A stretch of 64,000 bases of DNA, from positions 309,008,001 to 309,072,000 of the forward strand of contig OZ024743.1 of the NCBI GenBank assembly GCA_964016885.1. Direction: 5' to 3'. Below the pieces are notes generated by a model, which worked only from the letters and a program-made list of their open reading frames with translations, did not search any database and was not told the DNA's origin. The DNA comes from Eledone cirrhosa (lineage: Eukaryota). A program made the position numbers and the translations under genes. Of this stretch, positions 1-64,000 are shown in pieces (the first letter of the stretch is position 1; every line of letters starts with the position of its first letter).

Positions 1-32
1 ATTTTTAAATAAAAATAAAAATAATAAAAATA

Positions 33-169
33 ATTGTTTCTACATTGGGCACAAGGCCAGCAATTACTGGTACTTTATTTGATCGACCCCATAAGGATGA
101 AAGGCAAAGTTAACCTCGGCGGGATTTGAACTCAGAATGGCAAGGGCGGTAACTCTATGCGTCAAAGCA
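33..169 (-). mobile_element. tRNA-derived SINE, family A (5'-truncated)
   Basis: Reverse strand has B-box-like GAGTTCAAATCC, core CTTTCATCCTT..GGGGTCGAT..AAAGTACCAG and tail TGGCCTTGTGCC..AGAAAC. Same family recurs at 32224, 33093, 45405 and 47131. Confidence 0.75.
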
Positions 170-303
170 AAAATAATAAAAATAATAATAATAATAATGC
201 TTTCTTTATTATCCACAAGGGTTTACACAAAGTAGACATTAAGGACAGTACAGGACAATACAGGACAATACAGGACGGTACAAAAGGGCATTTCTACGTG
301 TAA

Positions 304-2797
304 ATGATAGCTGGATCCGTCCTACACGCGACAGCAGGTGTTCGACATAAACTCACAAGTCAGCAATGCTCGGACTCTGGACGAGTGCGTGCAGGACGGT
401 TCGTCGCCCTGCGCGCATCTCTGACATGCCCGGCTGACGGCACCTCTATGCCTGTAGACTTTATCCCGAACTGGCAAAGCTCCTCGGTCGCACTGCCAGG
501 ACAGAATTTTGGAAATTGTCCATAGGCCCCGGCCCGAAAGTTCTTCCGAAGAGATTGGCTAGTTGATTTTCGTCGACGCCTAGAGTTTCCCAAAGTACGT
601 CGTCGCTCTTCCCCTCCACTAATCCTCTATAGAACGCCAAGGTGGAGTTTCCACCGATCACATTGCCCGATTGGTCGAGGGCTGGGAGCGCCTGAAGACA
701 TTCCAGTCTCCAAGCGCTTCCTCTCGGTCTTCGCTTGACCCAGGACTGCAGCTCCGTCAAGGAGACGAGCTGGGGAAAGACGCGTCTAGCAAACGGCGAC
801 CACACCTGATCACCGTCGAGGAAGAGGTGGAGATGTCGTAGCCTGAGCGCGTGTCGGCAAATCATCAGCCACGACATTCCCAGCCCTCCACGTAGCGGGT
901 GTTGACAGCAGATGGACCGCCTGACCATCGGAGCACGTCCCTTCCACAAAAAGCGGAAGAGCAAACACTCCAGCGCAGTCAGGCGGGGCTTAGGACAAGG
1001 TACGTCGGTCAGGCGGTAGTAGATGACGGACGCGATGTACGCGTTAGCCACCTGCGCTCGACCTTTCAGGGATATCTTCCTTTCCGCCCATTTCAGGGTG
1101 AGAGAAGCCAACCTGCTCATCACCTCGTCCCAGTTTTTTTCCGTCTGGAGGTCCGGACCGAACCAGACCCCTAGCAATTTAACCGGTCCGTCCGTCCAGC
1201 GCCCGACGACGCTGTTGGACGGCATGGACCTGCCTTTCCAGGTGCCGAGCTGCAGGCCCACTGACTTTTCCTGGTTGATCATTGCTCCTGTCACCGCTTC
1301 GTATTCTCTTAGTGTAGTGCCGATCGCCTCGATGTGTTTGGCGTTCGACACCACTCCCGTTTTGTTACCAGTTGCAGTACACGTCCGCCAAGAGGCCTCC
1401 GAACACGTCTGGCATCTGTACGTAAAGTTCATAGGGTAGACCACCCAAACCAGGCGATTTACCCCTTGTGCAGCCAGTCATTGCCTCCCGTACTTCAGCT
1501 GCTGTTATCGGCTTTTCGCACCACTCCGCCTCAGTGGCCGAGAGCCGCGGCAGTCCGTCGAGGTAGACACTTAAGTCAATCCCTTGATCCGGCCTGCCGC
1601 TTCCCCCGAACAGCTGTGCGAAGTGTCGCTGAAAAGCTTCACACATTTGCCCGGGATCGAGTAGCATACGCCCGTCGTGGTCCACCAAAGACATGATCGT
1701 GGCTTTGTTACCACGACGCGCCTCCGCCACTCGGGCCTATTGAACGGCTTTCGTCCCCTCGTGTCTGAGAGCACGCACCCTAGCTCTGACAACGCAGCCT
1801 TCGTACTTTGCATTGAAGAATTGGTCAAGGGCCAATTTCGCCGCAAGTACGTCGGTCGCAATGCCTTTGCTAAGCGCCTCGTCTAATTTTCTAACTAGTT
1901 CTCCCTCTGCTCTATTTTTCTCTATTGTTAAAGCCTTACTAAACCTAATGGACTCTATTCTAATCGCTCTTTTCAGAGCAAACCACCACTTGTTGTTGAC
2001 GATGGCCCCCGTTAACGCCCGCTTAACTAGTTCGCTAATCCGGTCTCTGTAGGGCTTGCACGCTGGTAAGGACGCGTTTAGCTTCCAGTAGCCGGGTGCT
2101 CGTCTATGAAGCCTATCTAAGTCAAGCACACAGATCACGAATTTGTGGTCCGTGTAACTGACTATTTTGAATTGTGGACAGCCTATGCTAGACCTATCTA
2201 TTTCCCTACAAAATACTCTATCTAGATATGATCTGGATGACCTGATACGGGAAATCCAATCGGTACCTGTCAGACAGTTCAAAACGCCTGAGCGGGTTGG
2301 TGAGGCTCTTGCACCCTCCTCCCCTATCCGCTAATCCCACACAGTCCCAGCGTGCATCTAATAGCCCGTTCCAGTCGCCCACTAACACTAAAGAGCGGGA
2401 CGTTCCAAGAAAGGTCTCCAGACGCCGGAAGAAATCAGGCCGCCCTGCTCCTGTCGGGGCATAGACGGCCATTAGCCTGAAAGCTTGCCAGTCTCCGCTC
2501 TCGTCACTCCAGCACCACCAACTTACCCTCTGGGTCCAGGAAGATTGCCCGTATGGCGAGATCCAAACCTCTCCGAAAAAGCACAGCAACTCCTCCCCCC
2601 GATCCACGACGGCTGGGAGATGCGTACACATCGTAGCCGCCGAAGATCGGTGTGAAGGCCCGTGCTTCGGAGATTCTAGTCTCGCTGATGGCCACTACAT
2701 CTATGTTTAGTGACCTGAGGTCGTTGAGCAGATGGCCCTGCTTCCATGACGACCCCAAGCCACGCGCATTTGTGCTGCCTATTCTGAGTGAGGTCAT
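304..2797 (-). pseudogene. Tx1-type ORF2 (APE endonuclease + RT), frameshifted, RT core deleted near 1350
   Basis: ORF fragments 2504-2797, 2218-2631, 1737-2282, 1365-1730 and 461-1444 are collinear with copy 2 ORF2. The FRPI..KAFDRV..YxD block present in copy 2 is absent. Confidence 0.85.
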
Positions 2798-2831
2798 GTT
2801 GAAATGGAGTGGAAAAGATGGGAAAGACCAC

Positions 2832-4632
2832 TTACCTTACTTCTCGTAGAGGAAGGATGGTTTCTCCATCCTTTTCACTGCTTCTGGCCTCCTCCGGAAG
2901 GATGTCCTTATAAATCCTCCTGGAGAGTGTTTGTCGGAAGTCTCCGATGTCTTTGGGGATTTTTGTTTTAGTGTCGTATACGTTTTCTGTGTGATGCGAG
3001 TGATTTGTATGTGTGGAGGTGGTGTGAACTTTTGGGTTGTTGTGTAGTCTTTTTCTGTGATACTGGTGTTGTGTTGGATGTAGTGTCATAATTGGTTGCT
3101 GTTCAAATTTATTGCTGTGTAGTGTGTATTGTTTTGGTTGTTTTGTTTTGTTTGCGTTTGTTGTGGGTTACTTTCTGTTTCGCTTTTTGGTGACTTTTGT
3201 GGTGTTGGTGATGGTGGTTTGGGGTTAATGTTGGTGATGGTGTTGGTGTTTGTGGTGATGGGGTTGGTGATGCTGGTGTGGATGGTGGCATAGCTGTCCT
3301 AACTTTTTCGTTTGATAGTTTATTTGTTTCCCTCTGTATTTTGTTTTTGGAGGGGGGAAGGAAGAGGATTTTTTCTATTTTGGTTTCTTTTCCTTTTTTT
3401 CTTTTTTCCTGATACCGTTTCCCACTCCTCGTTGTCACAATCTGTCTCCAGTTGCGATAAGCCGGGGAGTGGAAAATCCTCCACAGGCGTTGGTTTTGGT
3501 TGTGGCGTGGTGGATAGTGTAGGCGCTGGTGCTAGTTCTGGCGCGTAGGGTGGTGGTGGTGTTGGTTTTGCTACTGTTGCTGGGGTTGTTGCTGTTACAG
3601 TTGCTTCTGTTGTTGCTGCTACAGTTGTTGCTGCCATTTCTGCTGCTGGTGGTGTTGCTGGTTGAGTCACTGGGGTGGGTAAGAGAGGTGGCCTCAACCT
3701 TTTAGCTTGAGGGCAGAAAGCTCTTAGTTGGGTTCCTTCACCACAAACGACACACCTAGGCCTTCTGCCCTCGAAGATTACGGTGAGGTGGCTGCCGTCA
3801 GTGAGGTCTATTACCTCTGGGATCTCCTCAATGCTTTTTTGTTCCGCTTGGATCAGGAGCTCCATCCCAGATCCGGACCAGTTCTCCTGCTTTTCTTTCG
3901 CTATTTCGATTATCTTGGTGTTGGCCTCGATGCCGGCGAGGACGGCAACCATTAGCCAGGGAATTTCGATGGCGGGTGGAACGTGGGTCACCCTGATCTT
4001 CACGAGTCTCTGGCCACAATAGCCTGGGACGAGTGTGAAGTCGTCACTTCTTAATGGGGCAATGGAGTGTTCTCTGGCCTCCTGTGGTGTTCCAAAGAAC
4101 TCGTCCACGGTTCCATATTTCTGCCCACGTCTGATGTGGCTTTTTTTGCCCACACATGTCCCAAAGCTTTCTGGATTTGGGACTCGGATGCCCGTTCCAC
4201 TCGGCGCGATTTTATGTTAATCGTCCGATAAGACACGGTGCATAGGCGTCGATGCCCCATTTTATTAGGTGGAGGGGGGCGGGGGCTGAGGCTGACCCTG
4301 TACCCATCTTTCTTTACCATTCTTTTGGCTTCTTCTAATTCCTCTTGAGTTACCTGGATTGCTTCGCACTTTTTTGCTACTCTGGCAAAAGACAGGGTGG
4401 TTTTCTTATTCGCATTGTTGTTGTTAGTGTTGTTCTTATCGTCATTTTTGTTATTGTTAATTTTAGTTTCAGTTGTGGTGGTGGTGGCGTCAGTGGTGTT
4501 CAGTGTGGAAGAGTTCATTTTGGGTGAATCCATTTCGATGTCACGAGATAATTTCTTTCTTTCTTTTGTTTCTGTTGTCGCTGTGGTGGTGGTGGTGGTG
4601 ATGGGGGTGGCGGCTTCAACACCTGCAGTCAT
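2832..4632 (-). pseudogene. Tx1-type ORF1 (low-complexity ends, C-x2-C knuckle), frameshifted
   Basis: ORFs 4051-4893, 3320-4153 (EGRRPRCVVCGE), 3109-3438 and 2832-3089 lie directly upstream of ORF2 and are homologous to ORF1 of copies 2 and 3. Confidence 0.7.
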
Positions 4633-5016
4633 TGGTAATGGCGGGAAATGAATGTCTGCATGAGACACATTTAAAATATTGCTACTGCTTATATTTTTAG
4701 TGTTGGCAAACGTAGTAATATTTACAATGGTGGTGTCGGTGTGAGGTGTTAGTTTGTGAGGAAGGTGTGACTCTGAGTCGTGAATGATTTTTTTTAAAGA
4801 AAAAATTTTGTTTGATAAATATAAAAGTTTAAATTTTGGGCTCAAGGCCCCAATCTTTTTGAGTGTCCTTTTCAGAAAACAATGTATGTGCACTTATATA
4901 CAGTTAACAAGAAAAATTTTCCATAAATGGCAATTTTAAACAACTGAAAATAACAAACTTTGCGGAGCTCACGATAATACGATTTACTATGTAGGTCGTC
5001 AATAATAATAATAATA

Positions 5017-5053
<37 letters not shown>

Positions 5054-5055
<2 letters not shown>

Positions 5056-5489
5056 GCCAGAGGCGGTGATAGAAAACGATCAGGTGAAGGTGCTGTGGGA
5101 TTTTAGGATACAGACGGACAAGAAACTGGAACACAATAGACCTGACCTGGTGGTTGTGGACAAAGAAAAAAGATCGTGCCTGATTGTGGATGTGGCCTGC
5201 CCATTCGACACGAGAGTGCAAGAGAAGGAGAGGGAGAAAATTAACCGATACCAGGACTTAAAGTGGGAGGTAAAAAGGATTTGGAACTGCCATGAAGTCA
5301 AAGTGATCCCGATTGTCATAGGCGCACTAGGGACTATCTCAAAAAGTTTCCAGGGATGGTTAAAGAAAATTGGCCCCTTCACGCTTTTTGGAACGCTTCA
5401 AAAGGCATGCTTGCTGGGAACAGCAAGAACCCTCCGATACGTCCTGAATATCTGAGTTAACTAACATCAATGACTGAGACTCAAAGAAC
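5054..5489 (+). mobile_element. 5'-truncated R4/Dong-clade element, family 2 (RLE domain + 3' UTR)
   Basis: VLWDF..HNRPDL..IVDVACP..EKINRYQDL..PIVIGALG; nearly identical to 55385-55863. Flanked on both sides by (TAA)n. Confidence 0.9.
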
Positions 5490-5494
5490 AATAA

Positions 5495-6060
5495 TAAATG
5501 ACCAAACGCACGTTATAATCAAATGCACAAAAAAACTAAATATATATATATATATACACACACATATATATATGTGTACATACACACACATACATATATA
5601 TACATATACACACACACATATACACACACACATACACATACATATAAATATATAAGCACACCCCATACATATAAATACAGCACAGACACAAAAGAGTATA
5701 TACATACAAATACATATACACGCACATATAAATGCATACAACCACATACACACATATAGTATAAACATTTCTTAAAGATAAAAACATAAATATAAAAACT
5801 ATAAAGTTACAACCATACGCATAAGTACGTACACACACACGCACATACACACACACACATACACACACACACATATATATATATATACATATACACACAC
5901 ACATATATATATGTAAATACATATACATATATATATACACACATATACACATCTACACACATACACACACACACATATATATATATACACGCAAACACAT
6001 ACACACACATATATATATACACACATACATACATACGCACACATACACACATATATATTT
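5495..6060 (+). repeat. Dispersed CA/TA-rich repeat starting ATGACCAAACGCACGT
   Basis: Unique anchors (AAATGCACAAAAAAACTAAA, CACAGACACAAAAGAG, CAACCACATAC) recur at 12006-12352 (+) and about 13270-13900 (-). Confidence 0.75.
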
Positions 6061-6472
6061 ACAATATATTAACAAATGGAAACTATATTTATAAAACCAT
6101 ATTTATTTTATTATACATATTTCAAGGGCCACCAAGGCAAATTATGGTTCGCTTTCATCACATAAAATACAATACAGATTAGATTTATAAATAAATATTG
6201 ACATGCCCTGAAAAAAGACAACCTTAACGGTTGGAACTTCCTGGATGTCCTTCCCTGATATAAATAAATATTGACATACCCTGAAAAAAGACAACCTTAA
6301 CTGTTGGAGCTTTCATTTTAGCTGAGTACCTCTGAAATATGTATAATAAAATATACTTGATCACACGAATGTCTATTTTTGTTAATATTTTGAATTAATA
6401 TTAATAACTCCGGTAAACCATTTCTGTTGAGTGCTTCCAATCTATTATAAAACTCATTCTTTGTTTAACCTT

Positions 6473-6542
<70 letters not shown>

Positions 6543-6596
6543 AACAAGTAAAACCCCGACGGCTGAGATCAAGCCGTTTCGACGGATAATACATGC

Positions 6597-6921
6597 AGTG
6601 TATTGCAAAATACACTATATATACATTAATATATATATCGCTATTTCAGAGCACTAATTCTAATTTTCAATTTCTGCTTGACCGGCAACCGCTCTGTATA
6701 ATCAGTTCCTTATTATTACTAGAAATTCTATAAGAATCAAACATTCATGATTTTCAACAAACAGGTGGAGTACTTGGCTTTGATAAGTACCAATCAGTAC
6801 CAAACACAGCTCTGTCAGCTTTATCTCCCATGTTTGCTGAAAATTAAAAGTAAGTGAGACTGACACTACTCTAAAACAATAGCGTAAGGTCTTCGAAATG
6901 CTTTTAATTAAGCATACAGTG
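6597..6921 (+). repeat. ~325-bp repeat unit shared with 34775-35127
   Basis: GCTATTTCAGAGC..CTTGACCGGCAACCGCTCTG..GCATACAGTGT aligns, circularly permuted, with the 34775-35127 region. Confidence 0.8.
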
Positions 6922-6924
6922 TTG

Positions 6925-8004
6925 TTATAAGGCACAAATATTCAAATATTCAACTTTGTATTGTACATTCAAAAAAGAAAATGGCTATAAATGGAAGAAT
7001 AAACCCCCCCCCTTCTCTGTCTACACTATATAGAACAGCCAAACAACACCAATCTCACCAACACCAGAAACTAGATACACCACCTACCCCATCACCTCTC
7101 TGTGTACACTAAACACAACAGCCAGATAACGGCAATTTCACCACCACCACAACCAATCTCAACATAATAATGATAATAATAAATACTATTATTATTGTCC
7201 CAAGTTTTAACAAAATGGTTAATCCCATCATTAAGGGAATTTAGGTCATATACGCGACTAACCCCATAGATCCTCTGTCTACACTATATAGAACAGCCAA
7301 ATAACAGCAATTTCACCAACACCAGAAACTTGATACACCACCTATCCCATCACACTAAATATAACAGCCAGATAACGGCAATTTCACCAGCATCATAATA
7401 ATAATTACTATTATTATTGTCTCAAATTTAAAAAAAATGTTTAATTCCAATTTTACGGGAATATGTCAACACAAAATATAATAAAAATATATATTAAACA
7501 TACGAACACAAACTCATAGATACTACATATCAGTAACCACAACACCACCGCTGCAACCACCCCACCCCACCCCACCCCATCCATCATTGCTACCACTATC
7601 CCATCGTCGCCGCCACCACTCCTTCAATGCTACCACCACTATTCCCCTGTTAACTTGAGAAAGAAAGGGGAATAGACAAGGGAGAGGCTAGCAAAAGATA
7701 TAAATAGATTGACTTAGTGACCTGGCCACCGGCCAAACGTCAACATCAACAACTATGGGACTGTTGGCTCACCCCTTCTTCACCAACAATATAAAAAGCC
7801 CCGGCACCACCACCGACATAGCCAACAACAATAACAGCCAACTACAACAAAAAGTATATTATATTATTGTAATGCACTGGGTGATTGCTGGCCTTGTGCC
7901 TGGAGTGGAGACAATTATTAATAATTTCATTCTTAAGCCACGCAATGCTCACATTAAGGAACCACTCATGATAATAACAATTTAAAAAAACAACAAAAAG
8001 AAAA
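6925..8004 (+). repeat. CA/CCA-rich leader upstream of Dong family 1 (homologous to 55942-56923, partly to 47959-48545)
   Basis: Shared blocks such as CTCTGTCTACACTATA and GGAGAGGCTAGCAAAAGATATAAATAGA..CTTAGTGACC. Confidence 0.7.
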
Positions 8005-11000
8005 CCCCGTGACCAAGAAATACCGGGATGGCGGCCGGCGGGGAATAGCCGTGTCTCTAGGGGAGAACGACCCCTCTAGTCTTAGTTGACACTCGTTCTA
8101 GAAGTGGTAACACGAAATGATTACCCCTTGGCGGATAAGGATAAAACGCGACAAAATAAAGTAAATGTCTAATGATAAAATCTCATACCGGATCGGCCGT
8201 CACCCGGGTAAAAAAAAGCCGCGTCCCTCAGAGAGTAACCAGACTGGGGTCGAAATATCAGCTAATGGTTCAAACCTTCCCATCACTTCGGACATGGAGA
8301 CCTCCCATAACCGGAATACTCCTACTGTTGGCCCTCCATGCTCACCACCAAGAAATCCAAAGAAAACGAGAGAAAAATGGTCAAGGGAAGATAATAAAGA
8401 AATCCTTGAGGCTTTCTACACTGCCATGTACTACCCATCAAATACATCGAATACAGAACAGACATATATCAACTGGAAAAAGAAACATCCCGAAAACAGA
8501 GGCTATATTGACAGTAACAAACTAGCCAATATACGAAGAAATATTGTAAGAAAAAAGTTACTAAATGATATAGAAATTGATCAGATCAAGCTATTAGCAC
8601 AAAGTCAGCGAAGGGAAAATGAAACATGTGTCAGTGAAAACGAGGTAAACTGTAACACTTCGAATCCCAGGGTTGGGGCGGAATCACTGGCAACAGAACA
8701 AATTAAAGAAAGGATCGAAAAAGTGGAGGGAGTGCATGCTCAGGATGAAACTCCAAATGAAAATAATGAGATCGTAAATGATAAAGAAATGAATGAGAAT
8801 GAACTTGCCAACTTGAAGGATGAAATTATGATCGAATGGATGAAAATGAAAGAATCTGACATGGGGAAACGAGACACCCTCCCTAAGATCCAGAACTCCA
8901 AACAGAACCAAAAGATAATACACAAGACTAACATAATTCTCAAAAACATTATCATCACAAACAAACTAAACATTACAGATTTAAATCATCTCTATTATGC
9001 ATCGGCTAAAGTCACCACTCACTTATGTGGAGTGAAGATGAAAAAACAAAGGAATTCCCACAAGAAATCTACTTGGCAAGAGAACATCAATCGCCAAATA
9101 AACCTTCTCCGATCTGACATAGAAATTTTAACAAACTATAAAGTAGGTGAACATGTTAAACAAACTAAACTTAGAAAATTGAAAAAAAAGTACAGTATAA
9201 AATCAACATGTGACATAGACATGCTGATAGAAATAATCAAGCAAAAAGTGTCGGCCAAAGCTGCTCGTATAAGGCGCTTTGAAAAACGATCTAGATTCTA
9301 TAAGGACAATAATATGTTCAAAAACAACCAAAGAAACTTCTACAGAAAAATTGGTAAGTCAACAATAACTGCTAAATCAATACCACCCAAGGAGGAAGTG
9401 CAAGAATTCTGGGAAAAGATCTGGGCCGAAGAAAAAGTTCATAACATACATGCCTCATGGATAGACAGACAAATGAAAGATACAGCTCACCCTGAGGAAC
9501 AAACATGGGAAAATATAACAGTTGAACAGTTGCGCTTGGCTCTAAGAAAAACCAGCAAATGGAAATCCCCAGGAAAAGACAAAATACAAAACTTTTGGAT
9601 AAATGCCTTCACAGTGTCTCATGAGCTGTTAGCCCAACTTTACAATGAAATAGTTAAGGAGCCAGAAAAGATACCATCATGGCTAGTTAACGGCATTACA
9701 TTCCTGCTTCCGAAGAATGATGAGACAAACAATCCCCAAAATTACAGACCGATAACTTGCTTGACCACAATGTATAAAATTTTAACATCAGTCCTAACTG
9801 AATACACATATGACCACCTGATAACAAATGACCTATTTCCCATTGAGCAGAAAGGGTGTAAACGAGGCTCATATGGCTGTAAGGATCAGCTTCTGGTTAA
9901 CAAAATGATACTGGAAGATTGTCATAATAGACACAAAAATCTATCGATTGCTTGGATAGATTATAAAAAAGCATTCGATAGTTTGCCACACAGTTGGATT
10001 GAAAAATGTTTAGAGATTTTCAAAATATCCCCCGTTGTCAGGAGGTTTTTGTCATTCAGTATGAAGACATGGAAAACGACACTCCTTTTGAATAGTGAAA
10101 CAAAATCACTGGAAGCTGGAGAAGTTAATATTAATTGTGGAATTTTTCAGGGTGACTCTTTATCACCGCTTTTATTCTGCATCGCACTTATACCATTAAG
10201 TAAAATGCTCAATGAAACAAAACATGGATATAAAGTCTATGACAAAACCATTAATCACCTGTTCTACATGGATGACCTGAAACTATTTGCAAAAAATGAT
10301 GAACAATTGCAAGGGATATTATCCACTGTGAAGCAGTTCAGTGATGACATTAAAATGGAGTTTGGACTAGATAAATGCGCCAAAGCAACGTTCACCAGAG
10401 GAAAGCTGCTGAAGAGTTCAGACATTAATCTTGATCGGGGGAACGTGATAAGAGAACTTGATCAAGAAAAAACTTACAAATATCTAGGTGTTTGTGAAGG
10501 AGACGGAATCAAGCACTCGACAATGAGGGAAAGGATAAGGAAGGAATGTTACCGCAGAGTAAGAGCAATCTTAAGAACGGAATTGAATGCAAGGAATAGG
10601 ATCTATGCCATAAACACGCTTGCCAGACCAGTAGTAACCTACAGTTACAATGTCATCAACTGGTCAAGCACAGAGATCCGTAGGCTCGATACAAAAATTC
10701 GAAAATTCTTAACCATGCACAGAATGCATCACCCTAAGGCAGATATAGATAGAATATATCTCCCTAGGAAAGAAGGAGGACGTGGGTTAATCCAGTTATA
10801 CATTGCGTTGAAAACTGCAACAATTGGATTATCTACATATCTAAGGGAATCACATGATTGGATGATCAAACTCGTTTTGAAACACGAAAGCATCAAAAGA
10901 TCATATCCCATTACAAAAGATGCACAAAAATACAGTAATGGACTACAAATTTCAGAAGTCCCATTTACTGCTGAAATGGAAAACACAGAAAAAGCAAAGC

Positions 11001-11958
11001 AGGTAAAAGTAACTGCAAAGAAAGAACTGCTACAGAAACTGGCTAAGAAATGGCAAGAAAAGCCTCTGTATGGAAAATACCCAGAGCGAGCTAACAATCC
11101 TGATGTTGACAAAACTTTAACCCATCAGTGGTTGGCATCCTCTGGACTGAAATCGGAGACTGAAGGACTGATTATATCGGCACAAGATCAGTGTCTGCCA
11201 ACAAAAAATTACCAAGCCAACATAATAAAAAATGGGTGCAGCCCATTATGCCGTGTATGCAAAAAACAACCAGAGACCATTGACCATATAATTTCAATGT
11301 GCAGTCCTATAGCTCCAACCGAATACCTAAACAGGCATGACAGAGCTGCACAATACATACATTGGATAATGTGTAAGCATTTTGACCTGCCCCATCAAAA
11401 GAATTGGTGGGAGCATCAACCACCTCCCATACTTGAAAAAGATCACATCTCAATCTTGTGGAACTTTAGCATTCAAACAGACCGAAAAATACATGCAAAC
11501 AGACATGATATGATATTGAAAGACTTTCAAAAGAGGGTATGCCTGCTAATTGATATGTCTGTTCCAATAGACAAGAATGTATCTATAAAAACATTTGAAA
11601 AATTGAGCAAGTATAAGGACCTGGAGATAGAAATTGGAAAAATGTGGAAATTGAGAACTAAAATAATACCAGTGGTTGTAGGCGCTCTGGGAATGATACC
11701 TAAGGGGTCTAATGATTACATATCGCAAATCCCAGGAAACCCGCGTATAGGAGAAATACAAAAGATAGTACTAATGGGAACTGCCCATATACTAAGGAAG
11801 ATTCTGTCAATATAAGTACATCACAAGTCTAAACACTAAAGATGCATGTGTGAATATGTATGTTCTTTCTTGAACATGGCGGACCTTGTTGTCTCTTGAG
11901 GTCACTGGTTGTGACTTGGTGATAACTCGTATGAACATAAAGCAAGATAAATGCAGCT

Positions 11959-11959
<1 letters not shown>
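8005..11959 (+). mobile_element. R4/Dong-clade non-LTR retrotransposon, family 1, apparently full length
   Basis: Single ORF RT-CCHC-RLE, short 3' UTR, followed by (TAA)n 11960-12007. The 5' boundary is uncertain (8005 or further upstream). Confidence 0.9.
8165..11815 (+). CDS. Reverse transcriptase with CCHC finger and restriction-like endonuclease (1216 aa, intact)
   Basis: WKSPGKD, NYRPITCL, WIDYKKAFDS, GIFQGDSLSP, YMDD, YKYLG, CRVC-x-H-x-C, RHD, NR(H)D..LID, K..KYKDL. Confidence 0.95.
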   Translation: MSNDKISYRIGRHPGKKKPRPSESNQTGVEISANGSNLPITSDMETSHNRNTPTVGPPCSPPRNPKKTREKWSREDNKEILEAFYTAMYYPSNTSNTEQTYINWKKKHPENRGYIDSNKLANIRRNIVRKKLLNDIEIDQIKLLAQSQRRENETCVSENEVNCNTSNPRVGAESLATEQIKERIEKVEGVHAQDETPNENNEIVNDKEMNENELANLKDEIMIEWMKMKESDMGKRDTLPKIQNSKQNQKIIHKTNIILKNIIITNKLNITDLNHLYYASAKVTTHLCGVKMKKQRNSHKKSTWQENINRQINLLRSDIEILTNYKVGEHVKQTKLRKLKKKYSIKSTCDIDMLIEIIKQKVSAKAARIRRFEKRSRFYKDNNMFKNNQRNFYRKIGKSTITAKSIPPKEEVQEFWEKIWAEEKVHNIHASWIDRQMKDTAHPEEQTWENITVEQLRLALRKTSKWKSPGKDKIQNFWINAFTVSHELLAQLYNEIVKEPEKIPSWLVNGITFLLPKNDETNNPQNYRPITCLTTMYKILTSVLTEYTYDHLITNDLFPIEQKGCKRGSYGCKDQLLVNKMILEDCHNRHKNLSIAWIDYKKAFDSLPHSWIEKCLEIFKISPVVRRFLSFSMKTWKTTLLLNSETKSLEAGEVNINCGIFQGDSLSPLLFCIALIPLSKMLNETKHGYKVYDKTINHLFYMDDLKLFAKNDEQLQGILSTVKQFSDDIKMEFGLDKCAKATFTRGKLLKSSDINLDRGNVIRELDQEKTYKYLGVCEGDGIKHSTMRERIRKECYRRVRAILRTELNARNRIYAINTLARPVVTYSYNVINWSSTEIRRLDTKIRKFLTMHRMHHPKADIDRIYLPRKEGGRGLIQLYIALKTATIGLSTYLRESHDWMIKLVLKHESIKRSYPITKDAQKYSNGLQISEVPFTAEMENTEKAKQVKVTAKKELLQKLAKKWQEKPLYGKYPERANNPDVDKTLTHQWLASSGLKSETEGLIISAQDQCLPTKNYQANIIKNGCSPLCRVCKKQPETIDHIISMCSPIAPTEYLNRHDRAAQYIHWIMCKHFDLPHQKNWWEHQPPPILEKDHISILWNFSIQTDRKIHANRHDMILKDFQKRVCLLIDMSVPIDKNVSIKTFEKLSKYKDLEIEIGKMWKLRTKIIPVVVGALGMIPKGSNDYISQIPGNPRIGEIQKIVLMGTAHILRKILSI

Positions 11960-12005
<46 letters not shown>

Positions 12006-12009
<4 letters not shown>

Positions 12010-12075
12010 GACCAAACGCACGTGGTAAGCAAATGCACAAAAAAACTAAATATATATATAAAAATATATATATAT

Positions 12076-12166
<91 letters not shown>

Positions 12167-12352
12167 TGTACATACACTCACACATATATATATACATATA
12201 CACACACACATATACACACACACATACGCATACATATAAATATACAAGCACACCCCATACATATAAACACAGCACAGACACAAAAGAGTATATACATACA
12301 AATACATATATACGCACACATAAATGCATACAACCACATACACACATATAGT
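12006..12352 (+). repeat. Second copy of the ATGACCAAACGCACGTGG CA/TA-rich repeat
   Basis: Matches 5495-5760. Confidence 0.75.
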
Positions 12353-12540
12353 ATTAAAAAAATCTAATCCTACGAGAATAAATCCAGGATGCAGTTGCAG
12401 AAAGCCGGATGAATGCCCATTACAGGGCAAATGTAACACCAAATCCGTTGTATATGAGGCCAAAGTAACACCTTTGATTAACAACCAGCCAGCCAGGAGT
12501 GAACGATATGTTGGTATGACTCAAGACAGGTTCATTATAA
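12353..12540 (+). pseudogene. Penelope-like (Naiad-type) linker/GIY-YIG fragment
   Basis: GCSCRKPDECPLQGKC..VVYEAKV..RYVGMT is homologous to the CNC..CPL..C..IIY..YIG region of the large PLEs. Confidence 0.8.
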
Positions 12541-12798
12541 TAAGGGCTTTATTATAATAAGGGTCAGCTTTATTAAAAATGTCTAGAGAAGAAGATAAAG
12601 TAGAAATCCTACGACTAATATTGGGAATAAGATTTTTAAAAATTATAGGGGGATGGTAAGACTCTTTGTGTATATATCTTAGATTCTCGTTAGGTTTATG
12701 ATAATGTTTAAAAGAGGCAGTAAATAGATCAAGATTAATGTCAAGAAAGTTAGCATTAGTAAGGTTCGTATCTATAGCAATTTTAAGGTTAAGATTAG

Positions 12799-12802
<4 letters not shown>
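12540..12802 (-). pseudogene. Penelope-like RT thumb fragment, inverted relative to the preceding fragment
   Basis: Manual translation of the reverse strand: ANFLDINLDL..YHKPNENLRYIHKESYHPP..ISRRISTLSS..YYNKAL. Confidence 0.8.
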
Positions 12803-12872
<70 letters not shown>

Positions 12873-12901
12873 CTAATCTTAACCTTAAAAGCATTGGATA
12901 T

Positions 12902-12944
12902 GTAATCCTGAAGATTTATAATAAGAATGAAACGCGTAGGTTAC
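12902..12944 (+). ncRNA. Minimal type I hammerhead ribozyme motif
   Basis: GTAATC-CTGAAGA-(weak stem II)-GAAAC-GC-GTA-GGTTAC; palindromic stem III ACGCGT. Confidence 0.65.
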
Positions 12945-13068
12945 TTCCCTTGCTTTTATCGAGAATCTCAAATTGTAATACGTGACGTATTCTATCCTAT
13001 AGCGATTAGGTCTTCAAAATGTTTATTATAAACATACAGAATATTTTCGAATATTCTATGTTTGTCTT

Positions 13069-13165
<97 letters not shown>

Positions 13166-13168
13166 GTA

Positions 13169-13248
<80 letters not shown>

Positions 13249-13269
13249 TAAATTTGAAAATAAATTTTT

Positions 13270-13281
13270 ATGTATTTCTTT

Positions 13282-13328
<47 letters not shown>

Positions 13329-13426
13329 ATGTGTGTGTATGTATTTATGTGTGTATATATATATATGTGTGTGTATGTGTGTGCGTGTATATATATATAT
13401 ATATATGTGTGTGTGTATGTGTGTAG

Positions 13427-13476
<50 letters not shown>

Positions 13477-13486
13477 TTACATATAT

Positions 13487-13550
<64 letters not shown>

Positions 13551-13900
13551 GCGTGCGTGTGTACGTACTTATGCGTATGGTTGTAACTTTATAGTTTTTT
13601 ATATTTATGTTTTTATCTTTAAGAAATTTTTATACTATATGTGTGTATGTGGTTGTATGCATTTATGTGTGCGTGTATATGTATTTGTATGTATATACTC
13701 TTTTGTGTGTGTGTCTGTGCTGTGTTTATATGTATGGGGTGTGCTTATATATTTATATGTATGCGTATGTGTGTGTGTATATGTATATATATGTGTGTGT
13801 GTATGTACACATATATGTGTGTGTATATATATATATTTTTATATATATATATATTTAGTTTTTTTTGTGCATTTGCTTACCACGTGCGTTTGGTCATTTA
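13270..13900 (-). repeat. Third (inverted) copy of the ATGACCAAACGCACGTGG CA/TA-rich repeat
   Basis: Reverse complement of 5495-6060. Confidence 0.75.
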
Positions 13901-14118
13901 TTATTATTATTATTGGTCTAATCGGACGTATTTTGCTCGCTCCCAGTAAGTCGCTTTATTTGCCTGTTAAAATTATTTGTTGTTAAATATTTCTTGTTGT
14001 GTAAGGGATATAAGGCCTTAGACTTTGCCCTGTGAAGGGGAAAGTATAATATTTGGGCCTTTTGGCCCAAATATTTGAACTTTTTTTACATTTTAATAAG
14101 TTTACGGAGAAAAAAAAC

Positions 14119-16095
14119 ATGGCTGAGCCACGCCCCCAGCGATATGTCGGCTGTCGTGCCACAACGACGTAGAAGTTGAGAGGAGCGCTACAGCGAAATT
14201 AACACAAATTGATAATACAAACACCACCACAAACAATGTAAACAAAGACACCAATGATACTAATGAGAACTCTAATTTTGAAAAAAAATGACAGTAACAG
14301 CGACAACGAAAATACAGATAACAAAAAAAAATGACAAATGCAACAACAATATCAACACCACTAACATGAAAACAAATAGCGACAACACCAAGAGCAACAA
14401 TACCAACTGCACCGAGAACAACGGTGGCAACAAAGACAACAATGACAACAGCGACAGTGATAACAACAACACCAACAAGAACAACGACAACGACAACAAC
14501 ACCCCCACCGAAAACAAGAAGAACACTTTCGCTGCGGCAGCAGCAAAAAAAGGCCATGCTTCAAGATGGACCTCTCAAACAAAGATGAAAAGTTGGCCTA
14601 GGCATGGAAGCTCATCAAGCAAGAGCAAACCTGGGCCAACTTAACTGTCTCGGTAGAAGCTATTGACGTAGTGGAGCGCAGAACGGTGCATTATAGATGC
14701 ATCTCAGCACAAACCAAAAAGGCAGCTTTAATCCCACAAGCAGATGTCGAAGTCGCGCTGAGGTGCATCAGAGAAGACACCGAATACATAGAGACGGGCA
14801 GACAGTACGGCACCATTTCGGTGTTGTTCAAGTCAGAAGCCCTCCTATGAAACACGCTATGACTCCTTGCAAAACCAGCAAGGTTATAATGTACCCCTCC
14901 CACATGGGAAAAAGAACGGCCCGTCTCCGCATTCCCAGAATCCCACCAGGACTTGACATGTGGTGGCTTCTGGGATGTGTGATTGTGGAGGGGACGGATA
15001 CCGTCCCTATAGAAGTGACCAGAACGGCCAGAGAGGACTAGTCCGGCATTGACCTAGAGATCCTTCTCCAGATCAGGCCCGAGAATGTGAAGACAATCCC
15101 GGACCACATCCGCCTTCAGAATGGGACGGTCATTCACATTATGACCGAAGGCAAAAGGCCGCAGTGTTTTGTTTGTGGGGAAAAACCCATTTGCGAGCCT
15201 TCTGCTCTCAACTGCTAAAAGAGGCAAGGGGTCGAAAGGCTCGACTGCTGCCGACGCCGGGGCGAGGACCACAACCAACACCAGCACCGGCAAAACCACC
15301 AACAACAACACCAATAGAAAGACCACCACCAACATTGACCACCCAGGGGGAAAACGAGGAAAGCTCTCAAATTCCCCCTCTCCCCCCAAATACACCCACC
15401 AATAAAACCATAAACATATATACAGACACACTTACAGACACAGACCCCTCATCTACCAGTAGTGAAGATGAGGGAAAACCAAAATCCCCCAAAATACAAA
15501 AAAGGAAACACAAAAAGAAAAAAAAACTCAACAAAGTTCAAAAGCACCCACAATAAAAAACGCAGACACCACCCACGCAAACATCTCTCCAATAACACCA
15601 ACATCAACACCACCATCTCCATCACCAGAATCCCCCAAACGCAAACAACCTAAACAGACGCAAGAACAAATATACACACAAACATCTGAAACCTCAGACA
15701 AACTCACAACAAACACAGATACAACCGAAACAACACCACCAAAACCATCACTACCACAGCCACGCAAACAAATAAAATCACACCAACAAAACATACAAAA
15801 CTTCGTGCTCGTCAGGAGGGCCAACAAGGAACTGATGGCCCTCGTAGCACAAAGTGAAAATATACAAAAAGACGGGGAAATTTTTAAATCGAGCACATTT
15901 CGCGTGCCGGAAGATTTGGTTCTGGTGCGAATGTCGATCGATTTATACAAGGAAATACGAGACAGCTTTCTTCGGGACGTGGGAACCCTGAACGCAAAAC
16001 CCACTTCAAGACTTTTAAAGGGGTTCCCAAAAGAAACCCCACCAACTATGGTGGTCGAACAACCCGACCTTCACAAGAGCCCGGAAGGTAAGTAA
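14119..16095 (+). pseudogene. Tx1-type ORF1, multiply frameshifted
   Basis: Asn/Thr-rich N-terminus, TFAAAA, RIPRIPPGLDMWWLL, EGKRPQCFVCG; ends just before the ORF2 ATG. Confidence 0.7.
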
Positions 16096-16127
16096 AACTT
16101 TCCTCTCTCTCTTTTTAACCTGCCAAC

Positions 16128-19100
16128 ATGGCCGTATTAAGAGTAGGATGTTTAAATGTTCGAGGCCTGGGATCGTCCTGGAAGCAGGGTCACCTGCTCA
16201 ACGACCTCAGGTCTCTAGAAATGGATGTAATTGCGGTCAGCGAGACCAGGATTTCGACGACTATCAGATCTTTGCTTCTGTTAGCCTGCCGGGAATGGGA
16301 GGCGGGGTGGCAGTGCTGTTTAGGAAAGGCCTCGATCTTGAGGTACCGTCAATATTCCGGGACCCAGACGGGAAATTGGTGGTCCTGGACGTGAACAATA
16401 ACGAAGGTGGTGCCTTTAGACTGGTGGCCGTCTATGCTTTTACTGGGGCAGGACGGCCGGACTTCTTTAGACGCCTGGAAGCCTTTCTGGGTACGTCTCA
16501 CCCTTTACTGTTAGCGGGGGACTGGAACGGCATCTTAGACGCACGCTGGGACTGTGTGGGAGTATCCGATAGGAGCGGGGGTGGGTGGTGGTGCAAAAAC
16601 CTCAAGAACCTGATCAGCCAGTTCCAACTGTCTGACACGTACCGACTAGATTTCCCTAATGCGCCAGTGTGGACCTGGGCTAACCGCATAGGGTCATCTA
16701 GATCGTATATAGACAGGATATTAATTAGGAAAATACACCGAAATAGTGTAAGCTGTCCACGTTTTGAAACGGTCGCCTATTCAGATCACAAGTTTGTGAT
16801 CTGTATGGTCGACCTAGATAAGACGCGTAGGTTAGGACCTGGTTACTGGAAGCTAAACATGTCATTTCCGGCACGTAAGGCTTACAGGGACCAGGTCAAC
16901 AATTTAGTTAAGAAAAAGTTGACAGGGGGAGTCGTCAACAATGGATGGTAGGGGGCTCACAAAAGAGAGATTAGAGTAATGTCGATAGAGTTTAGCAAAG
17001 AAGTAGCGTTAGATAAAAATAGAAAGGAGGGGGAGTTGGTAGATAAGTTAGACGAGGCTATTGGTAGTGGCATTGCAACTGACGTGCTAGCGGCAAGAAT
17101 GGCATTAGACCATTTCTTCAATGCGAAACACGATGGTTGCATTGTCAGAGCTAAGGCGCGTGCTCTGAGAAACGAGGGAACCAAAGCTGTTCGATGTGCC
17201 CGCGTGGCAGAGGCGCAGCGTGGTAATAAAACCACGATTCGGTCTTTGACCGACCGAGACGGACACGAGCTGAGCCATTCCAAGCGGATGTGTGAGGCCT
17301 TTCGCCAACATTTTGCTCGGTTGTTCGGGGGAAGTGGCGGGTCAGAGATGGTGGCGGACTTCAGTCCCTACCTCGATGGCTTGCCGCAACTCTCGACGGC
17401 TGACGCTGGGCGCTGCGAAAGGCCAATTACTTCAGCCGAGATTCAAGATGCCCTTGTCGGCTGCATGAGGCGCAAGTCACCCGGTTTGGATGGTCTTCCC
17501 TACGAGCTTTACGTAAATATGCCAGACTTGTTCTCCAATCTCCTCGAAGCCCTCTACTGCAACTGGCAGCAGAATGGGAGTATTCCCAGTTCTGCGAGCC
17601 TGGGCGTAGTGACGCTGATAAGGAAAGACGAGAACGAGAGGGACACATTAGACAATTTCAGGCCCATAATTTTGCTCAACAAAGAGTTTAAGATTTTGGC
17701 CAGGGTGTTAGCGAAGAGGTTGCCGCTTGTCGTCGGGGATTTGGTTGGGGAGGCGCAAATTTGCGCAATCCCAACCAGGTCAATACACGACAACCTCCAC
17801 CTAATGCGATACATCATAGAGAGGGTAGGGTGTAAACCTGGCTTCGGTGGGGCTCTGATCAATTTAGATCAATCGAAAGCATTCGATAGGGTCGACCATC
17901 GGTACCTGGAAGCTGTCCTCAAGGCGACTGGCTTCGACCCCGTCTTCAGAAGCTGGATCGCTGCAATGCACAGCAGCACCTGCTCGGTGGTCAAAATTAA
18001 TGGCCACCTCTCGGAACCGTTTCACGTCTCCGATCGGTCCGTCAAAGGTGCCCTCTCTCCTCCCTTCTGTACGTATTGACTCACGAGCCTTTACTGCGGA
18101 AGCTGGAGCTGTTGCAGGGCATCCCGCTCGAACCGGGACGCGGAAAGGCTGTGTCGGATTATGTGGACAACATCACCGTGATGGTGACGGACACCTCAGA
18201 AATCGAGGTGGTCGGCAACTTAATGGAGGAATATTAAAGGTTGACGGGAGCAAAACTTATCCCGGAAAAGTCGGTGGGTTTGCAACTCGGCACCTGGAGA
18301 GGAAAGGCCATGCCGTCCAACCGCGTCGTTAGGCGCTGGACGGACGGACCGGTAAGGTTGCTCGGAGTTTGGTTCGGGCCAGACCTCCAGGTGGATAAGA
18401 ACTGGGACGAGGTGACGGGCAGGGTAGCCAGTCTCACCCAGAAATGGGCTCGGATGAAGCTATCACTGAAAGGTCGGGCGGAGGTGGCGAACGTGTACAT
18501 CGCGTCCGTCATCTACTACCGTCTGGCCGTCGTCCCTTGCCCCGTTCGCGCCTCGCCATCTTGGAGCGGCTCCTCTTCAAATTCTTGTGGAGGGGTCAGG
18601 TTCCGCTGGTGAGGCGGTCCATCTGCTGCCAGCACGTGGAGGGCTGGGCATGCCGTGGCTAATGATGCGCAGGCACGTGCTGAGGCTGCGGCATCTCCAG
18701 ATATTCTGCCTAAACGGTGAACAGGTGTGGTCGCCGTTTCTGCAGCTCGTTTCTTTGACTGAGCTGCAGTCCTGAGTCAAGAAGAGACCGAGACTGGGTG
18801 ACTGGCATCTGGAATGTTGCCAGGCACTCACTGCCCTCTACCAGGCGGGAAATGCGGTCAGCGGAACTTCCACTCTCGAGTTCTATAGAGGATTAGTGGT
18901 GGGGAAGTGCGACGACGCACTCGGAGAGGCTCTGGGAGTCAACGAGGTCGAACTAACCAGTCTGTACCGGATGAAGTTTCGAGCCGGGGACGATGGATAA
19001 TTTCCAAAAATCCCTCGCTTGGCAGTGCTACTGGGGGGCACTGCCAGTTCGAGATAAACTCTACAGGCACGGAAGTGCTGCCCGAGATGCGCGCAGGGCG

Positions 19101-19501
19101 ACGAAGCTGTTCTGCACGCACTCGTCCAGTGTCCGTGCATTACTGACTTGTGGAGTTATGTTGAACAGCTGTTGTCGCGTGTAGAACGGATCCGGCTATC
19201 GGCCGAGTCCATAGTGAAGATCGACCCGCCGCCTTCTTTTGGCCAGGAAGGGCAGGTTATTTTCCTCTGTCTGGTGGCAGTAGCGAAAGATGTTGTATGG
19301 TGGACGAGGTTGAAAGGACTGAAGACAGACACTTTTCTCTTCGGCCAATCCCTCATCAACTTTTTCAAGTCTCACTTGGAAAGGAAGGTGAGGATGGAGA
19401 GAGAAGTGCTGCCCCCCCCCCCCAGTACATTTGCTGAAAGGTGGGTGAATGTGGCGAGAATGGCCCGTGTGAGTGGGCCTACTCTGGTCATGCGGCTGTA
19501 G
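16128..19501 (+). pseudogene. Tx1-type ORF2 APE-RT, frameshifted
   Basis: CLNVRGL, SETR, GDWN, YIDR, SDH, YWKLN, KSPGLDG, FRPIILLN, DQSKAFDRV, YVDN (decayed YADD), LLGVWF. Confidence 0.9.
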
Positions 19502-20062
19502 GTAAGTAAATTTGAAGAGGAGAGGGGTGCCCTTCCAGGGTGCTCTCGAAGCGTCGGCAGGACTGTTGGGGTACCTGAGCGAACCCTAGGTGGTCATCCC
19601 CCCTATTTGGGAATTTCTTCTTGTAATTTTATTGTTACGTTATTGTTACCTTGTTATTGTTACTTTGTTATTGTTATTCATATTGTTTACTCGATTTTTC
19701 TGTAAAACCCCACTCTCCCAGTCTTTTGTATTGTCCCCTATATGTCGGCCCTTGTGGCGAATAAATGAAATCATTATTATAATTTTTATTTAAAAATTTG
19801 CCCTCCTGTATCGCTGTCAACTTTATAATATTTTTATTTTTTTATTTTCTTAATCCTTATTTTTAATTTTCTTATTTGTATGTGACAGCCTACTATGATT
19901 ATTTATTTTTTATTTGTGTGTGTGTACATATGTATTCTTTTATATGTGAGTACGTATGCATGTGTGTATATATGTGTGTATGTATGTGTGTGTGTGTGTG
20001 TATGTATGTATGTGTATGTGTATATATATATGTATGTGTGTGCATGTATATATATATATGTG

Positions 20063-20102
<40 letters not shown>

Positions 20103-20107
<5 letters not shown>

Positions 20108-20743
20108 AAAAATGGGGAGAAGAATACTGCTGGTTGCACATGGATAACATGTAATAAAATAAGTCCCTCATCAGTGATTTGTCGACGATCATAGATATTT
20201 CATTGCATTAAAAATCATATACCTCACGTCGGTGCAATAATAACTAAATTAAGTTATTAGGACAATTAAAACGCGTAAAGCGAGTGAAACAAGATAACAA
20301 CAAAGAGGATAGCTAACCGTAGAAGGAAGGGATCAAGCTTCATAGTTATTCTGTTAGCATAAGCTAGGTGAATATATGAGCGCTTAGAAAAAAGACCTTT
20401 CAGGAGCGAATTCAAATGTGAGGAAGAGAGAAAATGATTTCGTCGCGAACGGGGTGAAGTGAGAAGAGGAGAAACAGTGAGTGAGTGGAAATGTGAGGAA
20501 GAGTTAACTGGCATGACAGAGAGGGCGAAAGAGAGTAGGAGAAACAGAGAGAGCGAGGGAGCAGTAAGAGAGAGAGAGAGAGAGAAAAAAACAGAATCGC
20601 AGTTTAGGTAAATATATGTGAAAAAATGGGGAGAAGAATACTGCTGGCTGCACATGGACAACATGTAATAAAATAAGTCCCTCATCAGTGATTTGCCGAC
20701 GATCATAGATATTTCATTGCATTAAAAATCATATACCTCACGT
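20103..20743. repeat. 127-bp direct repeats (20103-20229, 20617-20743) bracketing ~390 bp, embedded in (TA)n
   Basis: TGTGAAAAAATGGGGAGAAG...ATACCTCACGT occurs twice with few mismatches. Confidence 0.85.
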
Positions 20744-21073
20744 ATATATATAAATGAAAGGTATAGAAAGTATTGTAGCAAGAAGCCAACAGTATTCCAT
20801 AATATATAAGTGACTATAGCGTCAAAATGGGAAAATAGTTAACGTAAGATGTGGGAAAAATAATTCAAACTCAATTCAAAAAGAATCAGGATATAGATTT
20901 ATCCAACAGAATTTGGTGAAATCCAGGGAAAAATCAATAGAGCCTTAACTGATGATAAAATAATGTTTAAAATACTCACCCCTCAATTTGGGACAACTAC
21001 AAATGCTCTGTATAGTCTTGAAAAAGACTATTTCACGTAAACTTTCAGTGGAGTTGGTCACGGTTGGAATACG

Positions 21074-21111
<38 letters not shown>

Positions 21112-21124
21112 TGTGTATATGCAT

Positions 21125-21176
<52 letters not shown>

Positions 21177-21420
21177 ATGTGTGTGTATATGTGTCTCTGT
21201 GTATATATATATGTGTATATATGCGTGTATATATGTATATATATATGTATATATGTGTGTATATGTGAGTGTGTGTGCGTGTGTGCGTGTGTGTGTGTAC
21301 GTGTGTGTTGTTATATATTCTTATTTATTATTCCCCCCCCCCCCCTTTTTTTTCCTCCAGCCTCACTTTCATATCTGTTATATTTTTGTTTTTCAAATAT
21401 CAATAAAGACACCAGGATTT

Positions 21421-21476
21421 TTTCATTCTGATGAAAGCAATTTTGGTTGCTTTCAAGAAACCACTGGTAAATGAAA
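21421..21476 (+). ncRNA. Type I hammerhead ribozyme motif
   Basis: TTTCATT-CTGATGA-AAGCAA(ttttgg)TTGCTT-tcaa-GAAAC-CACTG-GTA-AATGAAA; 7-bp stem I. Confidence 0.7.
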
Positions 21477-21873
21477 TAATTATCTTATGTTGTTTATTAC
21501 ATAACTAAATATTTATATATATATATAATAATAGGGTATAAGTATTGTAGGAGAAGAGGAAACAGAGAGATACAGAGAAGTGCGATACAGATTACCAAAT
21601 GCCAATAGCCGAAGCGGAGAGTGCTCAATGCTTGGGTTGGCAGAGTTAAATATTAGAGAAGATTTAATATTCAGTATATTGTTGAAGTAGAGCAGGAATA
21701 AGCAAATGAATGAATGAAGGAGTTACAATCCTTTGCCTCCCCTAATGGATTATACCCCTTTCACCGGCGCCATTATTATTATTTTTTCGCCTCCCATGCA
21801 AGGAGACGTTAACCTGAAGGAATGATTCTCAACGGTATTTATACTTATTGATGACATTATATAATCAATTATT

Positions 21874-21910
21874 TCTCTGAGGAGTCCGTGTGGGCGAAAC
21901 ATATGTAAGA
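21874..21910 (+). ncRNA. Minimal type I hammerhead ribozyme motif
   Basis: TCT-CTGAGGA-GTCC(gtgt)GGGC-GAAAC-ATAT-GTA-AGA; palindromic stem III ACATATGT. Confidence 0.8.
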
Positions 21911-21958
21911 TAACATATAAAGAACTTGTTCTAACGGATTGTAGCTCCTTCATTCATT

Positions 21959-22000
<42 letters not shown>

Positions 22001-22149
22001 CATATGTCCTTCTCGACGTCTGAAGTTCTGTCTTTCATTTGTATTTTTATTTTCAAAAACAAATTTTAAGGTTTTCCCTTACAATTTTATTTTATTTTCG
22101 TTTTGCCTCATTTTCGTTCGTTTTCATTTCTTTGTTAATATACCTAAGT

Positions 22150-22235
<86 letters not shown>

Positions 22236-22258
22236 CTTGTGCCTAAATCAAAAAGAAT

Positions 22259-22382
<124 letters not shown>

Positions 22383-22600
22383 TATATTTTGAGAATAAAC
22401 TCTCAGTCGTTTACAATAATTAAGCTCCAGGAAGGGTCTCTTCCGAGCAGTTAATACATTTAAAGTGTACGATAAACACGAAATGTGTTTACATTGCAAC
22501 AGACAAAGTTAGCCATTAATGAAATAAACTAATAAAAGTGAATACAATTTGTCTGTCTCGATATAAGTCAATAAAGACAATATTATATTGGCAAAAGCCA

Positions 22601-22686
<86 letters not shown>

Positions 22687-23028
22687 GGTTTTGATTTAGG
22701 CGCGCGTGGACGTGTGAACTACCAAACCCAGTAGTAATTCATCGAAGTGTGGCAGAAAGGGACAGCTGATGGTCAGTCAAATGACACCTGTTGGTCAGAG
22801 TTACGATGACGTAGAAAAATAGCAGCCAATAACAGGACGCGCGAAGAGGATGTTTTTGACGCTAAAACCCCAGTGAGAAAATTTGCTCCGAAATCATTAG
22901 ACGTGTCCGTCGAATCTGCGGATCCAGAATCAGACAGATCCAGACAATGATCGTGTCTCGAGCTGTCCACCGGCGAAACAATTGCAACACAATGATTTGA
23001 GTTCAGATGCATCACTGATTATTCGTTT

Positions 23029-23073
<45 letters not shown>

Positions 23074-23093
23074 GGTGTGACACACGAGTTGTG

Positions 23094-23478
23094 ATATATT
23101 AGTAAAAAGGAAAAGAAAATGCTGACAAATTTTTCCCAGTGAAAAATAGTTTAATTAGGAATAAATATAAATTAGTAATAAGTATTGGTTAGTATTCAGT
23201 TTTAGTTTTAAGTTTTTACCGGTTGCGCATTTCTAATGATTTTCAAAAATAATTTTGAGATAGAGCGCTCGTGATGTTTGCTCTACTCTGGATTAGAGCA
23301 AACATCACGAGCGCTCTATCTCAAAATTATTTTTGAAAAGCATTAGAAATGCGCAACCGGTAAAAACTTAAAACTAAAACTGAATAATAACCAATACTTA
23401 TTACTAATTTATATTTATTCCTAATTAAACTATTTTTCACTGGGAAAAATTTGTCAGCATTTCTTTTCCTTTTTACTA

Positions 23479-23486
<8 letters not shown>
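23094..23486. repeat. Near-perfect ~390-bp palindrome (about 190-bp arms, 8-nt spacer 23286-23293)
   Basis: Arms are reverse complements (..GATGTTTGCTCTA / TAGAGCAAACATC..); flanked by (TA)n. Confidence 0.92.
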
Positions 23487-23510
<24 letters not shown>

Positions 23511-23581
23511 GATATATATATATGATATATATATATATATGATATATATATATATATATATATGATATATATATATATATA

Positions 23582-23655
<74 letters not shown>

Positions 23656-23678
23656 ATATATATATATATATATATATA

Positions 23679-23715
<37 letters not shown>

Positions 23716-23728
23716 ATATACATATATA

Positions 23729-23783
<55 letters not shown>

Positions 23784-24054
23784 ATAAATATATATATATA
23801 TATATATGATATAAATATATATATATGATATATATATATATATATATAGTATTAAGGATACTATTTATGGTTATGTATGTAATAAAACCTTTAATGGTAA
23901 TATATTATTTATACAAACCTTAAATAGTGAAAGATAGTCATAAATTACTATCCTATTACCAGTAAGATAAATAGCTCAATGTAATAACATTAGTTGTTTT
24001 ACAGAGCAGTTATATAGAGATTACAATAATCAAAGTTCAGTTTAAGTCATTTAT

Positions 24055-24103
24055 TTGCTTACAATTGTTTCCTCCAAACCGAGGTTTGGATTCTTCGGCG
24101 CAA
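24055..24103 (-). ncRNA. pLTR hammerhead ribozyme (CCGAAGA core variant)
   Basis: Reverse strand: TTGCG-CCGAAGA-A-TCCAAAC(ctcg)GTTTGGA-G-GAAAC-AATT-GTA-AGCAA. Confidence 0.7.
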
Positions 24104-26071
24104 CTATTTATTGATCTATAACATACTTGACCTCCTTTTCAACCCAAGAAACATATAAGACATATGCGCATATTGATCAACAGTGGGGTGACATTCATCA
24201 AATGATATAGCATGGCAATTTACATATAAAGGTTACAGGATAAAAATAAAAATAAAAATAAAAATAAAAATAAAAATAAAAATAAAAATAAAAATAAAAA
24301 TAAAAATAAAAATGAAAATAAAGATAAACATGAAGTGTTGGCAGTCTATGAAGATAAAGCAAGAGGAAAGTTTAGAGTAGTCAGTGTATGAAACAATCTC
24401 ACGTGTAGCATGCACGCGTGTCTTATTTATACATGATTAGAGTGCGTCAGAATGATATTTGCGGGGTCAGGCAGTTGAAGCAGGCAATCGATCTTATTAT
24501 GTGGGCTGAATTATTAAGTCATTTATTCGCATACATCTGTATGATATACAGTCCCGGATGCAGGGAAACACCAAAATATCAGAAACTTTCAACATACTAT
24601 AAACCTTATTGTATCGTAGGCAAAGCCGTACCACTGTCTTCGCTCACAACTCACATAATCCATGAGACGCAATATATAGAACACGTGTCCATCGTATAAT
24701 TCACGATGGTTCGACATGTAATCAAGTTATATACCGTATCCAGTCGGTTCTTAATTACTAGATCATGCTGTTTAGATTCCGGAAGTGTCTGAATGACTAA
24801 GGGGAGTTAAAGCGTAAGGGGAGGTAACTAGCTAGTTATCTTGGTTAAATTATTATCCTAAACTGCATTAATGGTGATTCAAATACGTGCCTATCATATG
24901 AAGTTATAACTAATTTCTAGAGTATGTTTCCCATTTATAGGTTAGAGAGTTGTCCATTAAGAAGTACAAGGGTGTATATATTAGGATGATTACCATCCAT
25001 TAAGGGGTGTCATATCTGAACATTCTATAAGAGGAGTCAGACTCTCAAATCACTGTTCCATGCAAATGTAATATAACAGTAGGACCTGGTATGGTCCCAC
25101 TATTATATATGCCCCCCGGTAGGCTCCGGGTCATTGCATGTCTGAATCTCCGGTAAATATGAATACCTTCGGGGTGGTCCGGAGATCTAATTTCTCACAT
25201 AAGGGCACTAGTCTGGTCATCAAGCAATAGACAACCCCCATCTCATATATAAATCAATTAGGTATCGCATCTACAAGTTAGAGTGGAGTTTATTAATAGG
25301 TACTAAAGGAGTTCATATCATGATGATTACAATCTGGAGATTAAATCTCTCACACCAGGATACCTGACTGGCCACCAAGCAATACATAAACTCGCATCCC
25401 ACATATAGATCAGGTGTACCATCCACAAGTTAGAGTGGAGTCCAGTAACAAGTACTAAGAGAGTTCATATCAAGAAGACTACAATCCAACATGGGGTGCC
25501 ACACCTGGCCAATCCATAAGAAGAGTCAGACTACATAATTAATTACATGGGTCTCACTATCAGTAATGGTCTTATTATCGTACATGACTCCCGGCGAGAT
25601 TCAGGTTGTAGTATGACTGCATCCCCGGTAAATTCACCAGGGTGGTCCAGTGGCCGGTTCTCTCGTCAAAAGATGCCGGTCAGGTCACCAGGCAACACAG
25701 AGGCTCCTAACTCGTGCATCACCTGTGCATAGTTCATTGAACTGATCGTTTACAGTATATATTCACATAACAATACGATTATCTATCTAATCATCAATCT
25801 ATCTCTTGGTGGCAATCCATGCACAGGACTATGTTATCGCAACCAGTACCGTGTCCGCGGTTTATACTAATCTTATACTTGTGCAATGCAGTTTAAGTAG
25901 TCCACGGTCGAGATATCAGAATTAGAGGTACAAGGGGGTATTCCCAGGGTAGGTGGTACTAAAATGCTGTCAGTATTATCTTTAGAGTATATAAATGGGT
26001 GTGGATGTGAGGTGTAAGGTGAGCTACTGATGTTAATTGCTAGGGGTGGTGCCGGTTCCAGTCTGACATTA

Positions 26072-28559
26072 TTATATATAGGGTTTAAAGTTTTGGAACG
26101 AGTGTCGGAAGCGGTGTTGGCAAGTTGCGAACACTTCTGATTTTTTATTAAGGAGATTATGTTTAGAGAAGATGATAGTATGGGTCTCTAGTAGACAGAG
26201 GTTACAAAATTTATTAGGTGGTTTGTACGATGTTGCACTACCTACCGCTTCCCATTTAAGTGTATATATTTTATTTTTAGTTTTTAGATAGTGTATGTAG
26301 CTGGATAGTGAAGTGGAGTTGGCTAGACTGTGTTTTTTGAAAGAGTGGAGGTGCGAATTGTATCTAGTTTTGAAGCAGTTAGAAGTAGAGCCTATATAGG
26401 TTTCAGAAGAGTTGTTAGTTGTGACTGTACATGAGTATATGATATCCTTGGTTAAGCATTTTTTATCTAAAGGGCAGGTTCTACTTGATCTACAGTTACA
26501 ATTACTCTGGGTGCTAGTCTGCCGGTTACTATGCTGTGTAGAAGTTTGGATGTTAGCTATAGGGTTATGGTTATGTGGGTTGTGGTACGCAGCGTTAATG
26601 TTTACACTAGTGCTATTACTATTATTTCCATTAATATTATGGTTAGTTGCTATAATGTTACTTTGACTGTTATTTTGAATGTTATTTTGAAGGTTTATCG
26701 ACTGTTGTGATTTAGTTTGTTGGAAGTAAGAGTTAATTTTTCTTTTATTTGTACTAGCTATGTGGTATGCTAAGTTAGGCGTAGTAGAGTATGAGATCTT
26801 AATAGTGTTTTTGTTTAAAAGGCCGTGGTACCTGTGGCCGGATGGGAAGTGTTTATCTAGTAGTGAGAAGAAAGCCCTAGGTAGGTTGGTAGAGACGTTT
26901 AAATTGAAAGGAGGGTTGAAAAATGTATTATTTCTTCTTCTATTTCTGTTTTTTATGTCTGGTGATTTGTTTCCTTTAATGTTCCTATGGTAATTTCTGT
27001 GGTGCGGGTTACTTTTGTTGTTACTATCCCTATTAGTGTGTGTGCAGTTGCTATTCCTATTATTAAATTTTCCCATGGACATGTTGTGTGAAATGATGTT
27101 GTAGCTATGTGTTTTTGTAGGTAGGAACTCTATCCCTGTATTATGGCCTGATCTAGCTAATGCCTGATTATAATACTGCGAGTTATTGTTAAATGTGTTT
27201 ATGTCATAGGATAGATTAGAGATTCTATTAGATACTCTCTTAGAGATAGAGTTCAATATAGATTTAGGGTGGTTAGACTTGGTATCTACGTAGATGAGTT
27301 TTTCATTAGGTTTGTGGAAGGGTGCATATATCATTGAGTCTAGGTAGAGTGTGGCGTCTAGGAAGTTGACGTTTTTGGTGTTTTTGTCCATGGTAATACT
27401 AAGGTTAAAGTTTTTGAATGTTTTGTGCAATAGTTTTCTAGTCCTTTCTATATTGAATTTTTTATAGTCTATAAGTAGAAGTGCATCGTCGCGATACAAA
27501 CTACCGCTGAGGTACGGAAGTTCCCTGTGGATTTGGTTAAGTAAGTATAGGCCAACTAAATCAGTGACCTGCGCCGAGTCACTAGACCCCATAGTAATGT
27601 CGAAGTTGTTTTGCGTATCCTTGCGGGTCCATAATTGGTCTTCAAAGGTGATTATTGTTTTACGGGCCGCAAGTATGACATCAATCTGGGGTCTAGTCAG
27701 TTCACTATTGTCCATGGCCATTATAAGTGCCTTATTTAGTAGGATAGGGGAAATAGAGGTGTAGTAAGAGTTGATATCAAATTGAATACATTTTTTATCC
27801 TTGTTATCTATGGTATTTTTGAACCATTCAATCACCTCACCCGTATTTCCCCATTGTTTAAGGTAAATCTTGTGTTTAATCTGTGGGATGATTTTGTCTA
27901 GAATTTTTTTACTGATAATGCCAATGTCAGACCTGGAGGGGCAGATTAGTCTAATCGAGGGGTTGCTAATGAAGTCCACCTTATGGTCCTTCAGAGAGAA
28001 TCTAGGGGGGCGGTTTGGGGTGTAAGGTTGTGTATGTCTCTGGAGCCCTAGTTTGGATACTATATTATAGCCTTCCATATTAATATCTTCTAAGTTTTTC
28101 ATAGTGGTTTTCTTGTAGCTTTTATATAGTTCATTATATATAAACTTTCTATAGGTATTATAATCTAGGCTGTATATGTTATTAGTTTTGTCGGCATGTA
28201 CAAAAATTTTACTACTAGTTTTGAAGTCATTAATAGAGGTGCTAAGTTTGTTTAAGAAGGTGTTGTTTTTATTATGGTGTTTTTTTGTATTTAATGTTTT
28301 TAACTAGTTTAATTAGGTAGTTTTCGAAGTGGTTTAGTAGTGTGTTATGAGGGGGGCTTCTAAATGTTTTAAAGCCGAAGGAGTCAAATTTGTTGGTGTT
28401 ATTATCCTTGCCAGATTTGTTTCTATCATGATGGAATGTCCTCCATCTCACTCTATTGATAAAGGAGTTTACACTGTTGATCAACAACTTTTCATATGTA
28501 TTTTTGGTTGGTATAGGTATGTTCTTGGTTGACATAGGGAGTTGGTCTTTGATCAGCAT
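26072..28559 (-). pseudogene. PLE RT/GIY-YIG polyprotein (~829 codons) with a single frameshift near 28280
   Basis: KNIPIP, RWR, HADKT, RLICP, QFDINSYY, FDITMGSSD, YRDD, NFLD, FNPPF, CNC..CPL..C, IIY..YIG, CNLC..E..LLNKKSE..CQH. Confidence 0.92.
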
Positions 28560-28812
28560 GCTGGTAATTTATGGTATATCAGCTCAACAAAATGGAGCAG
28601 TTATTAGTATTAAAGATACTATTTATGGTTATGTATGTAATAAAACCTTTAATGGTAATATATTATTTATACAAACCTTAAATAGTGAAAGATAGTCATT
28701 AATTACTATCCTATTACCAGTAAGATAAATAGCTCAATGTAATAACATCAGTTGTTTTACAGAACAGTTATATAGAGATTACAATAATCAAAGTTCAGTT
28801 TAAGTCATTTAT

Positions 28813-28861
28813 TTGCTTACAATTGTTTCCTCCAAACCGAGGTTTGAATTCTTCGGAGCAA
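28813..28861 (-). ncRNA. pLTR hammerhead ribozyme (5' pLTR copy)
   Basis: Same fold as 24055-24103, with TTGCT/AGCAA stem I. Confidence 0.72.
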
Positions 28862-28925
28862 CTATTTACTGATCTATAACATACTTGACCTCCTTTTCAA
28901 CCCAAGAGACATATAAGACATATGC

Positions 28926-31900
28926 TCATCTACGTAGATACCAAGTCTAACCACCCTAAATCTATATTGAACTCTATCTCTAAGGGAGTATCTAATAGAA
29001 TCTCTAATCTATCCTATGACATAAACACATTTAACAATAACTCGCAGTATTATAATCAGGCATTAGCTAGATCAGGCCATAATACAGAGATAGAGTTCCT
29101 ACCTACAAAAACACATAGCTACAACATCATTTCACACAACATGTCCATGGGAAAATTTAATAATAGGAATAGCAACTGCACACACACTAATAGGGATAGT
29201 AACAACAAAAGTAACCCGCACCACAGAAATTACCATAGGAACATTAAAGGAAACAAATCACCAGACATAAAAAACAGAAATAGAAGAAGAAATAATACAT
29301 TTTTCAACCCTCCTTTCAATTTAAACGTCTCTACCAACCTACCTAGGGCTTTCTTCTCACTACTAGATAAACACTTCCCATCCGGCCACAGGTACCACGG
29401 CCTTTTAAACAAAAACACTATTAAGATCTCATACTCTACTACGCCTAACTTAGCATACCACATAGCTAGTACAAATAAAAGAAAAATTAACTCTTACTTC
29501 CAACAAACTAAATCACAACAGTCGATAAACCTTCAAAATAACATTCAAAATAACAGTCAAAGTAACATTATAGCAACTAACCATAATATTAATGGAAATA
29601 ATAGTAATAGCACTAGTGTAAACATTAACGCTGCGTACCACAACCCACATAACCATAACCCTATAGCTAACATCCAAACTTCTACACAGCATAGTAACCG
29701 GCAGACTAGCACCCAGAGTAATTGTAACTGTAGATCAAGTAGAACCTGCCCTTTAGATAAAAAATGCTTAACCAAGGATATCATATACTCATGTACAGTC
29801 ACAACTAACAACTCTTCTGAAACCTATATAGGCTCTACTTCTAACTGCTTCAAAACTAGATACAATTCGCACCTCCACTCTTTCAAAAAACACAGTCTAG
29901 CCAACTCCACTTCACTATCCAGCTACATACACTATCTAAAAACTAAAAATAAAATATATACACTTAAATGGGAAGCGGTAGGTAGTGCAACATCGTACAA
30001 ACCACCTAATAAATTTTGTAACCTCTGTCTACTAGAGACCCATACTATCATCTTCTCTAAACATAATCTCCTTAATAAAAAATCAGAAGTGTTCGCAACT
30101 TGCCAACACCGCTTCCGACACTCGTTCCAAAACTTTAAACCCTATATATAATAATGTCAGACTGGAACCGGCACCACCCCTAGCAATTAACATCAGTAGC
30201 TCACCTTACACCTCACATCCACACCCATTTATATACTCTAAAGATAATACTGACAGCATTTTAGTACCACCTACCCTGGGAATACCCCCTTGTACCTCTA
30301 ATTCTGATATCTCGACCGTGGACTACTTAAACTGCATTGCACAAGTATAAGATTAGTATAAACCGCGGACACGGTACTGGTTGCGATAACATAGTCCTGT
30401 GCATGGATTGCCACCAAGAGATAGATTGATGATTAGATAGATAATCGTATTGTTATGTGAATATATACTGTAAACGATCAGTTCAATGAACTATGCACAG
30501 GTGATGCACGAGTTAGGAGCCTCTGTGTTGCCTGGTGACCTGACCGGCATCTTTTGACGAGAGAACCGGCCACTGGACCACCCTGGTGAATTTATCGGGG
30601 ATGCAGTCATACTACAACCTGAATCTCGCCGGGAGTCATGTACAATATTAAGACCATTACTGATAGTGAGACCCATGTAATTAATTATGTAGTCTGACTC
30701 TTCTTATGGATTGGCCAGGTGTGGCACCCCATGTTGGATTGTAGTCTTCATGATATGAACTCCCTTAGTACTTGTTACTGGACTCCACTCTAACTTGTGG
30801 ATGGGACACCTGATCTATATGTGGGATGCGAGTTTATGTATTGCTTGGTGGCCAGACAAGTGTCCTGGTATGAGAGATTTAATCTCCAGATTGTAATCAT
30901 CATGATATGAACTCCTTTAGTACCTATTAATAGACTCCACTCTAACTTGTAGATGTGATACCTAATTGATTTATATATGAGATGGGGGTTGTCTATTGCT
31001 TGATGACCAGACTAGTGCCTTTATATGAGAAATTAGATCTCCGGACCACCCCGAAGGTATTCAGATTTACCGGAGATTCAGACATGCAATGACCCGGAGC
31101 CTACCGGGGGGCATATATAATAGTGGGACCATACCAGGTCCTACTGTTATATTACATTTGCATGGAACAGTGATTTGAGAGTCTGACTCCTCTTATAGAA
31201 TGTTCAGATATGACACCCCTTAATGGATGGTAATCATCCTAATATATACACCCTTGTACTTCTTAATGGACAACTCTCTAACCTATAAATGGGAAACATA
31301 CTCTAGAAATTAGTTATAACTTCATATGATAGGCACGTATTTGAATCACCATTAATGCAGTTTAGGATAATAATTTAACCAAGATAACTAGCTAGTTACC
31401 TCCCCTTACGCTTTAACTCCCCTTAGTCATTCAGACACTTCCGGAATCTAAACAGCATGATCTAGTAATTAAGAACCGACTGGATACGGTATATAACTTG
31501 ATTATATGCCGAACCATCGTGAATTATACGATGGACACGTATTCTATATATTGCGTCTCATGGATTATGTGAGTGGTGAGCGAAGACAGTGGTACCGCTT
31601 TGCCTACGATACAATAAGGTTTATAGTATGTTGAAAGTTTCTGATATTTTGGTGTTTCCCTGCATCCGGGACTGTATATCATACACATGTATGCGAATAA
31701 ATGACTTAATAATTCAGCCCACATAATAAGATCGATTGCCTGCTTCAACTGCCTGACCCTGCAAATATCATTCTGACGCACTCTAATCATGTATAAATAA
31801 GACACGCGTGCATGCTACACGTGAGATTGTTTCATACACTGACTACTCTAAACTTTCCTCTTGCTTTATCTTCATAGACTACCAACGCTTCATGTTTATC

Positions 31901-32154
31901 TTTATTTTCATTTTTGTTTTTATTTTTATTTTTATCCTGTAACCTTTATATGTAAATTGCCATGCTATATCATTTGATGAATGTCACCCCACTGTTGATC
32001 AATATGCGCATATGTCTTATATGTCTCTTGGGTTGAAAAGGAGGTCAAGTATGTTATAGATCAGTAAATAGTTGCTCCGAAGAATCCAAACCTCGGTTTG
32101 GAGGAAACAATTGTAAGCAAATAAATGACTTAAACTGAACTTTGATTATTGTAA

Positions 32155-32158
<4 letters not shown>
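28926..32158 (+). mobile_element. Inverted 5'-truncated copy of PLE 1 (mirror of ~24017-27298)
   Basis: ORF 28922-30151 is nearly identical to the C-terminal part of 26072-28102; UTR mirrored; ends in (TA)n. Confidence 0.95.
32072..32120 (+). ncRNA. Hammerhead ribozyme in the inverted arm of PLE 1
   Basis: TTGCT-CCGAAGA-A-TCCAAAC(ctcg)GTTTGGA-G-GAAAC-AATT-GTA-AGCAA. Confidence 0.75.
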
Positions 32159-32223
<65 letters not shown>

Positions 32224-32227
<4 letters not shown>

Positions 32228-32440
32228 GTTTTTGATTTAGGAACAAGGCCAGCAATGTTATAGGGAGTGGAAAGTCAATTAAACCGACTTCAGTGCATTA
32301 CTGGTACTTTATTTCATCAACCCCGTAAGGATGAAAGGCAAAGCTAAGCTCGGCGGGATTTGTATTTAGAACGTAAAGGGTAACTCTATTCATCAAAGCA
32401 GGGTGTCCGATGCTCTACCGAATCTGCCTATCCACTGCTC
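32224..32440 (-). mobile_element. tRNA-derived SINE, family A variant
   Basis: CTGGTACTTTATTT..CCCCGTAAGGATGAAAGGCAAAG..CTCGGCGGGATTTG core shared with the other copies. Confidence 0.75.
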
Positions 32441-32704
32441 TACCTGTGTCAGCCATCATTAGTAAAGAAAGTTGAAAATTATATAAAGTTATTTTTAAGC
32501 AGGGTTATTTATATTCAGTTATTAAGGTAGCGCAGAAACTCTGCTCAAATATAAGCTGTTATTTGTATTTGTATGATACTTGATATTTGGTGGATAATGA
32601 ATTTATTCAAGAGATATTTTAATTTACATATATTTTGGTTAAGATTTCGTCTCCTGTTTCGTTTGAGTAATAAAAGATATTGAAATTATTTAAGCCATCT
32701 TATT

Positions 32705-32975
32705 TGCGTGGATGTGCATAGCCTTGTGCTAAAGATGTTGGACGTACAATCCTAATGTAGTGAGTTCAATTCCTTGACTGGGTAGTGTGTTGTATTCCGG
32801 AGTAAAACACTTCATTTCACATTGCTTAAGTATATTCAGCTGAAAAATGAATACCAGCAATAGCTGGTGGTTTAACCCTGTGATGGCCTGACGTCCTGTC
32901 TAGGGGAGCTTTTTTTGTACTCTCAACCGCTCAACGGCACGGTTACCGGAATAAATAGCGACTTGATGATCCTCC
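32705..32975 (+). mobile_element. Second tRNA-type SINE family (decayed)
   Basis: B-box-like GAGTTCAATTCC, then AAAACACTTCATTTCACATTGCT..CAGCTG..AATGAATACC and AACCCTGTGATGG..CGTCCTGTCTAGGGG, resembling conserved-core SINE bodies. Confidence 0.55.
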
Positions 32976-33092
32976 AGGCCTGAGACAGACTTTAGACTTT
33001 TTTCTTGAACTTATTTATCAATCCTTGATATTTCGTTCTGATACTTTTTGACGCATTGTGATATATACCAGATTCAAATAGTTTTCTCTATA

Positions 33093-33285
33093 TAATTGTT
33101 TCTACTTTTGGCACAAGGCCAGCAATTAACCAGTGCATTACTGGTACTTTATTTTATCGACCTCGTAAGGATGAAAGGCAAAATTATCCTCGGCGGGATT
33201 TGAACTGAGAATGGCAAGGGCCGTAACTCTATGCGTCAAAGCATGGCGTCCGGCCCTCTACCGATACTGCCAATCCACCGCCCCT
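33093..33285 (-). mobile_element. tRNA-derived SINE, family A, full length
   Basis: Reverse strand GGCGGTGGATTGGCAGTATCGG (A box) .. CAGTTCAAATCC (B box), then core and tail. Confidence 0.8.
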
Positions 33286-33339
33286 CTATATATAATATAA
33301 TATATATTTTCTCCATATAATATAACATATTATATAATA

Positions 33340-34031
33340 CTAGCAGTGGTACCCGGCGTTGCACGGCATAAGGTATTTTGGAACGCGGGCCGACAACAGA
33401 CCTAATCGTGGAAAAACTGCATGCCTGGACAATATGTAAAGAAAATAAACCGAATACTCTGATGGCTGGATAATCTTGAAGATTTTCCTCGATGAAGCAG
33501 GAAAAATGCAGGTTTTCACCTAATGCGGGCCCTAAGGGTTCAAGAAAATGAATTTTTTTTATGTGCATAATATGCCTTGAAATTTTGGGAAAATCGACTA
33601 GACGTAACGCCTCAAAAAAAGCCCTAAAAAGCTGGAAAAAATGAAGTTTTTCACCTAATGCTGACCCTAGGCCATAAAAAGTTAGATTTTCTTTGCTCAC
33701 GGTATGAAGAAGAGACTGACTAATACATAGTTACAATTTCAAGGAAATCGGTCTGACGTAACGCCTAAAAAAACCCTAAAAAGCTGGGGGAAAACGCAGT
33801 TTTTCACCTAATGCGGGCCTTAGAGTATCAAAAAGTTGAATATTTTTATGTGCATAACACTCCCTGAAACATAAGTAATACACATGTAAAGTTTGAAAAA
33901 TATCGGTTGGTTACTTCGCGGGTTTCACCCCCCCCACCACACACACACATACAGGCATACACACATACACACACACATACTTACATACATACATACATCC
34001 TTCCTCAGTTTTATATATATACATATATAGA
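33340..34031 (-). mobile_element. Non-autonomous Helitron
   Basis: Reverse strand begins TC-TATATATG..ATAAAACTG and ends CCGTGCAACGCCGGGTACCACTG-CTAG; lies between A and T; internal ~140-bp imperfect repeats (TTTTCACCTAATGC). Confidence 0.85.
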
Positions 34032-34509
34032 TTAAAATTACAGATTAAAGTTTAAGCAAAGAATCGTTGCTTTCAACATTAACGGGATCTTCTGAAACTA
34101 AAAAATCAATCTGTGAACGCAGAAGTAAATATTTCGAAAAACGTTGCAACCGAAGGAAAACAGGAAGACGATACTTTGGTTCATGAAGACGTTCCCTGGC
34201 AATAAATGGAAAATAGCGAACATAATACGTCATCAATGTTCGTCAGAAAGTCGTAATGCAGACAGCCAGGCATACAGACAGATATTATAAGGGCGCGAGG
34301 GAGTTCGATAACCGGCGCCTAACGCGCCAGAAAATTGAAAAATAAAAGCTGAACAACAGAAAATTGAAAAATAAAAGCTGCAGTTAATATCTTTAGACCG
34401 CAAGGAATATTTAAATGCAAGTTTGAAGTCAATCGGAGTAGAAATGTGGATTTGTATAGACTGCAAAAATGAGGACACACAGACAACAACAGTTTTATAT
34501 ATATATAGA
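34032..34509 (-). mobile_element. Helitron 5' segment
   Basis: Reverse strand starts TCTATATATATATAAAACTGTTGTTGTCTGTGTGT; 34240-34500 is homologous to 45155-45405. Confidence 0.65.
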
Positions 34510-34775
34510 TTAGCAGAGGTACCCGGCGTTGCTCGGGTATTAAATAGCAGTTATGTATACCATTTATGTCAATATTTCAGTGCTGCTTCGAAAACTATAC
34601 TTTTACAAAATCATCGGTTTTTTCCCAAAGGCGGTTCCTTCAACCAGGGGTCCCCTACTGAATATGTGCCAATTCACATTGATCTTTAGAACAAACGTAG
34701 CCCATGTGTCAAGTTTTGTGAAAATCGGTTGTGAACTCCAGAAGTTATGACGTTTTGTTGCATTGCACTGCATAT
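34510..34775 (-). mobile_element. Helitron 3' segment
   Basis: Reverse strand ends ACCCGAGCAACGCCGGGTACCTCTG-CTAA, the same hairpin as at 33340. The right boundary is uncertain. Confidence 0.65.
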
Positions 34776-35147
34776 ATAGCTATTTCAGAGCGCCAATTCT
34801 AATTTTCAATTTCTGCTTGACCGGCAACCGCTCTGTATAATCACTTCCTGATTATTACTAAAAATTCTATAAGAATCAAACATTCATGAATTTCAGCAAA
34901 CAGGTGGAGTACTTGGCTTTGATAAGTACCAATCAGTACGAAACATAGCCCGTCAGCTTTATCTGCCCTGTTTGCTGAAAATTTAAAGTAAGTGAGTCTG
35001 TCACTACTCTAAAACAATAGTATAAGGTCTTCAAAATGCTTTTAATTAAGCATACAGTGTATTGCAAAATACACTATATATACATTCAAATATATATAGC
35101 TATTTCAGAGCGCCAATTCTAATTTTATATATATATATATATATATA

Positions 35148-35221
35148 CAGTAGCATGCACATATATATATATATATACATATATACATACATATGCATAC
35201 AGGTACACATACATATATGCA
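35148..35221 (-). repeat. Inverted fragment of the 466-bp unit at the array's 5' edge
   Basis: Reverse complement of ~35376-35450. Confidence 0.85.
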
Positions 35222-38200
35222 GATAGCTAACAAGCTTGAAACTAGTACATCGTTCCTGTGTCAGTGTTGAACAAAAAGGTGACGTGGTTGCCTTAACACC
35301 GTATGGCATAAATTCAGGCTGTTCAGTTTGTTTACAAACGAACAAAGCGACGTTAGCGCCGCTAAACTGATACGTGCATATATGTATGTGTACCTGTATG
35401 CATATGTATGTATATATGTATATATATATATATATGTGCATGCTACTGTACGTCTGTATACATATATGTATGTACGTATACATGCATACTTACATTTAAG
35501 TAAGTGCCATACTAAGAGTGAGAAATGAAATTTCGTTTTCATTTTGTTTCAATTTATCGTTTTCGGTATGCCTGACCGATTTAACTCACTCAATATGCAA
35601 ATTAGGCTGCTCAGCCGTTAATTTTCATAAGGAAAGTATATACTTTCGAACGTTCAACTATCTGGCAGATGGGTAAACGGTGCTGATGATAGCTAACAAG
35701 CTTGAAACTAGTACATCGTTCCTGTGTCAGTGTTGAACAAAAAGGTGACGTGGTTGCCTTAACACCGTATGGCATAAATTCAGGCTGTTCAGTTTGTTTA
35801 CAAACGAACAAAGCGACGTTAGCGCCGCTAAACTGATACGTGCATATATGTATGTGTACCTGTATGCATATGTATGTATATATGTATATATATATATATA
35901 TGTGCATGCTACTGTACGTCTGTATACATATATGTATGTACGTATACATGCATACTTACATTTAAGTAAGTGCCATACTAAGAGTGAGAAATGAAATTTC
36001 GTTTTCATTTTGTTTCAATTTATCGTTTTCGGTATGCCTGACCGATTTAACTCACTCAATATGCAAATTAGGCTGCTCAGCCGTTAATTTTCATAAGGAA
36101 AGTATATACTTTCGAACGTTCAACTATCTGGCAGATGGGTAAACGGTGCTGATGATAGCTAACAAGCTTGAAACTAGTACATCGTTCCTGTGTCAGTGTT
36201 GAACAAAAAGGTGACGTGGTTGCCTTAACACCGTATGGCATAAATTCAGGCTGTTCAGTTTGTTTACAAACGAACAAAGCGACGTTAGCGCCGCTAAACT
36301 GATACGTGCATATATGTATGTGTACCTGTATGCATATGTATGTATATATGTATATATATATATATATGTGCATGCTACTGTACGTCTGTATACATATATG
36401 TATGTACGTATACATGCATACTTACATTTAAGTAAGTGCCATACTAAGAGTGAGAAATGAAATTTCGTTTTCATTTTGTTTCAATTTATCGTTTTCGGTA
36501 TGCCTGACCGATTTAACTCACTCAATATGCAAATTAGGCTGCTCAGCCGTTAATTTTCATAAGGAAAGTATATACTTTCGAACGTTCAACTATCTGGCAG
36601 ATGGGTAAACGGTGCTGATGATAGCTAACAAGCTTGAAACTAGTACATCGTTCCTGTGTCAGTGTTGAACAAAAAGGTGACGTGGTTGCCTTAACACCGT
36701 ATGGCATAAATTCAGGCTGTTCAGTTTGTTTACAAACGAACAAAGCGACGTTAGCGCCGCTAAACTGATACGTGCATATATGTATGTGTACCTGTATGCA
36801 TATGTATGTATATATGTATATATATATATATATGTGCATGCTACTGTACGTCTGTATACATATATGTATGTACGTATACATGCATACTTACATTTAAGTA
36901 AGTGCCATACTAAGAGTGAGAAATGAAATTTCGTTTTCATTTTGTTTCAATTTATCGTTTTCGGTATGCCTGACCGATTTAACTCACTCAATATGCAAAT
37001 TAGGCTGCTCAGCCGTTAATTTTCATAAGGAAAGTATATACTTTCGAACGTTCAACTATCTGGCAGATGGGTAAACGGTGCTGATGATAGCTAACAAGCT
37101 TGAAACTAGTACATCGTTCCTGTGTCAGTGTTGAACAAAAAGGTGACGTGGTTGCCTTAACACCGTATGGCATAAATTCAGGCTGTTCAGTTTGTTTACA
37201 AACGAACAAAGCGACGTTAGCGCCGCTAAACTGATACGTGCATATATGTATGTGTACCTGTATGCATATGTATGTATATATGTATATATATATATATATG
37301 TGCATGCTACTGTACGTCTGTATACATATATGTATGTACGTATACATGCATACTTACATTTAAGTAAGTGCCATACTAAGAGTGAGAAATGAAATTTCGT
37401 TTTCATTTTGTTTCAATTTATCGTTTTCGGTATGCCTGACCGATTTAACTCACTCAATATGCAAATTAGGCTGCTCAGCCGTTAATTTTCATAAGGAAAG
37501 TATATACTTTCGAACGTTCAACTATCTGGCAGATGGGTAAACGGTGCTGATGATAGCTAACAAGCTTGAAACTAGTACATCGTTCCTGTGTCAGTGTTGA
37601 ACAAAAAGGTGACGTGGTTGCCTTAACACCGTATGGCATAAATTCAGGCTGTTCAGTTTGTTTACAAACGAACAAAGCGACGTTAGCGCCGCTAAACTGA
37701 TACGTGCATATATGTATGTGTACCTGTATGCATATGTATGTATATATGTATATATATATATATATGTGCATGCTACTGTACGTCTGTATACATATATGTA
37801 TGTACGTATACATGCATACTTACATTTAAGTAAGTGCCATACTAAGAGTGAGAAATGAAATTTCGTTTTCATTTTGTTTCAATTTATCGTTTTCGGTATG
37901 CCTGACCGATTTAACTCACTCAATATGCAAATTAGGCTGCTCAGCCGTTAATTTTCATAAGGAAAGTATATACTTTCGAACGTTCAACTATCTGGCAGAT
38001 GGGTAAACGGTGCTGATGATAGCTAACAAGCTTGAAACTAGTACATCGTTCCTGTGTCAGTGTTGAACAAAAAGGTGACGTGGTTGCCTTAACACCGTAT
38101 GGCATAAATTCAGGCTGTTCAGTTTGTTTACAAACGAACAAAGCGACGTTAGCGCCGCTAAACTGATACGTGCATATATGTATGTGTACCTGTATGCATA

Positions 38201-38347
38201 TGTATGTATATATGTATATATATATATATATGTGCATGCTACTGTACGTCTGTATACATATATGTATGTACGTATACATGCATACTTACATTTAAGTAAG
38301 TGCCATACTAAGAGTGAGAAATGAAATTTCGTTTTCATTTTGTTTCA

Positions 38348-38352
<5 letters not shown>
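35222..38352 (+). repeat. 466-bp tandem array (~6.7 units), hammerhead-containing, retrozyme-like
   Basis: Identical ORF-track translations recur at exact 466-bp spacing (35611, 36077, 36543, 37009, 37475, 37941); bounded by (TA)n. Confidence 0.97.
35676..35720 (+). ncRNA. Type I hammerhead ribozyme of the array unit (also 36142-36186, 36608-36652, 37074-37118, 37540-37584, 38006-38050)
   Basis: AACGGTG-CTGATGA-T-AGCT(aaca)AGCT-T-GAAAC-TA-GTA^CATCGTT; predicted cleavage after 35713; palindromic stem III ACTAGT. Confidence 0.85.
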
Positions 38353-38382
<30 letters not shown>

Positions 38383-38573
38383 GTATAGGATTACCCAAGA
38401 TGTAGTAATGGTTATTTACTACACTGGATATGGTTGACGTACGGTGAGAGGTTACTCTTCGAGTTATCGAAAAATTGTTGAAGAAACTTAGTTCTGATCC
38501 TTCTGTATTCCGGAGTGTATATAAAGTATGAATAATAACAGGTAGACATCATAAAAAGGTAATTTATTCCGTG

Positions 38574-38685
38574 TGCTTACAAATGTTTCCACGGTGGTAC
38601 TACAGCCTAGTTATGCTATGTGCAAATTTGCAAGTATTTGCAGAACTCAAATATCCAGTGCTGTGACCACTGTATCCTCAGAGCA
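38574..38685 (-). ncRNA. Hammerhead ribozyme with long stem II insertion
   Basis: Reverse strand: TGCT-CTGAGGA-[~85-nt stem II]-GAAAC-ATTT-GTA-AGCA. Confidence 0.7.
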
Positions 38686-39159
38686 GAATGGTAAAATGTA
38701 CAATGTAAATACCCTTAAGTGGGTTATTGGGGAAGATAGAGTAGAAAAGGAAGAGAGAAAAGTAGGGGAGAGGGAGAGAGAGAGAAAGGTATGCAGGGGT
38801 TGGAGAAGTAGGAGAGAGTGGTTTGTAGATATCTTAATCAAAATGTTATGGTAGGGGTTTTATTATACTGGTTACTTTTGGAGAGATGCGTTGATAGTTA
38901 AGGTCGGAATTATTTATTGCCCCAGAGGGCAGGTTCATAGATGTGGAGAGGGAGGTAGGCCAAAGGCGAGAGAGAGTGTAATGGATGTAGAGAGGGGACA
39001 GACGAAGTTTATGTGGTGAGTGAACTTTGGATTTGTAGTAGTAATCTGTGAATTGCACTGAGTTACCATTTATAGCGATAAGCAGTGTATTGTCTTGTAG
39101 TGTGGGGGAAGAGAAGGTGGTTAGCTAGAAAGCGATGTTATAGTTACGGCTTCGAATGT

Positions 39160-41476
39160 TAAGTTATTTTATAGTGAGAGAATTTAGCTTTTAGTTTGTG
39201 GTTGCAGTATAATGATCGTTCAATTCTATCGTTAAGTAGTTTGTTTTTTGATTTTAATATGTAAAAGAGTTCGAGGTTGCATAACCTGCAGTACTTCAAT
39301 CCACTCCGATATGCCGCTTGCGTTGGAAAGTATATCCTATTTTAAGGTGAACTGTTGGTTGCGTTCACGGAGTTACCGGGTCTTGTTGGCGAGCGTGGTC
39401 ACAAAACGGTGATTAGGATGTTTGATTGAGAATCGATGACGGTACCAGCGAGATTTAAACCAGGTGGTGGTAGATCCGATATAATACCATTTCTGGTCGT
39501 TCGATTCAACCGTGCATTGGTAAACAATGTTGGACTTTAGGCATTCATTCTTCAATGGACATCTTTCAGGTAGATGGCAGTTACATTCTTTGTTGTGGGT
39601 AGCGGGTATACCATGGATAGGTTGTGATAGCGGTACACGTGGATTGTGTAATATCCGTCTCCCATTTAGTGGTTGTGAGGCAGATATTACGTTCTGTCCA
39701 TCTGTTACTAAAATGTTTTGTTTTGTAGAGTTGTTTAATTGCCTTAAGTTAAGTTTTTTTATGTATGCTTCAAGGTTTGGTGCCGTGGTGTATGATAGTC
39801 TAATAGTTTTAGAGTTCAGAATTTTGCTGTATTTATGGGAACTAGGGAAATGTTTGTTGATTAACTTAAAGAATGAAAGAGATAGTTTTGTACTGATCGA
39901 GGCATTAAAAATAGGATTGTACCAGATATACTTTCTACAACGTGATTTATTTGGTGGAGATTTTCTATTATTAGTATGTCTGGTAGTACTGTGTGTGTGC
40001 GCTTGTATTTTAGTCCCCCGGTTACGTATTCCTTGATTTCGTGTAGGGCTATGTGTGTTATGGAGATTCCTATCAATGTATTCTATTGTATCCCGGTGGT
40101 CGCCCTTCCTTAATGCATTATTGTAGTATTCAGCGTGTTCACTAAAAATATCAGAGTTAGACGATAGGCGAGAGATTCTAAGAGAAATACTCCGGGGAAC
40201 TGATTTGATCATGGAGAGTGGGTGGATTGAGTTAAAGTTAATATACGTAAGGTTCTCATTCATCTTGTGGAAGGGTCGTATCTGTCCGGTATTTAAATTA
40301 AGAGTTACGTCTAGAAAGTTTACTACTTTAAGATTGTATTCGTATGTTATTTTTAGACCCAGTTCACTAAAAGATTTTCTAATATTTTTCCGTAGCCTTT
40401 CAAGATTTTGGTTATTCAAGTTATTAACTAATAAGAGCCCGTCATGTCTATATATCCCCCCCTGTAGATTACTAAATCTACTATGTAATATGTGGGCCAT
40501 GTAAATTCCCACGATATCCGTGACCTCCGCTGAGTCGTTGGAACCCACGGTAATATCGAAATTTGTGGGTCTGTCCTTACATTCCCAGTAGCAGTTATCA
40601 AACTTAATAATGGTTTTTCTAGCCTCGAGAATAATATTAATTTCGTCCTCCGTTAGGTCGGAATTGACCTTAGCAAACGATAGGGCCTTACGTAAAGTGC
40701 TAGGTGAGATGGAAGAGTAGTATTCGTCTATGTCAAATTGTATAAACTTAGATTTATTCTTATTCTTAACGTTATTAAACCAGCGAATTGCTTCGCTATT
40801 GTTGCCCCATAATTTAATTTCAATTTTCTTTTTCACTTGAGTTATTACTCTGTCAAGTATATGTTTGCTAATTTTTCCAATGTCTGATTTAGAAGGGCAT
40901 ATAAGTCTAATCTTAGGGTTAGAGTCAAAATTTACCTTATGGTCCTTCAGGTTGAAGGTGGGGGTAGCGGGTATAATCGGCTCGGTTCTATCGTCTATCT
41001 TGAGATTCTTCACCACTTTATATGCCTCGTTGTTAATATTTGCTAGCGTAGTTTCATTTGTTTTTCTATATTTTTTGTGTAGTTCGTTGCGTATGAAGTT
41101 ATTGTACGTATCGATATCCATGGTATACACGTTAGATGTCTTGTCAGCTTTCACAACAATTTTGCAATCTTCGGAGTAGTGCTTTCATGTTGCTCTGCAG
41201 CTCATTATTTCTATGCTTGTTGAACTTAATGTTCATGGTCGTTTTCATTAAATCTTGTTCGAAAGCATCGAGATGAGGGTTTGTGGGTGGGTTTTTACAT
41301 GATTTAAAACCATATGATTCAGACGAGTGACTGGCGCGTCCTTTATCGAAATGGAAAGCTTTCCATCGTACACGCCGAATGAAGTCGTTATTGCGTTGAA
41401 TCATACTAAGAATATATTCCCTTTTGTTAGGTATAGGTATGTTTTTAAGTGACATACCTATATGATGCCTTTCCAT
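39160..41476 (-). pseudogene. PLE 2 RT/GIY-YIG polyprotein, disrupted
   Basis: KNIPIP, RWKA, KADKT, QFDIDEYY, FDITVGSND, YRHD (mutated YRDD), NFLDVTL, CNC..CPL, IVY..YIG; frameshift near 41170 and stops near 39373 and 39338. Confidence 0.9.
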
Positions 41477-41482
41477 ATTAAT

Positions 41483-43520
41483 ATTTCGACATTACCATGG
41501 GTTCCAACGACTCAGCGGAGGTCACGGATATCGTGGGAATTTACATAGCCCACACATTACATAGTAAATTTAGTAATCTACAGGGGGGATATACAGAGAT
41601 GACGGGCTCTTATTAGTTAATAACTTGAATAACCAAAATCTTGAAAGGCTACGGAAAAATATTAGAAAATCTTTTAGTGAACTGGGTCTAAAAAGAACAT
41701 ACGAATACAATCTTAAAGTAGTAAACTTTCTAGACGTAACTCTTAATTTAAATATCGGACAGATACGACCCTTCCACAAGATGAATGAGAACCTTACGTA
41801 TATTAACTTTAACTCAAATCACCCACTCTCCATGATCAAATCAGTTCCCCGGAGTATTTCTCTTAGAATCTCTCGCCTATCGTCTAACTCTGATATTTTT
41901 AGTGAACACGCTGAATACTACAATAATGCATTAAGGAAGGGCGACCACCGGGATACAATAGAATACATTGATAGGAATCTCCATAACACACATAGCCCTA
42001 CACGAAATCAAGGAATACGTAACCGGGGGACTAAAATACAAGCGCACACACACAGTACTACCAGACATACTAATAATAGAAAATCTCCACCAAATAAATC
42101 ACGTTGTAGAAAGTATATCTGGTACAATCTTATTTTTAATGCCTCGATCAGTACAAAACTATCTCTTTCATTTTTTAAGTTAATCAACAAACATTTCCCT
42201 AGTTCCCATAAATACAGCAAAATTCTGAACTCTAAAACTATTAGACTATCATACACCACGGCACCAAACCTTGAAGCATACATAAAAAAACTTAACTTAA
42301 GGCAATTAAACAACTCTACAAAACAAAACATTTTAGTAACAGATGGACAGAACGTAATATCTGCCTCCCAACCACTAAATGGGAGACGGGTATTACACAA
42401 TCCACGTGTACCGCTATCACAACCTATCCATGGTATACCCGCTACCCACAACAAAGAATGTAACTGCCATCTACCTGAAAGATGTCCATTGAAGAATGAA
42501 TGCCTAAAGTCCAACATTGTTTACCAATGCACGGTTGAATCGAACGACCAGAAATGGTATTATATCGGATCTACCACCACCTGGTTTAAATCTCGCTGGT
42601 ACCGTCATCGATTCTCAATCAAACATCCTAATCACCGTTTTGTGACCACGCTCGCCAACAAGACCTGGTAACTCCGTGAACGCAACCAACAGTTCACCTT
42701 AAAATAGGATATACTTTCCAACGCAAGCGGCATATCGGAGTGGATTGAAGTACTGCAGGTTATGCAACCTCGAACTCTTTTACATATTAAAATCAAAAAA
42801 CAAACTACTTAACGATAGAATTGAACGATCATTATACTGCAACCACAAACTAAAAGCTAAATTCTCTCACTATAAAATAACTTAACATTCGAAGCCGTAA
42901 CTATAACATCGCTTTCTAGCTAACCACCTTCTCTTCCCCCACACTACAAGACAATACACTGCTTATCGCTATAAATGGTAACTCAGTGCAATTCACAGAT
43001 TACTACTACAAATCCAAAGTTCACTCACCACATAAACTTCGTCTGTCCCCTCTCTACATCCATTACACTCTCTCTCGCCTTTGGCCTACCTCCCTCTCCA
43101 CATCTATGAACCTGCCCTCTGGGGCAATAAATAATTCCGACCTTAACTATCAACGCATCTCTCCAAAAGTAACCAGTATAATAAAACCCCTACCATAACA
43201 TTTTGATTAAGATATCTACAAACCACTCTCTCCTACTTCTCCAACCCCTGCATACCTTTCTCTCTCTCTCCCTCTCCCCTACTTTTCTCTCTTCCTTTTC
43301 TACTCTATCTTCCCCAATAACCCACTTAAGGGTATTTACATTGTACATTTTACCATTCTGCTCTGAGGATACAGTGGTCACAGCATTGGATATTTGAGTT
43401 CTGCAAATACTTGCAAATTTGCACATAGCATAACTAGGCTGTAGTACCACCGTGGAAACATTTGTAAGCACACGGAATAAATTACCTTTCTATGATGTCT
43501 ACCTGTTATTATTCATTCTT

Positions 43521-43522
<2 letters not shown>
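41483..43522 (+). mobile_element. Inverted 5'-truncated copy of PLE 2 (mirror of ~38521-40563)
   Basis: ORF 41625-42671 matches the C-terminal part of 39373-41154; ends in (TA)n. Confidence 0.95.
43359..43470 (+). ncRNA. Hammerhead ribozyme with long stem II (inverted arm of PLE 2)
   Basis: TGCT-CTGAGGA-TACAGTGGTCACAGC...GCTGTAGTACCACCGTG-GAAAC-ATTT-GTA-AGCA. Confidence 0.72.
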
Positions 43523-43759
<237 letters not shown>

Positions 43760-43917
43760 AACTTTGAATAACTTTGAAATGTTTTGGCCAGTATTGGCCC
43801 AGGCCATGTCTAACTTAATAGCACCACCTGGCGAAGTCTTTCAATTCAGGATTTGGGCACCATGGCCCATTCGAGAAGAGAATTACTGTTTGCGGAGACA
43901 TATATAGGGAGAGAGAG

Positions 43918-43973
<56 letters not shown>

Positions 43974-44272
43974 AGAGAGAGATGCTTTGTACGGCTTTTG
44001 GATGAAGGAGTGACCAGCAGTACGTTGTTGGGTATTATTACGAAAAGGTGCAGCAGAGAAACCCGCGTGAACTAACAGCTCGGGAGTAAACTGCTTATCT
44101 TGAACATTCATTCGCTATCGTTCTTGTCAACGCTTCGTATTTTGGTATTTGTTGGTCTACAGTTAGATGAATTGCGCACAAAGGGTTAATGTTTATTGGC
44201 AAGAAGTTTTTTGAATAATAAAAGACGTTTTAAAGCAACCTACAATGTATCTGTATATATATATATACACAG

Positions 44273-44315
<43 letters not shown>

Positions 44316-44908
44316 TTAGAAACACACAGATACATGCGGACACACACATATACATGAATGCATCCACACCCAACCGTGAGTTAAGGGTGCCAACCTCACC
44401 GATGTTGCCCAATGAATGACTGGGGCAGACCATCCGGTTGAACCAGACTGAACCAGTATCAGAGTTAAAAATACATTATGAAGAGAGAAGAAACATTTAG
44501 ATATAATTAGTAATAAAATGTATCATACCTAAACTGCTCCTAGATTCCTCGACTACGTAGTTTCGTGGCATAAACAAAAACAATACATCATAAAGATATA
44601 GAGTCCCTGCGAGGTCTGCCGACTTATCAAGAGGATACCTCATTTTACTAGCTTCAAGAACGCGTCTACACGACGTGAGAAAGAATCCCAAAAGGCGGAG
44701 GGGGAGATAGTCACGCTATATAACGGTCGAGAAACAGAGCTAAGCCTCTTATAACCCCGAAGAAAATACCACGGAGGCGGAGGGGGTATTTATATCGAAG
44801 CCGTAGATATAATGTGTGTGTGTGTGTATGTAAGCATATATGTGTGTGTGTATGTATGCATATATGTGTGTGTGTGTATGTATGTATGTATGTATGTATG
44901 TATGTATG

Positions 44909-44960
<52 letters not shown>

Positions 44961-45154
44961 CATATATTTTTATGTGTATATGTGTATATCTATATATGTG
45001 TATATGTTTGTATATATATATATATATATATATGTATTTCTATATGTGTGTATATGTATATATGTGCATATATATATGTATATATAAGTATATATGTATA
45101 TATATGTGTGTGTGTGTGCTTGTGTGTGTGTATGAATGTAGCGAAGATAATATG

Positions 45155-45405
45155 TCAGAATGTCGTTATGCAGACAGGCAGACATACATACAAATATTAT
45201 AAGGGCTCGACGGCGATCGATAACCGGCGCCTAACAGCCCTTTAACAACTGAAAATTGAAAAGTAAAAGCAGCAGTTAATATCTTTAGACCGCAGGGAAT
45301 ATATAAATGCAAGTTTGAAGTCAATCGGAGTAGAAATGTGGATTTGTATAGACTTTGCAAAAATGAGGACACACACACAGACAACATCAGTTTTATGTAT
45401 ATAGA
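45155..45405 (-). mobile_element. Helitron 5' segment
   Basis: Reverse strand TCTATATACATAAAACTGATGTTGTCTGTGTG; homologous to 34240-34509. Confidence 0.65.
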
Positions 45406-45500
45406 GGTTTACTTTGCCTTTCATCCTTACGGGTCGATAAAATAAAGTACCAGTAATGCACTGGTGAATTGCTGGCCTTGTGCCTAAAGTAGAAACAATT
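45405..45500 (+). mobile_element. SINE family A, 3' half
   Basis: CTTTGCCTTTCATCCTTACGGGTCGATAAAATAAAGTACCAG..TGGCCTTGTGCC..AGAAAC. Confidence 0.75.
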
Positions 45501-45600
45501 ATATCATATAATATACGTAGTATAATATAATATAGTATAGCATAATATACTATAACATATTCTAATACACACACAAACACACACACACACACACACACAC

Positions 45601-45652
<52 letters not shown>

Positions 45653-45703
45653 TATTAATTTGTGAAGGAACAGGGGCCTTGTTGTTGCTGGATAAAGTGT
45701 ATT

Positions 45704-46343
<640 letters not shown>

Positions 46344-46351
46344 AAATTCAG

Positions 46352-46432
46352 GACCCCGACGGCTGAGCTCCGACCGTTTAGACATCGTTCAGATCTAGCT
46401 GTCGAAACGGCCGGAGCTCAGCCGCTTGGGTC
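46352..46432. repeat. GC-rich ~80-bp imperfect hairpin next to (TA)n
   Basis: GACCCCGACGGCTGAGCTCCGACCGTTTAGACA / TGTCGAAACGGCCGGAGCTCAGCCGCTTGGGTC. Confidence 0.7.
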
Positions 46433-47130
46433 GTGAATCTTTTCATATTACCCACTCTACTACCCCAAGTATCGATTACTCTGGTGCGTTATAGATAGCC
46501 CACCTGGTATTTTACCACACCTTCTTTGTGATTATATATATATATATATATAAATACATAATCGGAGAAAGCTAATAGCGATACTCCGGCCAAATTCCAA
46601 CTCACTTAACAAACATTAAGAAATATCTGAGTATATTCCTAATTAAACGTTTGGGGTGCTAACTGTATTGTATTGTGTGGAAAATTGGCTGTATCATTTC
46701 ATATGAGATATATCAAATATATCACTTCCCAGACGACTCGTTTCATTATAAGATTTCTACAAGTTGGCTGAAATTATACCAAATTATGTAGAAGCTTGTA
46801 TAATTCAACAGATACTTATTCAAGTGGGCTCTTATAATTCTTCAGTGGGTGCCCAATAATATTAATATTGATAACCAAATCAACATCAATATTTAGCGAT
46901 AATCACCATCAGTGCTTGAGGGAGCTGCTAGGTTGTTAGTCCAGCAGTTCTAAAGAAAATCTCACACTGTCTCGAAAATAGGAGGAAGGAGACTACCGCC
47001 AAAAACAATACATGCGCAGGTCGTTGAATTCTGATAAGAATTCATATATATATATGTATATATATATATTACATTATACTGTAATATATTATATTATATT
47101 ATATTATATTATATTATATTATATTATATC

Positions 47131-47320
47131 ATGGTGGATTGGCAGTATCGTAGAGGGTCGGACGCCATTTTTTGCAGCAAAGAGTTACGGCCCTTTATGG
47201 TCTGAGTTCAAACCCCACCGAGGTTAACTTTGTCTTTCATCCCTACGGGGTCGATAAAATAAAGTACCAGTAATACACAGGGATAATTTCTGGCCTTGTG
47301 CCAAAATTAGAAACAATTAT
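47131..47320 (+). mobile_element. tRNA-derived SINE, family A
   Basis: TGGCAGTATCG A-box-like, GAGTTCAAACC B box, shared core and tail. Confidence 0.8.
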
Positions 47321-47888
47321 ATTGGAAACACGACTGGGCTTCTATCAGATTATTTAAAAAGATCTTTCGTATTTCCTCGTGAGTTCTTTATTCTTATTAG
47401 CATCCTTAAATCAATGGCTGTATTGACGGTTCGGAGCCTTCACAGCCCCACCTTGAGAATCAGAATGTTCATACACGTGATTGTTCTATTAGTAGAGCCT
47501 TAAAGTAAACAATTATGGAGTTTCTGCTAAAACCAGTATATAAACCAAATATTAAAACACATAAAACATAGGCGAAACCATATATAGTTACTGCCATACT
47601 TCAACAGTCCTCAAATTCTAAATCTGGTAACCATGATTTCCTACCCCTCCTATGATACTTTATGACATACTACTAAGGACACGTCAATACGCCAATCGTA
47701 TAACCAATCAGCAAGAGACGCAGGGGTTGACTCCGAGGATAATTGTTGGATAACATCCATGAACTTGGCTGGTCATGATTGGGGACCCAGTGGGGATCAG
47801 TTGGAGACAGTTACTTCTGACAGGACCCACTAGAAGGAGTGTTTGAGGACTCTAACCCCCATGACCATCTCAGGAATGAGTGAGCGAA

Positions 47889-47938
<50 letters not shown>

Positions 47939-47958
47939 ATAATAATAATAATAATAAT

Positions 47959-48545
47959 ACGCACGTGGTGGATAGAGTGTTATGGAATCGCTCCCGTAAG
48001 TTTTTGATTTTTTACATACTTAAAACAATTGTGATAGAATAATTCTTATTACAAATGGGACATAAGGCACCAGTCTTTAACTCTCAGGAAGTAAGAACCC
48101 ATAACACCCTGGCATATGGCTCAAATATTTAATTTTGTATCAGAAATTTTATATTAAAAAAAGAGAATGGTTACAAATGGTCACAAATGGAAGAAAACAC
48201 CAGCCAAATAATTTCACCACCAACACCACCGCCGCCACAACCACCACTACCACAAAATTTAGCTAGAGACAAACCAACAGCGGCAACAACACCACCACTA
48301 CAGTATCGCTGCCCCATCACCACCGTCACCACTCCATCATCGCTACCACCACTATTCCCTCACTACCTTCTGTTAAGGGAGGGAAGGTAGTAGTGCCCCT
48401 AGACATGACTAGAAAGGAGATAGCCACCAAAATATATAAATAGACTGATTTAGTGACCCGGTCAAAAGAAAATTTTGAACATCCCAACATGAACAGTGGC
48501 ACCACCAACATAGCCAACAACAACACCATAATAATAATAATTATT
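47959..48545 (+). repeat. Repeat starting ACGCACGTGGTGGATAGAG, homologous to 55942-56810
   Basis: The first ~200 bp align closely with 55942 onward; later blocks are also shared; bounded by (TAA)n. Confidence 0.75.
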
Positions 48546-48867
48546 GTCGTTGTATCTCTAAACTCTCTCAAAATGTTTAGTTTAAACGATGTCAACTTGC
48601 ATAAAAACAAGTCGAAAAATTACAGAACAGAACGCAGACAAAAACAAACGCAACATCAAAAGAAAAACAAATTTCAAAAGTTTTGAATGCAACATCCCCT
48701 ACCTCCCTCGTTGCTATGACTACGAGCTTAGCGTAGCTAAAATCAAAAAACAGCAGCAGCAACAACACTAGTAACCGATGTTACGGACCTTGAAAAACAA
48801 AAGGAGAAAAAAACTAAGTCAGACATTCAAACATTACAATGTAACTTAGTTTTATTTTTTTATGTTT

Positions 48868-48898
<31 letters not shown>

Positions 48899-48902
48899 TT
48901 TT

Positions 48903-50745
48903 CGTCTACAACGTGATGGTGCCACGCTAAAAACACCGGTGGTGATGTAACCATACATTCACCAATCCTTGATATGATTGTTTAAATGTCGAACCTAAAC
49001 AGTTCGAATAACGGTGAAAAGGAAACTGGAACGTCAGGTGAAAGACTCTCACCCAGAAAGTTCTCCCTTGCCCAGCAGCAGGGACCTGGCTGTCATCCAA
49101 ATACTGCTGGTGTTGGAGGAAGAAGAAGGAAAGGGACAAGAACCAACTGGACGAAAGAATTGAATAGAACTGTCGTGAAATGTTACCTGAAGAGTAACCC
49201 ATGGAAAAAGGCTATAGGAAACGGATGCATAACATCTGGAACGAGATTGGTCTATTTAAATTAGGTGAACAAAAATTGGCCGGAGAGGCTCGGGTAATAA
49301 GAACTAATGGATGGATAAGCGAGTTGTAACTGGAGGAACTGAACAGAGAGATTAAGTTGGAAATCGAGAGTGGAGTATATCAGGCTAATGAGCCAGTGGG
49401 AAATGAAGGTGAAGAAGTTGAGAGACCTGAGGAAGCATCCGAAGCAGACAATGATCTGAATGCTGAAATAAATAACATCTGGAACAAAGATACGGCCATT
49501 GAGGAAATGAATGCTGACGGGCTAGGGCAAGATTTGGTTGATATTCTGAACTTAGTGGTAGATGAAATGAACAATGATAGTGGAAAACCTATGAACCTAA
49601 GATTTGTAGACAGGAAAAAGTTAAAAGAAACAACAGCTAAGGTATACAAGGTCATCCCATATCTTGAGGCGAGGAATCTTCACCAATGCAATAATATCCT
49701 CAAAGCAACCGCAAATGTGTTAAGGAAATTACTTGGTATAAAAACAAGAGGAAACAACAAACAAGAAAGATCAGACAGAACCTTGGTGGAAGAAACGACT
49801 GAATGGTCAAATCAAGGAAATGAGAAAAGACATTGTAAAGCTTGAGTCTTTACTGAATGGGACATTACAAAACATAGACACTAAAGATAGAGTGAAAATA
49901 AAATACAAAACTAGTGGGTAAGAGCTAAATGTTATCATAGAGGAACTGAAGCAACGCATTGTAGCAAAAAGTGCAAAGATTAGGCGGTATGAGAACAGAG
50001 TTAGTCAGTATAGACAGGGCCGCATGTTTGACAACAACCAGAAGATGTTTGAACAGCTTGAAGGGAAAGAAGGAGGCAACGACGTGATCCCTGAGGCCGA
50101 ACAAACTAAGACATTCTGGAGAGGAATATGGGAGCAGGATGTTGAACATAATAGTAAGGCAGTGTGGATTGAGACAGTTCAAAGAAGATTAGTGAACAAG
50201 CACACCTGATTTGAGTATCACAGTTGGAATTCTTAAAGGGCAAGCCAAAAAACTAACCCACTGGAAATCACCAGGCCCAGATGGTGTGCAAGGGTATTGG
50301 ATTAAAAATATAACATACCTCCTCTCACAACTGACAACCATGTTCAATGACTGCTTGATGTCGGGTGAAGTACCAGAGTGGTTGACAAAAGATACCAGAG
50401 TTCTGGTAATGAAAGACCGAATCAAGGGTAATGATGTTACCAACTATAGGCCTATCACATGTCTGTCGGTAATGTGGAAACTGTTAACAAGCATTGTGTC
50501 TGAGGAAATCTACCATCACCTCCACATAAACAACTTGTTACCGGACGAACAGAAAGGATGCCGAAAGAAGTCCCGTGGTACAAAAGACCAATTACTTATT
50601 GATAAGATGGTAATGAGGAATTGCAAGAGGAGGCACATTGGTCTTGCCATGGGATGGATAGATTACAAAAAGGCATTCGACATGGTACCTCATTCTTGGA
50701 TCATCAAAAGCCTAGAGATCTTCAAGGTGGCAGATAACATCAGAC
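48903..50745 (+). mobile_element. R4/Dong-clade family 2, 5' half (degenerate, 3' end lost)
   Basis: ATG 48986, RTNWTKELN, WKSPGPDG, NYRPITCL, WIDYKKAFDMVPH; breaks at 50745. Confidence 0.88.
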
Positions 50746-53513
50746 CCTATCGGAAGCTTTCGACTGATCTAAATTGACCAAGGACCCACCCATGCCAGGT
50801 TCCCTAGCTACACTCTCTACGATGTATCGCATGAGGTGGAGGTTGTCGTGGATGGATCTGTCGGGAATGGCGCATGTCTGCGCCTCTCCCACCAGACCAC
50901 CAACGACAAGCGCCAACCTCTTTGCTAGCACCTTGGCCAAAATCTTGAACTCTGTGTTTAGCAGAGTAATGGGCCGGAAATTATCTATGTTATCCCCCTT
51001 GATCGGATCCTTACTCAGCAGCGCCACCGCTCCTCGGCTCACAGAGCTGGGAATTCTCCAGTTCTGTTGCCAGTTGCAGTAGACGTCCGCCAAGAGGCCT
51101 CCGAACAAGTCTGGCATCTCTACGTAAAGTTCATAGGGCGGACCATCTAAACCAGGCGATTTACCCCTTGTGCAGCCAGTCATTGCCTCCCGTACTTCAG
51201 CGGCTGTTATCGGCTTTTCGCAACACTCCGCTTCAGTGGCCGAGAGCCGCGGCAGTCCGTCGAGGTAGACACTAAAGTCCATCCCTCGATCCGGCCCGCC
51301 GCTGCCCCCGAACAGCTGTGCGAAGTGTCGCTGAAAAGCTTCACACATTTGCCCGGGATCGAGTAGCATGCGCCCGTCGTGGTCCACCAAAGATCGGATC
51401 GTGGCTTTGTTGCCACGACGCGCCTCCGCCACTCGGGCCCATTGAACGGCTTTCGTCCCCAGGTGTCTGAGATCACACACCATAGCTCTGACAACGCAGC
51501 CTTCGTGCTTTGCATTGAAGAATTGGTCAAGGGCCAATTTCGCCGCAAGTACGTCGGTCGCGATGCCTTTGCTAAGCGCCTCGTCTAATTTTCTAATTAG
51601 TTCTCCCTCTGCTCTATGGTGGTAGTATTGAAGGTGTTGTTGTTGTTGGCGGTGGGGTTGTCGCCGGTGGTGATGGTGGTGCTAGTGTGGGTTGTGATGG
51701 TGTTGGTGGTGTTGCTGCTGTGAGTCTCTTTGCAGTAGCCTTTACCCTTTTTTCATTTCTTTCCTCCCTTTTCGAAGGCGACGATGCGCTGCTTCTGCGT
51801 TTGTGATTCTTACGACCTTTTGACATCCCTCTCCCACCTCACACTCCATGTCTGATTATGTGAGGTCGGGGAGGGGTACCAGCTCCACTCTTTCACTTGT
51901 TGTTGTTGGTGATGTTTGCACTGGAGTCTCTGTTGCAGCTGCATTTGGTATTGCTGTTGTTGTTGTTAATACTTCCACTGCTGCTGCTGTTTTTGATTTC
52001 CGTGGCGTGGGTATGGGTGTCACGGACCTATCGTTCCTGGTTTCCGCTTGTCCTGTTGCTGGTAGCCGTGGCGCCGGTTTCGGAAGGAGGGGGTTTTCTC
52101 CTTTCTCAGGGTCTTCTCGTGGTAGAAGGTCCTGAGGTGAGTCTTCGATCCACAGCGAAAGCATTTCGGGCGTTTGCCCTCAACACTTATGGGCAGTTGA
52201 GTGCCGTTATCGAATGAGTGCCGTTATCGATGCACTCCTGGTTGGTTTGGATTAACATCTCAATGGAGGTGCCGACCCAATCTTCTCTTACTTTTTTCTG
52301 TACTTGCAGTACAGTTGTTTTGTCCTCGATTCCGACGAGGACAGACGCGGCCAGCCAAGAAGGGGCCATCCCGGGTGGGACGTGGGTCAGTTTGACCCTC
52401 ACAATTTTTTGCCCGCAGTAGGAGGGCACCAACACCATTTCCTCGCTCCTTAGGGTCACTACGGATTGAGCCTTTGCCTCCTGGGGTGTGGCAAAACGCA
52501 CGTCTACGGTGGCATATTCCTTGCCTCGGTTGATGTAAGTTTTCCGCTGCCACACAGACCCTAAGGCTTATTGTATTTGAGCCTCTGTGGCTCTTTCAAC
52601 CCTACGGGATTTTGTGCTTACTGTACGGTACGTGACCGTACAGTGCTGTTGGGTTTCGAAAAACTTTTCGGCTGCCTTGCAGATTGCTCGGTGTCCAGTC
52701 TTTGTCACCATCTTCATCGCTTCCTCTAATTCTTCATTTGTTATGAGGATGGTTTCCAGGTTCTTTGCGATACCTGCAAACGGGATTGGTTTTTCTTTGC
52801 TGCTGTTGTTGTTGTTGTCGTCAGAGCTGCTGTTACTTTTGTTGTTGCTGCAGGTACTACGACTACTGCCGCCATCGCTGTTGCTGTGGTTGTTGTTGTT
52901 GTTGCTGCCGCTGCTGTTGTTGTTGCTGCTAATGCTGTTGTTGTTTATGCTGCTACTGATGCTGTTGCGGCTGCTACTGTTGTTTTCCTTGTCACTGTTG
53001 CTGCTGCTGCTGTTATTACGGCTGCTAGTTCTATTATTCCTGACGTCAGACGAATGAAATGGGTTTTCGTATTTCCCGCACACCTTTTTCGTCGTTGTCG
53101 TCGTCGTCGTGGAGAAATCTTGCACGCTTTGCACGTGATTTTTCTTTTCTGGCGTCGCTTGATAAAGAGAAGGGAGGGAGGGAGACACATTTAGAAAAGG
53201 GAGGGAGAGAGACAATCTTCTCTCTGCTGTAGTGACGATTGAGGATGTAGAAGACGGAATGAGTGGGAGTGACCTATGAAAATTCTTTTTCGTAGCCTTG
53301 TATTTTTTTGTTTAAAATAAATATTGGGCACAAAGCCCCAATAAGCGGTTATTTAACCCCGAAGGGCCAAATAACGGGCAGAAAGACCCCTCTCACGAGG
53401 AGGAGAGTGTTTTTGTCTACAATTTGGTTAAAGTTTTAAACAATTTACAATTGTTATAGCGGTCAAAGTTTACAATACCTTACAGAGCCGAGCCTCCGTC
53501 AACCATAGCATTC
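50743..53513 (-). mobile_element. Tx1/L1-clade copy 3 (5' UTR, ORF1, APE deleted at ~51617, partial RT, 3' end lost)
   Basis: ORF1 fragments 52568-53215 and 52187-52555; ORF2 fragment 50740-51617 (KSPGLDG, FRPITLLN, DQSKASDRV); 5' end preceded by (TTA)n. Confidence 0.9.
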
Positions 53514-53532
53514 AATAATAATAATAATGACC

Positions 53533-55863
53533 AGGCAGTGTGGATTGAGACAGTACAGAAGGAGATTAGTGAACAGGCACACCAACAAACTGATTTGAGT
53601 ATCACAGTTGAAACTCTTAAGGGGCAGGCCAAAAAACTAACCAACTGGAAATCACCAGGCCCAGATGGTGTGCAGGGGTATTGGATTAAAAATATAACAT
53701 CCCTCCACCCGAAACTGACAACCATGTTCAATGACTGCTTGATGTCAGGTGAGGTACCAGAGTGGTTGACAAAAGGTACCACAGTTCTGATAATGAAAGA
53801 CCGAATCAAAGGTAATGATGTTACCAACTATAGACCTATTACATGTCTGTCCGTAATGTGGAAACTGTTGACAAGCATTATGTCTGAGGAAATCTACCAT
53901 CACCTCCACACAAACAACTTGTTACCGGACGAACAGAAAGGATTCAGAAAGAAGTCCCGTGGTACAAAGGACCAGTTACTTATTGATAAGATGGTAATGA
54001 AGAATTGCAAGAGGAGACACACTGGTCTTGCCATGGGATGGATAGACTACAAAAAGTAATTTGACATGGTGCCTCATTCTTGGATCACCAAAAGCCTGGA
54101 GATCTTCAAGGTGGCAGATAACATCAGACAGTTGTTGGGCAAAAGTATGAAGTCCTGGGAAACAGAGTTAAAATCAACTGGAGAATCCTTGGGAAGCGTG
54201 AAGTTCAAGAGAGGTATTTTCCAGGGAGATAGTCTGTCCCCTCTGTTGTTTGTCCTTGCCCTGATGCCCCTGACCAGTGTACTGCGAAAAGTGAGAGCAG
54301 GATACAGTTTGGGAAAGGGAGGGCTTACCATCAGTCACCTCCTCTTCATGGACGATATTAAGCTCTTCGGGAAGAGTGAGAAGGAGTTGGATGTGCTTGT
54401 TGACACTGTCCGTATTTTCAGCAATGATATATGTATGCAATTTGGTATTAGTAAGTGTGGAGTCCTTGTGATGAAGAGGGGTAAATTGAGCAGAAGTAAC
54501 GGAATCCAGGTACCAACAGGTGAGATGATAAAGGAAATTCACTCTGAAGAAGGATACGAGTATTTGGGTGTTCTGGAGGCTGATGACATCAAGAACAAAA
54601 AAATGAAGGAATTAATAAGAACTGAATACATTCGGAGAGTAAGGAGCGTATTAAAGTCACATCTGAACAGCAGAAATGCCATAAGTGCAGTAAATTCCCG
54701 AGCTGTGTCTATTATTAGGTACAGTGCGGGAATTCTGAGATGGAATGTTGCTGAACAAAAAGAAATGGATAGGAAGACTAGGAAGCTATTGACTATCTAC
54801 AACATGTTCCACAAAAGGAGTGATGTCGATAGACTCTACTTAAGGAGATCTGAAAGTGGAAGAGGTCTTATCAGCATAGAGGACTGTATTCAGATGGAGA
54901 AAAACAACCTATACAAATACGTGACTGATAGTAGGGAGCCAATGCTCAGAATTGTACTGAAGGAGAGGACAATAGACCAGGGGATGTCCAAGGAGGAAAT
55001 AACAACAAGGAGAAAGAGCAACCTTCATGAAAAATCCCTTCATAGTACCTTCTTTGAGAAAACTGAATTTAGAGATCCACAGACATGGAACTGGTTGAAA
55101 AGAGGAGACCTTAAAAAGGCTACAGAAGGAATGCTAATGGCTGCGCAAGAACAGGTCCTCAAAACGAAGTGGGTGAAACACCATATTTACAAGGAGTAGG
55201 CTAGCCCACTGTGTAGGATCTGTGGAGAGAGAGAGAGGAGACTGTGGCTCACATTGTATCCGAGTGTAAACACCTAGCCCAGACTTACTCTAAAGGCTGG
55301 AGACATGATGTGATGGGCAGGGTGTTCCACTGGCACCTATGCAAAGTAAACAATTTACTACATTCTGAGAAGTGGTATGAGCATAAGCCAGAGGCGGTGA
55401 TAGAAAACGATCAGGTGAAGGTGCTGTGGGATTTTAGGATACAGACGGACAAGAAACTGGAACACAATAGACCTGACCTGGTGGTTTTGGACAAAGAAAA
55501 AAGATCGTGTCTGATTGTGGATGTGGCCTGCCCATTCGACACGAGAGTGCAAGAGAAGGAGAGGGAGAAAATTAACCGATACCAGGACTTAAAGTGGGAG
55601 GTAAAAAGGATTTGGAACTGCCATGAAGTCAAAGTGGTCCCGATTGTCATAGGCGCACTAAGTACTATCTCAAAGAGTTTCCAAGGATGGTTAAATAAAA
55701 TTGGTCCCGCCCCGCTTTTTGGAACACTTCGAAAAGCATGCTTGTTGGGAACAGCAAGAACCCTCCGATACGCCCTGAATATCTGAGGCTGCAGGTAGTG
55801 GCTCGATATTCATTTCAACAAACTTTCCAGTTAAATAACATCAATGACTGAGACTCAAAGAAC
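53533..55863 (+). mobile_element. R4/Dong-clade family 2, 5'-truncated copy (RT, CCHC, RLE; several stops)
   Basis: ORFs 53538-54059, 54066-55199 (GIFQGDSLSP, FMDD) and 55244-55786 (RHD, RPD); (TAA)n on both sides. Confidence 0.92.
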
Positions 55864-55865
55864 AA

Positions 55866-55930
<65 letters not shown>

Positions 55931-55941
55931 TAGGGAAGAAG

Positions 55942-56923
55942 ACGCACGTGGTGGATAGAGTGTTATGGAACCGCTCCCGTAAGTTTTTGATTTTTAACAT
56001 ATTTAAAACAATTGTGATATAACAATTCGTAGTACAAATTGGTCATAAAGCACCAGGCCTCTCTCAGGAAATGAAGACCCATAATATTCTGTTATATTGC
56101 TCAAATATTCAATTTTGTATAATAAATTTTATATTTAAAAAAGAAAATGGTTATAAATGGAAGAAAATACCCTCTGTCTACACTATAGAACAGCCAAATA
56201 ACAGCCAAATAACAGCAAATAACAGCAATTTCACCAACACCACAAACTAGATACACCACCTATCCCATCACCCCTCCGTGTACACTAAATACAACAGCCA
56301 GATAACGGCAATTTAACCACCACCACCACCAATCCCAGCATAATAATAATTACTATTATTGTATCTCAAGTTTTCTCAAAATGTTTAATTCAAATATTAA
56401 GAAAAATATGTCAACACATATATTAAACATACGCGACAAACCGCATAGATAGACAGATCAAACAAACGCACATTACTACAGTCTATTCAACAGAACTCAG
56501 TAACGACAACGCCATCACTATAGTCACCGCCACCACCACTCCATAATTGCTACCACTATCCCATCACTGCCACCACCACTCCTTCATTTCTACCACCACT
56601 ATTCCCCCAATACCTTCTGTTAATTTAAGAAAGGGGAAGGTGGCGGTATCACTAGACAAGGGAGAGGCTAGCAAAAGATATAAATAGATAGACTTAGTGA
56701 CCCGGCCACCGGCCAAACGTCAACAACTATGGCACTGCTGGCTCCTCCCTTCCTCACCAACAATAGAAAAAGCCCCAGCACCACCATCGACATAGCCAAC
56801 AACAATAACAGGCAATTTCAGCAAAAAGTATATTATATTATTAATAATTTCATTCTTAAGCCACGCAATGCTTACATTAAGGAACCACTCATGATAATAA
56901 TTTAAAAACAACAAAAAAGAAAA
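55942..56923 (+). repeat. Leader repeat upstream of Dong family 1 copy 2
   Basis: Homologous to 6925-8004 and 47959-48545. Confidence 0.7.
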
Positions 56924-59900
56924 CCCCGTGACCAAGAAATACCGGGATGGCGGCCAGCGGGGAATAGCCGTGTTTCTAGGGGAGGACCACCCCTCTAGTC
57001 TTGGTTGACACTCGTCCTAGAAGTGGTAACACGAAATGATTACCCCTTGGTGGTGAAGGATAAAACGCGACAAAATAAAGTAAATGTCAAATGATAAAAT
57101 CTCATACCGGATCGGCCGTCACCCGGGTCAAAAACGGCCGCGTCCCTCAAAGAGGAACCATACTTGGGTCGAAAAATCAGCTAATGGTTCAAACCTTCCC
57201 ATCACTTCGGAGCTGGAGACCTCCCATAACCGGAATACTCCTACTGTTGGCCCTCCATGCTCACCACCAAGAAATCCAAAGATAAAGAGAGAAAAATTGT
57301 CAAGGGAAGACAATAAAGAAGTCCTTGAGGCTTTCTACACTGTCGTGTACTACCCATCAAATAGATCGATTACAGAACAGACATATATCAACTGGAAAAA
57401 GAAACATCCCGAAAACAGAGGCTATATTGACAGTAACAAACTAGCCAATATACGAAGAAATATTGTTAAAAAAAAAGTTACTAACTGATATAGAAATTGA
57501 TCAGATCAAGTTATTAGCACAAAGTCAGCGAAGGGAAAATGAAACATGTGTCAGTGAAAACGAGGTAAATTGCAACATTTCGAATCCCAGAGTTGGGGCG
57601 GAATCACTGACAACAGAACAAATTAAAGAAAGGATCGAAAAAGTGGAGGGAGTGCATGCTCAAGATAAAACTCAAAATGAAAACAATGAGATCGTAAATG
57701 ATAAAGAAATGAATGAGAATGAACTTGCCAACTTGAAGGATGAAATTATGATCGAATGGATGAAAATGAAAGAATCTGACATGCGGGAACGAGACACTCT
57801 CTCTAAGATCCAGAACTCCAAACAGAACCAACAGATAATACACGAGACTAACATAATTTTCAAAAACATTATCATCACAAACAAACTAAACATTACTGAT
57901 CTAAATCATCTCTATTATGCATCGGCTAAAGTCACCACTCACTTATGTGGAGTGAAAATTAAAAAACAAAGGAATTCCCACAATAAATCTACTTGGCAAG
58001 AGAACATCAATCGCCAAATAAACCTTCTCCGATCTGACATAGACATTTTAACAAACTACAAAGTAGGTAAAAATGTTAAACAAATTAAACTTAGAAAATA
58101 AAAAAAAAATACAGTATAAAATCAACAAGTGACATAGACATGCTGATAGAAAAAAATCAAGCAAAAAGTGTCGGCCAAAGCTGCTCGTATAAGACGCTAT
58201 GAAAAACGATCTAGATTCTATAAGGACAATATGTTCAAAAACAACCAAAGAATCTTCTACAGAAAAATTGGTAACAATAACTGCTAAGTCAACAATAACT
58301 GCTAAATCAATACCACCCAAGGAGGAAGTGCAAGAATTCTGGCAAAAGATCTGGGCCGAAGAAAAAGTTCTTAATATACATGCCCCATGGATAGACAGAC
58401 AAATGAAAGATACAGCTCACCTTGAGGAACAAATATGGGAAAATATAACAGTTGAACAGTTGCGTTTGGCTCTTAGAAAAACCAGCAAATGGAAATCCCC
58501 AGGAAAAGACAAAATACAAAATTTTTGGATAAATGCCTCCACAGAGTCTCATGAGCTGTTATCCCAAATTTACAATGAAATAGTTAAGGAGCCAGAAAAG
58601 ATACCATCATGGCTAGTTAACGGCATTACATTCCTGCTTCCGAAGAATGATGAGACAAACAATCCCAAAAATTACAGACCGATAACTTGCTTGACCACAA
58701 TGTATAACATTTTAACATCAGTCCTAACTGAATATACATATGACCACCTGATAACAAATGACCTATTTCCCATTGAGCAGAAAGGGTGTAAACGAGGCTC
58801 ATGTGGCTGAAAGGATCAGCTTTTGGTTTACAAAATGATACTGGAAGATTGTCATAATAGACACAAAATCTATCAATTGCTTGGTTAGATTATAAAAAAA
58901 GCATTCGATAGTTTACCACACAGTTGGATTGAAAAATGTTTAGAGATTTTCAAAATATCTCCCGTTGTCAGTATGAAGACATGGAAAACAACACTCCTTT
59001 TGAATAGTGAAAAAAAATCACTGGAAGCTGGAGAAGTTAATATTAATTGTGGAATTTTTCAGGGTCACTCTCTATCCCCGCTTTTATTCTGCATCGCACT
59101 TATACGTAAAATGCCCAATGAAACAAAATATGGATATAAAGTCTCTGACAAAACCATTAATCACTTCTTCTACTTGGATGATTGGTAACTATTTGCAAAA
59201 AATGATGAACAATTGCAAGGGCTATTATCCACTGTGAAGCAGTTCAGTGATTACATTAAAATGGAGTTTGGACTAGATAAATGCGCCAAAGCAATGTTCA
59301 CCAGAGGAAAGCTGCTGAAAAGTTCAGTCATTAATCTTGATCTGGGGAATGTGATAAGAGAACATGATCAAAAGGAAACTTACAAATATCTAGGTGTTTG
59401 TGAAGGAGACGGAATCAAACACTCGACAATGAGGGAAAGGATAAGGAAGGAATGTTACCGCAGAGTAAGAGTAATCTTAAGAACGGAATTGAATGCAATG
59501 CATAGGATCGATGCCATAAACACGCTTGCCATACCAGTAGTAACCTACAGTTACAATGTCATCAACTGGTCAAGCACAGAGATCCGTAGGCTCGATACAA
59601 AAATTAGAAAATTCTTAACTATGCACAGAATACATCACCCTAAGGCAGATACAGATAGAATATATCTCCCTAGGAAAGAAAGAGGACGTGGGTTAATCCA
59701 GATAGATATTGCGTTGAAAATTGCAACAATTGGATTATCTACATATCTAAGGGAATCACAAGATTGGATGATCAATCTCGTTTTGAAACACGAAAGCATC
59801 AAAAGATCATACTCCATTACAAAAGATGCACAAAGATACAGTAATGAACTACACATTTCAGAAGTTCCATTTACTGCTGAAATGAAAAACACAGAAAAAG

Positions 59901-60450
59901 CAAAGCAGGTAAAAGTAACTGCAAAGAAAGAACTGCTACAGAAACTGGCTAAGAAATGGCAAGAAAAGCCTCTGTATGGAAAATACCCAGAAAGAGCTAA
60001 CAATCCTGATGTTGACAAAACTTTAACCCATCAGTGGTTGGCATCCTCTGGACTGAAATCGGAGACTGAAGGACTGATTATATCAGCACAAGATCAGTGT
60101 CTGCCAACAAAAAATTACCAGCCAACATAATAATAAATGGATGCAACCCATTATGCCGTGTATGTAAAAAACAACCAGAGACCATTGATAATATAATTTT
60201 AATGTGCAGTCCTATAGCTCCAACCGAATACCTAAACAGGCACGACAGAGCTGTACAATACATACATTGGATACTGTGTAAGCATTTTGACCTGCCCCAT
60301 CAAAAGAATTGGTGGGAGCATCAACCACCGCCCATACTTGAAAAAGATCACATCTCAATCTTGTGGAACTTTAGTATCCAAACAAACCGAAAGATAGATG
60401 CAAATAGAACTGATATAATACTGAAGGACTTTAAAAAGAGGGTATGCCTG
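56924..60450 (+). mobile_element. R4/Dong-clade family 1 copy 2 (frameshifted, 3'-truncated)
   Basis: Collinear, highly similar fragments of the 8165-11815 ORF from MSNDKISY to FKKRVCL. Confidence 0.93.
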
Positions 60451-63400
60451 CGTGCGTGAGTGTGTGTGTGTGTACGTGCGGGTGGCGTTTCACTTACGCC
60501 ATTTTTTTCAGTGAAAGTAGTTGTTGTAGATGATTATTTATAAACGGCATACTACTTATTTTATTACGAACTAGAATAAATAATCCTTCCTCAAACGACT
60601 ACTTCTTCAGCGATAGGCAAATTCACCTCTTCTCACCATACTTAAATTCTATTGCAGCAAAAGTTTACTTCCGCATATTATACAATGCCACGGCGAAAAA
60701 GACGCCTACTTGGTAGATCTTCAGCTTCAGCTTTAAAAATGAAAAGAAGACGGTTGGAAAAAACGCCACAAATGACTCAATCCAGAAGAACTCACGAAGC
60801 TTCCCTTAGAGCTCTTGCAAGAGCTGCGACTGAAGATGGAGAACGTTAAAAATGACTAGACAGAAATGCTGCCTCAACTTCGATTGCAAGAGCTTCAGAG
60901 AATAAGGGAAAGCGATTATTCCGCCAAAAGAAAAATACTGAAGCAACTGCTATTGCACGAGCTAGCTGCAGAAAACGAAACACAACGTTGGCTGCGACAG
61001 CAACGAAATGCTGCATCAACTTCTGCTGCTCGAAATGCAGAAAACGATGCTCAACGCTCACTGCGACAGAAAAGAAATGCAGAGGCCACTACTATTAAAC
61101 GAGCTGCGGAAACTGAAACACAACGTTTGCTGCGACAGCAAAGAAATGCTACATCAACTTCTGCTACACGCGCTAGAGAAACCGTTGAACACCGACAACA
61201 ATGGCTGGGCGAGAACGCACGTTGCAGAGCTTCTGCACAGGGTCTTTCAAAGCTTTGCAGAACACGGTGGTCGCTTAAGGCATTTAACTATGACCCAAAC
61301 GATAGTTATGAGACGCATCCAGATGTCCAAATTGGCACTATGTCTACAATTTGCCCGCTTAGCAATGCTAAAAAATGGCCAGGGTAAGCTAAAGGAATGT
61401 GCTGCGCCAATGGTAAAGTCAAACTGCCCCTTCTTCAGGACCCCCCTCAGCCGCTGAAGTTCCTACTGATTTACTTCATTGCTGACTACCGAGAACAGGC
61501 AGAGAGACGGAAAGCCGTTTCACCCAAAACCAACCCAGAGCTGCTAATTCAACTTCAAGATATGCTACATACGAACAACAGTTACGTGCTTAGCTTCAAA
61601 TACGCCCTGGAAAATGCACCTTTAAACAACTTCAACTTGGTTCTCAATGCTGAAGAAAGACCACCCGGAGAGCATGCCGGTCGCTACAATCCACCCGCAT
61701 GCAATGAAGTTGCTATAGTCCTCCATGGTGATTAACACAACAGAAGAGACGTTGTTCTTAAACGTCGTGACAACACCCTTCAACGGATCAGTGAGGTACA
61801 CAGACCCTACGATGCACTGATGTATCCATTTCTCTTTCCGCGTGGTGAAAACAGACACCACACCACGATTCCGCAGTTCAACCCACTGGCACCTGACCAA
61901 CCTACCAATAAGACAGTGTCTTGCATGCAATTCTATGCCTATCACTTCATGGTCCGCGACAATTGCTTTAACCACCTTCATCGTTCACAACAACTATTCA
62001 ACCAATTTGCCGTAGACATGGCCGCGAAAATGGAGACTGAACGACTGTGCTTCATAAGATTAAACCAGACAAAACTACGGTGCGACGATTACATTCACCT
62101 ACTCGATGGAATGAACAATAATTAAAACCCAGATAACATTGGAAAAGTTTGCATTTTACCTTCAACCTTCGAAGGAAGTCCCCGCTGTGTGCATTCAAGA
62201 ACCCAGGACGCGATGACGTATGTGCGCGAGTACGACAAACCAGACCTATTTATTACTTTTACATGCAATCCTTCGTGACAAGAAATTTCCCATGAACTCC
62301 TTTCAGGACAATAGCCCAGTGGTCGCCATGACCTCTCATCCAGAGTCTTCGAGCTAAAAGTATACAAACTAATGGACCTTATGACAAAGGGCCAGGTATT
62401 TGGACGTGTGCAATGCTACATGTACACAATTGAATGGCAGAAGCGGGGACTCCCCATGCTCACATTCTTATTTGGTTGTCGACAAAAATCAGAGCAGACG
62501 ACATCGTCAAGATTATATCCGCAGAGCTTCCAAACCCGCAAACTGACAAAACCCTATTTGACAGGGTTACGGCGCACATGGTTCATGATCCTTGTGGACG
62601 TGGCTTCAAATCTAACTCCCCATGTTTGAACAACAGTATTTGCTCCAAAAAATACCCCAAAACCTTCCTTCGTGAAACTCAAACTGCTGATGACGGATAC
62701 CCATCATACAGACGAAGAAGCCCTGAGGATGGAGGATTAACAGCACTGGTTGGAAAACATGAAATTGACAACCGATGGATTGTACTGTACTACCCATTAC
62801 TACTCAAGGCGTTCAACTCCCACATAAATGTTGAATGGTGCAACTCTATTAAATCAATCAAATATGTCTGCAAGTATATAAATAAGGGCCCGGATGCCGC
62901 CATGTTCGGGCTTAAAGAAGAAAACAAACGGGATGGAGTTCACAGTACCAATCAGCACGATATATAAGTACCAGCGAGGCCTTTTGGCGAATTTACCGTT
63001 TCTCAATGCACAGAAGATACTCTGCCGTCCAACATCTTGCTGTGCACCCGGAAAACGGCCAAAGAGTGTACTATACAAAACAAACAGCTTTTCTGAGGGC
63101 TCTGCAACCAAGGAACACAACTCTTACTGCATTCTTTCAACTATGTCAAGGCGATGCATTCGCTCGCACTTTGCTGTATCCCCAAGTCCCCTCTTTCTAC
63201 AAATGGGAAAAGTATTCATGGAAGCCAAGAATCAAAGGTGAAAGCGTTGATGGTAATCCAGATTTTAACTTTGACAGCTGCCTGGCGCGAGTTTACACAG
63301 TGCTCCCCATCTACCAAGAATGTTACTACCTGCGTATGCTTCTCCATGACGTAAGAGGACCAACCAGTTTTCAACACCTAAGAACTGTTGATGGCCAAAT

Positions 63401-64000
63401 TTGCGACACGTACAGAGAGGCCTGCCTCAGGCGTGGACTACTGGAAGATGGTGCTCAATGGGATGCCACTTTGGCAGAAGCAGTTGTTTCACAAATGCCA
63501 CACAGCCTTAAGAAGCTTTTTGCTGTCTTACTGTACATTGTGAATTGCCCAATCCTTCCTTCTTGTGGATCAAGTACAGAGATGACCTCTCTGAGGACTT
63601 CAGACATCAAGTACAATTACAACTTCCTGATGAAGGCTTCATAGATGAAATCAACAACAAAGCACTTATTGAAATTGAAAATATGATTGCTGCAATGGGT
63701 GGGAATGCACTGCAGACATATGGCCTACTCCATACCAACAGAACTGGTTCCGACGTCATTTCCGCAGAAATACTTCGGGAACTATCCTACGAAACTGACA
63801 GCTTGACTACATATGTCACTGAACATGAACCAACGCTACTGCATATAACACTATTGCTGACTGTGTCCACCGTCGTACTGGAGGAATCTTTTTCTTGAAC
63901 GCCCCTGGAGGCACAGGGAAGACTTTTGTCATACGGCTTCTCCTTGCCAAGGTTCAACAACACAGACACATAGCACTTGCTGTTGCGTCTTCCGGTATTG
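60451..64000 (+). mobile_element. Autonomous-type Helitron, degenerate RepHel gene running off the window end
   Basis: N-terminal ET..QR..R repeats, CCANGKV, Rep motifs DLFITFTCNP, YTIEWQKRGLPHAHILIWL and KYVCKYINKG, PIF1 helicase Walker A (APGGTGKTF) near 63900; many stops and frameshifts. Confidence 0.92.

Follow-up and report, generated by a model that had tools for sequence, protein, structure and literature searches.

The window, a stretch of 64,000 nucleotides of Eledone cirrhosa DNA (contig OZ024743.1), contains a tandem array of a non-coding 466-bp repeat, the retrozyme unit, lying beside two broken Penelope-like elements (PLE 1 and PLE 2). Coordinates are those of the window unless a sampled locus (L) is named. 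The array and its borders comprise the following parts:

35127..35147, unstranded: (TA)n target, left
35148..35221, minus strand: short inverted arm, corresponding to unit bases 154-227
35222..38353, plus strand: long arm of the array, 6.7 identical 466-bp retrozyme units, its 3' end at site B of the family (described below)
38351..38379, unstranded: (TA)n tract common to the 3' ends of the array and of PLE 2

With a period of 466 over 6.7 copies, the array shows zero differences among its six full units. Its first base (35222) is G8 of the CUGAUGA motif, so that the 5' cut falls within the hammerhead core, as the initial annotation had proposed. The same annotation had described (TA)n on both sides of the array, a 74-bp inverted piece of the unit capping its 5' end, and a tail-to-tail arrangement with PLE 2 across one (TA)n tract, and all of these were borne out. 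The cap matches unit bases 154-227 exactly in reverse complement (76 bp if the 2-nt TA overlap into the left tract is counted), and its joint to the array is blunt. The 3' end of the array, CAATT-TAT, overlaps the right tract by 2-3 nt, across which the long arm of PLE 2 ends at 38380. In 380 kb of control DNA taken at even spacing, a (TA)5+ tract started within 10 nt of just 1.4% of non-tract positions, so the (TA)n borders of the array are more than a chance association. The short arm has its 3' end ~44 nt short of family site A, at a position found once in the genome, which makes this locus a less clean example than most.

The unit has a GC content of 33-36% and no LTRs, and the array is without an ORF of 150 aa. 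Three features of the first units are referred to below:

35493..35557, plus strand: 'tail' of ~62 nt between sites A and B, in the first unit, which continues past both sites
35595..35642, plus strand: octamer ATGCAAAT, conserved box and TATA-like box, 5' of the hammerhead
35676..35720, plus strand: type I hammerhead motif, first complete copy, then every 466 bp to 38013

A type I hammerhead motif is present in every tandem unit, and six motifs in the array are complete. Each consists of a 7-bp stem I, CUGAUGA, a U-U followed by a 4-bp stem II, and GAAAC-UA-GUA, with a stem III of two pairs; the cut is predicted to fall after 35713 in the first full copy. An Rfam search gave nothing at gathering score: the HH9 match to the unit was weak (18.5 bits, under the cut-off), and matches to miRNA families were dismissed as low-complexity. 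A sister retrozyme family with 63% identity, itself two-armed with its own two ends (L071 3570-4680), keeps the hammerhead core, and its stems I and II covary with those of the unit through compensatory changes. The octamer and the two further boxes are also kept in this sister family, at similar spacing, and are a candidate promoter. This reading presumably has its parallels in snRNA-type promoters and in newt satellite 2; a literature search found no paper for it. The unit was found in six sequencing runs of unspecified kind under four organism codes, and no RNA run was listed as containing it. Two of the six gave it as a single closed contig of 470-486 nt, a form that a tandem array would give as well and that was therefore not taken as evidence. 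RNA-editing scars were looked for and rejected, since A-to-G was not over-represented among the changes private to one locus (12 A>G, 16 T>C). A shared start structure was likewise not taken as evidence: in most of five predicted folds, made without a control, site B lies between two hairpins.

The two neighbouring elements are each built of two arms placed head to head and ending in (TA)n (PLE 1, 23848-32157; PLE 2, 38380-43522), so the (TA)n target and 5' inversion that had been claimed for both were found:

23848..28929, minus strand: PLE 1 long arm, Hydra-type, with a 325-bp pseudo-LTR at 28605-28929, ending at its own site B
28925..32157, plus strand: PLE 1 inverted arm, ending at its own site A
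38380..41483, minus strand: PLE 2 long arm, Hydra-type, ending at its own site B, frameshifted and with YRHD at the RT motif
41483..43522, plus strand: PLE 2 short arm, ending at its own site A, 99.0% identical to the long arm

The predicted proteins of both place the RT first and GIY-YIG last, with YIG at residue 636/743 and 568/603, past the RT motifs. Both have DKT and a CxCX5C linker and target (TA)n; RWK is found in PLE 2 and RWR in PLE 1, and by eye the RT motifs agree with the published Hydra alignment. A Pfam search missed both RTs and returned one weak GIY-YIG match. The available part of Craig et al. 2021 (PMC8557442) gives the Hydra clade a C-terminal endonuclease, DKT and CxCX5C, and the Naiad clade an N-terminal endonuclease and DKA. 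Judged by their protein motifs, PLE 1 and PLE 2 are Hydra-clade elements, and the earlier Naiad label was given up, as both have a C-terminal GIY-YIG and DKT rather than an N-terminal endonuclease and DKA. They share with Hydra, as far as it is described in that text, the domain order, DKT, CxCX5C, RT motifs and (TA)n target, but differ in size and ribozyme: Hydra elements are there <3 kb with a canonical hammerhead near the 3' end, whereas PLE 1 (~4.8 kb) and PLE 2 (~3.1 kb) both exceed 3 kb, and a search of the two for a canonical hammerhead found none. The tails measured here are also longer, 62-170 nt (retrozyme ~62 nt, PLE 2 ~140 nt, PLE 1 ~165-170 nt) against 30-40 nt in the Hydra account. 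The long arm of PLE 1 has a frameshift near its start, and the element has a long 3' region holding internal 158-nt repeats. The two arms in the window (24734-24768 and 31455-31489) are the sole matches to the PLE 1 pattern in the genome, and PLE 1 may therefore be a rare family; the PLE 2 family has 258 pattern matches. Just 3' of site B, a GCTCC, 5-7 nt, GTTGAGC-like motif recurs in three divergent Hydra families (window 28607 on the minus strand, L106 4469 and L171 5137) and is a candidate RT start signal.

The ends of the retrozyme were then considered across the family. A 40-nt core pattern had 10,122 exact matches in the 3.0-Gb genome, genome-wide counts being made by exact pattern matching. 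All sampled retrozyme loci are on one contig (C1): a first set comprised the first 40 core-matching regions, and a second set, used as a forward test, comprised 40 further loci picked solely by their B end. Retrozyme 3' ends lie at two fixed internal sites, ~247 nt (A) and ~310 nt (B) downstream of the ribozyme cut. In the 40 regions of the first set the automatic caller recorded 63 TA-joined ends, 29 at A and 34 at B. By eye, ~30/44 insertions of this set are two-armed, a few ends are without TA, and ~7/30 of the two-armed insertions have one off-site end, often in the internal TA run of the unit.

Where both ends of a divergent pair were TA-joined, the first set gave one A and one B in 19 pairs out of 19 (p about 2e-6 if the arms chose independently). 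The initial automatic end caller, which overlooked many ends, had given 11/11 A+B; raw pairs from the second caller were 19 A+B, 2 A+A and 1 B+B, and 16 non-TA 'other' end calls, mostly off-array matches or read-through variants, were removed before the 19/19 was obtained. In the second set 30/40 insertions were two-armed, and of the 30 partner arms 27 stopped at A or no more than 4 nt from it, 1 was unclear, 2 were off-site and 0 were at B; the remainder were 9 single arms and 1 arm joined to a fold-back copy of its own flank. Three A+B pairs came from nine further regions, with a fourth when two views of its locus were combined, and there were zero contrary pairs. Exact ends genome-wide numbered 2,601 for A joined to TA and 1,786 for B joined to TA, and the exact pattern for the ribozyme cut site joined to TA occurred 0 times. 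Substitutions amount to ~1 per 330 nt both within an arm and between opposite arms, compared with 12.4 between loci, and arms reach ~14 units (L182).

Comparison of these junctions with the family of PLE 2, along the lines of a check that the initial annotation had suggested for Naiad families, revealed the same two-ended, paired-arm pattern: in 40 regions, 17 of the 18 pairs were A+B and 1 was B+B, the two ends being ~140 nt apart. Among the counter-cases named by the annotation were arrays enclosed in Helitron or DNA-transposon termini, and here the flanks differ among array loci, with no shared element termini enclosing the arrays.

Frangieh et al. 2024 (PMC11167929), in the portion of the paper available, show that the 'tail' of a PLE reaches from one internal RT start site to a second, and describe it as unique to PLEs. 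The fixed A and B ends match this PLE-only feature, so the retrozyme carries a PLE-specific mark beyond a preference for (TA)n, and mobilisation by a PLE enzyme is likely. We consider it very probable that the retrozyme is mobilised by PLE machinery. Of the initial proposal, a non-coding ribozyme RNA parasitising the Naiad RT/GIY-YIG, the mobilisation in trans by a PLE is retained on the evidence of the fixed ends, the pairing, (TA)n and the inverted arms, and the Naiad attribution is not. The array itself is, with good probability, one young insertion of a non-LTR retrozyme, likely copied by a PLE into (TA)n, and Hydra is a more likely source of the enzyme than any other clade.

That the Hydra clade drives the retrozyme is, taken by itself, only a little better than an even proposition. 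Hydra-like ORFs lay within ~3 kb of 12/40 arrays and of 2/38 control windows (p = 0.007). (TA)n is, however, threefold more frequent in array flanks (11% against 3.6% in control DNA), and a shared target therefore explains this enrichment. The claim that helper and parasite lie side by side accordingly failed on several grounds: the neighbours are frameshifted, PLE 2 has YRHD, there is no homology to the unit, and the enrichment is matched by that of (TA)n. PLE 1 and PLE 2 are not the helpers of this array. More direct links are two joins without TA, at L047 and L044, to a third Hydra family, whose ORFs are intact and which has a hammerhead of its own and 14,563 end matches. At L047 one arm runs from site A of the third Hydra family through its RT region into 1.8 retrozyme units, and the other is a retrozyme arm ending at B; at L044 one arm runs from retrozyme site A into the endonuclease region of the third Hydra family, and the other carries that family's end at its site B. 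Both loci thus obey the A+B rule across the two elements. Such joins were seen in 2/89 regions and in 0 of the 40 B-anchored loci; a later deletion across a TA tract could produce either. Among the sequencing-run contigs listed, none bridged the L047 joint. The U-U at the base of stem II is shared with many Hydra ribozymes, being found by our count in 14/25 of the Hydra hammerheads tabulated in the available text of Craig et al. (PMC8557442), and a partly available account of the axolotl retrozyme hammerhead likewise has U-U at stem II.

The repeat might instead be mobilised by a PLE of a non-Hydra clade, Naiad or another with a C-terminal endonuclease, the Hydra neighbours and joins then reflecting a shared target; this is possible, and we give it limited credence. 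(TA)n and inverted copies cannot by themselves name the clade, as Craig et al. (PMC8557442), in the part available, list both for Naiad as well as Hydra, and a non-Hydra PLE family also ends at a fixed site in (TA)n. That source further gives Naiad tails and inverted 5' copies, and lists Naiads in Octopus. In the present genome the top GIY-YIG matches are non-Hydra, and some PLEs outside Hydra have a fixed end in (TA)n. The unit lacks the motif that PLE 1, PLE 2 and the third Hydra family carry just 3' of site B, and it has no homology to the four Hydra families compared, PLE 1 and PLE 2 included, even in the pseudo-LTR. Against a non-Hydra driver, the direct joins to coding sequence that were seen go to Hydra alone, and inspection of the sampled loci, done without a Naiad query, turned up no Naiad-type element.

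In the DNA itself, the ends are internal and fixed and overlap TA by 2-3 nt, paired arms use one end of each kind, the units of an insertion are nearly identical, and no end lies at the cut site. For the preferred reading, copying by a PLE enzyme, the following route is envisaged. A borrowed PLE RT/GIY-YIG protein would cleave a (TA)n tract on both strands; the resulting DNA ends would each prime reverse transcription at A or B of the RNA through a 2-3 nt TA overlap, and the far ends of the two cDNAs would then be joined, head to head. Arms of several units would likely come from repeated rounds on a self-cut, ligated RNA circle; an uncut multimeric transcript would fit them too. The array and PLE 2 probably entered one tract in succession. 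A more specific proposal, which we put forward tentatively and regard as doubtful, is that a dimeric Hydra RT/GIY-YIG accepts the two start sites of a small ribozyme-made RNA circle in place of its own and strictly reserves one of them for each cut strand. It would go round the circle repeatedly from either side, and a single integration event could combine its own RNA, the circle and target DNA that has folded back. In the in vitro work of Frangieh et al. (PMC11167929), as far as it is available, start-site use did not differ between the strands and ribozyme cleavage was unnecessary.

It is also conceivable, though rather unlikely, that the template was a long, linear, multimeric transcript of an existing array, in which case neither an RNA circle nor self-cleavage would be involved. 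This would suit the lack of ends at the cut site and the structure of the motif, in which stem II opens with U-U and stem III has two pairs; in addition, unprocessed RNA served a PLE as template in vitro (Frangieh et al., PMC11167929) and cleavage was observed for 1/9 Xenopus dimers (Li et al., bioRxiv 10.64898/2026.07.22.740005), both according to partial texts. It accounts less well for units that are near-identical within an insertion and divergent between loci, for arms of ~14 units, and for a core that is kept, with stems I and II covarying, in the sister family, and circles have been demonstrated for coral, mussel and axolotl retrozymes in the literature as partly available.

One further feature encloses the array together with PLE 2:

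43546..43662, minus strand: inverted copy of the left flank of the array (35010-35127), lying between (TA)n tracts

Similar inverted flanks were seen at other loci, and TA-centred palindromes were in excess at element loci (11 in 574 kb, against 1 in 380 kb of controls), which together suggest fold-back copying of target DNA; 43546-43662 is thus likely such a copy and not a transposon terminus. Fold-back flank copies centred on (TA)n were noted at L034, L058, L081 and L206 as well as in the window, where they act as, or adjoin, the second arm of PLE-type insertions. At L081 an apparent retrozyme piece at the 5' end of a PLE 2-family element was at first a candidate chimera, and was dismissed as a fold-back flank copy. 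The 118-bp inverted repeats were rejected as transposon ends because the left copy is seamless within a longer repeat, of which 34772-35060 is matched by 6633-6922. That the array is a satellite grown by DNA slippage, or cargo of a Helitron or DNA transposon with these repeats as termini, is very improbable and already largely refuted: the repeats do enclose the array and PLE 2, (TA)n is common even in control DNA, and the left flank begins with what we take to be a Helitron-like end, but slippage cannot yield fixed A+B ends, at other loci the flanks are unrelated and lack these repeats, the left copy continues unbroken into its longer repeat, and comparable fold-back copies stand at other PLE and retrozyme ends.

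Several other elements were recorded in the window and the sampled loci. A second hammerhead repeat family, with a 310-bp unit and U-U at stem II, is two-armed in L034 5970-8460, and a partial copy of it at window 12802-13079 adjoins a 22-bp fold-back of its flank. The repeat to the left of the array (34772-35126; also 6586-6922) has a 320-bp period and is ~77% similar to the 3' part of the 310-bp family; it is possibly an old, decayed retrozyme family in or beside a Helitron-like element from ~34505. An intact ORF of 1216 aa for a non-LTR RT, followed by a (TAA)n tail, occupies 8165-11815, with decayed relatives at 49330-60130. Fragments at 60860-63644 resemble a Helitron Rep/helicase region; a Pfam search of one ORF from this interval gave no match. 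A small palindromic repeat ending in (TA)n (L058 3520-3590, L031 3230-3415, window 46340-46450) is present at ~30 loci and is once joined directly to a retrozyme 5' end.

The unit closely resembles the metazoan non-LTR retrozymes of Cervera and de la Pena 2020 (PMC7229834; review PMC7761336), which in the parts of these papers available have the same tandem, non-coding, low-GC units with one type I hammerhead each and thousands of copies; at 466 nt it stands at the long end of their range. Expression and cleavage are reported there for metazoan retrozymes, whereas the present family is described from its DNA. PLEs were proposed in PMC7229834 as the likely movers, with a circular template, and the two papers argue from shared ribozymes, tandem form and co-occurrence, whereas the evidence here is an integration footprint; two-armed insertions, fixed ends and a (TA)n target are not described in the text available from them. 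Li, Clavereau and Pollet 2026 (bioRxiv 10.64898/2026.07.22.740005) regard animal retrozymes as non-autonomous partners of PLEs. As far as that preprint is available, it relies on vertebrate co-occurrence and pLTR homology and suggests local tandem growth, in contrast to the footprint used here, and its Xenopus case has homology to a PLE, unlike the present unit with respect to the four PLE families compared. The Poseidon element PAc (Frangieh et al. 2024, PMC11167929) also has two internal RT starts giving a tail, cutting and extension of both strands, and an AT-rich target. Its starts are, in the available account, without strand bias or homology to the cut DNA, whereas here one A and one B are used with a 2-3 nt TA overlap, on a template that, unlike that of the PAc system, is non-coding. 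The one-of-each rule is likewise absent from the available Hydra account of PMC8557442. A search of the literature outside subscription journals found no paper with such junction evidence for retrozymes.

PLE mobilisation of retrozymes is thus already published as a hypothesis, for which the present data are good genomic evidence. PLEs have been proposed, not shown, as the movers of animal retrozymes since 2020, and a PLE-only footprint on a protein-free repeat supports the link. The use of one start site of each kind bears on the way in which the two strands are resolved during PLE integration. With start sites mapped on a 466-nt template and an intact family of candidate enzymes at hand, both matters can be put to the test in the in vitro PLE assay that already exists.
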